Shown one piece after another: positions 1 through 64,000 of a stretch of 64,000 bases of DNA. This DNA is from an uncultured Gammaproteobacteria bacterium (GTDB lineage: Bacteria; Pseudomonadota; Gammaproteobacteria; JAADHQ01), in contig CAWECS010000014.1 in the NCBI GenBank assembly GCA_963807455.1, positions 91,114-155,113 of the forward strand. The letters are read 5' to 3'. The notes under the pieces were generated by a model. That model searched no databases, was not told the origin of the DNA, and saw only the letters and a program-made list of their open reading frames with translations. Numbering within the stretch: position 1 is the stretch's first letter; each line of letters opens with the position of its first letter. The translations under genes were made by a program, and so were the position numbers.

Positions 1-1272
1 GAGAAGACTTCTGCCTTGGCAGAGAAAGAGGCGCACATCAGATCAATCGTTGAGACTGCAGCTGATGGTATTATAAGCATTGATGAGCATGGATTGATCG
101 AGTTATTTAACCCGGCAGCCGAGCATATTTTTGGTTATAAGGCCACGGAGGTTATCGGCTCAAATGTAAAAATACTCATGCCGGAGCCATTTTATAGTCA
201 CCATGACAGCTATCTTGAGAATTATCGTCATACAGGCAAGGGGAGCATTATTGGTAGCGCGGGGCGTGAGGTAGAGGGAGCTCGTAAGGATAAAACAATT
301 TTTCCTATGGAGTTGACAGTATCCGAGCTTTACCTTGAAGGCCGTCGAAAATTCACCGGCATGGTGAGAGACATTACCGAGCGCAAACAAGCCCGGCAAG
401 AATTGAACAAGCGTTATGAGGATCTAAAGAGCGCTAATAAAAATCTGAAAGCAGCTCAAAGCCAGTTACTGCAGTCAGAGAAGATGGCCTCTATTGGTCA
501 ATTGGCGGCAGGTGTAGCACATGAAATCAACAACCCAGTGGGTTATATCAACTCTAATATTACTACTTTAGAACAATATCTGCATGATTTATTTAAGGTC
601 ATCGATGCCTATGAACAGCTGGCGATCAATACGCAGGATAATGACGATTTGGCCCATGTTAAAGCTGTCAAGGAAGAGGTGGAGCTTGAATATTTGAAAG
701 CAGACATCCTGGATCTCATAGGTGAGTCCCAGGAGGGTGTGTTACGCGTTAAACAAATTGTCCAGGATCTTAAGGATTTTTCTCATGTTGATGAGTCGGA
801 GTGGCAATGGGCAGATTTGCAAAAAGGTCTGGATAGCACGCTGAATGTCGCTCAGAACGAGATCAAATATAAGGCAGAGGTAGTGAAAGAATATGGTGAT
901 ATCCCGCAAATTGAATGCATGGCCTCGCAGATCAATCAGGTTTTTATGAATTTATTAGTCAACGCTGCACATGCTATAGAGGAGCGCGGCACGATTACCG
1001 TAAGAACTTATCAAGAGAATGAAGGTGTTGTTGTGGCTATTAGTGATACAGGAAAGGGTATGCCGGAAGAAGTAAAGGCACGGATATTTGAGCCCTTTTA
1101 TACAACCAAAGAGATTGGTAAAGGCACCGGGCTGGGCTTGTCTTTATCGTATGGGATCATTGAGAAGCATGGTGGTCGTATCGATGTTGATAGTGTTGTG
1201 GGCAAGGGCACCACATTTACGCTATGGTTGCCTGTACAACAAGTCACAAAAGACCAGGTACCCGCGGTATAA
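1..1272 (+). CDS. PAS-domain sensor histidine kinase (5' truncated by window edge)
   Basis: FixL-like PAS (IVETAADGII...LMPEP), H-box LAAGVAHEINNP, N-box QVFMNLLVNA, G-boxes DTGKGM and GTGLGL; the frame is open back to base 1. Confidence 0.9.
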   Translation, partial: EKTSALAEKEAHIRSIVETAADGIISIDEHGLIELFNPAAEHIFGYKATEVIGSNVKILMPEPFYSHHDSYLENYRHTGKGSIIGSAGREVEGARKDKTIFPMELTVSELYLEGRRKFTGMVRDITERKQARQELNKRYEDLKSANKNLKAAQSQLLQSEKMASIGQLAAGVAHEINNPVGYINSNITTLEQYLHDLFKVIDAYEQLAINTQDNDDLAHVKAVKEEVELEYLKADILDLIGESQEGVLRVKQIVQDLKDFSHVDESEWQWADLQKGLDSTLNVAQNEIKYKAEVVKEYGDIPQIECMASQINQVFMNLLVNAAHAIEERGTITVRTYQENEGVVVAISDTGKGMPEEVKARIFEPFYTTKEIGKGTGLGLSLSYGIIEKHGGRIDVDSVVGKGTTFTLWLPVQQVTKDQVPAV

Positions 1273-1440
1273 TGCCTGCTATTATAAAAATATAGTTCCA
1301 TTTAAAACGTAATGATTTTTATAAAGTATTTGCACATATAAGTCGGAATAGAAACTTATTGGATCCTCTTCCGCACTCGTCACCAAGGGTCACTTTTACC
1401 GCACTCTCTCATCAGCAATTAACATAAGGTTTTCCAGGGC

Positions 1441-1467
1441 TTAAGTAATTTGCTCTAGAACCGATAA
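1441..1467 (+). promoter_or_regulatory. Putative sigma28 (FliA) promoter
   Basis: TTAA-N15-ACCGATAA versus consensus TAAA-N15-GCCGATAA, about 30 bp before the receptor start. Confidence 0.55.
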
Positions 1468-1496
1468 TATTGGCTAGGATACTTGATGGAATTAAT

Positions 1497-2687
1497 GTGA
1501 TGAACAGCTATTTGGGGCGCTATTGGCTTGCCATTTTGTTAAGTTTGATGGCGGTCTTGTCCTCGTTTATGTCGGCGCATTGGTGGGTGCAAACCCCTGC
1601 GATGGTCTTTGCTATGGCTGCATGGATATTTTTGACGCGTAACACGGTGGTCACTGAATCTGTTGATAAAGGGCATATGGATGAAGTGGCACTATTAAAA
1701 CAAGCGCTCATATCATCGGCTGATGATATTAAATCCCAGATCGAAGCCATTCATGCGGATGTAAATCGAGTTAAGACAATGTTGAATGATGCTATTGCTA
1801 CTTTGCTAGCCAGCTTCTCAAATATTCATAAACAATCCAGTCTTCAAGGCAGCGATATACATAGATTGAACGAAAGAATCAATGCTATGTGTATAGCTGA
1901 TGGTGAGAAGCAGATAAGTTACGTGGAATTTGCTGATGAAACTGCTAAGACACTCAATTTCATGCATGAGCAGATTGCTAGCTTAAGCCATGAAAATGAC
2001 GCTATGGCGCAAATGATTCACGATACAGCAGAGGATATGGATCGGGTAGGTGATTTGCTGGTTGACGTGAAATCAATCGCTGATCAGACGAATTTACTGT
2101 CACTGAGTGCCGTAGAAGAAGTTGCTCGCGCTGGCGAGGCTGGTCGAGGGTTTGCAGTGCTTGTTGATGAAGTCAGAGAGTTATCGACGCGCTACACTGA
2201 TGTCAGCAACAAGATAAACGATACTGTCAACAATGCGCGTGGCCATATCAATGACAGCAAAGATAAAATTCTAAATATCTCCTCCAGGGATATGAGTCTG
2301 GTTATTCAATCAAAACAAGATGTCGATACAATGCTGGCGCAAATATCAAGCTTGAATGAGCTGTTTGCTTCTGACGTCGATGCCATTAACACCAGCTCTT
2401 GTGATATTGAGCAGAATTTGAGAGCGGTGATTTGTTCATTGCAATTCGAAGATATAACTTCCCAGTTGCTTGATCATATCAAACTCGAGGCCACGCATCT
2501 CAATGAAAGCTTTTTGGATCTCAGATATTTGATCGATAACTTTGATAATGAAGATAAATCCAGCAAGGTAAAACTTGATATTGTTTCACAGATAAAGACA
2601 TCGATTGACGATCGCTCGTCGAGTGCGTTAGAGACAAAGACAGTCACTCAGAAGTCAATGACTCCCGGGGATATTGAATTATTTTAA
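1497..2687 (+). CDS. Methyl-accepting chemotaxis protein, McpA-like
   Basis: Two adjacent N-terminal hydrophobic helices, divergent hairpin tip [43 protein letters not shown] motif, C-terminal DIELF; start GTG 1497 or ATG 1500. Confidence 0.85.
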
Positions 2688-2851
2688 AGTTAATATGATG
2701 CTAAAAGGCATCAAAATATAAGGCGTATTATTAATCTATCCAATACGAATAGATTGAAAAATTCTGGAATCTTTTACAGTTTAAATTCGGCTCTGTTGCG
2801 TTTTTTAATAATATTTTATAGTTTTTTTAACTAATATTAAACGCAGGCGAT

Positions 2852-3751
2852 TCAGGATACCTTGTTTTTTAATCCCATGCCAAGATCATGGCAAATGATA
2901 ACAATTTCTTCAAAATCATCTTCACTAATGCCAAGGTAATGAAAAATAATATCGCGGCACTCGTTCCATTCAATATCAGTATCCTGTTCGCCAATTATTT
3001 TGTACAGGCCGACAATGTGCTCTGCCATCTTTAAGACAGCGAGGAGGTTCATCACATCGCTACCCTGGCTTCCAGTCTGGCCGAATATTTCTATAATGTT
3101 ATGATGTTGCTGGATAGCTTCACAAATTGAAGGTGATAGCTTCCATGATTTGGCTATATAAAAGCCGATGACCGCATGATTGGTATTGATTATATTGTTT
3201 TCAGCATCAATAAGTCTTTTTTCGCCGCAGTTGTAAGACGCATGCATCGTCTCTCTGTAGTCGCTGAATTTTGACATTAATAAAGGAATGCCAGCATTGT
3301 GGAACAGGCCAAGTGTGTAGGCCTCATCCGGAGAAATAAATCCAATTTGTTTGGCAATGGTAGCGGCGGTCAAAGCAACATCCTGGGCGGTATCCCAGAA
3401 GTGATTCATGTCTTTAATTTCGTCTTCAGATAAATTTTCATTGTTACTCAGTTCAGTATGAACGGCGATCGCATTGACGATATTAACGACGCTATTGATG
3501 CCCAGTAAAACCACGGCCTTCTGGATCGAAGTAATTTTATTACGCAAGCCAAAGAAAGGCGAGTTGACTGCTTTGAGTACCTTGCCTGAAATAGCGACAT
3601 CACGGCTGATCAAGCGGGCAATTTCATTGATATCAGGATCGGGCATGACTTGTTCCATCTGCAAGTCGACCATGATTTGTGGCTGAACCGGTATACTCAT
3701 ACCGCGCATGATGTTGTCTATTTGATCATCAGTCAGGGTTGTGTCTGTCAT
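2852..3751 (-). CDS. HDOD domain protein
   Basis: IPVQPQI..., LISRDVAISGKVLKAVNSPFFG, AYTLGLFHNAGIPLL, HAVIGFYIAKSWKL..AIQQHH. Confidence 0.9.
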   Translation of the reverse strand: MTDTTLTDDQIDNIMRGMSIPVQPQIMVDLQMEQVMPDPDINEIARLISRDVAISGKVLKAVNSPFFGLRNKITSIQKAVVLLGINSVVNIVNAIAVHTELSNNENLSEDEIKDMNHFWDTAQDVALTAATIAKQIGFISPDEAYTLGLFHNAGIPLLMSKFSDYRETMHASYNCGEKRLIDAENNIINTNHAVIGFYIAKSWKLSPSICEAIQQHHNIIEIFGQTGSQGSDVMNLLAVLKMAEHIVGLYKIIGEQDTDIEWNECRDIIFHYLGISEDDFEEIVIICHDLGMGLKNKVS

Positions 3752-3795
3752 ATTTATTCTTCAGGTGACTAATAAATTATCTTGCTACAGGTAAG

Positions 3796-3822
3796 TTATC
3801 GTCTAAATAATAGAATTATTGA
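3796..3822 (-). promoter_or_regulatory. Putative sigma28 promoter for the HDOD gene
   Basis: Minus strand TCAA-N15-GACGATAA, 45 bp upstream of the ATG. Confidence 0.45.
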
Positions 3823-3891
3823 GTTTTTTTTCAATAGATTTGGGGCAATTACAGGGTGGGAAACAGGGTTATTACCCTTTAAGAGAATTGT

Positions 3892-5634
3892 TTACGTTTG
3901 TCGAGTGACGTCTACATACAATGTCAGGCGTTGCCCTGGTTGCAGGTAATCATTTCGAGCCAGACGGTTCCATTCGAGTAGCTGTTTTATCGTTACCTTG
4001 AATTTATCCGAGATTAAAGCCAATGAGTCACCACGTCGTACAGTGTAATGAATTGTGCGTATGGTTGCTGCAGGTAAGGAACGGTTGGCCGGTGAATTGC
4101 TTGCTCCTGACAGGGACTTCGTTTTTGTCCACAATACCAGTTTTTTTCCGGGCTTTAATGTATCAGCAGGCGCCATACCATTCCACTTGGCCAGGCTTCT
4201 TACTGAAACTTTATATTTCCGGGACAGGTCCCAGAACGTATCGCCGTTTTTGACAATAATAATATTTTTTTGGCCGCTTTTATTTTTACTCAAACGTGAT
4301 ATGGATCGTTGCTTGCTGGTGAGTGAATAATCTTTTAATTCCTGTTTGGCCACAGGAATCATCAAGTGCTTACCCTCGCGTATCTGCTGGCTTTTGATCT
4401 GATTGATTTGAGTCAGTAATTTAACTGTGGTGTTATAGCGTTGAGCTATATGACTCAGGGTTTCACCTGCTTTGATCTGGTGCCGTTCCCATTGAATGAA
4501 CTGATCTTTTGGGGTTTTTGCCAGGCGTTCATGGTAAATGGATTCCTTTTCAACTGGAATGAGTAGACTTGCTGGTTTATTCGGTACGGTAGCCCAATGA
4601 TTAAATGCCGGGTTCAAGCGGTAAACTTCATCAATGGATATATCGGCGAGTTTAGCCACCAGGGCAAGATCAATTTGTGCAGAGGTTTTTACTTCAACCA
4701 CAGCAGGTTCGTTGAGAACTGGTTTGAGAGCAATGTTATGTTGCTGCGGGTTGGCGACGATGGCGCTAATAGCGAGCAATTTGGGGACGTAGGCGCGTGT
4801 TTCATCAGGTAGATCCAGGTGCCAGAAATCTGTAGGGAGGCCTTTTTTCTTGTTCTTTCGTATGGCGCGCCTGACATTGCCTTCGCCTGAATTATAGGCA
4901 GCCAGGGCCAGTAACCAGTCACCACCGAGTCGCTTATGCAGAGACTCAAGATACTTGAGTGCGGCCATTGTAGAGGCGCGGACATCGCGACGCCCGTCAT
5001 ACCACCAGTTTTGTTTCAGGCCAAACATGCGGCCAGTGCCTGGAATAAATTGCCAGATACCGGCAGCGCGGCCATGGGAATAGGCAAAGGGTTGAAAGGC
5101 GCTCTCAACGATAGGTAATAGTGCAATTTCAGCGGGCATGTTCTTCTCATCAATCCGTTCCATGATCATAAACAGGAAGGGTCTGGCGCGCTCTGTAACT
5201 CTGTCTAAGTAGTCCTGATGACGGGCATAGTAGCTAATGTGTTCTGCAACGCGCGGGTTGCTTTCTTCACCGCTAAGTTGCATTCCATCTTTGATGCGGT
5301 GCCAGACATTGGTTTCCTGCGCAGTTTCAAATAGTGGGATTTTAGTGACCGGATTATCGACAGTATTGAATGCAATTCGTTGGCTATCAGAGGTGTTTTC
5401 AGGTTCGTTGCCTGGTTCGATTAATAGTGCGGTATGTTGTCCGGATAAATGGGTAAGCTTTACAGGTTCCACTGTACTTATAGTAGTCACCTGGGCTGGC
5501 TTGTCCTCGATATCGGCATCGGCTTTAAACAGGTTATGATTACATGCGCTGGTTAAGGCCAGTAGCGCCATCAGTGAAAACCACAGAAAATACGATATTT
5601 TTTTATTTATCATGCAAATTCTATTATTAATCAA
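3892..5634 (-). CDS. mltD: Membrane-bound lytic murein transglycosylase D with LysM domains
   Basis: Lipobox LTSAC, SLT motifs LLPIVESAF, AAGIWQFIPGTG, LAAYNSGEG, ETRAYVPK and three LysM repeats; likely start 5613; typical synteny with gloB. Confidence 0.95.
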   Translation of the reverse strand: MINNRICMINKKISYFLWFSLMALLALTSACNHNLFKADADIEDKPAQVTTISTVEPVKLTHLSGQHTALLIEPGNEPENTSDSQRIAFNTVDNPVTKIPLFETAQETNVWHRIKDGMQLSGEESNPRVAEHISYYARHQDYLDRVTERARPFLFMIMERIDEKNMPAEIALLPIVESAFQPFAYSHGRAAGIWQFIPGTGRMFGLKQNWWYDGRRDVRASTMAALKYLESLHKRLGGDWLLALAAYNSGEGNVRRAIRKNKKKGLPTDFWHLDLPDETRAYVPKLLAISAIVANPQQHNIALKPVLNEPAVVEVKTSAQIDLALVAKLADISIDEVYRLNPAFNHWATVPNKPASLLIPVEKESIYHERLAKTPKDQFIQWERHQIKAGETLSHIAQRYNTTVKLLTQINQIKSQQIREGKHLMIPVAKQELKDYSLTSKQRSISRLSKNKSGQKNIIIVKNGDTFWDLSRKYKVSVRSLAKWNGMAPADTLKPGKKLVLWTKTKSLSGASNSPANRSLPAATIRTIHYTVRRGDSLALISDKFKVTIKQLLEWNRLARNDYLQPGQRLTLYVDVTRQT

Positions 5635-6400
5635 GAGTATCCTTCCAATGTCGAACTATAGTAAATGTTTCGGCACCTGATTCTAATCGCTTTAATGCGA
5701 AATTTTCTGCTGCTCTGGTCACATTTGTAAGATGACAGCGCAAAAAAGGATTGGTCGTCTTTTCCAGCGATAAAGGCGCTGGCACAGTGGCCTGACCCTG
5801 CTGGCGCGCAGCTACGGTAGCATTGATGCGTGCCTGTAATGCCTCACTATCGGGCTCCACAACCTTGGCAAACTTAAGGTTATCAAGTGTGTACTCATGT
5901 GCACAGTAAACCAGGGTGTCGTCCGGTAATGACGCGATTTTTTCAAGTGAAGCATACATCTGTTCTGGCGAGCCTTCAAACAGACGGCCACATCCACCCG
6001 TGAACAGAGTATCACCGCAAAACAGGGACCTGTCGTTGTAATAGGCAATATGTCCGCGGGTATGGCCTGGCACCTCAAGTACCTGGAATGTGCTGTTCAA
6101 CTTTTCCAGTCTGACGCTATCACCTTCTGCGACCGGATTGGTGATCGTGGCAATGCCCTCATTGGAAGGTCCATAAACAGGCATCGGGAATTGTTGTGTC
6201 AGCTGTCTAATACCACCAATATGGTCGCTGTGGTGATGGGTCACCAGGATGGCGACGGGTATATACTCATGTTCTCTGATGGCATTCAGGACCGGCTTTG
6301 CGTCACCCGGGTCAACAATCGCAATATAAGGGCTATTTTCCTTCTGAATCAACCAGATATAGTTGTCTGAAAAGGCCGGTATGTAACTAATTTTGAGCAT
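5627..6400 (-). CDS. gloB: Hydroxyacylglutathione hydrolase (glyoxalase II)
   Basis: THHHSDHIGG, PGHTRGH, FCGDTLF, CAHEYT, EKTTNPFLR. Confidence 0.96.
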   Translation of the reverse strand: MLKISYIPAFSDNYIWLIQKENSPYIAIVDPGDAKPVLNAIREHEYIPVAILVTHHHSDHIGGIRQLTQQFPMPVYGPSNEGIATITNPVAEGDSVRLEKLNSTFQVLEVPGHTRGHIAYYNDRSLFCGDTLFTGGCGRLFEGSPEQMYASLEKIASLPDDTLVYCAHEYTLDNLKFAKVVEPDSEALQARINATVAARQQGQATVPAPLSLEKTTNPFLRCHLTNVTRAAENFALKRLESGAETFTIVRHWKDTLD

Positions 6401-6539
6401 GACTGTATCCTGTCAGTTCTTGTCTTGCGGGTCAATATATCGGCAAAATATGACGTTAAGCCCTGCATTGCAATAGTGTTAAATGGCAACAGCTTATTAG
6501 AACATGCGTAAGAAATGAATATGGTATGCTATTAAAATC

Positions 6540-7352
6540 ATGAATAAAATTTCTTCCGCTCACTGTTTTTTTCAACGTGACCAGCAATTGGCAGATTGGT
6601 ATGCTTCGTCGTTAGGAAAAATGCTGGCAGAAGAGGAGCAGGATGAACTTGATCAGGTGCTGCCCGATTTGTTTGGCTATCATCTGCTGCAGTTAGGCTC
6701 ATCGGAGACCTCGTTGTTATCAGCCAGTCGTATTCTGCATAAAGTGGTGCTGGATGGACACCAGAAAAATGAGATATTTCCTTCGCAAATCAATGGCATA
6801 CCAGAGCAACTTCCAATACAGCCTGATTGCATTGATGCAGTTTTGTTGCATCATTCTCTGGATCTGGCCATGGATCCGAGGCAAGTGCTGAGGGAAGCGG
6901 AGCGTGTGCTGGTGCCGGAAGGACACCTGATAATATTAGGCTTCAACTCCAGGAGCCTGTGGGGACTGAGACGCATGTTGAGTCGCGGCCATGCAGATGC
7001 ACCCTGGGGTAACCGCTTTTTATCGGTGCCCCGTGTCAAAGACTGGTTAGCCCTGCTTGGACTGGAGATAACCACCATACGCTATCGGTTTTACCGCCCA
7101 CCCATAGGACGTAAGGCCGTGTCAGATAAGCTACGTTTTCTCGAAAGCTGGGGCCAGAAGTGGTGGCCATTCCTCGGTGGTGCTTACCTGTTAGTGGCGA
7201 AGAAAAAAGTATCGACACTGACGCCTATCAAACCACGCTGGCGCCCGCGACGGAGCCTTGTTCAGGGGCTCACAGATGCCGCATCAAGGACAACAGGCAC
7301 CAGTTTCTCGTTAGAAGGCAAAAGGCCAGGTGAAATACATGATGACCAGTAA
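6540..7352 (+). CDS. Class I SAM-dependent methyltransferase (YafS-like)
   Basis: LFGYHLLQLG, LREAERVLVPEGHLII; conserved position between gloB and rnhA. Confidence 0.85.
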   Translation: MNKISSAHCFFQRDQQLADWYASSLGKMLAEEEQDELDQVLPDLFGYHLLQLGSSETSLLSASRILHKVVLDGHQKNEIFPSQINGIPEQLPIQPDCIDAVLLHHSLDLAMDPRQVLREAERVLVPEGHLIILGFNSRSLWGLRRMLSRGHADAPWGNRFLSVPRVKDWLALLGLEITTIRYRFYRPPIGRKAVSDKLRFLESWGQKWWPFLGGAYLLVAKKKVSTLTPIKPRWRPRRSLVQGLTDAASRTTGTSFSLEGKRPGEIHDDQ

Positions 7353-7474
7353 AGTCAGAGTCATATCAGTGACAGATATTATTCATATGGCTCCCTCTGG
7401 CCAGATGTTTGCACGTTTTCAAACGATGGGGAGAGCCGGATTTTGTAATGCGAGATGGTGCTTGAGTAAAAAAA

Positions 7475-7912
7475 ATGTCAACAGTTGAGATATTTACAGA
7501 CGGCGCATGCCGAGGAAATCCAGGTCCTGGTGGCTGGGGCGCATTATTGCGTTTCAACAGTACTGAAAAGCAATTATTTGGTGCAGAGGTTGAGACAACC
7601 AATAACCGCATGGAGTTAATGGCCGCTATAGTCGCACTGGAATCGCTGACCAGGTCTTGTGATGTTGTCTTAACTACCGACTCACAATATGTTAAAAAAG
7701 GCATCACCGAATGGATCGATGGCTGGAAAAAACGCAATTGGAAAACGGCTGGGCGAAAGCCAGTCAAGAATACCGACTTATGGCAACGTCTTGATCAGGC
7801 TGTTGTCAGGCATAATATTCAATGGCAGTGGGTGCGGGGGCACTCAGGCCATCCGGAAAACGAAATGGCAGATCAGTTAGCCAATCGGGCGATTGATGAG
7901 ATGCTATCATGA
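7475..7912 (+). CDS. rnhA: Ribonuclease HI
   Basis: [49 protein letters not shown]. Confidence 0.98.
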
Positions 7913-7940
7913 TCAAGCAAGTGTAATAACAGGAAAAACC

Positions 7941-8651
7941 ATGCGACAAATTGTACTGGATACAGAAACCACAGGTTTGGAGCCAAAGCAGGGCCATCGA
8001 ATTATTGAGATAGGTTGTGTGGAATTGCTTGATCGCAAGCTCACCGGTAATCATTACCATCAATATATACAGCCCGATCGTGAAATAGATGAAGGTGCTA
8101 TTGAAGTGCATGGCATCACCAGAGAATTTCTGTCAGACAAACCTCGCTTTGCAAATATTGCCGAGGATTTTCTTACTTTCATAAAAGGTGCTGAGTTGAT
8201 TATTCATAATGCACCTTTCGATGTGGGCTTTATAGACCATGAGTTATCGCTGATAAACTACGGCCAGACGACGACAGATATTTGCTCCGTTCTGGATACG
8301 CTGGTGATGGCACGTGAAATGCATCCTGGTCAAAGGAATAGCCTGGATGCCTTGTGCAAGCGCTATGAAATCGATAATTCACAACGACAGAAACATGGAG
8401 CATTACTGGACTCCGAGATCCTGGCTGATGTTTATTTAACCATGACAGGCGGCCAGGTGAGCCTAAGCCTGGGCAGTCATGAAGACCAACAGCAAGGCAG
8501 TATCGGCTATGAGCAGGTGAAGCTCATCGATAGTAACAGGCCAGCACTGCGTGTCATCAATGCCACAGTTGATGAACTGGAAAGCCATGCGAAATATCTC
8601 GAGTTAATTAATAAAGCCAGTAACAATGCTTGTGTGTGGAGCAGCGATTAG
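7941..8651 (+). CDS. dnaQ: DNA polymerase III epsilon subunit
   Basis: MRQIVLDTETTG, HNAPFDVGF, HGALLDSEILADVYL; AGGA RBS before ATG 7941. Confidence 0.97.
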   Translation: MRQIVLDTETTGLEPKQGHRIIEIGCVELLDRKLTGNHYHQYIQPDREIDEGAIEVHGITREFLSDKPRFANIAEDFLTFIKGAELIIHNAPFDVGFIDHELSLINYGQTTTDICSVLDTLVMAREMHPGQRNSLDALCKRYEIDNSQRQKHGALLDSEILADVYLTMTGGQVSLSLGSHEDQQQGSIGYEQVKLIDSNRPALRVINATVDELESHAKYLELINKASNNACVWSSD

Positions 8652-8997
8652 GCATCTATCCGTTGCAATAATATTTTTTATCTCCATTAACCACGCATTC
8701 GCTCAAGCTGTAAGTCTTGGGTATTTATCATTGCTCCCTGCCAAAACCTTTTTTTAAAAGCCGTTAAATCGTCTAATACCAAGCCCATAGATCCTGTTGT
8801 TAGACAGACAATCTAAATAATTTACCAGCATTTCAATCCTGATTTTACGCCACTCTATGCCTGTTCTGCCGGCAGGTCCGGCGATTGCACCGTTTGATTT
8901 TACTAGTGCAATGAAAAGTTATTTTTTCATGCTCTTTTATTAGATTTTCCAGCCGATTACCGCGTTTTTTTTATTTTTTTAATACCAGCTAAATCAC

Positions 8998-9024
8998 TAA
9001 AGCTTTAAAGCATTATGTCGATAA
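8998..9024 (+). promoter_or_regulatory. Sigma28 (FliA) promoter of the che cluster
   Basis: TAAA-N15-GTCGATAA, one mismatch to consensus, 41 bp before the STAS ATG. Confidence 0.75.
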
Positions 9025-9065
9025 GCAAGAAAGCATACAGAAATAAGGCTATTGCGGAGCTATAA

Positions 9066-9383
9066 ATGGATGAAAATCCAATAAAAATCAGTGATTCAGC
9101 AAATGGGAAATGTATTATTTGCCCGGATTATTTTGATATTTCACTGGCAGCGCAATTGCACCAGATGCTGTGCGAAGTCATGCAAGAAAAACCCGTTAGG
9201 ATCGAACTGGATGGTCAGAATATCGAGATAATTGATACCTCGATTCTGCAAACGCTATGCGCATTTTTCCGTGATGCCAGCAGCGCTGGAATTAGTGTGA
9301 GCTGGATAAATGTCAATGATGTGCTCTGCCGAGCGGCGCTGGTTCTGGGTTTGACGGCACCATTACATTTGCAATCTGAATAA
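9066..9383 (+). CDS. STAS domain protein
   Basis: IELDGQNIEIIDTSILQTL STAS-like motif; first gene of the che cluster. Confidence 0.8.
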   Translation: MDENPIKISDSANGKCIICPDYFDISLAAQLHQMLCEVMQEKPVRIELDGQNIEIIDTSILQTLCAFFRDASSAGISVSWINVNDVLCRAALVLGLTAPLHLQSE

Positions 9384-9431
9384 CACAAGCTAATCAAAAG
9401 CAGTGATCAGGAAGGGTATAGAGGAATATAT

Positions 9432-9794
9432 ATGGCGACGATCTTGACAGTAGATGATTCAACCTCAATGCGACAAATGGTCATGTATACACTGACACAG
9501 GCTGGTTATGATGTTGCTGAAGCAGCAGATGGTGTTGAAGGCTTTGAGAAGGCGCAGTCAAATCGATTTAATCTGATCATCACTGATGTCAATATGCCAA
9601 GGATGGATGGTATTACCCTGGTCAAGGAACTCAGAGGATTGACCAACTACAAGTTTACTCCGATCTTGTTGTTGACGACGGAAGCAGGTGCTGACAAAAA
9701 GAAACAGGGAAAAGAAGCCGGTGCTACCGGTTGGTTGGTCAAGCCTTTTAATCCTGATCAATTACTGAATACGATCAAAAAAGTAATAGGTTAG
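9432..9794 (+). CDS. cheY: Chemotaxis response regulator CheY
   Basis: Single receiver domain VDDS, TDVNMP, LLTTE, GWLVKPF; directly before cheA. Confidence 0.93.
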   Translation: MATILTVDDSTSMRQMVMYTLTQAGYDVAEAADGVEGFEKAQSNRFNLIITDVNMPRMDGITLVKELRGLTNYKFTPILLLTTEAGADKKKQGKEAGATGWLVKPFNPDQLLNTIKKVIG

Positions 9795-9798
9795 CTGA

Positions 9799-11887
9799 GT
9801 GACCATTGATCTTACCCAGTTTCATGCAACATTCCTCGAGGAAAGTCTGGAAGGTCTGGATGTTATGGAGTCCAGCCTGCTTGATCTGAATCTGAATGAT
9901 GAGGATCCTGAAACCATCAATACCATTTTCAGGGCGGCACATTCCATCAAGGGTGGTAGCGGAACCTTTGGCTTTATGGAAATTGCCGAGTTTACCCATG
10001 TGCAGGAGACTTTACTCGATCAGATCAGAAGCTCAACCAGGGAAGCAACCCAGGACATCATCAATACCTTGCTGGAATCAGTCGATTGCGTTCGTGAGAT
10101 GTTATTTGCCGAGAAAGATAAAAGAAAATACGATGCTGATCATGTCAACTCGGTGCGCGCAAAATTAGATAGTATCCTCAATGCTAATGAAAACCCGGTG
10201 GCAACTGTAGCGCTCGAAGAAGAGATAAATACTGCTTCCGTGCAAGGATGGAACATAAAGTTCGCGCCACATCCGGGTATGATCAAGACAGGTAATGACC
10301 CCGTCAGAATTCTGCGTGAATTATCATCCCTGGGTCTTATGGAAGTACAGGTGAATATAAATAAGCTGCCTGAGCTTGCGCAAATTGAAGCAGAATGCTG
10401 CTACCTCTCGTGGGATATCGAGCTGTTTGGCGACATTGAGGAAGCTTACATAAGAGAAATATTTGACTGGGTGGTGGATGATTGTGATTTGTCTATCATT
10501 CCAATGTCTCAGGCCGACGGCCTGCAACAGCAAAACGGAAATTCAATAGAACGCCATTCAAATAGTCAGGCGCTGAAAGAAACGCTGACAGCCACTGAAA
10601 TTTCTACAGATACTGGTTCAGATGAGCTCGTTGCTGAGGCATTACCAGAAGTTACTTCGGCCAGGAAGCGTTCTAAAACGCATGGTAGACAGCAGCTCGA
10701 TCAGAGTGAGTACAGAAAAGGTAGATGAGTTGATCAATCTGGTCGGTGAGCTGGTGATAACACAATCGATGATTGGCGAGCTAGGGCAGAACTTTAATGC
10801 CAGCAATATTGAACGCATGATGGATGGGCTGTCTCAACTGGAACGGCACACTCGGGAATTACAGGAAAGTGTCATGCGTATTCGCATGTTGCCGATCAGT
10901 TTCTCATTCAATCGTTTTCCACGTATGGTACATGACCTTGGCAATAAGCTGGGCAAGAAAATCGAGCTTAAAATGTCTGGTGAGAATACCGAACTGGATA
11001 AAACAGTACTGGAAAAGATTGGCGATCCGTTGGTGCACCTGGTCCGGAATTCAATGGATCATGGGCTTGAGACGCCTGAGCAACGTAAGGCATGCGGCAA
11101 GCCTGAAACCGGTGAATTGCATCTTAATGCTTATCATAAAGGTGGCAGTATTATTATCGAAATCAGCGATGATGGCGCTGGTCTTAATAGAGAAAAAATC
11201 AGGAACCATGCCATTCAGAGAGGACTGATAACAGCAGAGGAAGCCCTTAGTGATGATAAAATATATGATCTGATTTTTCAGCCCGGATTTTCTACAGCTG
11301 AAGCGGTGAGTGACGTCTCTGGTCGAGGTGTCGGTATGGATGTAGTGCGAAGAAATATCAGGGAGTTGGGCGGTGCGGTGGACATAGCGTCTACTCCCGG
11401 GCAGGGTTCGAAGGTGACTATTCGACTGCCACTGACGCTTGCTATTATGGATGGACAGCTTGTCAGAGTAGGCAATCAGACCTATATCATTCCGTTGGTT
11501 TCTATTATTGAATCACTGCAGGCCCGCGAAGAAAATATCAAAACTATTGTTGACCATGCCGAGGTTTACAGGCTTCGAGATGAATATATTAATATTGTAC
11601 GTTTATATGAAATTTTTAATCTTCAACCTGATACGCATAATATCAATGATGGTTTGCTTGTTATCGTTGAAGGAGAAGGCAGGAAAATTGGTCTCTATAT
11701 CGATGAGCTATTTGGCCAACAACAGGTAGTGATCAAAAGTCTGGAAACCAATTATAAACGTATAGATGGAGTTTCAGGTGCAACCATACTGGGTGATGGT
11801 ACGGTAGCCATGATCATTGACGTACCTGGATTGGTTACCATGTCTCGTAGCAAAATCATCAGCATAGAAGATAATAAGGTCGCTTAA
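9799..11887 (+). CDS. cheA: Chemotaxis histidine kinase CheA (one apparent frameshift near 10681)
   Basis: P1 IFRAAHSIKGGS in ORF 9799-10728; SIRVSTEKVDELINLVGELVI, HATPase and CheW domains in ORF 10622-11887; removing one base joins them. Confidence 0.93.
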
Positions 11888-11899
11888 GGGGGTTGAACA

Positions 11900-12406
11900 A
11901 TGGATCAGGCAATAGAATTTCAGAATGAATACACCATGAGCGCAGATGTCGATAATCAGTATCTTACTTTTATCCTGGCAAACGAGGAATATGCCATCGA
12001 TATATTACGTGTGCAGGAGATCAGGTGTTGGCAAGCAGTGACTACATTGCCGAATGCACCGGAATATATAAAAGGCGTTATCAATATAAGAGGTACGATC
12101 GTTCCCATTATTGATTTGCGTAGACGTTTCAACATGGAGCCCATGGAATATGGCCCTACGACCGTTGTTATTGTTGTTAAGGTATCAGCCGAAAATCGTG
12201 ATCGTGTCATGGGCATCGTGGTAGATGGTGTTTCAGATACTTATGAAATACCAGAGGAGAATGTGAAACCGTCTCCTGATTTTGGTGACAAAATCGATAT
12301 GGATTTTGTTAATGGATTAGCAACCATCGATGAAAATATGTTGATACTTCTCGATATAGACAAGCTTTTAAACTCAGGGGAATTGCACGACCTGGATAAT
12401 CAGTAA
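11900..12406 (+). CDS. cheW: Chemotaxis coupling protein CheW
   Basis: QYLTFILANEEYAIDILRVQEI, GVINIRGTIVPIIDLR, GIVVDGVSD. Confidence 0.96.
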   Translation: MDQAIEFQNEYTMSADVDNQYLTFILANEEYAIDILRVQEIRCWQAVTTLPNAPEYIKGVINIRGTIVPIIDLRRRFNMEPMEYGPTTVVIVVKVSAENRDRVMGIVVDGVSDTYEIPEENVKPSPDFGDKIDMDFVNGLATIDENMLILLDIDKLLNSGELHDLDNQ

Positions 12407-12486
12407 AGCATTGTCCTGTAACAGGAAATCATGACTGAATATTATTGATGCTTGGACTTAAACCGCATAAACACAAAGGCAATGTA

Positions 12487-12645
12487 ATGAGTAAGCCGGA
12501 AAAAAAATACTACACCAGAGTATTACAGGTATCAAAGCCCGCTGTTGTTATGAAAACAAAGCGTAATATATATACTGTGGTCAGACAAAAGACATGGTGG
12601 ATTATTACTGAAAATGTATTGGCTGGAATTGCGTGGAATGGATAA
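12487..12645 (+). CDS. Possible small hypothetical protein (52 aa)
   Basis: Co-oriented ORF filling the cheW-receptor gap; no recognisable motif. Confidence 0.25.
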   Translation: MSKPEKKYYTRVLQVSKPAVVMKTKRNIYTVVRQKTWWIITENVLAGIAWNG

Positions 12646-12668
12646 TGAAAATTCAGGGGAAGGTATAA

Positions 12669-15543
12669 ATGGCTAGCAAAAGTAAAATGGGTATTAATCC
12701 ACAGACCTGGGCGGAAGACAATATGCCGGGGAAAGCAGCGATAAAATTAAAAAAGCGTAAACAGAAACAAAAGTCTGCTGGCGTGAAAAAAGTTAATCTG
12801 AATGTTGATATTCTTGAGTCCAGCTTCAAGATGTTGGCGCCACATGGTGAAATACTGGTCGCCAGGTTTTATCAGGAATTATTTAAGCGCTTTCCTGGCG
12901 TAGTCCCATTATTCAAAAATACAACTGCGGCGCAACAACAAAAGAAATTACTGGCTGCATTACAGCTGGTGGTGAATAACCTGAGAAGGCCAAAGGTCCT
13001 GAAAAAAGCCTTATCAGGTTTGGGTGAACGGCATCAGGCTTATGGCGCCGTGATGGCTCATTATGACGCGGTTGCGGAGACATTGCTTGATGTGATGTCG
13101 GAGATTGCAGGTGATGCATGGACAGAAGAAGTGGCAACTGCCTGGCAAGAAGCATTAAATGAAGTGGCAAGAATTATGTTGAAAGCTTATAAATCGGGGG
13201 ACGAAAAGATGGGCGCAAACTCTAGAATGGCTAGTCAGGCAGGTGATTATGATGATTCAGAAATCCTGAAAAGTGTCGTTGACAATGCCATGACTGCGAT
13301 CATGATGATAGACCGCGATCTGGTAATTACCTATGCAAACAAGTCAACGATTGCATTATTAAGCAAGCATGAAGTGGAGCTCAAGGGTCTATACCCGAGT
13401 TTTTCTGTATCAAAACTTATCGGCACCTGTATAGACATTTTTCATAGCAATCCTGCGCACCAGCGACAGATGCTGAGTAATCCTGACAATCTGCCATTTT
13501 CGACGGATATACAGGTCGGTTCATTGATATTCAGAATCAATGTGATTGCCATGTATGACAACTCTGGCATCTATATCGGCAATTCACTGGAATGGTCCGA
13601 TGTGACCGGTCTACGTGCAAAAGAAAATGAAGCGCGTCGTTTGCAAGGTACCGTGGATGGTGCAATGACGGCCATCATGATGATTGACCGTGATTTTAAT
13701 ATTACCTATGCCAATGAATCGACGCAGAAATTACTGATTGAGAATGAGTCTGTCTTGCGTGAGACTTTCCCGGGGTTTTCTGCCAGAGAAAATTGTTGGC
13801 GTCAATATTGATACATTTCACAAGAACCCGGCCCATCAGCGTCAATTGTTAGCGGATCCGAACAACCTTCCTTACCAGACAGATATACAAGTGGGCCCAC
13901 TGAAATTTGAACTAAATGTAACGGCAATTATTGATATAGAAGGTAACTATATTGGTAATGCCCTTGAATGGTCTAACGTAACAGAGGCAAGGAAAAAAGC
14001 CGTAGAAGTCGCTCGACTACAATCAGCGGTGGATGGAGCCACGGCTAATCTGATGCTATGTGATGCTGATTTAAATATCACCTATGCCAACCCCTCAGTG
14101 GTTGACATGTTGGCCAACCGCCAATCCGAGTTACGTCAAATATGGCCTGGTATGGATGCGCATAACCTTGTCGGTCAAAATATTGATCAATTTCACAAGA
14201 GACCAGAACACCAGAGAGCCTTGCTCAGTGATGCAAGCAGAATGCCGATCAGGGCTGAAATGAAAATGGCTGAACTTTCTTTTGAACTCAATGCCACCAT
14301 CATTACAGGTCCGGATGGCGAGTACATGGGCAATATGGTTGAGTGGAAAGATCTGACTGAGCAAAAAGATGCGGAAGCGCAAATTCAGACCTTGATACAG
14401 GACGCAGTCGATGGCCGCCTGGATAGCCGTATTCAAACAAATAACTACAAGGGTTTCATGAAAGGGCTGGGTGATGGTGTCAATTCGTTAATGGATGCAA
14501 TGAGTAAGGCCGGCAAAAGAGATAAAAAAGGTAATGGAAGGTCTGGCTATCGGTAATCTAACCGACAGTATGAGTGAAGATTACGAGGGTGAATTCAATG
14601 CGATGAGTCGTGCAGTGAATGATTCAATCACGAACCTTAAACAAATGGTTAGTGAGATTTTGTCAGGTCACGGATAATATTGCTTCTTCTGCTGGTGAGA
14701 TTGCCCAGGGCAACGCTGACCTGAGTCAACGTACTGAAGAGCAGGCATCCTCATTGGAAGAAACAGCATCAAGCATGGAGGAGTTAACAGGTACAGTTAA
14801 ACAAAATGCCGATAATGCACGACAGGCAAATCAGTTGGCGGCACGAGCACGAACTGAGGCTGAGATGGGTGGTGAGGTTGCCAGTAAAGTTATTGTGGCG
14901 ATGGCTGAGATTAATGCCAGCAGTAAGGAGATTGCGGACATTATTGGCGTCATTGACGAAATTGCGTTTCAGACCAACTTGTTGGCTCTAAATGCAGCAG
15001 TGGAGGCAGCACGTGCAGGTGAGCAGGGCAGGGGTTTTGCAGTTGTTGCTGCCGAGGTCCGTAATCTGGCACAACGAAGTGCATCTGCAGCAAAAGAAAT
15101 AAAATCATTAATTAAAGACAGCGTCGTCAAGGTGGATGAGGGAACCAAACTGGTCGATGAATCAGGCAAGTCACTGGAAGAAATCGTCACCTCAGTGAAA
15201 AAGGTCAATGACATTATCGCGGAAATTGCTGCAGCCAGTCAGGAACAATCTTCTGGTATTGAACAAATCAACAAAGCCGTTGTGCAGATGGATGAAATGA
15301 CACAACAGAATGCTGCGCTGGTAGAGGAAGCCGCCGCTGCCAGTGAATCACTGGATGAGCAAGCCTCCGGTATGATTGAATTAATGGGATTTTTCAAAAC
15401 TGGTGAAGAGCAAAGACAAAATAGAAGCATCAGAAAACCTGAGTTTACCAGCAAAGAATTGCCACAGACAAAAAGCAAGCGCCGGCGTGCCGGCATCGCG
15501 TAAAAAATCCATGGATACCGATGATGAATGGGAGGAGTTCTAG
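12669..15543 (+). CDS. Soluble Aer2-like chemoreceptor: globin + 3 PAS + HAMP + MCP signalling domain (four apparent frameshifts)
   Basis: Globin RFYQELF...LGERHQAYG; three PAS repeats with IDxFHxxPxHQ and EW; HAMP region 14510-14668; tip [30 protein letters not shown]; final frame ends [13 protein letters not shown] at 15543. Confidence 0.88.
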
Positions 15544-15614
15544 TCAACATTAAAGTATCAGCACTTGTACCTGGACGAGTATGATCTGTAAAGCAACATG
15601 ACAATCACTGTTTA

Positions 15615-16472
15615 TTGTCCTATGGAGATGCAGTTTTGGAAAATGAACAAGAGTTCAGATTTACTGACAGGGATTTTAATTATATAAAAAAATTGATTGC
15701 TGAAGAAGCCGGTATATCATTGTCGGATGCTAAACGTACCATGGTATATAGTCGTTTAGCGCGGCGTTTGCGATCTTTGTCGCTAAAGAAGTTTTCGTCT
15801 TATTGTGATTTATTAAAAAACCGTGATGAGCATGAGCTTGTCAATTTTATCAATGCTATTACTACCAATCTGACCTCGTTTTTCCGTGAAAAACACCATT
15901 TCGAATTTATGGTCAGCACGCTAATTCCACGCTGGATTAAATCCAGAAGTGATACACGTCGACTTCGCATATGGTCTGCCGGTTGTTCGACGGGTGAAGA
16001 GCCCTATTCCATTGCTATAACCCTGTTGGAGCATTTTCCTGAACTGGAAAAATGGGATATAAAAATTCTCGCTACAGACCTTGATACGAATGTAGTCTCG
16101 ATAGCGAAAAATGGAGTTTATAATGTTGAGCGTACCGAAGGTTTGCCGAAATCAATGTTGAAGCGCTGGTTCCTTAAGCGTTCAAGTGGGGATTCAGGAG
16201 AGGTCAAGGTATCTCCCGAGTTGCAAGATCTGATCATTTTCAAGCAACTCAATCTACATCAGGACTGGCCATTTGATGGCCCTTTTGACCTGATATTTTG
16301 CAGAAATGTCGTCATCTATTTCAATAAGGACACGCAGCGGGTGCTTGTGGATCGTTACGCCGATAAGCTCAGCGATGAGGGCTTTCTTTTTCTGGGACAT
16401 TCCGAAAACCTGTATAGAGTCTCTGACAGGTTTAATCTGGTCGGTAATACTGTGTACAGCAAGATCAGGTAA
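15615..16472 (+). CDS. cheR: Chemoreceptor methyltransferase CheR
   Basis: TTNLTSFFRE, RIWSAGCSTGEEPYS, ATDLD, FCRNVVIYF, GHSE. Confidence 0.96.
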   Translation: MSYGDAVLENEQEFRFTDRDFNYIKKLIAEEAGISLSDAKRTMVYSRLARRLRSLSLKKFSSYCDLLKNRDEHELVNFINAITTNLTSFFREKHHFEFMVSTLIPRWIKSRSDTRRLRIWSAGCSTGEEPYSIAITLLEHFPELEKWDIKILATDLDTNVVSIAKNGVYNVERTEGLPKSMLKRWFLKRSSGDSGEVKVSPELQDLIIFKQLNLHQDWPFDGPFDLIFCRNVVIYFNKDTQRVLVDRYADKLSDEGFLFLGHSENLYRVSDRFNLVGNTVYSKIR

Positions 16473-17122
16473 TGATGATGAGTTCTGATCATAAACAATA
16501 TATTAATATACCTAAACCTTCATTGCGAGGATTCACATCTATCAATCGTTTTTGGGATAAATCCCGAGAGGCAATTTCTGCCAAGATTCTACCAGGGCAG
16601 TATTATGTTACCACGGATGACGAGTATATTGTCACGGTGCTCGGTTCCTGTGTGTCAGCCTGTATCAGGGACAGGGTTGCTGGTATTGGAGGTATGAATC
16701 ATTTTATGCTACCCAGGAGCTATCAGGATAGCGATGATACGCCGATTGATTTGAGTGATGCTGCGCGTTATGGAAATTACGCGATGGAGCATCTGATTAA
16801 TGATATCCTCAAGCATGGTGGCCGACGTGATTATCTTGAGGTCAAGATTGTTGGTGGTGGCAGGATTATCGCCAATATGACTAATATTGGCAGTAAAAAT
16901 ATTTCCTTTGTCAGGGATTACTTGCAAACAGAAGGTATGCAGGTCCTTGCAGAAGATGTCGGTGACATTTATCCAAGGAAGGTTGTCTATCACCCGTTGA
17001 GTGGTAAAGTAAAGGTCAAAAAAATGCGTTCTCTGCATAATGATACCATCAGAGTGCGTGAAGAACGTTACATGCATGAGATTGCGAGTGAGTCTGTTGC
17101 TGGTGATGTTGAGTTATTTTGA
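16472..17122 (+). CDS. cheD: Chemoreceptor glutamine deamidase CheD
   Basis: KILPGQYYV, TVLGSCVSAC, GGMNHFMLP, ARYGNYAME; C-terminal GDVELF. Confidence 0.95.
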   Translation: MMMSSDHKQYINIPKPSLRGFTSINRFWDKSREAISAKILPGQYYVTTDDEYIVTVLGSCVSACIRDRVAGIGGMNHFMLPRSYQDSDDTPIDLSDAARYGNYAMEHLINDILKHGGRRDYLEVKIVGGGRIIANMTNIGSKNISFVRDYLQTEGMQVLAEDVGDIYPRKVVYHPLSGKVKVKKMRSLHNDTIRVREERYMHEIASESVAGDVELF

Positions 17123-17133
17123 TACTGGATGAT

Positions 17134-18210
17134 ATGCAAAAAATACGTGTACTAATTGTTGATGACTCTGCCCTGGTAAGAAAACTCCTGACAGAGATCC
17201 TGTCAACTGACCCTCAAATCGAGGTCGTCGGTAGCGCGCAGGATCCCTATATTGCCAGAAACAAAATCAAGGAGCTGAATCCTGATGTACTGACGCTGGA
17301 TATAGAAATGCCAAGAATGGATGGCATAACTTTTTTGACAAAACTGATGAAGCTCAGGCCGATCCCCGTGGTCATGGTTTCAACGATGACTGAGCAAGGA
17401 GCAGAGGTAAGCTTAAAAGCGCTTGAATTGGGTGCTGTTGATATCGTTTCCAAACCTAAGGAAGATATTGCAGGAACACTGCATGAGTATACAGAAGAAC
17501 TGGTAAGCAAGGTTAAAAATGCTGCCACGGCGAACCTTAAATTAATAGAAACCAATATCAATAATATAAAAATCGAAAAGAAGCTTTCCGTTGATGCTAT
17601 CCTCGCCAAGGAAAAAAAGTTTATTCATAACAGAGCAACCGAGAAGATTATTGCTGTAGGCGCATCCACCGGTGGGACGGAAGCTATAAAAGATCTTCTA
17701 ATGCAGTTACCTGCTGATACTCCAGGCATTGTCATCACGCAACATATTCCAGAAGCATTTAGTTTGTCTTTTGCTAATCGTATGAACTCGGTATGCAAAA
17801 TGGTTGTTTGTGAAGCGAGTGATGGGCAGCAAGTTCTTGCTGGCCATGTATATATCGCGCCCGGAAACCGTCATTTGCTGGTAGAGCGTACTGGAAAAAA
17901 GTATGTTTGCAAGCTGAATGATGGTCCGGCTGTTAACCGCCATAGGCCCTCTGTCGATGTTTTATTTCGTTCTTTGGCGCTATGTGCCGGTCGTAATGCA
18001 GTCGGTATTATTCTGACCGGTATGGGAAATGATGGCGCACAAGGTCTGTATGAAATGCATGAGACAGGCTCACCTACCATAGCGCAGGATGAAAAAACCA
18101 GCGTTGTCTGGGGTATGCCCGGTGAGGCGGTGAAGATGGGCGGCGTTGATTCTGTGCTGGCATTGAACATTATTCCCGGCAAGCTCCTTAGTCTTACTTC
18201 GGGGCAGTAG
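17134..18210 (+). CDS. cheB: Chemotaxis methylesterase CheB
   Basis: Receiver domain plus GASTGG, QHIP, HRPSVDVLF, LTGMGNDGA, VVWGMP. Confidence 0.96.
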   Translation: MQKIRVLIVDDSALVRKLLTEILSTDPQIEVVGSAQDPYIARNKIKELNPDVLTLDIEMPRMDGITFLTKLMKLRPIPVVMVSTMTEQGAEVSLKALELGAVDIVSKPKEDIAGTLHEYTEELVSKVKNAATANLKLIETNINNIKIEKKLSVDAILAKEKKFIHNRATEKIIAVGASTGGTEAIKDLLMQLPADTPGIVITQHIPEAFSLSFANRMNSVCKMVVCEASDGQQVLAGHVYIAPGNRHLLVERTGKKYVCKLNDGPAVNRHRPSVDVLFRSLALCAGRNAVGIILTGMGNDGAQGLYEMHETGSPTIAQDEKTSVVWGMPGEAVKMGGVDSVLALNIIPGKLLSLTSGQ

Positions 18211-18348
18211 TTCAGGTAACTAAATTCAGATCATACGTGCAGTCAGATAGCCTTCATATTTACCCTCAAATTGAAAAATACTTATACCTTGTTACAGTGA
18301 CGTAAAAATTTGCTAGAATAGTGTTTTAATTTATATCGATTAACTGAC

Positions 18349-19776
18349 ATGGCCATTAAAACACGTTTTGCACCCAGTCCGACTGGATACCTGCATATTG
18401 GTGGAGCCCGAACCGCCTTGTTCTCATGGCTGTATGCACGCCGACATGGTGGTACCTTTGTATTAAGGATTGAAGACACGGATCTGGAGCGTTCTACTGC
18501 GGAATCAGTCAATGCTATTCTCGAAGGTATGACCTGGCTTGGGCTGGAATATGATGAAGGCCCATTTTACCAGACTCACCGGTTTGATCGATACCATGCA
18601 GTGATTGAGCAACTGCTACAGGAAGACAAGGCTTACCGTTGTTATTGCAGCAAAGAACGTCTGGAAAACTTGCGAAATCAGCAAATGGCGGATAAGCAGA
18701 AGCCGAAATACGATGGCCACTGCCTTAAACACCCACCCGCTGATACAGATGGCAAGCCCTATGTCATACGCTTTAAAAATCCCAAGGAAGGTCAGGTAGT
18801 CGTTGATGATCTGGTTAAAGGCAGAGTAGTTTTTGATAACAATGAACTGGATGACCTGATTATCGCCAGAACAGATGGTTCTCCTACCTATAACCTGACT
18901 GTCGTGATTGACGATCTCGACATGGAGATTAATCATGTTATTCGTGGAGATGATCACCTTAATAATACCCCGCGCCAGATTAATATTCTCAAGGCGCTTG
19001 GAGCAGAGCCTCCTGTATATGCGCATGTACCTATGATTCTGGGTGATGATGGCAAAAGAATGTCAAAAAGACATGGGGCGACCAGTGTGATGCAATATCG
19101 AGCCGAAGGTTATTTGCCCGAGGCGGTATTGAATTACCTGGTACGACTGGGATGGTCCTATGGTGATCAGGAAATATTCTCCGTAGACGAAATGATTAGC
19201 TTGTTTGATGCCAAGGATATCAACAAGGCAGCCTCAACATTTAATGCCGATAAATTGCTATGGATTAACCAGGAATATATTAAAAACAGTTCTGCCGAAC
19301 ATATCGCGCATCAACTTAGTTGGCATCTGGGGCAGCTGGACATTGATCCGAGCCAGGGCCCTGATTTGATTGAGGTCATCAAACCACATCAGGAACGAGC
19401 GCGAACCTTGGCAGAAATGGCACAAAATATCGCCTATTTTTACAAGGACCTGCACGACTATGCCCCGGCTGCGGCTAAAAAGCATTTGAAAGTCGGTGCG
19501 CTCGAAGCCATGCAAGCCATTCATGATGGCTTTGTCAGTGCAGAGTGGAAGCCGGCATCCATTCAGGCTGTCATTGATGAAGTGATTGCTAAATATGATC
19601 TCAATCTAGGAAAAGTAGCACAACCCATACGCGTCGCCATTTCCGGTAAGGCGGCAACACCAGCGATAGATATAACACTTTCTCTGCTTGGCCGCGAGAA
19701 AACCCTGATGCGCATGCAAAAAGCCATTGACTTTATCAAGGAACGTGCGGCCAATCAGGTGCAGAAGGGTAATTGA
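18349..19776 (+). CDS. gltX: Glutamate--tRNA ligase
   Basis: TRFAPSPTGYLHIGG, RIEDTD, RMSKR. Confidence 0.97.
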   Translation: MAIKTRFAPSPTGYLHIGGARTALFSWLYARRHGGTFVLRIEDTDLERSTAESVNAILEGMTWLGLEYDEGPFYQTHRFDRYHAVIEQLLQEDKAYRCYCSKERLENLRNQQMADKQKPKYDGHCLKHPPADTDGKPYVIRFKNPKEGQVVVDDLVKGRVVFDNNELDDLIIARTDGSPTYNLTVVIDDLDMEINHVIRGDDHLNNTPRQINILKALGAEPPVYAHVPMILGDDGKRMSKRHGATSVMQYRAEGYLPEAVLNYLVRLGWSYGDQEIFSVDEMISLFDAKDINKAASTFNADKLLWINQEYIKNSSAEHIAHQLSWHLGQLDIDPSQGPDLIEVIKPHQERARTLAEMAQNIAYFYKDLHDYAPAAAKKHLKVGALEAMQAIHDGFVSAEWKPASIQAVIDEVIAKYDLNLGKVAQPIRVAISGKAATPAIDITLSLLGREKTLMRMQKAIDFIKERAANQVQKGN

Positions 19777-19838
19777 TAGCTTTATTTACAATGCCCAGAG
19801 TCAGGGGCAAATAGAAGACCTTATAGTGAGTTTCAATC

Positions 19839-19867
19839 TTGACAGAAAAGCCGTAGTGGCGTACATT
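19839..19867 (+). promoter_or_regulatory. Sigma70 promoter of tRNA-Ala
   Basis: TTGACA-N17-TACATT just upstream of the tRNA. Confidence 0.75.
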
Positions 19868-19878
19868 GGCCAACTTTC

Positions 19879-19954
19879 GGGGCTATAGCTCAGCTGGGAG
19901 AGCACTTGCATGGCATGCAAGGGGTCGGCGGTTCGATCCCGCCTAGCTCCACCA
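19879..19954 (+). tRNA. tRNA-Ala(GGC)
   Basis: GGGGCTATAGCTCAGCTGGGAGAGC...CTTGCATGGCATGCAAG...GGTTCGATCCC...TAGCTCCACCA, 76 nt. Confidence 0.97.
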
Positions 19955-19994
19955 AAAAATAAAGGGGTACGATATGAATCGTACCCCTTTTTTT
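19955..19994. terminator. Rho-independent terminator, probably bidirectional
   Basis: AAAGGGGTACGAT-ATGA-ATCGTACCCCTTT followed by T-run and preceded by A-run, between convergent tRNA-Ala and epimerase. Confidence 0.85.
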
Positions 19995-20049
19995 GCACGA
20001 GCTTACTGTCGCATAAGCAGATCCTGCATAGAGTCAGGTTAACAGCAAA

Positions 20050-21063
20050 TTATTTGACCTGGTAAAATTCCCTATACCATTCAACGAATTTGCTCAGGCC
20101 TTCCTCTACTGTGGTGGCCGGTTTATAGTCCATGTCTTTCACCAGGTCTTCAACATTGGCAAAGGTATCGGGTACATCTCCAGGTTGTAGCGGCAGCATA
20201 TTCATCTCTGCTTTCTTACCAATGCATTTTTCCAGTACATCAATATAGTGCATGAGTTCTACCGGTTCATTGTTACCGATGTTGTACAGCTTGTAAGGTG
20301 CTATTTTTGCAGAGGCTGGGTCAGGATTGTCACTGTCCCAGTCGGGGTTGGTTTGAGCTGTTGTATCCAGCACCCTTATCACACCCTCGACGATATCATC
20401 GATATAAGTGAAATCGCGACGGTGTTTACCATAGTTGAAGACGTCAATAGGTTCACCGGCCAGGATTTTTTGAGTGAACTTGAAAAAGGCCATATCGGGA
20501 CGACCCCAGGGACCATAGACGGTAAAAAAGCGTAGCCCGGTACTGGGTATGCCATACAGATGACTATAAGTGTGGGCCATTAGCTCATTGGCTTTCTTGC
20601 TGGCCGCATACAGGCTGACAGGGTGATTGACAGCGTGGTGTTCTGAATAGGGCATGAGGGTATTGATGCCGTAGACGGAGCTACTGGAAGCATAAACAAG
20701 ATGCTCAACATCATTGTGTCTGCAACCTTCAAGAATATTGGTAAAGCCGACAAGATTGGAATCAACGTAGGCGTGTGGATTTTCGATAGAGTAGCGGACT
20801 CCAGCTTGTGCTGCCAGATTGACCACTCGCTGAGGTTTATGTTTTTTGAACAGCTCGGCGACCAGTTCACGTTCCTTGATATCAAATCGGGCTTCAGTAA
20901 AGCCTGGGTGATCCTTGATTCTATCCAGACGCGCAAGTTTTAAATTGACGTCATAATAGTCATTGATATTATCAATACCGATGACTTCATCACCGCGTTC
21001 TAATAATTTTATGGCTAATTCATTACCAATAAAACCGGCTGTTCCTGTAATTAAAACTTTCAT
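20050..21063 (-). CDS. NAD-dependent epimerase (UDP-uronate 4-epimerase family)
   Basis: [39 protein letters not shown]. Confidence 0.92.
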
Positions 21064-21094
21064 AGATTTTACTCTTTTGTCTTTTAACTAATAA

Positions 21095-22372
21095 TTAAAT
21101 ACGTCCATCGACTTCATCCTTGTCAAAAAGGTATTTGACATCGTAGATGATATGTTCAGGTTTGCATAGTTTACGGATTTTATTGATACCCATTTCCCTG
21201 AATTCATTATGTGCGACTGAAATAATTACCGCATCATATTTACCCTGTTCGAGTTCTGTTACTAGTTCAATGCCATGTTCCTGTCTGGCCTCAGTCGGAT
21301 CGACCCAAGGATCATAGATATCTATATTGGCATGAAATCCCTTAAGTTCATTGACCATGTCGATGACTCGAGTGTTGCGAAGATCAGGGCAATTTTCCTT
21401 GAAGCTAAAACCCAGTAGCAAGACATTGGAATCGACAACATGAATTTTTCTTTGAGTCATTAGTTTAGTGACCTGGATAATAATATATTCACCCATCTGG
21501 TCATTAATGCGTCTTCCCGCGAGAATTAATTCAGGATGATACCCTGTTTCCTGTGCTTTGTGAGTCAGGTAATACGGGTCAACACCGATACAATGTCCAC
21601 CTACCAGACCAGGCCGAAAGGGCAGAAAATTCCATTTAGTCCCCGCCGCTTCAAGTACTTCAAGTGTATCTATCCCAAGCTTATTGAAAATCACAGCCAA
21701 CTCATTGACCAGGGCAATATTCAGATCGCGCTGGGTGTTCTCAATGACCTTGGATGCTTCAGCCACCCGTATAGTGCTGGCCTTGTGGGTTCCGGCTGTA
21801 ATGATGCTTTTATATAATGCATCGACCAGGTCGGCGGCTTCGGGTGTGGAGCCAGATGTCACTTTCATGATGTTGCTGACACGATGTTCCTTATCACCCG
21901 GGTTGATGCGCTCGGGGCTGTAACCAAGAAAAAAATCTTCATTAATTTTCAAACCGGAGCCCGATTCAATATAGGGAGCGCAAATTTCTTCTGTCGTCCC
22001 GGGGTAAACAGTAGATTCATAGATAACGATGTCTCCTGTTGAAACCACCTTGGCAAGACTCTGGCTGGCCTGTATCAAAGGCGTCAATATGGGTTGTTTG
22101 TGCCTGTCAATAGGGGTCGGTACCGTGACAATATAGATATTGCAGTCTTTCAGATCATCAAGTGCAGCAGTGTAAACGAGATGCGTTGCACTGGTGAGTA
22201 AATCCGGCTCGACTTCCAGCGTGCTGTCACTACCCGCTTGAAGCTCCATGATGCGTTGCTCATTAATATCAAAACCGGTTGTCGAATATTTCTTTCCGAA
22301 CTCAACGGCCAGAGGCAGGCCAACATAACCCAGGCCGATGATCCCGATTTTGACTTGATCCAACGTCATCAT
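21095..22372 (-). CDS. UDP-N-acetylhexosamine C6 dehydrogenase (TviB/WbpO family)
   Basis: [44 protein letters not shown]. Confidence 0.9.
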
Positions 22373-22471
22373 ATATTAAATGCCTGTTAGTTTAATGGGT
22401 TTAATTCAACCGAAGGGATGAAGTAGCTAATTTAAAATATCATACCCGAATCAGAGGATTATTGTCCTTCA

Positions 22472-23465
22472 CTATTTTGATTGCTGGTAAAGTTTCTTTT
22501 CCCAATCCAGCGATGTTTTGACAATAAATTCAAGATCATCATGTTTTGGTGTCCAGCCCAATACTTCGCGAATTTTTTCGGCCTTGGCAATCAACGCTGG
22601 TGGGTCGCCCGCGCGACGGTGCTTCTTCGATAATGTTCAATGGAGCCTGATTGACTTTCTCAACCATATCCAGAACCTCACGGACACTGTAACCATGTCC
22701 ATAGCCACAATTCAATGTGGTTGATTTACCGCCCTTACGCAAGTAATCAAGGGCCTTCAAATGAGCGCTGGCAAGATCTTCCACATGAATATAGTCTCTG
22801 ACACCGGTACCGTCAGCAGTGGGGTAATCAGTACCAAAAATGTAGACCTTGTCACGTTTACCCGCAGCAGCCTCACAGGCGACTTTAATGAGTAGCGTTG
22901 CCTTTTCTGTGGATTGTCCGATTTTCCCCTGTGGGTCTGAGCCAGCTACATTAAAATAGCGTAATGCCACATGGGTCAAATCTGTGGCTGCGGATAAATC
23001 ACGTAACATCCATTCTGTCATTAGTTTGGAGGTGCCGTAGGCGTTAATTGGATTGATCGGACTGTCTTCGTCACAAGAATCCGTGTCTGGAATGCCATAC
23101 ACTGCTGCTGTCGAAGAGAAAATAAAATGCTTGATGCCGGCATCCCTGCAGCACTCCATTAAATTGCGACTGTTGCAGGTATTGTTGCCATAGTACTTGA
23201 GGGGATTCTCTACTGACTCGGGCACGATAGTGTGGGCGGCAAAATGGATCACTGAATCGACATTATGTTCCTTGATGACCCGCCTGATCAGATCCTGATC
23301 ACCCATATTGCCTTCAATAAGATCTCCGTAAAGCACTGAATCTGAAAAACCGGTGCTCAGATTATCGACAATCACAACACGTTCGCCGGCCTCTCCCAGT
23401 TGGCGGACAACGTGACTGCCAATATAACCAGCACCACCAGTGACGAGTATCGAATTTTTTGACAT
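22472..23465 (-). CDS. galE: UDP-glucose 4-epimerase (apparent frameshift near 22619)
   Basis: GGAGYIGSH, YGTSK, LRYFNVAG, GTGVRDYIHVEDLA; normal C-terminus RRAGDPPALIAKAEKIREVLGW...KLYQQSK-stop is in another frame, ending at 22472. Confidence 0.92.
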
Positions 23466-23661
23466 TATTTATCCCCTGAGTTGATTATTGATCATTCTGA
23501 TTTAGCGATTATAGCTAAAAGCTGAGCCGATAAAAACGGTTTAGGCGCAAACAGGGAATTAGTTTTGCCGGGTTCAGGACAAAACATCGTCCCAGGTCAC
23601 AAATGTATGAAAATTAGTGTATTATAAGTAGTAATATGAGCTTAGTATTTGTTGCAATATA

Positions 23662-24534
23662 ATGGAAATAAATGCGGAAAAGTTAATCGCCCTTGATTTT
23701 CTGTCACCAGGCATGCGCGCCTGGTTATCACAGAAATTACCACTGTTGTTGATGGTTGTACTGGTTATTATACTAGCCTATCAAATAGCCGGCATGAGCT
23801 GGTCTTTGCTCGAGCGAATACTAGTTGATGAGCCTCAGCTTAGTCCACAAGCAAATAGCGCTGCCCAGTCTGGTCGGCAACAAAAATCAGTCGACAATAG
23901 CTACATGAATCTGGCCAATATTCACCTGTTTGGCAAGCAGGATGTCACCCAGGCTGTCGATAAAGCACCGGTAACCGCACCTGAAACTCGTCTGAACCTG
24001 GTGTTGTTCGGTGTCTTCACTGATGAAAATAGCAAAAAAGGCTCGGCCATTATCGGGCAAAAAACCGGTAATCAAAAATTTTATACTGTCGGAGAAAAAG
24101 TCGATAATGGTGTCTGGCTCGCTGAGGTAAGGAAAGACCATGTTTTGTTAAAAAGGGGTGCCAATTACGAGGTGCTGAAATTTCCTAAAGTGGTGAGTGC
24201 CGGTGTCAATATAAAAAATACAAGAGCACCTGTATCTAGTCGAGCTCTGAGTCCGGAAAAGCAGACATTTATGGATAATGTCAAAATTATTCCTGTGTTC
24301 ACGGGTAAAGATAGAACACTGAAAGGCTACAGGATCCTGCCAAAGAAAAACCGGGCTGTTTATAACCGTCTTGGGATACGACCGACAGATATCGTCACTG
24401 CCATTAATGGCATAGCTTTGAGTGACCAGCGTGAGGCGATGAAAGTAATTGCTGAACTGGTTAAATCTGATCAGGTGGAAGTGCAACTCGACAGAAATGG
24501 AAAAATCGAAAACAAGACCTTGACCCTGAAGTAG
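23662..24534 (+). CDS. gspC: Type II secretion protein C (with PDZ)
   Basis: N-terminal TM, HLFG, APETRLNLVLFGV HR domain, C-terminal PDZ (GYRI, DIVTAING). Confidence 0.9.
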   Translation: MEINAEKLIALDFLSPGMRAWLSQKLPLLLMVVLVIILAYQIAGMSWSLLERILVDEPQLSPQANSAAQSGRQQKSVDNSYMNLANIHLFGKQDVTQAVDKAPVTAPETRLNLVLFGVFTDENSKKGSAIIGQKTGNQKFYTVGEKVDNGVWLAEVRKDHVLLKRGANYEVLKFPKVVSAGVNIKNTRAPVSSRALSPEKQTFMDNVKIIPVFTGKDRTLKGYRILPKKNRAVYNRLGIRPTDIVTAINGIALSDQREAMKVIAELVKSDQVEVQLDRNGKIENKTLTLK

Positions 24535-24542
24535 GGTGGTAG

Positions 24543-25532
24543 CTACTGGCTACTTTTGATGATGTTCTGTATACCTTTAATGCTTCTTATCCACGTCCCC
24601 TTGTAACCACGCTCGGTTAACACTTTCAGTTTATTTTTGGCCTGACCATAGCTGCTGAAGCTGCCATGGATAACAGAATACCATAATTGTCCTTTGGTCT
24701 TCGACTTGAAAAAATAAACGCCATCCAGAGGAACACTATTCGCAAACTTATCAGCTCTGCGGTAATTTGTACTACTGGCCAGTTGAATTGTAAAGTGATT
24801 GGAGGGTTGCTTTAATATCCATTTAGTACTTTTTTTCTCATGAGGCAACATGGGGATATCTGTTACTTCAGGGTCATTCGGTGTGATATAGCTGACAGTG
24901 GTCTCGGCTTCGGGCTCGGCTATTGGTGGTGATTGTTCATATGGCAGAACTTGTTCAGGTGGCATAAGTTCATCGCTACTCACCCTTGCGTTTGTTTCTT
25001 TGGCTAGGTTTTCACTAGTCAGATTTTCACTGGCAACAGGCGCTGCGCTAACGGTAACAGGCGGCTTTGACGTGCGCAGGTCTATTAGTCCATCCGGTTT
25101 TTTTTCACCGACGATTTCATTTGCTTGTTGCAGTTTATTCTCTGTTGCAGGGCTGCTGCCAGGCTGGTGTTGTTTAAGTAAAGTATCAATCGTCGCCATT
25201 GCTTCAATTGCATTCTGATGGCCTTGCTGCGCCGACAGTTTAAACCAGTACATTGCCTGTTTCAGGTTCTTGGGCAGACCTTTACCATAGTAGTGCATAT
25301 ATCCTATTGAGTATTGGGCTTCCGCATTACCATTTTCAGCCAGGGTCTCGAATAATGTTGATGCTGTTTTATAATCGCCGGATAAAAATGCGGCCTTGGC
25401 TTTATTGTAAATAAGTTGATTGAAACTTTCAGGCTCGGGAGACTCTTTGGGCGGTGTTGTGGAGCAGGCAGACAATGACATTATTATCGCCGAAATCAGA
25501 AGTCGGGTGAAAACTTGCATTGGTTTTTCCAT
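24543..25532 (-). CDS. Sel1-repeat/SPOR-domain lipoprotein
   Basis: Lipobox LSAC, Sel1 repeat AENGNAEAQYSIGYMHYYGKG, Pro/Glu-rich linker, DamX-like SPOR FTIQLAS...WYSVIHGSF...WIR. Confidence 0.8.
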   Translation of the reverse strand: MEKPMQVFTRLLISAIIMSLSACSTTPPKESPEPESFNQLIYNKAKAAFLSGDYKTASTLFETLAENGNAEAQYSIGYMHYYGKGLPKNLKQAMYWFKLSAQQGHQNAIEAMATIDTLLKQHQPGSSPATENKLQQANEIVGEKKPDGLIDLRTSKPPVTVSAAPVASENLTSENLAKETNARVSSDELMPPEQVLPYEQSPPIAEPEAETTVSYITPNDPEVTDIPMLPHEKKSTKWILKQPSNHFTIQLASSTNYRRADKFANSVPLDGVYFFKSKTKGQLWYSVIHGSFSSYGQAKNKLKVLTERGYKGTWIRSIKGIQNIIKSSQ

Positions 25533-25560
25533 TATATCGAACCTAGTCTATAGCTGCATG

Positions 25561-26775
25561 TTAACTCACCAGTTGATTCAAGTCGAATATGGGTAGCAAG
25601 GTTGCCAGCACAATAAACAGCACTATCGCCCCCATCAACAAGATCATGATAGGGCCGAGAAGACCCAGAGTCGTTGACATGATGGCTTCTATCTCACGTT
25701 CCTGTATGTCGGCCGCGCGTGCCAGCATATCTTCCAGTTTGCCGCTGGATTCACCGCTGGCGATGAGGCTGACAGTCATTGGTGGAAAATAACCGGACTG
25801 TTCCATAGACTGGTGAATGTTAGCACCTTCCTTGACTTTTTCTGTGATCCCTTCAATAGCTTTGCGCATAGGTAAGTTAGTCACTACTTGCCCCGATATA
25901 CGCAGGGCCTCCAGTATTTGCACGTTACTCGAACTCAGGATGCTGAGTGTGCGTGCAAAACGTGCACTGTTACTGCCGCGTATCAGACGACCGGCAAAGG
26001 GCATTTTCAATAATAGTTTATGCCAGGCCAGCTTGGCAGCCGGTTTTTTCAGGGCAGATTTTGTTATGATAACAGCCGCAATTATTGCAATTAATAAATA
26101 CAGGCCATTACTTTTAAGAAATTCGCTCATGGCAATGAGAATCTGGGTCGAGGTGGGTAAATCCTGCGCCACGTTTTCAAATACCTGAACAATCTGAGGC
26201 ACGACAAAAGTAAGCAAGCCAATGACAATAAGAATAGAAATGAATACCAGCATGACCGGGTAAAAAAGTGCCATCATGGTTTTTTGTTTCATCTGTTGTC
26301 TGGCTTCGGTGTAATCGGCGAGCCGGTCGAGGACATTATCGAGATGGCCTGATTCTTCTCCCGCTTCCACGGTCTTGCGATACAACTCCGGGAACACGGA
26401 TGGAAATTCAGACAAGCCGGCACTCAGACTGTGTCCTTCCCTGACGGTTGAACGAATGGACAAAAGCACGCGCTTGACCTTGTTCTTTTCACTTTGCGCG
26501 GCGACTGATCGCAAGCATTCTTCGATGGGCATGCCTGCTCTCAACAGGGTGGAAATTTGTCGGGTCAGCAGCGCCAGATCCATCACGCTGAGATGCTGCT
26601 GGAACAGGCCGCCGCCGGAGGTTTTTTTCTGCTGCTGTTTGATTTCCTCGACAGACAGCGGTGTCAGCCCCATCTCCCGCAATTGCTGTCTTATTTGTCG
26701 AGCAGTATCGCCTTCGATAACACCCTTGCGATTTTTACCGTCTTGCCCCAGGGCCTTGTATTCAAATGCACTCAT
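25561..26775 (-). CDS. gspF: Type II secretion inner membrane protein F
   Basis: MSAFEYKAL, TRQISTLLRAGMP, AGEESGHLD, LLPIFDLNQLV. Confidence 0.96.
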   Translation of the reverse strand: MSAFEYKALGQDGKNRKGVIEGDTARQIRQQLREMGLTPLSVEEIKQQQKKTSGGGLFQQHLSVMDLALLTRQISTLLRAGMPIEECLRSVAAQSEKNKVKRVLLSIRSTVREGHSLSAGLSEFPSVFPELYRKTVEAGEESGHLDNVLDRLADYTEARQQMKQKTMMALFYPVMLVFISILIVIGLLTFVVPQIVQVFENVAQDLPTSTQILIAMSEFLKSNGLYLLIAIIAAVIITKSALKKPAAKLAWHKLLLKMPFAGRLIRGSNSARFARTLSILSSSNVQILEALRISGQVVTNLPMRKAIEGITEKVKEGANIHQSMEQSGYFPPMTVSLIASGESSGKLEDMLARAADIQEREIEAIMSTTLGLLGPIMILLMGAIVLFIVLATLLPIFDLNQLVS

Positions 26776-26876
26776 TTCAGACGATGCTTGACGGGGCAGG
26801 GGGGTGTAATAAAGTCATGTTTTGATCTAGTGATTCCATATTCTTTAAAGTTTAATTATCCAGTTGTCATGTCAGG

Positions 26877-28403
26877 CTAGTCTTCCTGGGTGACGCGCAA
26901 CACTTCTTCAATACTGGTATCACCTTTCAATATTCTGCGTACACCATCCTGGCGGATGCCAGTTGTCTTGCTTCTGGCATGGGTCAGCATGGCCATTTCA
27001 TCAGCGCCATCATGGATCAGAGCCCGCATACGATCATCTATTTCAATCAGCTCGTAGATACCTGTACGGCCCTGATAGCCCAGGTTCAGGCAGTGCTCGC
27101 AACCATCTTGACGGGCACGATAAATAATATGTTTTTCATTTTTGCTCATGTCCAGTATTTCGCAATCTTTCTCGTTAGCCACTGTTTCTTCACGACAATG
27201 CGGGCAAAGTTTTCGCACCAGTCTTTGCGCCAGAATGCCTACCAGACTCGAGGCGAGCAGAAAAGGTTCAACACCCATATCACGAAGCCGTGTTACCGCG
27301 CCAATGGCGGTATTGGTATGCAAGGTGGATAAAACCATATGACCGGTCAAGCTCGCCTGAACCGCAATCTGGGCCGTTTCAAGGTCGCGAATTTCACCTA
27401 TCATGACAACATCTGGATCCTGTCGTAGTATGGCGCGAAGACCGCGAGCAAAAGTCATGTCGACCTTGGGATTGACCTGCGTTTGTCCGACACCCTCAAG
27501 GTTATATTCTATCGGATCTTCGACAGTGACAATATTACGGGTTCTGTTATTCAACTTGGTGAGGGCTGCATAAAGCGTGGTGGTTTTACCAGAGCCGGTG
27601 GGCCCGGTCACCAGGATAATTCCATGTGGCTTATGGATGATTTTGTTCAGATCGAGCGCCGCTTGTGTGGCCATGCCAAGGCTTTCCAGGTCCATGCGCC
27701 CGGCCTGCTTATCAAGCAAACGTAGTACCACGCGTTCGCCATGATTGGACGGCAATGTGGATACACGCACATCGACAGCGCGATTACTGATTTTCAGCGA
27801 GATGCGTCCGTCCTGTGGTAATCGTTTCTCGGCAATATCGAGATGAGCCATAACCTTGATGCGCGATACCAGCAGCGGAGCAGCGGCTCTGGGCGGTTGC
27901 AGGATTTCTCGTAAAATGCCATCGACCCGAAAACGCACAATGGTATTATATTCGTAAGGCTCAATATGAATATCAGAGGCACCTTCCTTAAGGGCCTCGG
28001 TTAATAATGCATTAATCAGGCGGATAATCGGTGCATCATCCTGTGTATCGAGTAAGTCTTCAGGTTCACCCAGTCCCATGGCGACATGTTGTAGATCCAT
28101 GTCTTCACTGATATCACCCATGACCTGCATCGCCTGGCTTGATCCGGCCTCATACATTTCAGAGACCTTGACTTCAAAGTCCTCAATATTTATTTTTTGC
28201 AGGCTAAGACTGCAGTTCAGGTGGCGTTTTAATTCTGAGAAAATGCTAAGCTTGCAACCCGGTTTGTATAATACATCAGCAACACCATTTTCAATTTGGG
28301 TGACCAGTACACCGTGTTTGCGAATGAAGTTATACGGCAAAATATGGGAGCCAGCTTCTTCCTCTTCTTCAATACCTAAAGGTGATTCTTGAATCTCGGG
28401 CAT
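26877..28403 (-). CDS. gspE: Type II secretion ATPase E
   Basis: ASDIHIEP, GPTGSGKTTTLY, LRQDPDVVMIGEIRD, CPHC...CEHC. Confidence 0.97.
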   Translation of the reverse strand: MPEIQESPLGIEEEEEAGSHILPYNFIRKHGVLVTQIENGVADVLYKPGCKLSIFSELKRHLNCSLSLQKINIEDFEVKVSEMYEAGSSQAMQVMGDISEDMDLQHVAMGLGEPEDLLDTQDDAPIIRLINALLTEALKEGASDIHIEPYEYNTIVRFRVDGILREILQPPRAAAPLLVSRIKVMAHLDIAEKRLPQDGRISLKISNRAVDVRVSTLPSNHGERVVLRLLDKQAGRMDLESLGMATQAALDLNKIIHKPHGIILVTGPTGSGKTTTLYAALTKLNNRTRNIVTVEDPIEYNLEGVGQTQVNPKVDMTFARGLRAILRQDPDVVMIGEIRDLETAQIAVQASLTGHMVLSTLHTNTAIGAVTRLRDMGVEPFLLASSLVGILAQRLVRKLCPHCREETVANEKDCEILDMSKNEKHIIYRARQDGCEHCLNLGYQGRTGIYELIEIDDRMRALIHDGADEMAMLTHARSKTTGIRQDGVRRILKGDTSIEEVLRVTQED

Positions 28404-28408
28404 ATCAA

Positions 28409-30394
28409 TTACTCATCGGCGGGAGGCTGATTGCTTGTAGTATCTGTATTTTGTTTAAATGGAGGGGGTATAGAGGGTAACTGTTCTGGCAGTAACGGTA
28501 TCTCGGAATCATCCATTAGATAAACGCCTTTTTCTATCTGTTCCAGTTGTTTGTTTCGTATCATTGTAGTATTTACCCTCAGTGACACGCATGTTCGTGG
28601 CTGCATCACGCAGTATTACCGGACGCAGAAAAACCATTAGATTACTTTTAGTCTTTAAGGTTGTGTCAGAGCTGAACAGGCGTCCAAGCAACGGAATATC
28701 GCCAAGAAGGGGAACAGATTGATGGGATTGCGTTATCTTGTCGTCTATCAGTCCGCCCAGCACGATAGTATGTCCATCTTCGACCATGACGGTGGTTTTG
28801 ATTGAGCGCTTGCTGGTGGTCAGGTCACTGGCGCCGGCGCTACTGGGTATAACGTCACTGATCTCCTGCTCGATATCCAGCTTGATGGCATCGCCTTCAT
28901 TGATTTGCGGAGTGACCCTGAGGGTTAGACCAATGTCCTGACGTTCTATGGTGCGGAAGGGGTTGACCGCGCCTGCAGTGCCGCCGGTACTGCTGAATTC
29001 ACCGGTGACAAAGGGGACATTCTTACCGACGACGATCTCCGCTTCCTGGTTATCCAATGTTACCAGGCTCGGGGTTGACAGGATATTAGATTTGGAATCG
29101 CCGGACAGGGCGTTGATGATAGCAGCAAAGTTGATAGTCGAACTGTCAAATCGGCCAAAACCGATCGTAGCCCCGGTACCCAGGGAAGGCGGATTGCCCG
29201 CTACGATGTCGGTGGCTATACCGCCTATGCTACCGAAGTTAATTACACCGACGGCACCTTTGCCGCTGGGGCTGCCATCAATGGCCCATTGCACACCCAG
29301 TTCCCTGTGATTTATCCAGTGTTACCTCGGCAATGATGGCTTCCACCAGTACCTGGGCACGACGGATGTCCAATCGGCTAATGACGCGTTGCAAGGATCG
29401 GAAAATGTCCGGCGGCGCGGTAATCACCAGCGCATTGGCGCTTTCATCAGCCTGTATGCTGACATTGGCACCCAGGCTCGGTGTACCCGGTTTGGCTTTC
29501 TGATCTTTCAGGGATTTGCTGACGCCGGTCAGCACGGTCACCAGATCTTTGGCCTTGGCATAATGCAGATAAATAACACGTGTGCCGCCATCAGACTCCA
29601 AAGGTGTGTCAAGATGACTGATCAGCACTCGATACCTCAAGCGCTCACTGGCTTCACCACTGAGTAAAACGCTGTTGGTGCGTTCGTCTGCAGCGAAAGT
29701 AACCTGGGTGGCGACGTTGGCTTTCTTTTTTGACGACAGGCCATTCAAGTACCCTGACAATTTCGCTGGCCGACGCATGGCTCAGCCTGACGATTTCAAT
29801 TTTGCTGTCACTGACCTGGTCGATCTTGGCAACAATCTTGGCCATCCTGGCGACATTATCGGCGCGGTCAGTAATGATCAAAACATTCTTCGATGGGTAG
29901 GCAGCCAGATGCCCTTGTTGAGGGATCAGCGGCCTGAGGATCGGAACCAGTTGAGCGGCGGTAACATTCTTGACGCGCAGGATGCGGGTTACCACCTGGT
30001 CTCCTCGAATGGATTCTAAGCCTCGGATGGTGGGCACACTACCCTGTTTGGCTTTGCTGTCGGGAACAATCTTGGTGATATCACCCACCGGCACTGTCGC
30101 AAAGCCATGCACTTCCAATATCGACAGGAAGATAGGGTAGATCTCGTCTTTGGAAAGCGGGCTGGCCGAGACCACGGTGACTTTGCCTTTAACCCGTGGA
30201 TCGATAACAAAATTCTTGCCAGTCAATTTTGACACTGTGCTGATCAGGGTGGAAATATCAGCATTTTTGAGATTGAGCGTGACTTCATTCTCGGCACTGA
30301 CGACGACAGGCAGGCCCAGGCTCAGCAACAGGATTAATCCCTTGATACACTTCCGTGACCAGCGCTGAAATGATATATATTCCATATAAAACAT
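28409..30394 (-). CDS. gspD: Type II secretion secretin D (three apparent frameshifts near 29748, 29304, 28569)
   Basis: N0 LNLKNADI...GKNFVIDPRVKGKV, RRAQVLVEAII, secretin NILSTPSLVTLDNQEA and VPLLGDIPLLGRLF in four overlapping ORFs. Confidence 0.92.
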
Positions 30395-30652
30395 AAAGTT
30401 ATGATTAATTATTAATGTCCGTTATTGTTTGATGAATTTTCATCTTGTTTTTTGCCGCCATTCCATGTTTTCGGGTTCATAGCTGGAAACTTAATAGCAA
30501 ACAAAATATATTTACTTCATGAGCTTAGCAAAAAAACCTTATTCAGTACATAAGATACTGAAACTACCATTCTACTTTGTGCAAGGCAATAAGTATAAGA
30601 CTTAGTTAATATTTCAATTATTCTCGGATAAATTTGACGATCTCAAGCTGAA

Positions 30653-31402
30653 TCAATAAACGCCTTCATACTGTATGGTCATGGAGCCATCCGAATGGAG
30701 TTTACCGGCGTTTTTGAGCATGGAAATAATAAAATTATCGGCTTTAACGGTTGGGCTGAACAAAGCTTTGAAACTGAATTTATGTCCGGGATTCAGTCGT
30801 AACAGGCCATCTATGCCAATGGGTGCCTGTTGATCCTTGATCTCCACTGTAATCTCGCCTGGGCGGGTGTCGAGATTCATTTTTATATTCCCTAGTTCGG
30901 TTTGCACCGGTTGCTGTAGAAATCCCTGTGCAAGCAGTATTTTGCCCTGAGCTTCCTGTAGTTCCTTGTCTATGTACGATAGAGACTTCATATCAATTGA
31001 CAAGTTCCCTGATAGTTGAATAAAAGCTAGCATCGGTATCTGGTTAAGCAACGCAGCAGGCAGCTTGCCGGTTAATTCCTGTGCTTCAATATCGCCATTA
31101 AAGGCAAGATTAATGTCACCCTTGAGTGGATATTCAACATCCTTGATATCAACATTCAAGGCCATTTCACCCAGCAGTAAAGTCAACGGGTTTAATGTCC
31201 AATGCACATTTTGAAAAGTCTGCCCCAACATCTTGATACTGCCGGCCTGACCAGACCACGCAGAGCCGCTCAGTTGGCGCATTTGCACTCCCTGTTTTTC
31301 AAGTCCTGCTAGTTGGTAGACAATGCTGGCGGGTAGTTTGACCATCATAAAAAGCAGAAAACATAACAGGCCAATAGAGAGCAAAAGAATACGGTTTTTC
31401 AT
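30653..31402 (-). CDS. gspN: Type II secretion protein N
   Basis: N-terminal TM, LPAS, GSAWSG motif; follows gspM. Confidence 0.85.
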   Translation of the reverse strand: MKNRILLLSIGLLCFLLFMMVKLPASIVYQLAGLEKQGVQMRQLSGSAWSGQAGSIKMLGQTFQNVHWTLNPLTLLLGEMALNVDIKDVEYPLKGDINLAFNGDIEAQELTGKLPAALLNQIPMLAFIQLSGNLSIDMKSLSYIDKELQEAQGKILLAQGFLQQPVQTELGNIKMNLDTRPGEITVEIKDQQAPIGIDGLLRLNPGHKFSFKALFSPTVKADNFIISMLKNAGKLHSDGSMTIQYEGVY

Positions 31403-31888
31403 TTTATGCCTTTTATCAGCTCAAGCCTGGCATTGACGGTTCCGGGCGTATCCTGGCGATCGATATTGATACTGTTGATATGGATTTGATGCTCGTTGGC
31501 AAGCTTTCCCAGCCACGAAATCAGTGAGTCAAAACCGGTATTTTCAAACCAGATTTGTACCTTGTTATTACCCTGGGGTTCCAGTCTTTTCATGGTTCGT
31601 CCCAGCCCTGAGCGCTTGATGGTTGAGTCCACTATCGACAACAAGGGGCCAGTATTGGAGCCGGCCTTGCCTGCTGACAATCCTTGTAAGCTGGCAATCT
31701 CATTACCTGCGTTTTGTACCCATGTCAGTTGTTTGCGTTGCGCCATCGACCCGGGTATGTTTTTGTGCATAACCCTCGGTGATAGGTGACCAGATCAGCA
31801 GGTAGATCAAGGACAGAGAAATAACCGCAGCCAGGACCAGAATAATCAGCCTTTCATTAGGTTCTTTGGAGTAATACCAGGCTTTCAT
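31399..31888 (-). CDS. gspM: Type II secretion protein M (apparent frameshift near 31743)
   Basis: W...PNERLII + TM in one ORF; FDSLISWL...GTVNARLEL in the overlapping ORF. Confidence 0.85.
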
Positions 31889-33112
31889 TAGCTGCTCTCC
31901 TGAATGCGTAGTCGTGCAGATACCGCCTTGCCCTGTACAGCAGCCGAGCGAATATCCACTGTCAGGCCGGACTGGCTGACCGCTTGCTTGAGTTTTTCCA
32001 GCGCCTGCAGATCATTAATAGCCAGCTCGATATCCACCTGGCCATTGCGAAAGTTCACCCCCGTCAGATCTGATAGAACGCTCAGCCTGCATGGCTTTTG
32101 AAAACTTGGACATGATTTGTAAAAATTTCGCCCCACCGCCCTGGCTGCCGGATTTCAAGGTACTGAGACGTTGTTGCATCTGGTTTCTCGGATCGCGCAT
32201 ATTTTTAACATCTGGCAAGGCTTTTTTAAAAATCTGGGTAATTTGTTGTTGTAATTGTTCGGATTCATTGCTCAGGGATATATAGCTAACAATACCGCTG
32301 ACCGCCTGAATAACAACAACAATCGCCAACATGGCCGCAGCCGGGTACCATTTTTTATAGGATTGACTGGCGACTTTCCTGGCAGTATAGGCGCCTTGCA
32401 GCAGATTAATGCCGCCACCATCCTGATAGTTTTTCACCAACAACTCGAGCAGACTGGCAGGGGGAGATGAACGCGTGATATCCATGCTGCTATCATCCAT
32501 ATTTTCCAGCATTGGCTGGCGATCGTCTGCGCGCGCATCGATAATGTTCAATGCTTCCGGGGCCTGTTCGCCAGCTTCTTCAATCGCCATTTCAACATAA
32601 GCTTCAAGGCTGTCGGTATCAACACTGAAAGCGCTGAACTCTCCGGTTTGCACGCTGGATTCCTGTTCTTCTATGACAATGTTCCACTGGCCTTGCTGAC
32701 ATGGCAGCACAATAGATTCTGCCATAATGACCTGCGGGTGGAGCCGATACTCTGCCAGATTGGCGATAATATTATCGAGCCTGGTGCGGGCAATGGCGCA
32801 GACCGGAATGGCTTCTGCGGGCAGGCGCGCGGGGATGGCAAAGTGAAACTGGCTGACATCGCCGATCAGATCATCTTCCATAGAATAGGGGATGGCCTGC
32901 AGGATTTTCTGCCGGTTGCGAATGGGAATATTTTGCATCGCCAGGTGCACATCACTGGCGGGAATAAACACCACCAGCTTTTTGCCGCGACAGGCATTGG
33001 CAATCTCATCCAGAGACGAGTCTGTCTGTGATAGCACGATGGACTGACCATCAGCCAGATACATGTCCAGCGAATCATCCTTGTGAATCCTGATAAATAC
33101 GGTACTAGCCAT
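31888..33112 (-). CDS. gspL: Type II secretion protein L (apparent frameshift near 32069)
   Basis: AIPYSMEDDL, INLLQGAY, TM, QIFKKALP; periplasmic C-terminus in ORF 31888-32136. Confidence 0.88.
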
Positions 33113-34108
33113 CAATCAACCCCGGGACTACGTGATATGGTTTCAATACTACCATTGCTATTCCTTTTCAGGATACTGTGCAAATTACTGCTGATATTAT
33201 CTATCTGAACTTGTGCCTTCACCATGAAGTACTGTGAACTTACACCAATCAGGGGTTCTATTTCCACTGGATATTTGCTTTTATCGGCAGCATAGCTTTC
33301 TGTTTGAGTGATAAATTCTTTATTGGTATTGAATACTGAGCCACGGTCTTCAACAATTTCGGTGGCTTTTTTCAGGTCCAGTTGTGGCGACAGGGCAGCG
33401 ATGACTTCAGCTGGGGCGGTATTGATATTCACCGTGGTGGCTTCCGGCAGGGCGGTAACAAAGGGCTTGCAGTTTCGCGTAAATCTCAGCGGTGACCCCT
33501 TCGACTAATAATAGCTCAGAAGGACTGCTCATGAGCCGATTACCAGCGCGGTAAGGCGGGGTTTTCTGCTGGTAGGTCTGGTCTTCGGCACCATCCGGGA
33601 AGCTGATATCCGCATCCTCATCAATCCAGTCAATAATCGCTTGAGCCAGGGGCACATTGATCTCGAGTACCTGCAATAGGCGGTTAAACATCTCAATCTG
33701 TTGCTTCTGGCGCGTAACCTGCTGCGGGTCTTTTGGGTTTTGCATGTGCAGATTATTAATATTGAACAGACCGCTTAGATCAGTAATTTGTCCACTGATG
33801 GTGCCACCCTCGATAATGGTCAGCGGCAGTGGTTGTGCCCAGTCTTCAAACAGATTGTCAGTGTTTTTATTGCTGCTGCTTTGTCCGTCTTTATATAGAA
33901 TGCCGCGGGCCCAGGATTCACCCGCCAATGCATAATAATAAGCTTGCTGGCTATAGAGAATGTTACCCAGACGGCGGATGTCGTATTGTTGCCGCTCGGT
34001 AATATTAACAGCAATGATGGTCGCCAGCGCTACCACCAGCAAGGCGGTTAACATGGCGATGCCGCGTTGTTTGCCTGCATGCATGTGATTGTTCAGCATA
34101 GGCATCAT
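33112..34108 (-). CDS. gspK: Type II secretion minor pseudopilin K (apparent frameshift near 33466)
   Basis: QRGIAMLTALLVV, FNINNL, IIDWIDED, ELLLVEG, NINTAPAEVI, SQYF. Confidence 0.9.
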
Positions 34109-34731
34109 TAATAACCCGGTAATGGAAACAATCGCATGATTTTTCCCATTTTCTCATGTGTCAGGGTAATTTCTATGGCCTTGGGTAATGCGCGCTGGTT
34201 ACTGGCTGGATTGATAGGTGGCCAGAATGTAGTCCACTCATTATTTTGCCCGAGGAAGCGAAACTCCAGTTCCTCGATCTGATCGATCAGGTTTCGATTC
34301 AGGCTTTCACCTTCACCGGCACGGTCCAGGCTTTTATATTGACTGCGAATCAGCGTGTCATCTTTGAGCCAATAACGCACTCTGACCAGGCTACTGCGTT
34401 TCAGCCCTTGAGGGTTGCTGGCACCGATACGGGTGAGCGCCAAACCCTGAGCGCCGGTATTGTCCGCCTTGAGTGCTGCTTGTGTGTCACCGAATTCATC
34501 ACGGATACCGCGTTCGATGGCATAGCGCAGGTCGCGGTCAAGATAAAAAAACATACTCTGTAAAGATTTAATCTGCGCACCCACCTTATTCGTGAGTTCC
34601 TGAGCATCCATAATGGCTACAATACCCGTTAATGCGGTAATGGACATAATGGAAAAAATAGAAATAGCCACGAGAATTTCCAGCAAGGTGAAGCCGTTGG
34701 TGTTTGTGCGCGGATGTTTTCGTAATGACAT
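34108..34731 (-). CDS. gspJ: Type II secretion minor pseudopilin J
   Basis: GFTLLEILVAI prepilin motif, LDRDL, LPKAIEITL. Confidence 0.9.
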   Translation of the reverse strand: MSLRKHPRTNTNGFTLLEILVAISIFSIMSITALTGIVAIMDAQELTNKVGAQIKSLQSMFFYLDRDLRYAIERGIRDEFGDTQAALKADNTGAQGLALTRIGASNPQGLKRSSLVRVRYWLKDDTLIRSQYKSLDRAGEGESLNRNLIDQIEELEFRFLGQNNEWTTFWPPINPASNQRALPKAIEITLTHEKMGKIMRLFPLPGY

Positions 34732-35135
34732 TATTGCTGCCCGATATAGCTATTCAATGTGTAGAAAGTTTTTTCCTGGTCTTCATCCAGTGAAATAGTC
34801 ACTATCACTTTTCGTAGTGTCGCATCGGGTGTCGTTTCGACTTTCATCTCCCAGTGCCAGCGTTGATTGGCGAGTTCGGCGTTACCATTGGAATTACCGG
34901 TCGATGGCCAGATTTTGGCGATCTGTAATTCACTGATTTTATTCATCGCGACAATGCTGGCCAGATATTTGTTACGTATGGTCGCTGTATTGACAGTATT
35001 TTCACTGGCCGTCTTGATCATGGCCGTGAGAGCCACTGCCAGTAAAACCAGTGCCACCAGTACCTCAACCAGCGTAAAACCCTTAGCGGTCGTCGTTCGA
35101 TACACGCTCGATCTCCAGTTGTCCGGTTTCGGCAT
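34731..35135 (-). CDS. gspI: Type II secretion minor pseudopilin I
   Basis: GFTLVEVLVAL, WHW; size and position. Confidence 0.9.
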   Translation of the reverse strand: MPKPDNWRSSVYRTTTAKGFTLVEVLVALVLLAVALTAMIKTASENTVNTATIRNKYLASIVAMNKISELQIAKIWPSTGNSNGNAELANQRWHWEMKVETTPDATLRKVIVTISLDEDQEKTFYTLNSYIGQQ

Positions 35136-35652
35136 TAGTTAAAATGTAAGACAGATCATTCCTGTCACGATGGGTCAGCAGAATTTCGAAAGTGGTCCAT
35201 TCGCCGCTGGACGAGAAAACAATTTGCGGGATTTTATCTTCTGTAGCAATGGTACTTAGCCTGGATTCAAGCCCATCAATGCTGACGACGATTTCCATGT
35301 CCTCGGGTATTTCCCTTGGTTTGAGCAGGGCATCATCCACAGGCACCCACTTTTTTTCATCGTTGTAAATATAAAAGCCGTAGCCATCATCGTTGATGAG
35401 CAGACCCATTTCCTGTGACTCGTAAATGGCCTGCTGGTCGGTCAGCTCCATCATGCGCGCCATGCGTCCCACTTCCTGCTTGAGTCGGGAATCAAAATTA
35501 TCGACATCAATATTCAGCAGTGCAATGCCCAGCACAATACTGATGATGACAATGGTCACCAGGATTTCAATCAAGGTGAAGCCAGTATTATCCTTCAGCG
35601 TGCTGCAAGCGGGAGAGGATTTCTGTCTAAAGGTGCATGGCTTTCCTTGCAT
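35083..35652 (-). CDS. gspH: Type II secretion minor pseudopilin H
   Basis: GFTLIEILV, PQIVFSSSGEWTTF. Confidence 0.88.
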   Translation of the reverse strand: MQGKPCTFRQKSSPACSTLKDNTGFTLIEILVTIVIISIVLGIALLNIDVDNFDSRLKQEVGRMARMMELTDQQAIYESQEMGLLINDDGYGFYIYNDEKKWVPVDDALLKPREIPEDMEIVVSIDGLESRLSTIATEDKIPQIVFSSSGEWTTFEILLTHRDRNDLSYILTNAETGQLEIERVSNDDR

Positions 35653-35661
35653 GCCAGGTGC

Positions 35662-36144
35662 TTATTCCAGGTTCCAGTTACCAATGTCATCTTCACTGGC
35701 GATGCCATCCGGCCCTAATGAAAATATGTCCAGTTTGCCACGGGTACCCGGACTGAGGAATTGATATTCATTACCCCAGGGATCTTTTGGCAGACGTTCT
35801 ATGTAGCCATCCGGACTATAGTTTTTGGGTTCAGGGGTGCCGGATGGTTTGCTCACCAGCGCCTCCAGGCCCTGGTCAGTACTGGGGTATTGAAAATTAT
35901 CCAGCTTGTACATATTCAATGAGGTTTCCAGGATACGAATATTTTGTCTTGCCTGTGTTTTGCGGGCTTGCTCGGGTTTACTCATAATCTTGGGAACGAT
36001 GAATACGGCCAGTATGCTCAAAATTACCACCACAACCATCACCTCGATGAGTGTAAATCCTTTTGAAGCTTTATTTATCATTGCATTTACCTGTATTGGG
36101 TTAACTATCTTTATGTTTTTATTATAATTATGGTGTATTATCAA
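35662..36144 (-). CDS. gspG: Type II secretion major pseudopilin G
   Basis: GFTLIEVMVVVVIL, YKLDNFQYPSTDQGLEALV, LPKDPWGNEY, DDIGNW; real start probably downstream (MINKASKGF). Confidence 0.96.
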   Translation of the reverse strand: MIIHHNYNKNIKIVNPIQVNAMINKASKGFTLIEVMVVVVILSILAVFIVPKIMSKPEQARKTQARQNIRILETSLNMYKLDNFQYPSTDQGLEALVSKPSGTPEPKNYSPDGYIERLPKDPWGNEYQFLSPGTRGKLDIFSLGPDGIASEDDIGNWNLE

Positions 36145-36228
36145 ACACTCTGATTATAAACAGCCTGTCGCTATTCGTCTATCATTGGCGCAGATATTAA
36201 TGCAAATAGATCACAATAAAGCCATAAA

Positions 36229-37131
36229 GTGCCTTTTGACATAAAAAAAACAGTTTTACTGCTTATTCTGCCATGGCTGCTGCCCGCAGGCCTGCATGCG
36301 GCCATCACCGTCACCGATAGTCAGGGTTCCCGTTTTAGCCTGCAGCAACCGGCTCAACGCATTGTCAGTCTGGCTCCCCATATCACCGAGTTGTTGTTCG
36401 CCGTCGGCGCAGGTGACCGGCTGGTGGGTACTGTCGAGCATAGTGATTACCCGAAGCGGGCTCGATTAGTGCCGCGTGTGGGCAATCATCAGGCACTGGA
36501 CCTGGAAACCATCCTGGCATTGAAGCCAGACCTGGTGCTGTCATGGCCCGCAGGGGGTTCGCAACCCGGTCTGGAAAAACTCAAAAGCCTGGGCATTCCT
36601 GTGTATGCGAGTCCGTCCGGGGGGCTGGAGAATATTGCGACCTTATTGCGCACATTGGCCAGCCTGAGTGGGATGTCCTGGCGGGGTGAGGAAGTGGCCA
36701 GCCATTTTCAGCGATTGCTGCAAGAGCTACGCCAGCAATATGCGCATCGATCCAGGGTTAAAGTATTTCTGCAAATCTGGGACAAGCCGCTAATGACCAT
36801 TAACGGCCAGCATTACATTAGCGATGTCATTAGCCTGTGTGGCGGCACCAATATTTTCGCCGAGCTGCAAACTGCCGCCCCCACCGTCGGACTGGAAGCA
36901 GTCATCAATCGTGGCCCGGAGGTTATTATTGTTAATGACCAGGGCCCACAATCCCGGCAGTGGTTGAATGCCTGGAAAGTATGGAAACAGTTGCCGGCGG
37001 TGAGAGATGGCTATTTGTATGAAATCAAGGCGCACAAAATTGTCAGGCAGACACCGCGTATCCTCATGGGAGCTAAACGCATGTGCACTATTCTCGATGA
37101 GGTCAGGCAGCAGCGCAAGGGCAACGATTGA
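36229..37131 (+). CDS. btuF: Cobalamin-binding periplasmic protein
   Basis: RIVSLAPHITELLFAVG, SDYP, ILALKPDLV, LCGGTNIF; next to a riboswitch-controlled receptor. Confidence 0.85.
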   Translation: MPFDIKKTVLLLILPWLLPAGLHAAITVTDSQGSRFSLQQPAQRIVSLAPHITELLFAVGAGDRLVGTVEHSDYPKRARLVPRVGNHQALDLETILALKPDLVLSWPAGGSQPGLEKLKSLGIPVYASPSGGLENIATLLRTLASLSGMSWRGEEVASHFQRLLQELRQQYAHRSRVKVFLQIWDKPLMTINGQHYISDVISLCGGTNIFAELQTAAPTVGLEAVINRGPEVIIVNDQGPQSRQWLNAWKVWKQLPAVRDGYLYEIKAHKIVRQTPRILMGAKRMCTILDEVRQQRKGND

Positions 37132-37169
37132 TCTAAACTGTTGAGCGCTTTAGTTCGCCTTGCTTGCAG

Positions 37170-39236
37170 CTAGTCAAATGCTTTGCTGATGGATATCAGG
37201 AAGTTCCTTTCCGGTAAAGGATAAGCATTATAACGTCCGGGAGTAAACGTGCTTTTGACACCGTATTCAAAATACTGCTTGTCAAACAGATTGTTGACCT
37301 GGGCCGCCAGTTCCCAGTCTTTTAATCGATGGCGAAGCTTTGCATCGACCGTGGTATGAGCGGGGATTTTCTCAAAGCGATTATTCTGATCATTATCAAA
37401 CCATTTTTCACCCACGTAATTTAACGTGCCTGTGAAGTTTGTCATTGGTGACAATTTCCAAAGCGCGGTCAATGTGGCGGTTTTTTCAGCTACTAACGGC
37501 ACAGTATTTCCGGCAAACACTCCATCAGTGAATGTTGCTTTGGTATACGCCAGATTAAAATTGAGATTGAGATAGCGGCTAGCCTGATATTGACTGGAGA
37601 GCTCTACGCCATAGCGTCGGGTCGGATCCAGATTAATATTGCTGAATGTCACCGGATCAAAATGAATTTCATTTTTAAGTTTCATGACATAGAAGCCGGT
37701 ATGCAGGCTAAGCTTGTCTTTTTTCAATTTAAAACCTGCATCCAGTCCAACCGAGGTTTGTGGGGTGAGAAAAGTAAATCTGCCAGGGAAGGTGGCAAAG
37801 GTTTCATCGACTGTGCCCATGCGGAATGATCGATTTATATTAGCGTACAGGTTAATCTGTTTATCAAGCTGGTAGTTCAAACCTGCTTTCAAGCCGTGTT
37901 CTGTGTCATTGTTTTCATTATCCATAGCCTGGGCATCAAATACAGATGCACCTGGAGCGGCAGGGTTAAATTGATCTTTGGCTGCTGTATTCACATGCTG
38001 CAAACGTGCACCGAAGGTGTAGCTGATTTTATCAGTCGGTAAAATAATATGTTCGGCGTATACGGCCATACTTTTCTGGTCGAGGTCAACTTGATGAATG
38101 GGTTGGTTGATGGTAGCAGGATTCAATGCGCGATCAGATTCATATCCGGAGTCATAATAGTCCAGGCCAAGCGTGGTTTTGCCCTTTGTCCCAAACAGGG
38201 CATTGTTGCTTCTTAATCGAGGTGTGAATGACCACGTGGCAAGGTCTGTGTCGAGGTAGGATGCAAACAGGCCGCCAAAGTCATAATCATCAAAAAAGGC
38301 TTGTTCATTTTTATTACGATAACCCAGATCGACAATCACTTCAGTGTTGCTGGAAACAAAGTGAGTCACACCGAGCGTCAGATTATAACCTTTACGATTG
38401 GCATAATCATCCGGGTTGCTGCTGCCTTTTCTGTCAGCGAGCAGTTCATTCACGGGAATATTCGGGTCAACAGTTCGCTCGCCTGGCAAGCCCAGACTTT
38501 GATCATCAGCCCCGAGTTTTATAAACACTTCGCCATTGTCTCGGGTGAAACGTATGTCGGACTGAAATTTGTCCTGGCGATAGCGATTGTTATCACGGTA
38601 GCCATCGGATTTCTCGGTGCTGGCGGCGAGATTATAGGCGACAGGCCCATTTATATTTTCCATGGAAGCATTGATTTCATGACTGTCATAGGAACCTGCT
38701 GACAGGCTGGCGCGGCCACGGGTACCTTGTTTGCCCGGCTTCTTGGTGATGATATTGATGGTACCGCCTACGGCTCCATCCCCATATAGAACTGAACCAG
38801 TGCCACGGCTGATTTCTATACGTTCGATATTGTGCATAGGGATAGAACTCAGATCGATAGCCGCCAGGTCAATGTCATTCAAGCGCCTGCCATCCAGTAA
38901 AATGAGAGCATTTGTTGATGCAGTGGCGCCGAATCCACGTATATCAATGTTACTACGCGATGAATTATTGCCATATAGGTGCCGCGTTTGGATGCCGGCT
39001 TCCTGCGCCAGAAGTTCCGGCAGGCTGGTTGCGGTACTGTTAATGATCTGGGCCTTGCTGATAATAGTCGTGTTGGTTGTACTGATGTTGGTTGCCGCCT
39101 CAATTCTGGTCGCAGTGATGATAATCGGTTCAGCGATGTTGGTATCGGCAGCGATAACATGACTCTGCAATGCCAATTGGCAGCTAATGAAGGAGACGAT
39201 GACAGGTTTTATCGTTATTTTAAATTTTATTTTCAT
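37170..39236 (-). CDS. btuB: TonB-dependent receptor, probable cobalamin transporter (BtuB-like)
   Basis: IIITATR, IDIRGF, LILLDG, IERIEISRG, YGDGAVGGTINIITK, NNLFDKQY; start MKIKF at 39236 with GAGGA RBS; cobalamin riboswitch upstream. Confidence 0.8.
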   Translation of the reverse strand: MKIKFKITIKPVIVSFISCQLALQSHVIAADTNIAEPIIITATRIEAATNISTTNTTIISKAQIINSTATSLPELLAQEAGIQTRHLYGNNSSRSNIDIRGFGATASTNALILLDGRRLNDIDLAAIDLSSIPMHNIERIEISRGTGSVLYGDGAVGGTINIITKKPGKQGTRGRASLSAGSYDSHEINASMENINGPVAYNLAASTEKSDGYRDNNRYRQDKFQSDIRFTRDNGEVFIKLGADDQSLGLPGERTVDPNIPVNELLADRKGSSNPDDYANRKGYNLTLGVTHFVSSNTEVIVDLGYRNKNEQAFFDDYDFGGLFASYLDTDLATWSFTPRLRSNNALFGTKGKTTLGLDYYDSGYESDRALNPATINQPIHQVDLDQKSMAVYAEHIILPTDKISYTFGARLQHVNTAAKDQFNPAAPGASVFDAQAMDNENNDTEHGLKAGLNYQLDKQINLYANINRSFRMGTVDETFATFPGRFTFLTPQTSVGLDAGFKLKKDKLSLHTGFYVMKLKNEIHFDPVTFSNINLDPTRRYGVELSSQYQASRYLNLNFNLAYTKATFTDGVFAGNTVPLVAEKTATLTALWKLSPMTNFTGTLNYVGEKWFDNDQNNRFEKIPAHTTVDAKLRHRLKDWELAAQVNNLFDKQYFEYGVKSTFTPGRYNAYPLPERNFLISISKAFD

Positions 39237-39361
39237 GCAACTATTCCTCTGGCGGCTATTAGCACCATACTCAGCAATTTTGATCGCGAGGGAGGAATGA
39301 GCGTGTAAAGAGAACAGGACCCCGTGTCCACTCTTCGCCCGCCGCGACAGATTCGAATATT

Positions 39362-39560
39362 CCAGGCCGGTCTCCGGACTCACGAGTGGGTATTCCCGAT
39401 ATAGCACCTTCCCATGCAATGCACAGTGGCTTTAAAGCTATACGTTTTCTCGTTTACCGTTGCGGGGGCAGTGCCGGAATTGATACTGACTGTGTCAGCT
39501 CGCACCGGCTTCCCGTTTCACCCCATTGGAAAGATCTTCCTTTGGGACACCTGAAAGCGC
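39362..39560 (-). promoter_or_regulatory. Cobalamin riboswitch
   Basis: Minus strand AGGTG...GAAACGGGAAGCCGGTGC...TCCGGCACTGCCCCCGCAACGGTAA...GCCACTG...TGGGAAGG...GAGTCCGGAGACCGGCC (B12 box). Confidence 0.95.
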
Positions 39561-40226
39561 GATCAATCTAGTTTGTTTGTCGTTATCTGTCAAGCCAGGC
39601 GTGGGCTCATGCGCATAAAATATTGTCCGTGCAGAATATCTTTAAACCAACACTATTAATCTTATTTGCTCGTTTCCTACTCTGGAAAAGTCAGTTAAAT
39701 ATTACAGTCATCGCTCAGGATGGGTGGTTTTATGTCAGATTGACTATTTAATTTTTCAGCAGGGAAGGGATAGATATTATTACCGGGGCACTTAATACCT
39801 CAATCGACCATCGATCGCTTGATTGTATTCAGATGTATTTTATTGGCAGAGAATAGTGGCTGATCATCCTGTTGATGACGCTGTCATGATGTCTTGCAAA
39901 CGCAAGCATTCTGCCAGGCATACATGCGTGCAAATTGACTGATTTCTTTGAAAAAATATGAAGTATAATTATTATTTGGTGATTACCGTTTTCAGGCGAG
40001 TGGCTATTTATTTCAAAAAATCATGGATTTGCGTCAACGCTATAATCTGGACAATAAAATAATAGTGTTAACTATTGTATTTGCTGGATTTTAATGTGTT
40101 CTTCACGGCTGGATCGGTGTATTCTACATGGGTGAATGGATTCCCTATAATAAACATATATTCTGCAGGCCAGTCCAATACCAACATTTATGAATAAATT
40201 AAGAAGTCAATGGGAAAGAATTCTGT

Positions 40227-41630
40227 ATGTTTCGCATTTTTAGACATTATGTTCCTGGTTCATTTGTCATTCTGCTGGTTGTTGAGTCATGCATTCTACT
40301 GGTAGCTTTGCCTGCCGGTGTCGAAATCAGTCGTGCCTTGGGGTTTTGGGATAGGGGTGTGCATAATTTTGACTGGATTTGGCCAAGATCGCTGCTTTAT
40401 ACCTTTGTTACCATTAGTTGTATGACCTTCATGGGCCTTTACTGGCGACACAGAAAAGAAAGCGAAAGCCTGGATTTCATTATCAGGTTTATTGCCAGTC
40501 TGGGTTTAAGCATGATGCTACTGTCTATTGTTTTTTATTCCATTCCGAAATTTGCTGTTGATCGTTCGCAAATGTTTTTCACATTATGTGTCACGCTGAT
40601 ACTGATTGCCCTGATCCGCTTACTGCACTTCAGGATATCTGATCATGATGCCTCCAGGAACAGAGTATTGGTGATTGGTACGGGTAAAAAATCAAAACTG
40701 GTTGAGCAGCTGCGCAGAAGGTCAGACCTTTATGGTATCAAGGTCATGGGTTTTTTGTATATTGGCGGTGAAAATAGCCGGGTCACAGAGGCTAAAATCA
40801 TCCATATCAATGAATCATTATTGTCCTATGTGAGAAACAATCAGATTGATGAATTGGTCGTCGCTGTCGATGACAGGCGAAAAAGTTTTCCGGTCAATGA
40901 AATACTCGAATGCAAAATGGATGGCATTCTGGTTTCCGAAGTGAGTGACTTTATAGAGCGACAGACAAAAAAAATCAGGCTGGATTCCCTGCATCCCAGT
41001 TCGATGATTTTTTCCGAAGGTTATACGCGCGCGGTCATGAATTCATTCGGTAAAAGAGCCTTTGATATACTGGCGAGCAGTATTTTACTCATTTTAACCT
41101 TGCCGGTCGTACTGCTGACCATGTTGTCGATCTGGCTGGAGTCTGGCGGTAAAGGCTCCATATTTTACAAGCAGGAACGAGTGGGTATTGATGGCAGCCG
41201 CTTTAATGTACTTAAGTTCCGTAGCATGAAGGTCGATGCAGAAGAGGAAGGCGTTGCGCAGTGGGCCAGCGAAGGTGATGACAGGGTGACAAAAAACGGC
41301 CGAGTGATCAGGTTGCTGCGTATTGATGAACTGCCGCAATTATATAATGTACTCAAGGGTGAAATGAGTTTTGTTGGTCCGCGGCCCGAGCGACCACAAT
41401 TTGTTGAGCAATTATCACAAGTGATCCCATTTTATAATCTAAGGCATACTGTCAAGCCGGGCATCACTGGTTGGGCCCAGATATCCTATCCCTATTGTGC
41501 TTCGGAGCAGGATTCAATCGAAAAGCTTCAATATGATTTGTATTATATCAAGCGGTATAATTTGATGTTTGATGCGCTTATTTTATTTCAGACAGCACAG
41601 GCCGTATTATGGGAAAAAGGCGGCAGGTAG
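40227..41630 (+). CDS. PEP-CTERM/XrtA-system sugar transferase (polyprenyl glycosylphosphotransferase)
   Basis: MFRIFRHY start, KRAFDI, KFRSM, RIDELPQL, MSFVGPRPERP, VKPGITGWAQI, EKLQYDLYY; precedes prsK-prsR. Confidence 0.9.
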   Translation: MFRIFRHYVPGSFVILLVVESCILLVALPAGVEISRALGFWDRGVHNFDWIWPRSLLYTFVTISCMTFMGLYWRHRKESESLDFIIRFIASLGLSMMLLSIVFYSIPKFAVDRSQMFFTLCVTLILIALIRLLHFRISDHDASRNRVLVIGTGKKSKLVEQLRRRSDLYGIKVMGFLYIGGENSRVTEAKIIHINESLLSYVRNNQIDELVVAVDDRRKSFPVNEILECKMDGILVSEVSDFIERQTKKIRLDSLHPSSMIFSEGYTRAVMNSFGKRAFDILASSILLILTLPVVLLTMLSIWLESGGKGSIFYKQERVGIDGSRFNVLKFRSMKVDAEEEGVAQWASEGDDRVTKNGRVIRLLRIDELPQLYNVLKGEMSFVGPRPERPQFVEQLSQVIPFYNLRHTVKPGITGWAQISYPYCASEQDSIEKLQYDLYYIKRYNLMFDALILFQTAQAVLWEKGGR

Positions 41631-41679
41631 AAAAGTTTCAGAACAGCTGGCTAAATGACAGCGTGCTGAGGGGGTCAGG

Positions 41680-43773
41680 TTGGATTTAGGAAGTTTAGGC
41701 TATTATATAACGGCTAGCCTGTTTTTATTTTTCGCTGTTTTAATGACTATTAGTTGGCGGGGCAGACTACAGGGTGGTCTGTTATTGCTGATGGCGATAT
41801 TGACCGTGGTTTGGGCCATTGTTACCGGCAAGAATGGTTACCATGTAGATGCTGTCTTTCCTTTTTCGGTTTTTTTTGAATTACTGCGTAATATAGCCGC
41901 TTATGCCTTTTTACTGGGCTTATTAAAGCCGCTCTATCAAGCGAAGGGCCAGTTGGTCTTTCATTATATCCTGACCGCCATCATGTATCTGACTTCAAGC
42001 CTGTTGCTGTTGGCGGCATTTAATGTCAAAGATCATATTCCAATCGGCAACCATGTTGTTGCAATTGATTATTCTTCAATATTTGCAGCGAATATGTTGA
42101 TGGCGGTCGCAGGACTGAACTTACTGGTTCGACTATACAAACATACACATCCTGAAGGCAGGCACGGATTTAAATATCTATTCTATGGTTTCGGTCTGAT
42201 CTTTTTCTATGACTTCTTTATGTACATGGATGCCACCTTATATGGGCAGATAAACGCACAAATCTGGTTGGGTCGAGGTTTTATCGTTGCCCTGACAGTA
42301 CCCTTATTGACATTAGCCGCACAGCGAAACCCTAATTGGTCGCTTGAGGTCTTTGTTTCGAAACAACTGGTTTTTCATGCGGCCACATTTATCGGTGTCG
42401 GGTTATATTTGTTGATAGTGGCGATGTCCGGTTACTACATCAGGATTTATGCTGGCAGTTGGGGAGGTATGGCGCAGATTCTGTTTCTATCCGTGGCCGT
42501 ATTGACATTGATTTCTGTCTTATATTCGGGTGATATGAGCGCAAGAATCAAGGTATTTATTAATAAGCATTTCTTCAATTATAAATATGATTATAGGGAT
42601 GAATGGACTGATCTTACCCGTGACCTGTCGAAAGCTAATGAAGAGGACGGCCTGTATGTAACAGTGATTAATTCTGTGGCCAGAATTATTGGTAGTAGTG
42701 GCGGAATGCTCTGGTTATATGATGACAGGAATCTTAGTTATCATGTGGTGGCGAATACGATTTTTGAGGAAGTTACTGAGACCGAAGCGATTGAGGGTGA
42801 ATTTGCTACTTTTCTATTTCGAAAAGACTGGATTATTGATCTAAAGGAGGTGAAACAATCTCCGGAACTCTATGAGGGTTTAGTCATTCCTTCATGGTTA
42901 AAGGACTTGCCACATGCGCGGCTGGTAATTCCGCTCATCCACATGGAGGAACTCTACGGGTTCCTGGTTTTGGCTGAGTCCCGAATATTGTCCGAGATAA
43001 ATTGGGAAGATCGAGATCTGCTTAAAACGGCCTGCATGCAGGCCGTCAGCTATCTGGCTTTTCAGGATGCATCGCAGTCTCTGGCAAAATCGGAGAAATT
43101 CGCCGTATTTAACCGTTTGTCGGCCTTTGTCGTTCATGATTTAAAAAATCTTATTGCACAGCTTGAGTTAATTACACGAAATGCCAAAAAATATAAGCAT
43201 AATCCGGAATTTGTCGATGATGCCTTCGAGACCGTCGAGCATGCCAGCCAGAAAATGGGTCGCATGCTGACACAACTGACACAGGGTCGCTTCAGTGACC
43301 AATCAACCGGTATTATTGATCTACAGGATGCCATGGAAGAGATTATTCGTAATCACCAGGTTTATAAGCCCTATCCACATTTACATTCTGCGCTGGAAAA
43401 TGTCAAAATAATGGTCAATCATGATCGCTTTGTGTCTATTGTGGGTCATATAATAAAAAATGCACAGGAAGCCACCGATGACGATGGCTATGTTAAAGTT
43501 GAAGTCTATTGTGACGACAACCATGTAGTCATCAAAGTAATGGATAATGGTTGTGGTATGGACGAGCTATTTATTAAGGAAAAATTATTCACCCCGTTTA
43601 TTACTACCAAGGGCAATGCGGGTATGGGTGTTGGTGTCTATGAGTGCCGGGAATTTATAGAATCCCTGGGTGGATCGGTTGCGGTGAGCAGCAGACCGGG
43701 GCTGGGTAGTGAATTCAAATTGACCATTCCGGCCATGTGTGAACAGACAAATGAAATGGGGGCAACATTGTGA
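41680..43773 (+). CDS. prsK: PEP-CTERM system histidine kinase
   Basis: Multiple TMs, KHFFNYKYDYRDEW, LSAFVVHDLKN, KHNPEFVDDA, GMGVGVYE. Confidence 0.92.
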   Translation: MDLGSLGYYITASLFLFFAVLMTISWRGRLQGGLLLLMAILTVVWAIVTGKNGYHVDAVFPFSVFFELLRNIAAYAFLLGLLKPLYQAKGQLVFHYILTAIMYLTSSLLLLAAFNVKDHIPIGNHVVAIDYSSIFAANMLMAVAGLNLLVRLYKHTHPEGRHGFKYLFYGFGLIFFYDFFMYMDATLYGQINAQIWLGRGFIVALTVPLLTLAAQRNPNWSLEVFVSKQLVFHAATFIGVGLYLLIVAMSGYYIRIYAGSWGGMAQILFLSVAVLTLISVLYSGDMSARIKVFINKHFFNYKYDYRDEWTDLTRDLSKANEEDGLYVTVINSVARIIGSSGGMLWLYDDRNLSYHVVANTIFEEVTETEAIEGEFATFLFRKDWIIDLKEVKQSPELYEGLVIPSWLKDLPHARLVIPLIHMEELYGFLVLAESRILSEINWEDRDLLKTACMQAVSYLAFQDASQSLAKSEKFAVFNRLSAFVVHDLKNLIAQLELITRNAKKYKHNPEFVDDAFETVEHASQKMGRMLTQLTQGRFSDQSTGIIDLQDAMEEIIRNHQVYKPYPHLHSALENVKIMVNHDRFVSIVGHIIKNAQEATDDDGYVKVEVYCDDNHVVIKVMDNGCGMDELFIKEKLFTPFITTKGNAGMGVGVYECREFIESLGGSVAVSSRPGLGSEFKLTIPAMCEQTNEMGATL

Positions 43774-45134
43774 ATGCAAGTAACAACACTGCCAGACCAT
43801 TATTAATTATCGAAGATGATCTGGGCTTGCAAAAGCAACTGAAATGGTCATTTGAAGACTATGACGTTCAAATTGCCAGTAATCGTGATGAAGCAATTGC
43901 CGCCTTGCGATTTTTTGCACCTGCCGTTGTTACCCTGGATCTCGGTCTACCTCCGGACCCGACCAATGTCAGCGAAGGTTTTGCCACACTGAATGAAATT
44001 CAGGAACTAATGCCAAATACCAAAGTGATTGTCGTCACCGGCAATGATGATCGATACAATGCCTTGCGTGCGATTGAGCAAGGTGCCTATGACTTTTATC
44101 AGAAACCTATTGACCCTGATGTACTTAAAGTCATTATTGATCGAGCCTATCATCTCAGTGATATCGAGGAAGAGAATCGTTTATTGGCAGAGATGCAAAC
44201 AGTCTCTCCACTCGATGGTGTTATCGCCAGTAGCCCGGAAATGCTGAAGATTTGTCGTGTCATTGAAAAAGTTGCACCCACATCGGCCACCACATTGTTA
44301 CTCGGTGAAAGCGGTACCGGTAAAGAGGTGTTGGCGCGCGCATTACATTCCCTGAGTGATCGAGGTGATGAACGATTTGTGGCCATCAACTGTGCCGCCA
44401 TTCCTGAAACGTTACTCGAGAGCGAGTTATTTGGTTATGAAAAAGGTGCCTTTACCGGCGCCAATAAACAAACTCCGGGTAAGCTAGAGTCTGCCAATGG
44501 CGGTACTTTGTTTCTCGATGAAATTGGTGATTTGCCTTTATCGCTGCAAGCGAAATTTTTACGCTTTTTACAGGAGCGAGTCATCGAGCGCATAGGCGGC
44601 CGTCAGGAGATTCCACTTGATGTCAGGGTAATTTGTGCCACCCATCAAAACCTTCAGGATATGATTGCGGAAAAGAAATTCCGTGAGGACCTGTTCTATC
44701 GAATCAGTGAAATCAGTATTACTATACCTCCCGTTCGCAATCGAACCGGGGATGCGGTGTTATTGGCGAAGGCTTTTCTTGAGCGTCATGTAGCACTGAA
44801 TAAAACACGGGTAAAAGGCTTTACTCAGGACGCCTTGCTGGCCATTGAAAGTTACCAGTGGCCAGGTAATGTACGCGAAATGGAAAACCGGATTTCCCGG
44901 GCGATTATCATGGCTGATGGTACCCAGGTGACCGTTGATGATCTGGAGCTGGAAGCTGCTGCTGAACAGACGATGCCGCTCAACCTGAAGCAAGTCAGGG
45001 ATGAGGTCGATAAACAAACCATCATGCGAGCAGTCAGCATGGTAGAGGGGAACCTGAGCAAGGCTGCTGAAGTATTGGGTGTGACCCGACCCACGCTTTA
45101 TAATCTTCTGGATAAGTATAATTTAAGGGCCTGA
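43770..45134 (+). CDS. prsR: PEP-CTERM system sigma54 response regulator
   Basis: IEDDLGLQKQLKW, LDLGLPPDP, GESGTGKE, GAFTGA, LGVTRPTLY. Confidence 0.93.
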   Translation: MNASNNTARPLLIIEDDLGLQKQLKWSFEDYDVQIASNRDEAIAALRFFAPAVVTLDLGLPPDPTNVSEGFATLNEIQELMPNTKVIVVTGNDDRYNALRAIEQGAYDFYQKPIDPDVLKVIIDRAYHLSDIEEENRLLAEMQTVSPLDGVIASSPEMLKICRVIEKVAPTSATTLLLGESGTGKEVLARALHSLSDRGDERFVAINCAAIPETLLESELFGYEKGAFTGANKQTPGKLESANGGTLFLDEIGDLPLSLQAKFLRFLQERVIERIGGRQEIPLDVRVICATHQNLQDMIAEKKFREDLFYRISEISITIPPVRNRTGDAVLLAKAFLERHVALNKTRVKGFTQDALLAIESYQWPGNVREMENRISRAIIMADGTQVTVDDLELEAAAEQTMPLNLKQVRDEVDKQTIMRAVSMVEGNLSKAAEVLGVTRPTLYNLLDKYNLRA

Positions 45135-45391
45135 GCAAGGTTATCATGGCAGACCTTAATGGCTGGCTGAAATCATATTGCTGGCAGAAAACAATCATAA
45201 TCGATGACTTAATGGCCAAGCATGAGCGTCTGTGATATTTTCACTGATATTATTTTTTAGCCACTTCAGCTATATTGGGGTAAATTCAGGCGCCATTGAA
45301 ATGAATAATAGGCCTCACACCCGCTGCTTGGACATATTAGCAGTGAACAGGGAAAGCGAGAAAATTTAAACCTCAGAGCAGGATTCTGTCT

Positions 45392-46369
45392 ATGTACGAA
45401 ACTTTTTATAATTTGACTGAAAAGCCATTTAATCTCAGTCCGGACCCGAATTTTTACTATGGTAGTAAGGAGCACAATCGAGTGCTGGCCTATCTTCGCT
45501 ACGGCATCAATCAGGGCGAAGGATTTATCGTGGTTTCCGGTGATATTGGCGCGGGCAAAACAACACTGATTGGTGCCCTGCTTGAAGAGTTAGGCAAAAC
45601 CGAGGATATCATTGCCGCGCAACTGGTCACCACTCAACTGGAACCAGACGATCTCCTTAAAATGGTAGCGGGATCCTTTGGATTACGATACGAGGGCTTG
45701 TCAAAATCAGAATTGTTAAAAGGGATTGAAAATTTTCTGAATGAGAAAGCCAATGAAGGAAAGCGTGTTCTATTGATTGTGGATGAAGCGCAGAACCTTC
45801 AGCACCATTCGCTGGAAGAATTGCGTATGCTATCTAATTTTCAGCATAAAAAACGCTCACTGTTACAAAGCTTCATGTTGGGCCAGTCTGAATTCAGAGA
45901 CACCTTGCGCGCACCTAATCAGGAGCAATTTCGACAACGAATTATTGCTTCCTATCATTTGGGTCCAATGGACAAAAGTGAAACCCAGAAATATATTGAA
46001 CATCGCCTGAAAGTAGCCGGTTGGCGTGGCGACCCGCATATTGCCAACGATGCCTTTACAGAAATCTACAAATATACCGATGGCATACCCAGAAGAATTA
46101 ACACACTTTGTGATCGCCTGTTTTTATATGCATTCACCGAAGAATCACATGACATTACACTGGAAACAGTAGAGGCCGTGGTGGAAGAGCTGGATGAAGA
46201 GATTCATTTCAGTCGTGATGATGAAGTCTCATCAGGAGGCTATGCCTCAGAGCCCATCTCCTATACTACGCATCCTGATTTATCTAACTTAAGTCTGGAA
46301 GAGCGGGTTGCGAGACTGGAGGACATTGTCGACAAGGCCCGGGCTTTATTACACAGTATATTAAGGTAG
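45392..46369 (+). CDS. XrtA/PEP-CTERM-associated ExeA-like ATPase
   Basis: MYETFYNLTEKPF.L.PDP, GDIGAGKTT, VDEAQNL, LEELRMLSN, GIPRRINTLCDR. Confidence 0.88.
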   Translation: MYETFYNLTEKPFNLSPDPNFYYGSKEHNRVLAYLRYGINQGEGFIVVSGDIGAGKTTLIGALLEELGKTEDIIAAQLVTTQLEPDDLLKMVAGSFGLRYEGLSKSELLKGIENFLNEKANEGKRVLLIVDEAQNLQHHSLEELRMLSNFQHKKRSLLQSFMLGQSEFRDTLRAPNQEQFRQRIIASYHLGPMDKSETQKYIEHRLKVAGWRGDPHIANDAFTEIYKYTDGIPRRINTLCDRLFLYAFTEESHDITLETVEAVVEELDEEIHFSRDDEVSSGGYASEPISYTTHPDLSNLSLEERVARLEDIVDKARALLHSILR

Positions 46370-46505
46370 CCTGATTGTGATGATGATTCACTGTCAAAAA
46401 TGACGGGTTTTGGACTATGCCTGATGGACTAAATCTGCATACCCATTAGCACAACTTGGGTTTGAATTAAATCAATAAATCAATCAGTTATTAGTCTATC
46501 TATGC

Positions 46506-46534
46506 TTGACAGCCCTCTGACATTCAAGTAAATT
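46506..46534 (+). promoter_or_regulatory. Sigma70 promoter of tRNA-Glu
   Basis: TTGACA-N17-TAAATT. Confidence 0.7.
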
Positions 46535-46548
46535 TCACCTCTCTCTTT

Positions 46549-46624
<76 letters not shown>

Positions 46625-46690
46625 TACAAAACAAGCACTTAGTGTTTTCTGTTTTCCGGCTGTGATCAGAAATAGCCTTATTCTGGTATT

Positions 46691-46712
46691 TTTGGTCACA
46701 GTTTGGTTACAG
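46691..46712 (+). repeat. Tandem 11-bp direct repeat, possible integrase arm-type site
   Basis: TTTGGTCACAG-TTTGGTTACAG about 66 bp after the tRNA-Glu 3' end. Confidence 0.45.
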
Positions 46713-47140
46713 TTTTTAGCGCTCATTTTTATTATTCACTGCTTACCATTCATCAATTCTGATAAGGCTCAGGAAGTTCTATATAAATCCAGATGGCAGA
46801 TTTGTGTCCATTTTACGTCTGAGTTAGGGTGTTTTTCTAAGCATCGCTAGAGCGGATCTTGAGGCTTTTTGAGCATGTTTTTGGTAGAAAGGGTAAAGCC
46901 CTCTTATCATTTACTATTGTTCAAAGGATATGTTGACAATTCATCGAGCGATACTATACACCGCTATATAGGTGGAAATTCTGTGGGCGTAGATTCAAGC
47001 ATGCGTATCGTTTCTAGTTTAAACTCTTTCGTATAAGTATTATAGGGCTTACGTTTTACTGTCATGGGACACTCCGTTGAGAGACTTTTGTCTCTGATTA
47101 AAAGTATCCGTTAAACTGGGGAGGTTCACTCTGATCTCAA

Positions 47141-47476
47141 TTATTGTTGGCTGCCACTGAATTTCACAAGCCGGTTTACCTGGATATCCTGTACAAACAC
47201 CACGCCGGAATGCTCGCTATAAAACGGTGCCAGACCCTCAAGAATTGGAGCGACCAGTTGTTCGGGTACCGCCGCGATAACCATAATTAAGACGTCTTCC
47301 TCGTTGAACATCAGGTGGCCTTCATGAAAACCGTGGCTGCCCTTACCGGAAAGATTGTTGATGATGGTATAGCCTGTTACACCGGCATTATCGAGCAAAT
47401 CGGTGGCAAAGGCCTGATGCTCGCCACTGAGAATGATTTCGAGTTTTTTAACTGAGCTGAAGTTGAGGTTTTTCAT
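47141..47476 (-). CDS. PII-family protein (CPII/SbtB-like)
   Basis: KKLEII, GVTGYTIINNLSGKGSHG, GVVFVQDIQV; 4-bp overlap with the dabA stop. Confidence 0.85.
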   Translation of the reverse strand: MKNLNFSSVKKLEIILSGEHQAFATDLLDNAGVTGYTIINNLSGKGSHGFHEGHLMFNEEDVLIMVIAAVPEQLVAPILEGLAPFYSEHSGVVFVQDIQVNRLVKFSGSQQ

Positions 47477-50400
47477 GGTGTACTGGACTCCTTTGCTAAG
47501 GATGGTTCGTTTGCATCAGAAAGGGTTAATACATCCCACTGACCACTGTTGTATGTATAGACGATCTTTTTCTCAGGATCGATGACCAGTAAACGGATCC
47601 AGTCATTTAATACCAAGTTCTTGATTGCGACCACACTTTCCACGGCTCGCCTGGCATGTTCCAGGGGAGCCTCGATGACGGTAATCAGTCGCAACGGCTC
47701 ATGAAATGGAAAACCTTTATCCAGAACGGTCTGCGAGGGCAGGCCTGTACGCAGATCACTCAGTCCACCGGTCATCACGCCAAAGCGTCCGGCAACATTG
47801 TGATATACCTTGCTACCACTGCCAAAGCGCTCATTATCAACGGTAGAAAAATAGTGTTCCATATTGATCCATTGTGCAACCACCAAAGGGCCGGAAATAA
47901 TATTTTCCAGGAGTCGTTGCCTGGGATCCAGTCGGTAGTCGTAGGAATGCAGGAATGAACGACCTTCCAGTGACATGTCCTGAGTTAAATTTCGACGACC
48001 AATAATCATATAGGCATTGCGTGATAAGCCCCATTCTGGTCGTACTTGTGACCAGTCCATAGCATTGCGCTCAATTTCACGATAGGCTGCCGTCGGTTCA
48101 CGGTCATGCGGTTTCAGCTGTAAACTGGGCAGGCGTTCCTGGGCGCATAGACGTGAGGCCGCTAACAGACCCGTACGTAAGCGATCGATGTAAAAAATAT
48201 GTGTAGAAGGGATATGATCTAGGTCATATAATTTTAGCTCGTCTGTGGTGGTATTGTGCAGTGCGCCGATAAACCAGGCATCATCAGCGATACGAATACC
48301 CTGTGCACGCAATTTACGGCGTACTTCTTTCTTATTTGCCATCTGTGCCAGCACTCGTGCGCTGACAAGGCCATGATTCCCGCCGCAGGCACCGCAGTCC
48401 AGTGCCGATTCATACGGATTGTTTTCCGAGGTGCTACCATGTCCGACCAGCAGAATAAAACGCGAGAAGTCCCTGGTTAAGCCAATCGAATGTAAGGCCT
48501 GGCTGACAAAGCCAACCTGCTCATCAAGACTGAAACCAATGCGGCCCAGTCTTTCCATTTGCAGTTGGGTATAGGCTGCATCGATCCTGTAGGTATCGCG
48601 CAAGCGCAAAATGAATTCGCGTTCCTGCTGCTTGGTTAAATTCAGGGAATTGGCCAATACTGTAGATGTGTTGAAGCGTCTGCCGAGGGCAGTTTCACGT
48701 AACTCACGTACCATGTCATCACTGATGTGTTCGGCTTCCAGGTCAAAGTCTTGCTCTATGGCCATGATAATCACAGCACGTTGTACCGTTCTCAGAATAG
48801 AATCTGCTTGTTCGCGATCGAGTTTATCGATGAGCAGGTGAGTGGAACGTTTTTTTCTATATAGGCGTTTACGCCAGTGATTATAGGTTTGCGGCATCAG
48901 GGTTTTGCCTACCATATCAAACCCGAACAGCAAGCCTATGGCCTCTACCGTGACAAAAGGTCCGAATACCGATTCCTTCAATTCATGCATAGCCTTCTCA
49001 AGCGCGGTGACTGGATGCACGTCTTCGGCATCGGCAACAGTCATTTCCAGTACCAGGTTTTTTGGCGTGACAATGACTGGGGACAGGTGCATTTCACTAC
49101 CCTTGCCCAGCTCCATGAAGCTCACCGGTACACCAAAGAAGCCGGCGATACCATAGGTTTGATAATCACCGACACTTTCCAGGTGTCGACGAATGCGTTC
49201 AGAACGGGTATCTATGCAGAACAATGACTGTACAAAGGGACGTTTGTCGCGTGGTTCAGGTGGCGTTAGATTCACACCTGCCAGCAATTCTTTGATGGCT
49301 TGTGCCTCTAAGGCCCGTAACCAAAACATGCCCTCGCAGTATTCAAACATGCGCAAGCTGTGCAGTAAATCGTTAAACTGGTCTGGCGATAATGATCGCA
49401 AGTCATCTACCTGTTTGACCCGGGAGGCCAGTGTGCACAGTCTGTCTGCTTGTGTTTTGGCTTCATGCCGGCGTTTGAATTCAACATATTGATGAAAGAC
49501 TTTTTCAATTTGTGCGACGCTCCCGCGTACCAGGGTTTGTTCCACGCGTTTTGCCATGGCGGGTAGTATGCGTTTACCAAACAGCTCGTAGCGTAAAAAG
49601 GTTTCCATGGTTTTGTTTTCGATGGCGTCTTCAATCGCAGGTGCCGTTGTGGCGATATGGCGATGACCGCGTTCATTATGCCGCTCGCTGAGCAAGGCAA
49701 GCGCAAAGGTCAAACGGACTGCAACCAGATCGATCAGGTCAGCAGGATGACGTTTGCTCCAGTAATAATTCTTGGCATTCCAACGCCAGCGAACGAAACC
49801 TGACCAACCATGCAATTGCGCCAACTCACGCGTAAAGTATTGAACCCATTGCTCCTCGGGGATGCCAAGCGTTTTCATTACATGGGCAATGACACCTTCC
49901 GGCGTGTCGTCCACGGAAAGAATGTCCTGAATATGCATGCCGCGCAAATAGAGTCGGATATTTCGATTGGCCACTTCACGCCAGGCCCGGAAGAATCCGC
50001 GTTTGCGTCCTGGCATGGACCAGACTGATTGGCCTTCATCAAAAAAATCCAGGCAACTCTTGATAACAAGTTCATCGAGCTCCTTGGTTATTTCGGTACC
50101 ATATAATGCGTCTACGGCATCGTAGACAGGCCGATCACCAAGTAACTCATGACGTAGGTAGGGCACCAAACGCTCTGGCGCAAACGGTTCCTGTTGGGGC
50201 GATGCCTGGTTGTTCACCGCTTCCTGAACGTCCTTGTCAGTAGCGATGTTGTGCCTGAATACCACTTTTTGTTCAGTTTGGGTGAGCAGGGCCATTAGCC
50301 ATTGTTGCAGATCAATGCCCTTGATGGTTTCACGTTTCGCAGTATAGGCGGCGACTTGGGCGAACAGATCCTGACTATCTACCTTGCCTTGTTCGAGATA

Positions 50401-50607
50401 GCGTTGATAGATGGGCCTTTTTAAAAAGACACGACCATGAAATAAACGCTTGCCTTCTTGTACTGCTTGTTCGAAAGGCAAGTCTTCCAATCCATGTAGT
50501 GGATTATGATGTATAAAGGTGCGCATCGGCCAGAAATAGGGAATGTGTTCGCTCGCGACATAGATCATGGAGCGGATGCTGAGTCTTTGTCCGACTGATA
50601 AACTCAT
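47473..50607 (-). CDS. dabA: Inorganic carbon transporter soluble subunit DabA (DUF2309)
   Basis: WPMRTFIHHNPLHGLE, Zn-ligand motifs FCIDTRSE, GHGS, LDCGACGG; DWSQVRPEWGL, GSGSKVYHNV. Confidence 0.93.
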   Translation of the reverse strand: MSLSVGQRLSIRSMIYVASEHIPYFWPMRTFIHHNPLHGLEDLPFEQAVQEGKRLFHGRVFLKRPIYQRYLEQGKVDSQDLFAQVAAYTAKRETIKGIDLQQWLMALLTQTEQKVVFRHNIATDKDVQEAVNNQASPQQEPFAPERLVPYLRHELLGDRPVYDAVDALYGTEITKELDELVIKSCLDFFDEGQSVWSMPGRKRGFFRAWREVANRNIRLYLRGMHIQDILSVDDTPEGVIAHVMKTLGIPEEQWVQYFTRELAQLHGWSGFVRWRWNAKNYYWSKRHPADLIDLVAVRLTFALALLSERHNERGHRHIATTAPAIEDAIENKTMETFLRYELFGKRILPAMAKRVEQTLVRGSVAQIEKVFHQYVEFKRRHEAKTQADRLCTLASRVKQVDDLRSLSPDQFNDLLHSLRMFEYCEGMFWLRALEAQAIKELLAGVNLTPPEPRDKRPFVQSLFCIDTRSERIRRHLESVGDYQTYGIAGFFGVPVSFMELGKGSEMHLSPVIVTPKNLVLEMTVADAEDVHPVTALEKAMHELKESVFGPFVTVEAIGLLFGFDMVGKTLMPQTYNHWRKRLYRKKRSTHLLIDKLDREQADSILRTVQRAVIIMAIEQDFDLEAEHISDDMVRELRETALGRRFNTSTVLANSLNLTKQQEREFILRLRDTYRIDAAYTQLQMERLGRIGFSLDEQVGFVSQALHSIGLTRDFSRFILLVGHGSTSENNPYESALDCGACGGNHGLVSARVLAQMANKKEVRRKLRAQGIRIADDAWFIGALHNTTTDELKLYDLDHIPSTHIFYIDRLRTGLLAASRLCAQERLPSLQLKPHDREPTAAYREIERNAMDWSQVRPEWGLSRNAYMIIGRRNLTQDMSLEGRSFLHSYDYRLDPRQRLLENIISGPLVVAQWINMEHYFSTVDNERFGSGSKVYHNVAGRFGVMTGGLSDLRTGLPSQTVLDKGFPFHEPLRLITVIEAPLEHARRAVESVVAIKNLVLNDWIRLLVIDPEKKIVYTYNSGQWDVLTLSDANEPSLAKESSTP

Positions 50608-51365
50608 AAAATCACTCCGCTCAGATAAACACCGCCGATGGCTAAGGCGAGCAGTATCAGGGCGTAAAAACTGATAGCTACAGTACCCAGGTCGGTAATT
50701 TTGACATCACTGGCCCTGCCTACAATCAAGCCCTGAATTAAGCGGGCACCGGCCCAACTCCAGAACAGCCAGATCAGTAACAGGACCATCGCCACCATCG
50801 GCGTGGCAACAACGGTCTCGACGACCATATCGAGCATAATAAAAAAAGTGGGAAACAGCGGTGACGCGATGGCGGCTACCACGACGATCACCAGTACACC
50901 GGAAAAACGCGGAATGGTGCGTGCAAGTCCACCATATAAACCGGTATAGGCGGCACCAAAACGTTGTTCAAGGCCTGCACTGAGTAATACCAGTAAAACC
51001 AGCGGCACACTCATGCTAAGTGCATAAGCAAATAACAACATTGCCGGAGTACCTTGCATCACAGGCAGCCACAATAAGCCCCAAAAAGAAGTAGCAAGAA
51101 ATCCACTCCATTGATTGACTTCACGTAAGGTCAGAATGCGCAGGGCGTACAGGGCGGATGTGAACAGAGCCAGTGGCAATAACCAGCCAGGCCAGGCCAC
51201 ATCGCTATTGAGTATTATGAACAAGCCGATTAACGGCCAGGTGATCAGTAACAGTACCCTTAGCCAGGCCAGTTTAATGTTATCGAGAATGGCGTTGAAT
51301 ACCATGCTCATGGGAAACAGTGGCAGGAAAATACCGCTAAGCAAAATGATCAATGCATCAGGCAT
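50604..51365 (-). CDS. Polytopic membrane protein resembling part of an Mrp/Nuo antiporter subunit
   Basis: About 8 hydrophobic helices, YGGLARTIPRFS and ASPLFPTF motifs; tightly packed between dabB and dabA. Confidence 0.7.
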   Translation of the reverse strand: MPDALIILLSGIFLPLFPMSMVFNAILDNIKLAWLRVLLLITWPLIGLFIILNSDVAWPGWLLPLALFTSALYALRILTLREVNQWSGFLATSFWGLLWLPVMQGTPAMLLFAYALSMSVPLVLLVLLSAGLEQRFGAAYTGLYGGLARTIPRFSGVLVIVVVAAIASPLFPTFFIMLDMVVETVVATPMVAMVLLLIWLFWSWAGARLIQGLIVGRASDVKITDLGTVAISFYALILLALAIGGVYLSGVIL

Positions 51366-51366
51366 G

Positions 51367-53046
51367 TTATAACCACCTTAGCCAGATATTTAATTGACCG
51401 GAGATTGACAGCAGCGAGCGCGTCAAGCGGGTATAGATATCACTGATATAAAATTCCCTTGATATCAGTGCATAGAAATTTAACCACAGGCGTTGTCTCT
51501 GCTGGCGTCGTCGATAACCATTATGTTCTGCATAGTATGTTATGAGCCAACCGGCGACAATGATTAACGCAATAATGACGATCAGCACATTAAAGTACAG
51601 TAAGTCGATTGAGGCTGCCGAGTATAGTTGTACACGGAATGCCGGATCCGGATACAAAAACAGATCAAAGGCATGACTAATAACGGCGTAGCCCAGTACG
51701 ACGATGACCAGTGATAACACGCTCAAGCCCACCAGTCGCCAAATATTCTGGGTGCGCATCCGGTAAGTGGCAAAGATCAATTGCGCACCGGTTACCCAGC
51801 CAAAGAACAACAGTATAATCGCCCCCTGTTTCTGAAAATAATCCTGGGCAATAAGCAGGTGGGAAAAAATCAGGATCGCCAGCGGCACGGCCAGGGTAAT
51901 GGCCGCCATGAGTATCCAGGGTTGGCGTTCCTTATTCGGGCGTTTTTCCACCGCAAAGGTATAGAGTTCATCTTTGGGAATACCGTCGTCCTTACGCGCA
52001 TTATTGATGACACTACCCGAGGACAGGAACATGGTGCCTTTGAAAACACCGTGTGCAAACAAATGATAAATGGCTAATGAGAATGCCCCGATCCCGCATT
52101 CCATGATCATGAAGCCCATTTGTCCCATTGTGGAATAACCGAGCGCCTTTTTGATATCGTTTTGGGTCAACATCAGCATGGAACCAAAGACAGCGGTAAT
52201 CAGACCCACAATGAAAATGACGTTCAAAACGTCGCCACTGTGAACAAATACCGGCGCAAAACGATTGATTAAAAATCCACCGGCATTAACGATTCCGGCA
52301 TGCATCAAGGCTGAAACCGGAGTCGGTCCATCCATGGTATAAGGTAACCAGGTATGCAATAGAAACTGGGCTGAACGTGCAAAAGCAGCAAGCCCGATGA
52401 GAGCAGCGACTACTTCCGTTAACGGTAAACCCATAAATTCATGGGCGTATGGGTTGGCCATAATCTCGTTAAAGATAATAGTCAAAGACCAGGTATCATA
52501 GGCACCATAGAGTAGGGCGGCAGCCAGGATTAAAGGTATATCACCAATTCGATACGTGATCAGGGTCCAGAAGGCAAAGCGGTACGCGGTTTGACTACGC
52601 GTGTCCTGGCCCAGCAGGAAATATAGAAACACCCCGACCAGATACCAGGCGATAATCAGTGTGATCAGGTCACCCGCGATAACCATGAATAACAAGGCCG
52701 CCGTCATCAAATCGAGCAATACAAAAAATTGGCCGTAGGCGGCTTCTTCGGCCATATAGCGTATCGAATACAAATGTACGATTAAGCTAATGCCAAGGAT
52801 AATGGTCGCCAGTAAAGAACTCAGGGGGTCAAATAACAGGATGGTGCTAGTGTTACCTATCTGTATCGCCTGTGGACCGTTACCCCCTAGTGCCCAGGAC
52901 AGGAGTAAGCCGGAAACAAGAAAACTGATAATGGTAGCCGCCACACTGATGCGTGCAATGCCACGACCGAAGCGTCCGGCAAATAACTGAATCAATAACG
53001 CGGAAATTAGCGGCAGAACCGCAACAACAATGATGAACTGCTCCAT
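51367..53046 (-). CDS. dabB: Inorganic carbon transporter membrane subunit DabB (NuoL/MrpA-like)
   Basis: RSAQFLLHTWLPYTMDGPTPVSALMHAGIVNAGG, DIKKALGYSTMGQMGFM, HLFAHGVFK; upstream of DUF2309. Confidence 0.92.
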   Translation of the reverse strand: MEQFIIVVAVLPLISALLIQLFAGRFGRGIARISVAATIISFLVSGLLLSWALGGNGPQAIQIGNTSTILLFDPLSSLLATIILGISLIVHLYSIRYMAEEAAYGQFFVLLDLMTAALLFMVIAGDLITLIIAWYLVGVFLYFLLGQDTRSQTAYRFAFWTLITYRIGDIPLILAAALLYGAYDTWSLTIIFNEIMANPYAHEFMGLPLTEVVAALIGLAAFARSAQFLLHTWLPYTMDGPTPVSALMHAGIVNAGGFLINRFAPVFVHSGDVLNVIFIVGLITAVFGSMLMLTQNDIKKALGYSTMGQMGFMIMECGIGAFSLAIYHLFAHGVFKGTMFLSSGSVINNARKDDGIPKDELYTFAVEKRPNKERQPWILMAAITLAVPLAILIFSHLLIAQDYFQKQGAIILLFFGWVTGAQLIFATYRMRTQNIWRLVGLSVLSLVIVVLGYAVISHAFDLFLYPDPAFRVQLYSAASIDLLYFNVLIVIIALIIVAGWLITYYAEHNGYRRRQQRQRLWLNFYALISREFYISDIYTRLTRSLLSISGQLNIWLRWL

Positions 53047-53146
53047 CTTCTTATCTCAAACCCTTTCAGGCTATCGGCCTTTTTAATATTATGTGAACCG
53101 GGGTAAGTATATCTGCTCACCAGGCCTTGTATTATTAATATTGCTT

Positions 53147-53162
53147 ATACTATCGATAGTAT
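53147..53162. promoter_or_regulatory. Perfect 16-bp palindrome upstream of dabB, candidate operator
   Basis: ATACTATCGATAGTAT, 100 bp before the dabB start. Confidence 0.45.
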
Positions 53163-53427
53163 GTGATCAATACCAGCCTTGTCATTTTTATTGATGAACC
53201 CTATGCGGTTATCAGTCTTGTTTAAACTTATGTTTTGCCATGAATATTCATGTAAACCTGATAAAATCCACTGTACCGCTTGACTCGAACTGAATAACGA
53301 CGGATGGTTCATTTTCTGTCTTTATCCGCAGATTTGTAAAGGTTTCGCTGTTATGACAGGATTTCCGGTAGCGCTCTGGACACAGGTGAGGTATCAATTT
53401 ACCGCAGACTAGTTGGTACGAGTTTCG

Positions 53428-53748
53428 TTAAAGCTCGTCACGTGTGCAGGCTTCAGGATCCCAGCCTTTGCTTTTGGCGTACGCGATGGCGTCGTCATAG
53501 ATTTTTTTGTGTCGTTCACGCAGCTCATCAGGTAGTGCACTAACCATACAGCCATATTTATCCCATTCATTATTGACCTGTTGGTGTATGGCTTCAATAC
53601 GAGATATTTCCCATTCTGTACAGGTCTCTGATTCAGGTAAAATGCCAAATACCCAGGCATCACGAATTATTTTACCGATCATCGTCATACTGCCATTGAT
53701 ATCATTGTCTAGTCCGGCGTATGTTTTAGGCGTACTGGGTCGCTTCAT
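53428..53748 (-). CDS. Hypothetical protein
   Basis: 106-aa ORF with AAGGA RBS and protein-like composition (GKIIRDAWVFG, LPDELRERH, GWDP). Confidence 0.7.
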   Translation of the reverse strand: MKRPSTPKTYAGLDNDINGSMTMIGKIIRDAWVFGILPESETCTEWEISRIEAIHQQVNNEWDKYGCMVSALPDELRERHKKIYDDAIAYAKSKGWDPEACTRDEL

Positions 53749-53948
53749 GAGTTCTTTTTTCCTTTAGTCTTCAATTCAATATGACTATCACATTGTTGTT
53801 GAGCACAATACAATTATATAAACGACCTGCCTGTGGGCACCAGAAATCAGGGATTTGTGGTGCAGATTAGCGCCTTATCGGTCATGTTTGCGTCGTAGAG
53901 TATATCAGACAGATAAGGACTGCGCAGAGACTTAATGCCAGGAGTCTG

Positions 53949-55313
53949 CTAGTCGGCATCTATCCCCAGCTTCTTGAGTTTTCGCCATAATGATACACGG
54001 TCGATGCCGAGAGTTTTGGCGGCCTGTGTTCGGTTGCCGTCGGCTATTTTCAAGGCATTCAGGATATGCTCCATCTCCTGCTCCTTGAGCGTCGTCGGGG
54101 TGGCTGCCATTTCTGGCTTGAATACGCGCACACTGATCGAGCTCAGATTTTGTGGTAAATGTTCGATATCCAGGGTCTTTCCATGGGTCAGGGCGACACC
54201 CCGCTCAATGAAATTCGACAGTTCGCGTATATTACCGGGATAGTCATAGTCGACCAGTCGCTGCATGGCTTCAGTGCTTATTTCGTGCAAGTCGCGCTCC
54301 ATCATTGTCGAAAACTTGCGTAGGAAATAGTAAGCCAGCAGTGGTATATCGTCGCGTCGCTCGCGCAAGGCGGGAAGGGTCAGTGTGACGACATTGAGGC
54401 GGAAGTAGAGGTCGTTACGCATCTGACCTTCATCAACGGCAGTCTTGAGGTCTCGATTGCTGGCTGCGATAACACGTACATCGATATCAATGGGTTGGTT
54501 CGAGCCGACCCGCATCAGTTCGCGTTCCTGCAGCACACGTAGCAATTTGACCTGCATCAGCAGGGGCATTTCGGCGACTTCGTCCAAAAATATGGTGCCA
54601 TTTTGCGCAGCTTCGAACAGACCGATCTTGGTGGCACTTGCCCCGGTGAATGAGCCTTTCTCGTGGCCAAATAGTTCACTGGCAGCGATCTCTTCGTGCA
54701 ATGCGCCACAGTTGAAGGCCACGAAGGGGTCTTCTGCACGTTGACTGTGTTGGTGGATGTATCTGGCCAGGAGTTCCTTGCCGGTGCCGGATTCGCCATG
54801 GATGACAATACTGGTGGCGGTAGCTGCGATCTGGCGGGCGGTTTCAAGTAAGCGTTGCATGCCCAGGTCTTGTGTAATGATCGAGGCGACACTTGAAATA
54901 TCCTCGATACGCTGTTTTAACTGTCTGTTCTCGCGTTTGATGCTGCGCAGGTCCAATGCAGAGCGCACGACTTCACGTGCTTCGTCGAGTCGGAACGGCT
55001 TGGCGATATAGTGAAAGGCCCCGGCTTTCATGGCATTAACGGCGGAATCGAGAGAGGCATGCCCCGTGATCATAATGACCGGGACATCGGGTGTGGATTC
55101 GCGGATATGGCGCAATACATCCATGCCGTCGATGCCAGGCATCTTCAAATCAGTCAGAACGAGGTCGAATTCAGTAGTCTGCATTTCGGTGAGAGCGCTT
55201 TTTCCATCCCTGCACGCGGTCACGTCGTAACCCTCACGCTCAAGGACATGACTGAGGTTTGACAGGGCGATAGTCTCGTCGTCAATCAGCAGGATGTGTG
55301 GTTTATCACTCAT
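53949..55313 (-). CDS. Sigma54-dependent response regulator (NtrC family)
   Basis: Receiver DLKMP, GESGTGKE, GSFTGA, FLDEV, PGNIREL, HTH LGIDRVSLWRK. Confidence 0.95.
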   Translation of the reverse strand: MSDKPHILLIDDETIALSNLSHVLEREGYDVTACRDGKSALTEMQTTEFDLVLTDLKMPGIDGMDVLRHIRESTPDVPVIMITGHASLDSAVNAMKAGAFHYIAKPFRLDEAREVVRSALDLRSIKRENRQLKQRIEDISSVASIITQDLGMQRLLETARQIAATATSIVIHGESGTGKELLARYIHQHSQRAEDPFVAFNCGALHEEIAASELFGHEKGSFTGASATKIGLFEAAQNGTIFLDEVAEMPLLMQVKLLRVLQERELMRVGSNQPIDIDVRVIAASNRDLKTAVDEGQMRNDLYFRLNVVTLTLPALRERRDDIPLLAYYFLRKFSTMMERDLHEISTEAMQRLVDYDYPGNIRELSNFIERGVALTHGKTLDIEHLPQNLSSISVRVFKPEMAATPTTLKEQEMEHILNALKIADGNRTQAAKTLGIDRVSLWRKLKKLGIDAD

Positions 55314-56788
55314 GATGGCTCCAGTTCACTGTTGGATGCCCGTTCGAGCGGCAGCCAGATGGAGAATCGTACTCCGCCTTCGGGACGATTTTCGACGGCG
55401 ATACAACCCCGGTGTTCGTTGATAATCTCTTCGACCAGGTACAAGCCTAGTCCAGTGCCTTCACCACTGGATTGGGTGGTGAAAAAGGGGTCGAATATCT
55501 TTGGCATGTCTTCTGGCGAAATACCTGGTCCATCGTCATCGATATACATCAACATGACATGCTTGAACTGGCCAATGCCGGTGGTATCACCTGCCAGGTT
55601 GTTGCTATTAACAGGTTTGGATTCCTCCCAGGTGGTTTCCTGGCCGATAATCCAGATGTTCTTGGCGCCTGCGTGCGTCGCATTTTTAATGAGATTAATG
55701 AAGACTTGTTGCATACGTTCGCGATCCACCAGCAACATCCCGTCAGCGACATCCTCAATGTGAAGCAACACATCCTGCGGAAGCTGGCGATGAATCAGCA
55801 GTGTCGCTCCCTGAACCAGCCTGGCGGCACCCAATAATTGCATTTGTTGTGTCGGCAAGCGCACGGTGTCGAGCAGGCGTTTAACGATGCGGCGAGCCCG
55901 CTCAGTCTCACCATCGATATGGGCTAACCACTGCTTGCGTAAATCTTCTCGCGTGTTGCCGTCGTCTTCCATGAGTAATTGCACCGAGGTGGAGATGTTA
56001 GACAGCGGGTTGTTCAATTCATGAGCGACACCTGATACCAGCACACCGAGTGCGGCGGCGCGTTCATGGCGGCGCAGCTGGGTCTGCTGTTCACGCAGTT
56101 GTTCCAGCATGGAATTGAAGTGAAACACAAAGGACTCAATCTCCTTATCGTCCGAAGGCAGTACCAGTGTCTGTGCATTGCCCTCGGCGAGTTGGTCGAG
56201 CTGCTTTTCAAGTTGTGTCAGGGGCCGAACGACCCGGCGTACCATATACATGGCGCTGATAAGGCCGATAAGAATGACGGTGAAAGAAGCAAATATCAAT
56301 GTTTGTGCCGCGACTGCCGTGGTTTTAGTGAGAATGCCTCGTTGGCTCTGGGCGACGCCCTGGATCAGTTCTGAAAGCTGGTGCCCGGTCTTGCGGATCG
56401 CTGCCTGTTTGGCAGCGCGCGCATCCGGTGCAAGACCGGCGTATTCGTCAATTTGTATGTTGTAGGTGGTCAATCCCTGCTCCAGCTGTTGCAATTTAGC
56501 CGGACCGGCGATGGCGGCGAACACACGTTCTCCTTTGGCCAGCGCCTCTCGCGCCACACTGAGCTGCTGTTGCAGTTGTTGCAGATCGTCGGGGTCGTGA
56601 TACAGGAACAGGTTTTTTTCGTCACGGCGTATTTTCTGGCTGGCCACATAGAGGTCGTCGACGGCTTCACCTTCGACAATATGGGTTTTCAGGTAATGCA
56701 GGTCAGCGATGACGACAGCGACAAAAATCAGCAGAGCACCTTTGGAGAGTCCATAGGAGGTGAGAATCTTGCTGCGCAGACTGGTCAT
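55310..56788 (-). CDS. Membrane sensor histidine kinase (periplasmic helical domain, HAMP)
   Basis: TM-periplasmic-TM-HAMP, GVAHELNNP, QVFINLIKNA, DDGPG, GTGLGL; likely start MTSLRSK at 56788. Confidence 0.92.
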   Translation of the reverse strand: MTSLRSKILTSYGLSKGALLIFVAVVIADLHYLKTHIVEGEAVDDLYVASQKIRRDEKNLFLYHDPDDLQQLQQQLSVAREALAKGERVFAAIAGPAKLQQLEQGLTTYNIQIDEYAGLAPDARAAKQAAIRKTGHQLSELIQGVAQSQRGILTKTTAVAAQTLIFASFTVILIGLISAMYMVRRVVRPLTQLEKQLDQLAEGNAQTLVLPSDDKEIESFVFHFNSMLEQLREQQTQLRRHERAAALGVLVSGVAHELNNPLSNISTSVQLLMEDDGNTREDLRKQWLAHIDGETERARRIVKRLLDTVRLPTQQMQLLGAARLVQGATLLIHRQLPQDVLLHIEDVADGMLLVDRERMQQVFINLIKNATHAGAKNIWIIGQETTWEESKPVNSNNLAGDTTGIGQFKHVMLMYIDDDGPGISPEDMPKIFDPFFTTQSSGEGTGLGLYLVEEIINEHRGCIAVENRPEGGVRFSIWLPLERASNSELEPS

Positions 56789-56819
56789 GTGTATCGTGCA
56801 TCTCTCGCCTGGATTGAGT

Positions 56820-56888
56820 TGTTGCATATTACAACACCGTTACAGGCAATACCAACTCATGAGGGATGATATGTTTCAATATGTAACA
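56820..56888. promoter_or_regulatory. Paired upstream activator sites (TGT-N11-ACA)
   Basis: TGTTGCATATTACAACA at 56820-56836 and TGTTTCAATATGTAACA at 56872-56888. Confidence 0.65.
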
Positions 56889-56939
56889 CTCATTTAAAGG
56901 AATTTTTTATAGACGGTTGTTTTATATATAAATTTAATT

Positions 56940-56956
56940 TTGGCATGTTCTGTGCA
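56940..56956 (+). promoter_or_regulatory. Sigma54 -24/-12 promoter
   Basis: TTGGCATGTTCTGTGCA with GG-N10-GC spacing, about 40 bp before ATG 56995. Confidence 0.7.
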
Positions 56957-56994
56957 ACAACATACTCAAATTTAAATTGGATCTGGAGTGAGTA

Positions 56995-57591
56995 ATGAAA
57001 AAATTAACGGGCGCTATAAAGCAGATGTTAGATGCCCTGGCATTTGAACATGCCGGTGAACACATGAGTATGAAGGATAAAACGCAGATCCTGGCCCAGT
57101 CGTCGAATTCAGTCAATGAAGCCGCACTCAAAGAGCTGCAACCCTCCCTGTCTCGTTCCGGCAGCAGTTCACGTCGAGTGGCACTCTATATGGGTAGCGA
57201 GCTGCCACCTGAAGTGATGGGTTATGTGATAGAGACCTGTTCACGTCTGAAACACCAACTCACTGTCTTGAGCTTTCAGTCCGAGTACATTACCCGGGAA
57301 TTGCTCAGCGAATATCAACACACGCTTGAGGAGACTGGGGTCGAAATGGAGGTGGTCGCCCTGAGCGGTGATCCTGTGTCTGGTTTGGGCCGCTATTTGC
57401 GTAAACACCCGGAAATCGCATTTCTTACCTGCAGGGATACCGGTTATTTGGGGCGCAGATGCCTAAAAGGCAAGTATCCCCAGAATGCTTTTCCCGTGCC
57501 TGTGGTGGTGGTTACAACGGTTGCAGAGGATGCTGGCGTCCAGAGCGAAGCGGCTTCCACGGATGATAGCGGGGAAGTAGTCGTCGCATAA
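56995..57591 (+). CDS. Hypothetical protein, possibly degenerate USP-like fold
   Basis: GGAG RBS; RRVAL beta start, alpha/beta pattern, C-terminal FPVPVVVV strand. Confidence 0.65.
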   Translation: MKKLTGAIKQMLDALAFEHAGEHMSMKDKTQILAQSSNSVNEAALKELQPSLSRSGSSSRRVALYMGSELPPEVMGYVIETCSRLKHQLTVLSFQSEYITRELLSEYQHTLEETGVEMEVVALSGDPVSGLGRYLRKHPEIAFLTCRDTGYLGRRCLKGKYPQNAFPVPVVVVTTVAEDAGVQSEAASTDDSGEVVVA

Positions 57592-57689
57592 AGCAGAAAG
57601 TGGTATACTGTCGTGCTCATGTTTGCCCGGAGAGTTCCGGTGTAGCATGAGCATTCTGCTTTCTGTCGTCATTAAAATGTGGTTATTGC

Positions 57690-59756
57690 GTGTTAAAAAA
57701 ATTTTTTCCTTTCCTTAGATGGTTTCCCTTTACAGGTGAAAGTCTTCGAGCAGACTTAATTGCGGGTATTACAATCGCAATGATTCTGGTGCCACAGAGT
57801 ATGGCTTATGCATCTTTGGCGGGCCTGCCCGTCGTGTACGGCCTGTACGCTTCCTTTTTGCCAGTCATTGTTGCTTCCATGTGGGGTGCTTCGCGTTTTT
57901 TGCATACCGGCCCAGTCGCCATGTTGTCACTGATGTCGGCAGCGGCGATAGAGCCTCTTGCTCGTCGTGGTACAGATGAGTTTATCCAGCTTTCCCTGTT
58001 ATTGGCATTGCTGGTAGGTGTGCTGCGCCTGGCGCTGGGTCTATTCCGTATGGGTGTGTTGATTAATCTCGCTTCCCATCCGGTTATCCTCGGTTTTACC
58101 AATGCGGCTGCACTCATTATCGGTTTGTCCTTGCTGAACAGTTTTCTGGGTGTTCCCATGCCAAGGTCAGACATTTTTCTCGCTGATCTGTTGCAAGTAG
58201 TTCAGCAGCTGGCCACTGTACATGGCCCAACGCTGGTGTTTGGTCTGTGTGCCCTGGTGGCCTTGTACTGGTTGCGTGCGCGATTTCCAAAATGGCCTGG
58301 TGTATTGATTGTTGTCATCCTGGGGATACTGATTAGCGCCGTTACTCAATTCGAAAAGATTCAGGTGGTTGAGCCGCAGCAAATTGCCGATGTGGCGGTG
58401 CGTTCCAAATTTGAATCACTGAAGACGGATCAGGCAAAGCTGAAGCGTATAAAGGAAAAACAGAAAAGCATCAGGGATCAGTTGCAGAATCTGGACCAGG
58501 AAGACAAACGGACCTATGTCATGCAGGCCGATTTGTTGCGTCTCAAGGGTGAAGAGAGCAGCGTGAAGCACAGTCTGTACAATAAACAAGTCGAGACCCA
58601 TGAGGTCGCCCTGGTGCCCGAGGTACAGAGCGACGGACAGGTGCTTTATCAGCTTGCCAAGCAAACCGGTCCATTTACCACCGTGTGGCGCTGGTCCGGT
58701 TATACCGAAAACAAGTTCAGTCTCTCAGGTGGTGGCGCAGTGGTGGGCAGTATACCCAGTGGCTTGCCGGGCTTCAGTGTGCCCACCATGGATCTTGGCA
58801 TTATTTCTGACCTGTTTGCGGTGGCTTTCATTATGGCGATGATCGGTTTCATGGAGGCCACTTCAATTTCACGTGCCCTGGCTGCCAAGACCCGTGAAAA
58901 ACTTGATCCTAATCAGGAATTGATAGGACAGGGTCTGGCCAATATTGTCGGTAGTTTCTTCCAGTCTTACGTGGTGAGTGGTTCGTTTTCACGATCTGCC
59001 GTCGCCGCCCGTGTTGGCGCGAGGACCGGCTTCTACGCCGTTGTGAGTGCACTGGGCGTATTGCTGGTGATGCTGTTTCTGACGGAATATCTTTATCATC
59101 TGCCAAAGGCAGTACTGGCCGCCATTGTGATGAGTGCTGTCTTCGGTCTGATCGACTATAAATCAATGGTGCATGCATGGAAGGTACGCCGCAACGACGG
59201 CATCGTCGGCTTGATCACTTTTATTACCACGCTGGTCATGGCGCCAGCACTCGCAGACGGGGTTTTGGTGGGCGTGGCATTTACGATCCTGCTGTTCCTC
59301 GCAAGCACCATGAAGCCACGCAGCGAAGTACTGGGTCGCATGGCAAATGGCTCTCTGGCTGGCGCGGCCACACATGATCTGGCGCCTATCAGTGAAAATT
59401 ATGTCGTGATGCGCTTCGATGCCTCACTGGTCTTTATAAACGCAACCCATTTCGAGTATGCTATTTTAAAGTCATTGAATGAATTCCCTGATGCCCAGGC
59501 GATCCTGGTCATTGGTCAGGGCATCAACGATGTCGATGCAACAGGTGAGGAAAAACTACGTGCACTTACCCAGGATCTTAAGTCGGCCGGTGTTACCCTG
59601 ATGCTTGCGGGTCTCAAGCGACCGGTCCGCGAGGCATTGGAGAGAGCTCACCTGCAAGAGGTGATCGGTGAGGAGAATATTATTGCTAACAAGGAAACCG
59701 CGTTGAAGATAATGGAAGAACGATATTCCAAAGGGAAAGTGGAGCACGCGGCCTAG
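57690..59756 (+). CDS. SulP/SLC26 anion transporter with STAS domain
   Basis: DLIAGITIAMILVPQSMAYASLAGLP, TGPVA, DPNQELIGQG, SFSRSAV, STAS RFDASLVF...DVDATG. Confidence 0.93.
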   Translation: MLKKFFPFLRWFPFTGESLRADLIAGITIAMILVPQSMAYASLAGLPVVYGLYASFLPVIVASMWGASRFLHTGPVAMLSLMSAAAIEPLARRGTDEFIQLSLLLALLVGVLRLALGLFRMGVLINLASHPVILGFTNAAALIIGLSLLNSFLGVPMPRSDIFLADLLQVVQQLATVHGPTLVFGLCALVALYWLRARFPKWPGVLIVVILGILISAVTQFEKIQVVEPQQIADVAVRSKFESLKTDQAKLKRIKEKQKSIRDQLQNLDQEDKRTYVMQADLLRLKGEESSVKHSLYNKQVETHEVALVPEVQSDGQVLYQLAKQTGPFTTVWRWSGYTENKFSLSGGGAVVGSIPSGLPGFSVPTMDLGIISDLFAVAFIMAMIGFMEATSISRALAAKTREKLDPNQELIGQGLANIVGSFFQSYVVSGSFSRSAVAARVGARTGFYAVVSALGVLLVMLFLTEYLYHLPKAVLAAIVMSAVFGLIDYKSMVHAWKVRRNDGIVGLITFITTLVMAPALADGVLVGVAFTILLFLASTMKPRSEVLGRMANGSLAGAATHDLAPISENYVVMRFDASLVFINATHFEYAILKSLNEFPDAQAILVIGQGINDVDATGEEKLRALTQDLKSAGVTLMLAGLKRPVREALERAHLQEVIGEENIIANKETALKIMEERYSKGKVEHAA

Positions 59757-59864
59757 CGACAAGGCTTGTTCCGGTAGCAAGCCGAACGATGAGCTGCCTT
59801 AAAAGTAGTGGCCATCTACTAGCCTTTTTACATCAATATATTAAGCAAGATCAGGTGTTAACTC

Positions 59865-59880
59865 ATAGATTATTGTCTAT
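59865..59880. promoter_or_regulatory. Candidate LysR/CbbR-type operator upstream of csoS1D
   Basis: Inverted repeat ATAGATTATTGTCTAT (ATAG-N8-CTAT). Confidence 0.45.
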
Positions 59881-60042
59881 TGATAATCATGTTATTATTA
59901 ATTTGCATAAAACTATGGTGTTTATTAACATGTTCCGTCTTATTTTGGGGATACTTCTATGCATCTTCGTGAATGCAATGCTCATGTTGCGCGGTATTTG
60001 GTTTTCCTTCTATGATAATAAGATTTTAAGCGAAACGATCTG

Positions 60043-60657
60043 ATGGTAAAACTCAGGACTTATGTCTACATCGATTCAATGCAGCCTCAATTAGCGGAAT
60101 ATATGGCTTCCGTTTCGCAGGGGTTCCCACCAGTGCCGGGTGATGCCTGCCTGTGGGTTGAAGTTTCGCCTGGTATGGCCGTTCACCGCGTGACCGACAT
60201 CGCTTTAAAGGCTTCACAAGTCAAGCTGACACAGCAGGTTGTAGAACGTGCATTCGGGTCAATGGTCGTCCATCATCGTACTCAAAGTGACGTGATTGAA
60301 GCGGGTAATACACTATTGACCAGTATCGGCGCTAGCGTGAGTGACCGGGAGCATTGTGAAATCGAGTGGCAGGAAATCATTCATGGCATGACCGCTGATC
60401 ATGCGGTTTTGATAAACCGCCAGCATCGTGGAGGTTCTATGATGTTACCCGGTGAGAGTATGTTTATCCTGGAAACCCAGCCGGCCGGATATATCGTTTA
60501 TGCCGCTAATCAGGCAGAAAAAGCAGCCAATATTACCCTTGTTGATGTACGCGCCGTTGGTGCCTATGGTCGATTAACCCTGACAGGTCGCGAAGCGGAT
60601 GTCGAAGAAGCCGCCGCCGCCGCGCTGGCTGCTATTGAAAATCCCGCCTGGACATAA
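60043..60657 (+). CDS. csoS1D: Tandem-BMC carboxysome shell protein CsoS1D
   Basis: [67 protein letters not shown]. Confidence 0.9.
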
Positions 60658-60659
60658 GC

Positions 60660-61232
60660 ATGCATCGCCAGGAATTACTTACATTATTACGCCAACATCA
60701 AACGCGATTTATGGAAGAGGCGGGTTATATTTGTCGTGCAATCCGTTTTGTGGAAGCCCATGGCGACTGTTTTTATCGCGAGCTCTGGCCGGCCCATGTC
60801 ACGGGATCTGCCTGGGTAGTCAGTCCTGATCGCAGTCGGGTGTTGATGATGCACCATAAAAAGCATGACCAGTGGTTTCAACCCGGCGGTCACGCAGATG
60901 GTGATAACGATATTTTACGTGTAGCGCTGCGCGAAACCTCGGAAGAAACGGGTATCGATATTTCGCAGGTCAAGTTACTGGGTTCGGCTGTTTTTGATGT
61001 AGACATTCATTCGATACCGGCCATGGCGGGTGATCCACGGCATGAACACGTTGATATCCGTTTTCTGGTCGAGATAGATGATCGTCTGCCCATACCTGGC
61101 AATGATGAATCCCATGAGGTGCTGTGGATTAGCTTGAACCAGGTATCGCGTTACAACAACAATCGTTCGAGCTATCGGATGGTAGAGAAGACCCGTCAAA
61201 TGCGTAACAGTATGATTGCTATGCAGTTTTAA
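60660..61232 (+). CDS. NUDIX hydrolase
   Basis: HVTGSAWV, Nudix box GGHADGDNDILRVALRETSEETG, DVDIH; 2 bp after csoS1D. Confidence 0.9.
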   Translation: MHRQELLTLLRQHQTRFMEEAGYICRAIRFVEAHGDCFYRELWPAHVTGSAWVVSPDRSRVLMMHHKKHDQWFQPGGHADGDNDILRVALRETSEETGIDISQVKLLGSAVFDVDIHSIPAMAGDPRHEHVDIRFLVEIDDRLPIPGNDESHEVLWISLNQVSRYNNNRSSYRMVEKTRQMRNSMIAMQF

Positions 61233-61591
61233 GCTTGCTAATTTTTTTTTACGAGCATGGCTGGAGAGATGGACTAGTTGTTGATTTTGTGTTGGAATGT
61301 GCGCTTGATTTAGAGGGCAGTTTTTTATTCTGCCGGAATGCATAACACGGGTTCATTCGAGTGTTAATGCAAAGAACGAATTCTTCGCCATTCAGAATTT
61401 AGCGATTTAACTTTGAGTAGCTTCCAGGTTTGGATTCGCGTACTCAAAGACAGAATTAGGAGTCAAGCCGGATCAGCTATTTTGATTCATTTGGAATATT
61501 TTCAAGTGTCATCGAACAAAGCGGGTTGCCGGTCAGGCCTTAATAGGGTTTCCGCATACTTATTAATATGCTGAAGCATTATTATTTAGAC

Positions 61592-61611
61592 ATATAGATA
61601 ATAAACTATAT
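61592..61611. promoter_or_regulatory. Candidate LysR/CbbR-type operator upstream of cbbL
   Basis: ATATAG-N8-CTATAT inverted repeat in an AT-rich region about 115 bp before cbbL. Confidence 0.5.
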
Positions 61612-61726
61612 ATTTTAAAGAAAATATCAATTTGAACATTTATAGGTTTAGGCCTATGATTCAGTAAGTTTTTAATAAGTGATTGCATACTAATCAACTG
61701 AATACACAACGAAACAGGAGACGAAT

Positions 61727-63139
61727 ATGGCTTCAAAATCCTATCAAGCGGGTGTGAAGGAATACCGTGAAAAATACTGGACACCGGATTATGTGCCCCT
61801 AGATACTGACCTTTTGGCCTGTTTCAAGGTCACTGGGCAGCCTGATGTACCTCGTGAAGAGGTTGCTGCTGCGGTAGCTGCTGAAAGCTCAACGGGTACC
61901 TGGAGTACCGTTTGGTCAGAATTGTTAACAGACCTTGAGTTTTATAAAGGTCGTGCCTATCGCATCGAAGAAGTACCAGGCGACCCTGAGGCATTTTATG
62001 CGTTCGTAGCTTATCCAATTGACCTGTTTGAAGAAGGTTCAGTCGTTAACGTCCTGACTTCACTGGTAGGTAACGTATTTGGATTCAAGGCTCTCAAGCA
62101 CTTGCGTCTGGAAGACATCCGTTTCCCAATCGCCTATATCAAGACTTGTGGTGGACCACCAGCGGGTATCCAGGTCGAGCGTGATCGCCTGAACAAATAT
62201 GGCCGTCCAATGTTGGGTGCAACCATCAAGCCAAAACTGGGCCTGTCTGCTAAAAACTACGGCCGTGCGGTATACGAATGTTTGCGTGGTGGTCTTGATC
62301 TGACCAAAGACGACGAGAATGTTAACTCTCAGCCGTTCATGCGCTGGCGTGATCGTTTCGAGTTTGTTGCTGAAGCGATTGATAAAGCACAACGTGAAAC
62401 AGGTGAGCGTAAAGGTCATTACCTGAACGTAACGGCTTCTACACCTGAAGAAATGTACAAGCGTGCTGAATTTGCAAAAGAAGTAGGCTGTCCCATCATC
62501 ATGCATGATTTCTTGACGGGTGGTTTTACAGCGAATACAGGTCTGGCGAACTGGTGTCGTGAGAACGGTATGTTGTTGCACATTCACCGTGCTATGCATG
62601 CGGTTATCGACCGTCATCCAAAACATGGTATCCACTTCCGCGTTTTAGCCAAGTGCTTGCGTTTGTCAGGTGGTGACCATCTGCATACCGGTACTGTTGT
62701 TGGTAAACTTGAGGGTGACCGTAACTCGACATTAGGTTTTGTTGATCAATTACGTGAATCTTTCGTACCAGAAGATCGTGCACGTGGCGTGTTCTTCGAC
62801 CAGGACTGGGGCTCAATGCCTGGCGTATTCGCCGTAGCGTCCGGTGGTATTCACGTATGGCACATGCCAGCACTGGTGACTATCTTCGGTGATGACTCAG
62901 TACTGCAGTTCGGTGGTGGTACGCAGGGACATCCATGGGGTAACGCAGCGGGTGCTGCTGCTAACCGTGTTGCTCTTGAAGCCAGTGTTAAGGCACGTAA
63001 TGAAGGTCGCGTAATTGAGAAAGAGGCTCGCGACATTCTTACTGAAGCTGCACGCACTAGCCCTGAGTTGGCTATCGCAATGGAGACCTGGAAAGAAATC
63101 GTCTTCGAATTCGAAACTGTCGATAAGTTGGACGTGTAA
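61727..63139 (+). CDS. cbbL: Form IA (carboxysomal) RuBisCO large subunit
   Basis: [47 protein letters not shown]. Confidence 0.98.
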
Positions 63140-63194
63140 TCACACGTCCTTCGGACACAATTGATAACGATTTAAACATTATGAGGACTTTATA

Positions 63195-63536
63195 ATGGCA
63201 CTTACGAAAGATATGGGTAACTTTCAAACTACCCAAACACTCGAAACCTTCTCTTTCCTACCTAAGATGGATGCGAGCGATATTCAGGCGCAGATTGCTT
63301 ACATAATTGCAAATGGTTGGTCGCCTGCGATCGAACATGAGCATCCAAGCAATTCTTTCGACCATTACTGGACGATGTGGAAGCTGCCGTTTTTTGGTGA
63401 AACTGACATAACTAATGTACTGGACGAGCTGGAAGCTTGTCACCGTGCTTTCCCTGATCATCACGTTCGACTGACAGGCTATGACAGCTACACCCAATCA
63501 CAAGGTTCTGCTTTCGTGGTTTTTGAAGGACGTTAA
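63195..63536 (+). CDS. cbbS: RuBisCO small subunit
   Basis: ETFSFLP, YWTMWKLPFF, HHVRLTGYDSYTQSQG. Confidence 0.97.
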   Translation: MALTKDMGNFQTTQTLETFSFLPKMDASDIQAQIAYIIANGWSPAIEHEHPSNSFDHYWTMWKLPFFGETDITNVLDELEACHRAFPDHHVRLTGYDSYTQSQGSAFVVFEGR

Positions 63537-63547
63537 TAAACGACGGA

Positions 63548-63590
63548 TGTACTGTTGTCACCCACCGTTTGGTGGGTGCTAGTACAACAG
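63548..63590 (+). other. Intercistronic stem-loop between cbbS and csoS2
   Basis: CACCCACC-GTTT-GGTGGGTG core with flanking CTGTTGT/ACAACAG; no U-tract. Confidence 0.55.
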
Positions 63591-63627
63591 CAGTGTTTGC
63601 AACAATTATGACGCAATGGGGTTAACG

Positions 63628-64000
63628 ATGGCACAACCAGCGACCACACAGAGCACACGTGAGCTAGTAAAAGCAAGGCGCCAAGCTATGTCTACGGCTG
63701 GCAAGGCGGCGCTACAGTCTAATACAGTTCAGCGAACGGCACCGGCAAGAGTGGCGGCATCAACGCCTGCTGCGCGGGTGAATTCTTATGCTGCGCCAAA
63801 AAGCACAGAGACAAGTGTAGCGCGCGCCGCTTCAATAGCGCGCCGCGAAGCGATGTCTAAAAGCGGTAAATCGGGCGCGCAAAGTAAGGATCGTACGCGA
63901 AACGCTAGTGCAGTAGTTCAACAGGCTAGTAGCACTGCTGCAGCTTCTGCGGTAGCGACTTCAACGACGGCTGAACCTAAGAAAGGCTGTGGTTGTGGTT
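63628..64000 (+). CDS. csoS2: Carboxysome assembly protein CsoS2 (3' truncated by window edge)
   Basis: Manual translation MAQPATTQSTRELVKARRQAMSTAGK...RAASIARREAMSKSGK...KKGCGCG shows two N-peptide R-x5-RR-x3-S-x2-GK repeats; directly after cbbS; absent from the ORF track because it lacks a stop. Confidence 0.88.
   Translation, partial: MAQPATTQSTRELVKARRQAMSTAGKAALQSNTVQRTAPARVAASTPAARVNSYAAPKSTETSVARAASIARREAMSKSGKSGAQSKDRTRNASAVVQQASSTAAASAVATSTTAEPKKGCGCG

Follow-up and report, generated by a model that had tools for sequence, protein, structure and literature searches.

A predicted soluble Aer2-type chemoreceptor carrying a flavohaemoglobin-family globin on a tether modelled as disordered, in a probable Che2/F7-like gene cluster of an uncultured gammaproteobacterium

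The DNA analysed here is a stretch of 64,000 nucleotides (the window; contig CAWECS010000014.1, positions 91,114 to 155,113) from an uncultured gammaproteobacterium, and all coordinates are given as positions within it. Its chemoreceptor gene lies on the plus strand in a chemosensory cluster with the order STAS-CheY-CheA-CheW-receptor-CheR-CheD-CheB (Table 1), an order shared by 11 of the 12 genome loci for which long flanks are available. The genes and their order agree with an F7-type che cluster, with no McpA-like second receptor found within the window, and the order also matches cheY-cheA-cheW-aer2-cheR-cheD-cheB, which we take to be the arrangement of the Pseudomonas aeruginosa Che2/F7 cluster. 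The cluster is probably Che2/F7-like, an assignment which forms part of the overall reading given below.

Table 1. Positions in the window of the cluster genes, the parts of the receptor and the frame breaks
Feature	Position	Strand	Basis or remark
STAS	9066-9383	+	Pfam
CheY	9432-9794	+	Pfam
CheA, two pieces, one +1 shift	9799-10728 and 10622-11887	+	Pfam, frames
CheW	11900-12406	+	Pfam
Whole receptor gene	12669-15543	+	about 956 codons with four one-base shifts allowed; collinear with intact homolog P0018 (954 aa, 83% identity)
Lys/Arg-rich N-terminal extension (aa 1-44)	12669-12800	+	disordered in model, pLDDT <50 for aa 1-40
Globin, 3-on-3, flavohaemoglobin/single-domain (F/M) family	12801-13196	+	Pfam, PDB matches, model fold
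Globin pocket codons	12870 (Tyr B10), 12936 (Gln E7), 13032 (proximal His F8)	+	
Low-complexity linker between globin and PAS1	13197-13253	+	predicted disordered
PAS1, Aer2-type, predicted haem PAS	13254-13616	+	His codon 13443-13445, Trp codon 13593-13595
Helical connector and PAS2, crossing frame break 1	13617-13995	+	His codon 13819-13821, Trp codon 13969-13971
Frame break 1	13788-13792	+	one extra base, at four consecutive A or adjoining them
PAS3, belonging to the conserved Aer2 core	14017-14373	+	His codon 14194-14196, Trp codon 14344-14346
Di-HAMP region, crossing frame breaks 2 and 3	14374-14669	+	HAMP_2 PF18947 E 1e-5; weak McpB_HAMP_1st match; 3vol alignment
Frame break 2	14500-14504	+	one extra base, no homopolymer
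Frame break 3	14666-14669	+	one extra base
Kinase-control hairpin, 36-heptad class	14670-15400	+	gapless 250-residue Tsr alignment; MCPsignal E 1.3e-56
Unconserved C-terminal tail, EWEEF (15526-15540) and stop codon	15401-15543	+	ORF listing, sequence
Frame break 4	15486	+	extra base, absent from a metagenome contig of about 99% identity
CheR	15615-16472	+	Pfam
CheD	16472-17122	+	Pfam
CheB	17119-18210	+	Pfam

The receptor gene consists of five co-linear open reading frame pieces (12669-13811, 13738-14556, 14534-14677, 14619-15503 and 15403-15543) in the successive frames 0, 1, 2, 0 and 1, which amounts to four shifts, each of them corresponding to one extra base or two missing ones. When joined, the pieces give the order basic N-terminal peptide, globin, disordered linker, PAS1-PAS2-PAS3, di-HAMP, 36H hairpin and EWEEF, with Pfam matches to Globin (PF00042, E 5.5e-15, aa 66-168), PAS_8/PAS, HAMP_2 and MCPsignal. 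The first-pass annotation had read a single protein with globin, three PAS domains, HAMP, signalling hairpin and EWEEF across four single-base repairs, and this is confirmed by the ORFs, the Pfam domains and the alignment to P0018. It had further placed the globin, PAS1 and the N-terminal half of PAS2 in one frame and had seen no transmembrane helix; the three do lie in a single uninterrupted ORF of 380 aa, and no such helix is indicated, the top Kyte-Doolittle 19-residue mean being 1.26 over the window pieces and P0018.

The break sites were placed by alignment to P0018, the closest intact homolog. The four breaks are probably insertion errors of the assembly, since all nine split-gene junctions found in the window, distributed over five split genes (receptor 4, CheA 1, GspD 2, GspK 1 and GspM 1), share one type, a single extra base (+1), no stops occur inside the five in-frame receptor pieces, the frame is unbroken in five relatives (902-1113 aa), and a metagenome contig of about 99% identity omits one letter at 15486, although this is a single contig with a depth of 4.6 and possibly itself erroneous. 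The outside sequence, contigs of two runs, covers that one site among the four. If the assembly does contain many one-base insertions, split genes of this genome should not be taken as pseudogenes. It is improbable that the receptor gene and cheA are instead recent pseudogenes in the organism, with the frameshifts being real mutations. Five breaks do fall within the 5.7 kb of cheA and the receptor, with cheW, cheR, cheD and cheB unbroken, and a ParA-like gene found between cheW and the receptor in a same-genus relative (L005) is missing here. The N-terminal peptide is moreover degenerate, as the extension bears GINPQTW in place of the GxDPLxW peptide which relatives carry when a ParA-like ATPase gene adjoins (motif comparison, 17 loci). 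Nonetheless, the uniform one-extra-base type of the breaks, seen even in unrelated type II secretion genes, speaks against decay, because a mixture of deletions, insertions and stops would be expected from natural decay. The absence of in-frame stops, the uniform 84-99% identity of the receptor domains to P0018 (47% in the linker) and the contig lacking the extra base at the sole site covered argue in the same direction. As a separate observation, four breaks per 2.9 kb is a density higher than in most window genes, which counts against the artefact reading. A genome-wide count of frameshifts from codon statistics returned 525 same-strand junctions, of which 22 lacked a start codon, and the method proved insensitive, having caught only one of the five known cheA and receptor junctions.

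The part of the receptor downstream of the globin closely resembles known Aer2 proteins. PAS1 matches the PAS domain of Vibrio cholerae Aer2 (6ceq, E 4e-27) as well as 3vol and 4hi4, and its model superposes on 6ceq with a TM score of 0.90. The PAS2 region is 95-99% identical to that of P0018, in whose model the connector is helical, and PAS3 extending into the HAMP region matches the PAS-HAMP structure of P. aeruginosa Aer2 (3vol, E 6.5e-32). The FHxxPxHQ motif and the EW pair, which had been noted for each PAS, are indeed present in three of three. The motif aligns in all of them with its counterpart in 3vol, 4hi4 and 6ceq, its first His (the E-eta His) presumably being the haem ligand, and the EW aligns with the W of P. 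aeruginosa Aer2 in 3vol and 4hi4 (the I-beta Trp). Among 120 homologs, 454 of 455 PAS domains have kept both residues. The hairpin aligns with E. coli Tsr (E 4e-85), without gaps over 250 residues to Tsr residues 278-529 (3zx6, 6s1k and 1qu7) and with gaps against 2ch7, and it carries EE pairs where Tsr has methylation sites. Tsr belongs to the 36H class. The matches to 6ceq, 3vol and Tsr are all much stronger than chance would produce. The tail EWEEF fits x-[HFYW]-x2-[HFYW], the definition given for the CheR-tethering pentapeptide (PMC7184735, in the text available), and 114 of the 120 homologs end in an xWxxF C-terminus. Positions 28-804 of the 804 of the NCBIfam profile NF041847, 'aerotaxis transducer Aer2', cover residues 186-954 of P0018 at 1031.2 bits, under the equivalog cut-off of 1200 bits, and on this score P0018 is a relative rather than an equivalog of that Vibrio Aer2 family. 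The gene product is therefore best described, with the same degree of confidence as the cluster, as a predicted soluble Aer2-type O2-sensing receptor, whose haem binding would follow from the conserved residues.

Comparison with characterised receptors shows where the present protein departs from them. The core shared with P. aeruginosa Aer2/McpB (3vol, 4hi4) comprises the PAS-haem and HAMP domains along with the pentapeptide tether, whereas that receptor is described, in the text available, as having one PAS, three HAMP domains before it and no globin (PMC7184735). A closer likeness is found to Vibrio vulnificus Aer2, which according to the available part of its description likewise combines three PAS domains with haem His and O2-stabilising Trp, a di-HAMP, a 36H hairpin and an EWEEF tail in a soluble protein (PMC10107281). 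The receptor is collinear with the tri-PAS Vibrio Aer2 from residue 186 or so on, and differs in adding an N-terminal part of about 185 residues (basic peptide, globin and tether). The varied N-terminal parts of Aer2 proteins are presented in the same source as an open question in the field (PMC10107281). The earlier statement that characterised Aer2 proteins lack a globin holds for the four receptors treated in the available text of that paper (PMC10107281).

The globin itself has been assigned from several lines of evidence. Its match to PF00042 reaches 56.3 bits against a gathering cut-off of 22, the solved structures nearest to it are those of Hell's Gate globin I (3s1i, E 2e-17), Vitreoscilla Hb (1vhb, E 5.5e-15) and a flavohaemoglobin (1cqx), and the AlphaFold2 model, with a pLDDT of about 90 over aa 46-172, has a 3-on-3 fold (Foldseek TM 0.91, rmsd 1.1 to 3s1i). 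Tyr B10, Gln E7, Phe CD1 and His F8 align with Vitreoscilla Hb and flavohaemoglobin, Tyr G5 is likewise shared with these proteins, and conservation over 145 globin domains of the family is high (His F8 in 144, Gln E7 and Phe CD1 in 143 each, Tyr B10 in 142). In contrast to flavohaemoglobins, the domain is fused to a chemoreceptor and matches the NF009805 model over positions 7-136 of 399 only; the FAD/NAD(P)H reductase module is absent by Pfam, with the PAS domains coming after the globin. The position aligned with their proximal Glu H23 appears to be Tyr, in an extended alignment which is uncertain, and given this substitution a flavohaemoglobin-like chemistry is not assured. A HemAT-type sensor globin was ruled out, as Protoglobin (PF11563) gave no match in the window protein at E<=0.01 and no HemAT, protoglobin or other globin-coupled sensor (S-family) structure was among the matches listed (60 of 78 PDB matches at E<=1). 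The preference for a flavohaemoglobin/single-domain type over HemAT, expressed in the first-pass annotation, is accordingly borne out. A truncated 2/2 globin was also ruled out, the best Pfam match being PF00042 and the model fold 3-on-3. [quoted passage not shown] We infer from the pocket residues that the globin binds haem and a diatomic gas. The suggestion of up to four haems per chain is supported by the architecture to the extent of four predicted sites, one in the globin and one in each PAS.

The connection between the globin and PAS1 differs in character from those between the PAS domains, which are helices of 18 residues in the models. The linker is without secondary structure and has pLDDT values below 50 for aa 177-194 in the window model and 175-205 in that of P0018, so that about 20-30 residues are disordered in the AlphaFold2 models. 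This is disorder predicted in monomer models with pTM of 0.46 and 0.31, which would not reveal docking or an arrangement that depends on dimerisation. In 50 homologs the connector has a median length of 20 residues, with a range of 12-146. A complex prediction for the globin (aa 44-176) with PAS1 (aa 195-324) scored 0.01 against a mark of 0.32, was run without controls and counts neither way. These models suggest that the globin sits on a flexible tether rather than rigidly in line.

Fusions of this kind are not confined to the window. Among the best 120 longer homologs, 115 carry 1-7 globins together with 3-6 PAS domains, the globin always being N-terminal of the PAS array in the receptors. 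The concern that homologs might encode the globin and PAS parts separately was checked and they are not split into separate genes, as the five intact frames attest. Globins of the same clade occur inside CheA, where they are inserted between the Hpt and dimerisation domains (for example L017, Pfam E 1.5e-16; 13 complete and 1 partial of 43 matches surveyed), and one is fused to CheW (P0122). In a search of the openly accessible literature, no F-type globin fused to an Aer2 receptor, CheA or CheW was found. The one related report found there was an in-silico study of 2018, in which Sharma, Parales and Singer drew attention to proteins with PAS, Bac_globin and MCPsignal in one soluble receptor (PMC6194562). 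Their seven examples include Colwellia, Glaciecola and Halioglobus, the first and last of which also appear by name among the homolog matches here, as does Sulfuriflexus. As far as the available text of that paper goes, and comparing by description, the globin was labelled as the truncated type PF01152, the design was called rare (7 proteins in 8,075 genomes) and no link was made to Aer2 haem-PAS domains (PMC6194562). Judged by the homologs above, the combination of globin and Aer2-PAS receptor is widespread rather than rare. What was known is the Aer2-type receptor, and what is added here is a flavohaemoglobin-type globin on a tether, widespread in homologs. Aer2 receptors serve as a model for PAS-haem gas sensing, and a globin-Aer2 family would place two haem folds on one receptor.

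Taken together, the best explanation, to which we give a probability of about 0.6, is that of a functional Aer2-family receptor of a Che2/F7-like cluster with a tethered accessory globin, the frame breaks being assembly insertions. By analogy with V. vulnificus Aer2, each PAS would hold a b-type haem through its conserved His and bind O2 there, the conserved Trp stabilising the ligand, and the signal would pass from PAS3 through the di-HAMP to the 36H hairpin controlling the neighbouring CheA and CheW. PAS1 and PAS2 would modulate, and the EWEEF tail would tether CheR and CheB for adaptation. The globin, with its Tyr-B10/Gln-E7/His-F8 pocket, would be an accessory held on the array by its disordered tether and not an in-line sensor. 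It could act near the PAS haems as a buffer or scavenger of O2 or NO, or tune the PAS response. We infer this accessory role because the tether is disordered, the globin copies vary from one to seven, and the same globin is found in CheA and on CheW; the latter placements suggest an action on the whole array rather than via the signalling chain of the receptor. In a more tentative extension, with the odds against it, flavohaemoglobin-type globins would constitute a modular, copy-number-tunable accessory of F7 arrays, tethered to receptor (1-7 copies), CheA or CheW and acting as a local gas buffer or NO scavenger which either determines over what effective O2 range, or with what time constant, the PAS-haem sensors work or shields them from NO. 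If true, the sensor array would carry its own ligand-conditioning layer.

The first-pass annotation had suggested a possible integration of O2 with NO, CO or sulfide, or a widened O2 range. On this view the globin would be a fourth sensor in its own right, transmitting its ligand state to PAS1-3 by allostery and so giving a wider O2 range or the integration of a second gas (NO, CO or sulfide). The strong constraint on the haem-pocket residues and the invariable position of the globin before the PAS array in receptors are in keeping with this, and upstream haem domains have been reported to modulate the last PAS in V. cholerae and V. vulnificus Aer2 (PMC10107281, in the text available). It is nonetheless unlikely, as the connector is disordered, shows little conservation and differs in length among homologs, the copy number changes from 1 to 7, and the same globin occurs in CheA, in the gap between the Hpt and dimerisation domains, and on CheW, where action via PAS1 is impossible. 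Nothing in the analysis indicates that the globin passes a signal to the receptor, and the modelled tether, the copy numbers and the CheA and CheW placements fit an accessory better. The integration of NO, CO or sulfide is speculation. V. vulnificus and V. cholerae Aer2 are reported, in the available text, to give no response to CO or NO (PMC10107281).

A mainly structural or positioning role of the globin without gas chemistry, for instance in capping the distal end of a tall array or meeting the membrane, is very improbable. The globin would stand at the distal tip, adjoining a polybasic peptide associated with a ParA-like ATPase, and its closest solved relative, Hell's Gate globin I, has been reported to interact with lipids (PMC11203436, in the text available); Aer2 arrays have also been described as membrane-associated despite the receptor being soluble (PMC10107281, in the text available). 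Against this, the proximal His, Tyr B10, Gln E7 and Phe CD1 are retained in 142-144 of the 145 domains, which points to haem and ligand binding and not to a scaffold alone.

The receptor gene is spread over five overlapping open reading frames on the forward strand, which lie in frames 0, 1, 2, 0 and 1 in the ORF listing, each step between them equalling one extra base or two missing ones upon frame comparison. Translation of every in-frame piece revealed no internal stops, and tblastn with P0018, the closest intact homolog (954 aa), aligned the pieces collinearly along the full length at 78-88% identity. A Pfam search, proposed as a check in the first-pass annotation, detected Globin (E 5.5e-15), PAS_8/PAS, HAMP_2 and MCPsignal (E 1.3e-56), and every motif quoted there was recovered: in the globin the stretches containing Tyr B10 and His F8, in all three PAS domains FHxxPxHQ and EW, and at the C-terminus EWEEF. 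The reading frames, Pfam domains and motifs thus confirm the architecture that this annotation had read from the DNA, a globin followed by three PAS domains, HAMP, signalling hairpin and EWEEF. Its view that the protein has no transmembrane helix is also upheld, since the highest 19-residue hydropathy mean is only 1.26.

The frame breaks could signify a pseudogene with real frameshifts or an error in the assembly. The cheA gene directly upstream is likewise broken by a +1 shift, and all nine junctions in the five split genes of the window (receptor, CheA, GspD, GspK and GspM) are of the one-extra-base type. This uniformity argues for a systematic consensus error, because natural decay would mix deletions, insertions and stops, and it suggests an insertion-prone assembly. 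The domains resemble P0018 closely and to a similar degree, with identities of 84% in the globin, 93% in PAS1, 95-99% in PAS2, 87% in PAS3 and 91% in the hairpin. Parts of the stretch are present in two public metagenome runs, where a contig that matches 15280-15600 at about 99% identity omits one letter at 15486 and restores the frame; this is a single contig of depth 4.6, possibly itself erroneous, and break 4 is the one site of the four covered by contigs. The uniform junctions and this contig both speak against real frameshifts, and a pseudogene is considered improbable, with an assembly artefact favoured at a probability of roughly 0.9. Among 41 genomes searched, six including the window's own carry the receptor gene at E<=1e-20, and all five relatives have it as a single uninterrupted frame (963, 902, 982, 1113 and 945 aa), which bears out that globin and PAS1 belong to one protein in homologs.

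Features of the window discussed in the text
Feature	Coordinates	Strand	Remark
STAS-domain gene	9066-9383	+	small; ahead of cheY
CheA, split in two	9799-11887	+	one-extra-base shift
cheW-receptor spacer	12407-12668		262 bases
ORF in spacer	12445-12645		66 aa
Receptor gene	12669-15543	+	five overlapping ORFs
Receptor N-terminal peptide	12669-12800	+	degenerate motif GINPQTW
Frame break 1	~13788-13792	+	beside run of four A
Frame break 2	~14500-14504	+	alignment-based placement
Frame break 3	~14666-14669	+	alignment-based placement
Frame break 4	15486	+	placed also by metagenome contig
GspD secretin, split in three	28509-30394	-	one-extra-base shifts
GspM, split in two	~31399-31990	-	one-extra-base shift
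GspK, split in two	33112-34108	-	one-extra-base shift

Structure searches matched PAS1 to the PAS domain of Vibrio cholerae Aer2 (6ceq, E 4e-27) and to the Pseudomonas aeruginosa Aer2 structures 3vol and 4hi4, while PAS3 and the first HAMP matched 3vol (E 6.5e-32) in an alignment spanning the PAS-HAMP junction. The hairpin aligned gap-free over 250 residues with Escherichia coli Tsr, a member of the 36H class, whereas insertions were required for the Thermotoga receptor 2ch7. Residues 186-954 of P0018 matched positions 28-804 of 804 in NF041847, the NCBIfam model of Vibrio Aer2, with 1031 bits, a score below the 1200-bit equivalog cut-off. This coverage and the PDB matches indicate that the receptor from residue ~186 onward is a close relative of the tri-PAS Aer2 of Vibrio vulnificus. 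In the latter, PAS3 is reported to signal and PAS2 to modulate, whereas most of the function persists without PAS1, and the protein likewise ends in EWEEF (PMC10107281). The receptor is flanked by STAS, CheY, CheA and CheW upstream and by CheR, CheD and CheB downstream, an order shared by 11 of the 12 genome loci that have long flanks (L006 and L015 apparently being one genome), the exception being L025, where the upstream che genes are absent. CheW adjoins the receptor in all five short loci of relatives. STAS matches occur at the place corresponding to the window's small STAS gene in L015, L017, L018 and L020.

With regard to the globin, its closest solved structures are Hell's Gate globin I (3s1i, E 2e-17), Vitreoscilla haemoglobin, flavohaemoglobins and a thermoglobin, and alignment with Vitreoscilla haemoglobin identifies Tyr B10, Gln E7, His F8 and Tyr G5. 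HemAT, protoglobin and other sensor globins are absent from the best 60 of 78 PDB matches at E<=1, and the window protein has no Protoglobin Pfam match at E<=0.01; on these grounds a HemAT-type globin was ruled out and the earlier assignment to the flavohaemoglobin/single-domain type is supported. Modelled with AlphaFold2 from a 51-row alignment, window residues 1-324 (mean pLDDT 78, pTM 0.46) contain a globin (46-172) and PAS1 (196-323), both predicted with confidence, for which Foldseek retrieved 3s1i (TM 0.91) and 6ceq (TM 0.90), respectively. A second, stand-alone globin occurs in the window's genome (G000:C24:52970-53386), with 32% identity to the receptor globin, a 158-aa open frame and one TGA within the match.

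Within the Aer2 family the receptor represents a variant that is uncharacterised and common in nature. Of 6635 candidate longer homologs, 765 proteins matched at E<=1e-5, and in the best 120 of these at least one globin of the same type was found in 115 and none in five. One globin accompanies three PAS domains in 51 proteins, four in 31, five in 18 and six in three, with two globins in seven proteins, three in one, four in one and seven in three. The C-terminal xWxxF is present in 114 of the 120, 454 of the 455 PAS domains found retain the His and an equal number the Trp, and in 145 globins His F8 is kept in 144, Gln E7 and Phe CD1 in 143 each and Tyr B10 in 142. Sources include Colwellia, Sulfuriflexus mobilis, Halioglobus, Oleispira and many uncultured marine and vent Gammaproteobacteria. 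The globin domain as a lone query retrieved 5794 cluster representatives at E<=1e-3, 105 of them at E<=1e-30.

The Aer2 receptors of Pa, Vc, Vv and Li, the four that are characterised, have no globin (PMC10107281, including its Figure 10 legend), in agreement with the first-pass annotation. In the text of Ortega et al., Aer2-like receptors are described as PAS-HAMP repeats and the word globin does not appear (PMC7184735). A 2026 aerotaxis review assigns PAS-haem receptors and globin receptors to different classes, its only combined case being a 2018 Corallococcus prediction (PMC13401364). The 2018 paper lists PAS, Bac_globin and MCPsignal together in seven proteins from 8,075 genomes, including Colwellia, Glaciecola and Halioglobus (PMC6194562), and several probably belong to the globin-Aer2 family. 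Such fusions go unmentioned in two globin surveys that were searched, and no experimental study of the design was found in the literature searched.

The analysis shows the sequence, conserved residues, gene context and predicted folds. By analogy with V. vulnificus Aer2, O2 would bind the PAS haems, PAS3 would drive the di-HAMP unit and 36H hairpin to control CheA, and CheR and CheB would adapt the receptor via EE sites and the EWEEF tether. The globin would bind haem and a diatomic gas, probably as an accessory tethered to the array. In the vicinity of the PAS haems it could buffer O2 or scavenge NO, or it could tune how these haems respond. The globin also matched a cyanobacterial NO synthase that has the same type of globin at its N-terminus (9q05, E 1.5e-7) and whose paper refers in its title to moving N from arginine to nitrate (PMC6104048); here a tethered globin has precedent in a chemical, non-signalling role.

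Allosteric input from the globin to the receptor may also be envisaged; against it stand the nature of the tether, the copy number and the other carriers of this globin. In the window model, pLDDT is below 50 at residues 1-40 and 177-194, and in the full-length P0018 model (mean pLDDT 73, pTM 0.31) residues 171-199 are devoid of secondary structure, while the PAS1-PAS2, PAS2-PAS3 and PAS3-HAMP connectors are 18-residue helices, the first two low-scoring. The globin-PAS1 linker is 47% identical between window and P0018, and in 50 homologs it measures 12-146 residues, with a median of 20. P0001-P0003 (~1850 aa) are receptors combining seven tandem globins with three PAS domains, the receptor of L017, a gammaproteobacterial MAG, has six Pfam globins and four PAS, and P0161 (2461 aa) consists of 14 tandem globins with no further Pfam domain. 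The CheA of the homologous L017 cluster (880-aa ORF, L017:693-3335, +) carries a Pfam Globin (E 1.5e-16) at residues 289-393, between Hpt and dimerisation domain; this region as query retrieved 43 proteins, 13 with the full CheA set plus Globin and one partial, three of these being on contigs equal in length to those of the three seven-globin receptors, and P0122 (600 aa) is a CheW followed by three globins. In a tree limited to 70 hand-picked domains (13 from CheA, 25 from single-globin receptors including the window's, 14 from four multi-globin receptors, three from CheW, ten free and five of the 14 from P0161), all 13 CheA globins and one receptor globin form a single supported group (98/93), nested within an unresolved set of receptor globins. 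Because the tether is disordered and variable, copies range from one to seven and the same globin occurs on CheA and CheW, the globin is probably not a fourth in-line sensor; of the first-pass interpretation, the globin type stands and this role is doubted.

A ParA-like ATPase gene lies between cheW and the receptor in eight loci (L005, L007, L016, L017, L020, L021, L022 and L026), and in each of these the N-terminus of the receptor is basic and bears the motif GxDPLxW. The intact motif occurs in none of the nine loci lacking the gene and is degenerate in L006 and L015, probably one genome; as related loci are not independent, this co-occurrence is a pattern rather than a test. Known activators of ParA/MinD ATPases include basic N-terminal peptides. 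In Rhodobacter, the cytoplasmic chemoreceptor cluster is positioned by PpfA, for which TlpT has been suggested as partner (PMC7993993). The window receptor has a degenerate motif, and no ParA-like gene was found in its cheW-receptor spacer, the place occupied by that gene in the same-genus relative L005; just one ORF was observed there. The top ParA-like match in the window's genome has 36% identity and lies on a different contig.

Follow-up and report, generated by a model that had tools for sequence, protein, structure and literature searches.

A sensor kinase gene and an NtrC-type regulator gene lie between dab and carboxysome genes in this genome, divergent from the genes for a USP-fold protein and a SulP transporter. 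The locus raises the question of what this two-component system controls, and whether it serves inorganic carbon, a sulfur oxyanion or another anion. We analyzed the window, a stretch of 64,000 nucleotides that contains the locus, together with homologous loci from other genomes.

Gene arrangement and the divergent spacer

Pfam domains and gene coordinates agreed with a preliminary description of this DNA, in which a kinase and an NtrC-type regulator are divergent from a hypothetical gene and sulP. The position between DAB and carboxysome genes was also borne out, with DabA/DabB-type genes upstream and CsoS1D-like, Nudix, RbcL and RbcS genes downstream. The four genes form a unit, hereafter the module, that is conserved in sulfur-oxidizing, CO2-fixing bacteria. 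The features are summarized in Table 1. The 106-aa companion ORF showed no Pfam or NCBIfam match, and the 198-aa ORF no Pfam match. The single RNA run identified contained 6% of the words; its contigs are mostly of other strains and thus uninformative about expression.

Table 1 Features of the module and its surroundings (positions in the window).
Feature	Position	Strand	Remarks
dabB, accessory membrane gene, dabA, PII-like gene	47141..53046	-	context
106-aa protein of no assigned family, module companion	53428..53748	-	found in 33/106 loci
NtrC/AtoC-type sigma54 activator	53949..55313	-	receiver Asp55, sigma54-activator domain, Fis-type HTH (Pfam and motifs)
Sensor histidine kinase, 492 aa	55310..56788	-	TM1, periplasmic four-helix bundle, TM2, HAMP, HisKA (His256), HATPase
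Predicted activator site 1, TGTTGCATATTACAACA	56820..56836		identical to family consensus
Conserved half-site	56838..56844		18 bp after site 1; family consensus TGTTACA (92 aligned sites)
Predicted activator site 2, TGTTTCAATATGTAACA	56872..56888		conserved in homologous spacers
AT-rich tract with IHF-like element	56889..56939		70% AT versus 43% for loci
Predicted sigma54 -24/-12 promoter, TTGGCATGTTCTGTGCA	56940..56956	+	kept in 105/108 spacers
USP-fold protein, 198 aa	56995..57591	+	N-terminal helical extension is conserved; lacks the canonical ATP motif
SulP/SLC26 transporter with STAS domain	57690..59756	+	SULTR-like pocket; membrane-domain insert of roughly 115 residues
csoS1D-like (tandem-BMC), Nudix, cbbL, cbbS, csoS2 start	60043..64000	+	context

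The kinase most likely starts at 56788, and not at 56827 as given by the ORF caller, because Met1 at 56788 is shared by 90% or more of 77 homologues. The divergent spacer is therefore 206 bp long, as originally proposed. Its GC content is 34%, compared with about 46% for the contig. The elements previously read in it were all recovered, namely two TGT-N11-ACA palindromes 52 bp apart, the AT-rich tract and a GG-N10-GC promoter (GG at 56942-43, GC at 56954-55), and transcription of USP-sulP is predicted to start near 56967. An IHF-like element near 56910-56922 matches seven of nine positions of the IHF consensus; at least eight of the nine were matched in 73 of 105 homologues, a raw count without shuffle control. 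Site 1 may possibly also be autoregulatory for the kinase, because the kinase starts 32 bp from it. One more perfect TGT-N11-ACA, located at 56946 and overlapping the promoter, is probably due to chance, as its recurrence is limited to two near-identical loci of the same species.

Phylogenetic footprinting was performed with 105 distinct homologous spacers drawn from gamma- and betaproteobacterial lineages. Both palindromes, the AT-rich tract and the -24/-12 promoter stood at fixed spacings in 104 of them, and the same arrangement occurred in 1 of 2,100 shuffled spacers. By itself, TGT-N11-ACA is frequent, with 766 occurrences in 3.42 Mb; the two strands together have 18 close pairs, and a sigma54 consensus follows only the pair described here. 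Among 43 site matches in the genome, this is the sole site-plus-promoter pair, with a partner score of 19.0 (next best, 9.0). The predicted regulon is USP-sulP alone, without dab or carboxysome genes, because no other promoter in the genome has both elements. Footprinting of the sites and promoter before USP-sulP and the uniqueness of the pair genome-wide strongly support the self-contained sigma54 circuit suggested earlier. Judged from sequence, we have high confidence in this architecture, that is, in the genes, domains, sites and their conservation.

Sensor kinase, activator and USP-fold protein

The kinase has the composition of a periplasmic-sensing kinase: hydrophobic segments at about residues 8-38 and 156-187 form the two membrane helices that flank an extracytoplasmic domain, followed by HAMP, HisKA with its His, and HATPase. 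The sensor domain, about 125 residues between the membrane helices, is a single periplasmic four-helix bundle with a conserved RRxEKNLFLY. HBM/four-helix-bundle sensors such as McpS, NarQ and Adeh_2942 likewise place a periplasmic helical bundle between two membrane helices. However, the HBM sensor domain consists of two stacked four-helix modules of about 250 aa, whereas the sensor here is one module, and Pfam HBM matches were weak and partial, in 35 of 77 kinase homologues. Queried with the sensor alignment, the sequences of solved structures yielded no match below E 0.01, and a Foldseek search with the sensor yielded none at E 0.001. On plasmids, no full-length close relative of the kinase was found (best 27%).

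The activator carries Walker A (GESGTGKE), Walker B and an Arg finger besides the receiver, AAA+ and Fis HTH domains of NtrC-family enhancer-binding proteins, and its median identity across 89 homologous matches is 81%. Its loop reads GSFTGA, a detail absent from the preliminary description, and GAFTGA in 84 of the 86 homologues read; GSFTGA is listed as an activation-competent variant (PMC4641369). Since rpoN was found in this genome, the predicted upstream palindromes, the -24/-12 promoter and the sigma factor are all present for NtrC-type control.

The label "USP-like" was confirmed by fold and not by sequence. Residues 56-174 of the AlphaFold model superposed on UspA 3s3t (Z 11.3, rmsd 3.8 Å, 112 residues aligned), with a Foldseek E of 1e-4, and the best 14 structural matches were all USP domains, indicating a UspA alpha/beta fold in the model. 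ATP-binding USPs carry the motif G-2X-G-9X-G(S/T). Neither this motif nor a Pfam Usp match was detected in any of 61 homologues. A predicted complex between the USP-fold protein and full-length SulP scored 0.16, against a mark of 0.32. A weak USP-like match in another genome (G022; E 8.5e-7, one stop) was dropped, as neither kinase nor SulP adjoins it.

Transporter identity and genomic neighbourhood

SulP is nearest to the sulfate transporter AtSULTR4;1 (E 3e-84), its best solved relative (PDB 7LHV), and far from BicA (5e-25). Its pocket residues Q36, Y40, E389, S434 and R435, invariant in 39 homologues, equal all five site residues (Q112/Y116/E347/S392/R393) of the plant SULTR H+/sulfate symporters (PMC8298490); unlike these, SulP is bacterial and carries the insert. 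In a FastTree phylogeny it was separate from BicA, from which it also differs in site motifs, and lay on a different branch from E. coli DauA. The family models agreed, with 129 bits against a cut-off of 880 for BicA (NCBIfam NF050096) and 188 bits against 614 for DauA (NF008660). The same genome also carries a BicA-like SulP elsewhere.

Carboxysome-adjacent SulP bicarbonate transporters of Thiomicrospira and cyanobacterial BicA belong to the same family, and a location next to carboxysome or DAB genes in sulfur-oxidizing autotrophs is a further similarity; the available parts of PMC12628692 and PMC10880623 do not mention a dedicated sigma54 sensor for them, and SulP here is not BicA by score or site residues. 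In PMC10880623, SulP clade C, the clade of the characterized Hydrogenovibrio/Thiomicrospira transporters, is described as bicarbonate-transporting and carboxysome-linked; the supplement assigns the characterized sulfate transporters to clade A and recognizes bicarbonate carriers in clades C and D only. In Thiomicrospira pelophila, a carboxysome-adjacent SulP rescues carbonic-anhydrase-less E. coli, and the carboxysome-linked sulP was not induced under DIC limitation, according to the available text of PMC12628692.

We then compared the flanks of homologous loci. Of 28 loci with 5 kb or more on each side, 24 have CCM/Calvin markers in their flanks, as do 28 of 35 when the limit is 3 kb, versus 64 of 2,913 20-kb windows (2%) of this genome. 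The locus counts overstate independence because the loci are kin. Within the close family, the module is thus usually at CCM loci, on which the earlier carbon reading had been made to depend. In 11 of 40 loci, rbcL lies on the same contig, 4.6-41 kb off. The gene after sulP, read at 58 loci, was csoS1D-like in 14, a CbbR-like LysR gene in 4 and dabB in 2 (3-bp gap). Across all copies, sulP runs straight into dabB-dabA in two separate lineages. A BicA-like SulP gene follows sulP by 61 bp at one locus (L014; 836 bits, cut-off 880), and a sister SulP without the kinase occurs inside 5 carboxysome operons.

Related systems and proposed role

The closest known system is DVU3303-DVU3305 of Desulfovibrio vulgaris with its target operon DVU3302-3298, a sigma54 two-component system that shows induction under high pH and influences chlorate tolerance; orthologues with the conserved site are reported in Thioalkalivibrio and Dechloromonas (PMC3333781, PMC4641369, PMC10102598). 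Both systems have two YGTTGCA-N3-TGCAACR-type palindromes in a divergent spacer, from which the sites in the window differ at 1 and 2 positions, a promoter about 56 bp upstream of the first target gene, and a USP and an anion transporter among the targets. However, the DVU3303-3305 transporter is TSUP/TauE and not SulP (TauE appears here only in distant copies), a Lon-domain third component is present there whereas the gene maps here contain RR-HK-USP-SulP only, and the Desulfovibrio system has no CCM link. In HTH strings compared by eye, the LGIDRVSLWRK helix, invariant here, is absent from the published DVU3305 DNA-binding domain and is closely matched by that of DVU3334 (Kdp regulator, related site GTTACATTTTGTAAC). 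The earlier statement that no sigma54 control of this kind is described held for CCM genes in the literature searched, but not for a USP and an anion transporter. We conclude that the module is a variant within a known type of sigma54 switch for anion transporters, and that it is repeatedly placed at inorganic-carbon loci. The taxa named among 30 distant kinases were Chromatiaceae, Pelomicrobium, Thiohalomonadaceae, Thiotrichales and Ca. Parabeggiatoa; Desulfovibrio was absent from these few names.

The first reading stood as regards the circuit, and its carbon role stays a proposal, as SulP is SULTR-like and not BicA and nearly every host is both a sulfur oxidizer and an autotroph. From the sequence comparisons, we put at about even the chance that the switch and the USP-sulP operon act as an auxiliary bicarbonate supply, by symport or sulfate exchange, beside the DAB pump and the carboxysome. 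The four-helix bundle would bind a small anion from outside the cell, or register a pH-linked change in it, at the conserved Arg-Arg-x-Glu-Lys patch, and the kinase would phosphorylate the activator. The activator would oligomerize on the two palindromes, IHF-type bending would bring it to sigma54 polymerase, and USP-sulP would be transcribed from about 56967. With the SULTR proton-coupling glutamate, SulP may import HCO3- with H+ or in exchange for cell-made sulfate. If the transporter helps bicarbonate supply, as is likely on this proposal, the sensor would be a candidate outside-the-cell detector of carbon or an anion.

The module bears on inorganic-carbon sensing in chemolithoautotrophs and on their choice between several transporters; the available text of PMC12628692 counts only three well-characterized proteobacterial CCMs and leaves differential transporter regulation unexplained. 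Its transporter clade recurs in carboxysome and DAB operons. The parts open to direct tests are the 125-residue sensor, whose candidate ligand residues are invariant, the near-invariant operator, the one predicted target promoter and this transporter clade. If carbon is the signal, the module would represent an extracytoplasmic sigma54-based layer of CCM control and a usable biosensor part.

Alternatively, SulP may export sulfate or another sulfur oxyanion and clear the rDsr/Sox end product, the kinase sensing a sulfur oxyanion and the CCM adjacency reflecting clustered, growth-rate-linked autotrophy genes. We regard this as possible but on balance doubtful. It agrees with the SULTR-type pocket, but such residues do not predict anion selectivity (PMC8298490). 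Hosts carry dsrA (39/42) as often as RbcL (38/42), so that sulfur oxidation is as consistent as autotrophy. In a sample of 400 genomes, SoxB and RbcL were both present in 15 of 16 kinase hosts and the kinase in only 1 of 39 RbcL-only genomes, yet also in 0 of 38 SoxB-only genomes. (One of 17 kinase matches in the sample, in G442, E 5.5e-13 in an 861-aa frame, was dropped because no sigma54 activator adjoins.) Sulfur genes, searched with proteins of the dsr and sox regions of this genome, flank 2 of 126 loci, in contrast to the carbon genes at 24 of 28 well-covered loci, and sulP abuts dabB in two lineages. On 5 contigs with both rbcL and dsrA, rbcL was nearer in every case. Distant copies speak partly for sulfur. 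Seven gammaproteobacterial ones (L159-L164, L166) are found apart from CCM markers, opposite SulP, SLC13-type or TauE genes, and DsrE-like neighbours occur. In another class of the phylum, copies with the same sites and a kinase 30-34% identical have TauE in 4 of 10 loci fetched and APS kinase in one; they face sulP-dabB-dabA in 4 of the 10, all four of one genus. If sulfate is the signal, the module would point to a sulfate exit route with its regulator in rDsr sulfur oxidizers.

The proposal of an auxiliary bicarbonate supply can be extended: the kinase would be a periplasmic bicarbonate sensor, the first membrane receptor for external inorganic carbon in chemolithoautotrophs, and SulP a sulfate/bicarbonate exchanger that couples the exit of the sulfur end product with the uptake of carbon for carboxysomes and DAB, with the same promoter driving dabBA or bicA in some lineages. 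We consider this extension unlikely.

Rather unlikely, too, is a general pH/anion-stress switch like DVU3303-3305, or an McpS-like organic-acid sensor, with SulP moving chloride, chlorate-like oxyanions or dicarboxylates. DVU3305 sites are one mismatch from site 1 in 79 of 97 cases, the Desulfovibrio system responds to high pH and affects chlorate tolerance as noted, and Mrp, NhaA and NhaR-like genes are present in some module flanks, but why the module recurs with carboxysome, DAB and BicA-like genes is left unexplained. The best structural match of the sensor model was the malate-binding McpS domain (Z 15.1), level with designed bundles, but a common helical-bundle fold tells nothing about the ligand, and SulP is not DauA-like.

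A role of the system as master regulator of the entire CCM, with both the dab and the carboxysome operons, is highly improbable: the module sits between these operons and read-through is possible, because the csoS1D-like gene follows sulP on the same strand in 11 of 58 loci, but no activator site or sigma54 promoter was found in front of the dab genes, the csoS1D-like gene or cbbL in the window, no second site-plus-promoter pair exists in the genome, a CbbR-like LysR gene lies behind a carboxysome operon (L131:7577-8620), and the regulators that emerged from CCM screens in H. neapolitanus were of the LysR and Crp/Fnr types (10.1101/476713).

In Thioalkalivibrio thiocyanoxidans, a sigma54 activator "six genes upstream of RuBisCO" is reported (PMC5744179); it is not this module, as four annotated genes in between code for a peroxidase, a dimethylallyltransferase, a TetR regulator and an RND transporter. 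CbbR (LysR) and Crp/Fnr (10.1101/476713) are likewise encoded next to CCM operons, but these are cytoplasmic one-component regulators, whereas the module pairs a sensor in the membrane with sigma54 and has only one predicted target promoter.

Layout of the locus and its proteins

The gene order agreed with the proposed placement of the module between DAB and carboxysome genes. The source genome (3.42 Mb) encodes form I RubisCO, CsoS2, DsrA, SoxB and RpoN. The kinase start conserved across homologues gives a spacer of 206 bp, and the positions given in the preliminary description hold for the two palindromes, for the AT-rich tract and for the GG-N10-GC promoter.

Positions of the features (in the window unless a locus or the source genome, G000, is named)
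Feature	Position	Strand	Remark
PEP-CTERM-type sugar transferase, kinase, sigma54 regulator and ATPase cluster	40227-46369		ordinary; names presumed from gene order
DAB operon	47141-53046		one side of module
PII-like gene	47141-47476	minus	after dabA
253-aa membrane protein gene	50604-51365	minus	family-less; flanked by dabB and dabA
106-aa protein gene	53428-53748	minus	family-less
sigma54 activator, kinase		minus	between DAB operon and carboxysome genes
Kinase start	56788	minus	
Site 1	56820		TGT-N11-ACA
Site 2	56872		TGT-N11-ACA
198-aa ORF, SulP		plus	between DAB operon and carboxysome genes
Carboxysome genes	from 60043		other side of module
Additional SulP genes	G000:C4:62445-64118; C10:218778-220580; C16:77545-79275		three genes
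Repeated spacer and USP-fold gene	L094:9816-11700		tandem
Second SulP and 382-aa protein gene	L034:13918-17291		divergent
Module with Sua5/TsaC gene	L025:10666-20525		
NhaR-like, NhaA and Mrp genes	L019:5226-6131		near module

Every catalytic motif is present in the activator. Its loop reads GSFTGA, a form that few homologues share and that PMC4641369 gives as competent. Modelling of the kinase sensor domain gave a single four-helix bundle (pLDDT 83) similar to those of McpS and NarQ, among others; in the homologue alignment E57 and K58 never vary and R54 rarely does. This modelled fold alone cannot identify the ligand. The "USP-like" label was borne out by structure comparison, in which the model of the 198-aa protein matched USP domains; the protein lacks the ATP motif. 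Its N-terminal extension is conserved and, at locus L162, kept as a short ORF where the USP domain was undetected. SulP passes TIGR00815 and scored below the BicA and DauA family cut-offs in the profile search; a FastTree phylogeny of 59 proteins placed its clade apart from BicA-like and DauA-like proteins. The nearest solved structure is AtSULTR4;1, a plant H+/sulfate symporter, all five site residues of which are kept.

Activator sites, sigma54 promoter and predicted regulon

Loci (at least 43 from genomes and 80 from metagenomes) were retrieved with an alignment built from 61 of 106 homologues of the 198-aa protein. For 117 of these, 300 bp or more of upstream sequence was available, and 108 of the regions differ from one another, that of the window included. 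Among these listed loci, a strict sigma54 promoter lies 45-85 bp before the USP-fold gene in 105 regions, and recognizable variants occur in the remaining three. A site matrix seeded from loci other than the window found at least one activator site in 104 of 105 spacers and a pair in 64; relative to the promoter, the sites cluster near positions -122 or -112 and near -70 or -80. As the matrix was trained on the same loci, the controls are this clustering and shuffled sequences (1 of 2,100 segments scored). The same matrix found sites and promoter in all eight more distant gammaproteobacterial spacers present on fetched DNA, and at least one site in 10/10 loci of another class. This comparative evidence makes the predicted circuit nearly certain. 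At L094 the spacer with both sites is repeated in tandem with the USP-fold gene; the activator there likewise has GSFTGA.

Genome-wide, 43 positions of the source genome scored at least 11, and only the two spacer sites had a strong promoter partner, which points to a predicted regulon of a single promoter, that of USP-fold gene-sulP.

The closest known system is DVU3303-3305 of Desulfovibrio vulgaris, which controls an operon with genes for a TSUP transporter and a USP (PMC3333781, PMC4641369, PMC10102598). High pH is reported to induce this system, which is also reported to affect chlorate tolerance and to have a conserved site in Thioalkalivibrio; compared with its published sites, site 1 showed a one-base difference in 79 of 97 homologues. 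In the published HTH strings, the activator HTH looks closer to that of DVU3334 than to that of the DVU3303-3305 regulator. Judged by sequence, the module is a variant of this known sigma54 anion-transporter switch. The earlier remark that no such sigma54 control had been described held in part: literature searches outside which most subscription papers lay, some of them directed at regulation of SulP or CCM genes by sigma54 or a two-component system, listed no description of the module, but DVU3303-3305 is a similar switch.

Role of the SulP operon

CCM or Calvin markers occur at 24 of the 28 distinct listed loci whose flanks each reach at least 5 kb, at 28/35 when 3 kb is required, and at 45/106 overall, many on short contigs. 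The background was 2.2% of 20-kb windows of the source genome, so the module position favours a carbon role. Placement varies by lineage: the module can precede csoS1D-cbbL or follow the carboxysome operon, and elsewhere its neighbour is cbbQO, DAB or a weak theta-type carbonic anhydrase match. At L015 sulP is 3 bp from dabB (L086 is similar), and at L014 a BicA-like SulP gene lies 61 bp from the module sulP. In four genomes of one genus of another class, the module faces sulP-dabB-dabA; RubisCO was undetected in these four. In the sulfur-oxidizing autotrophs behind the listed loci, the module is kept beside inorganic-carbon genes.

The suggested neighbourhood survey thus supported CCM linkage for the close family but not for seven distant gammaproteobacterial copies, which face SulP, SLC13-type or TauE transporters. 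These unlinked copies, the TauE, Usp and APS kinase flanks of other distant copies, and a separate BicA-like SulP in the source genome count against the carbon role. A sister SulP lies without the kinase inside five carboxysome operons, chosen for rbcL proximity; many other clade members are far from rbcL. The carboxysome-adjacent SulP of Thiomicrospira pelophila is reported to transport DIC, but DIC limitation did not induce it (PMC12628692).

Of the roles considered, bicarbonate supply has the best support, with an about even chance of being correct. Sulfate export by SulP ranks second and is less likely. Sulfur genes were found in 2/126 loci, under labels read from sequence. Among the 42 genomes behind the listed loci (incomplete MAGs; L016 excluded as the same genome as L014), 38 encode RbcL, 39 DsrA and 31 CsoS2. 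A 400-genome class sample comprised 112 genomes with RbcL and SoxB, 39 with RbcL only, 38 with SoxB only and 211 with neither; the 16 kinase hosts, related and hence not independent, were distributed 15, 1, 0 and 0 (one weak match dropped, one genome unscored). As RbcL and DsrA are both near-general, host gene content leaves carbon versus sulfur undecided. A general pH or anion stress switch ranks third and is improbable. That the two-component system is a master CCM regulator is very unlikely, since neither an activator site nor a sigma54 promoter was found in front of dab, csoS1D or cbbL in the window, and the source genome has no second pair of site and promoter.

Further SulP genes and travelling neighbours

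The three additional SulPs of the source genome are one BicA-like protein, one close paralogue without the insert and one with a PTTA-type site. At L034 a second, insert-bearing SulP gene is divergent from a 382-aa protein gene, an arrangement similar in 13 loci and adjoining DabB/DabA or a third SulP; the 382-aa protein weakly matches LCIB/theta carbonic anhydrase (25.6 bits, cut-off 25). The 106-aa protein, with conserved W-x-FGILPE-x-C and WDKYG motifs, is present in 33/106 module loci and had no match in 14 fetched carboxysome or SulP regions without the module. Its gene is last in a sulP-protease-like-h106 operon in Thiobacillus-type loci.

NhaR-like LysR, NhaA and Mrp antiporter genes near module copies (L019, L007, L056, L160) hint at pH or Na+ homeostasis. 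A gene for Sua5/TsaC, an enzyme that uses CO2/bicarbonate, is in or adjoins the module at 12/106 loci, including L025, where a hydrogenase-4-like membrane complex is encoded after sulP.
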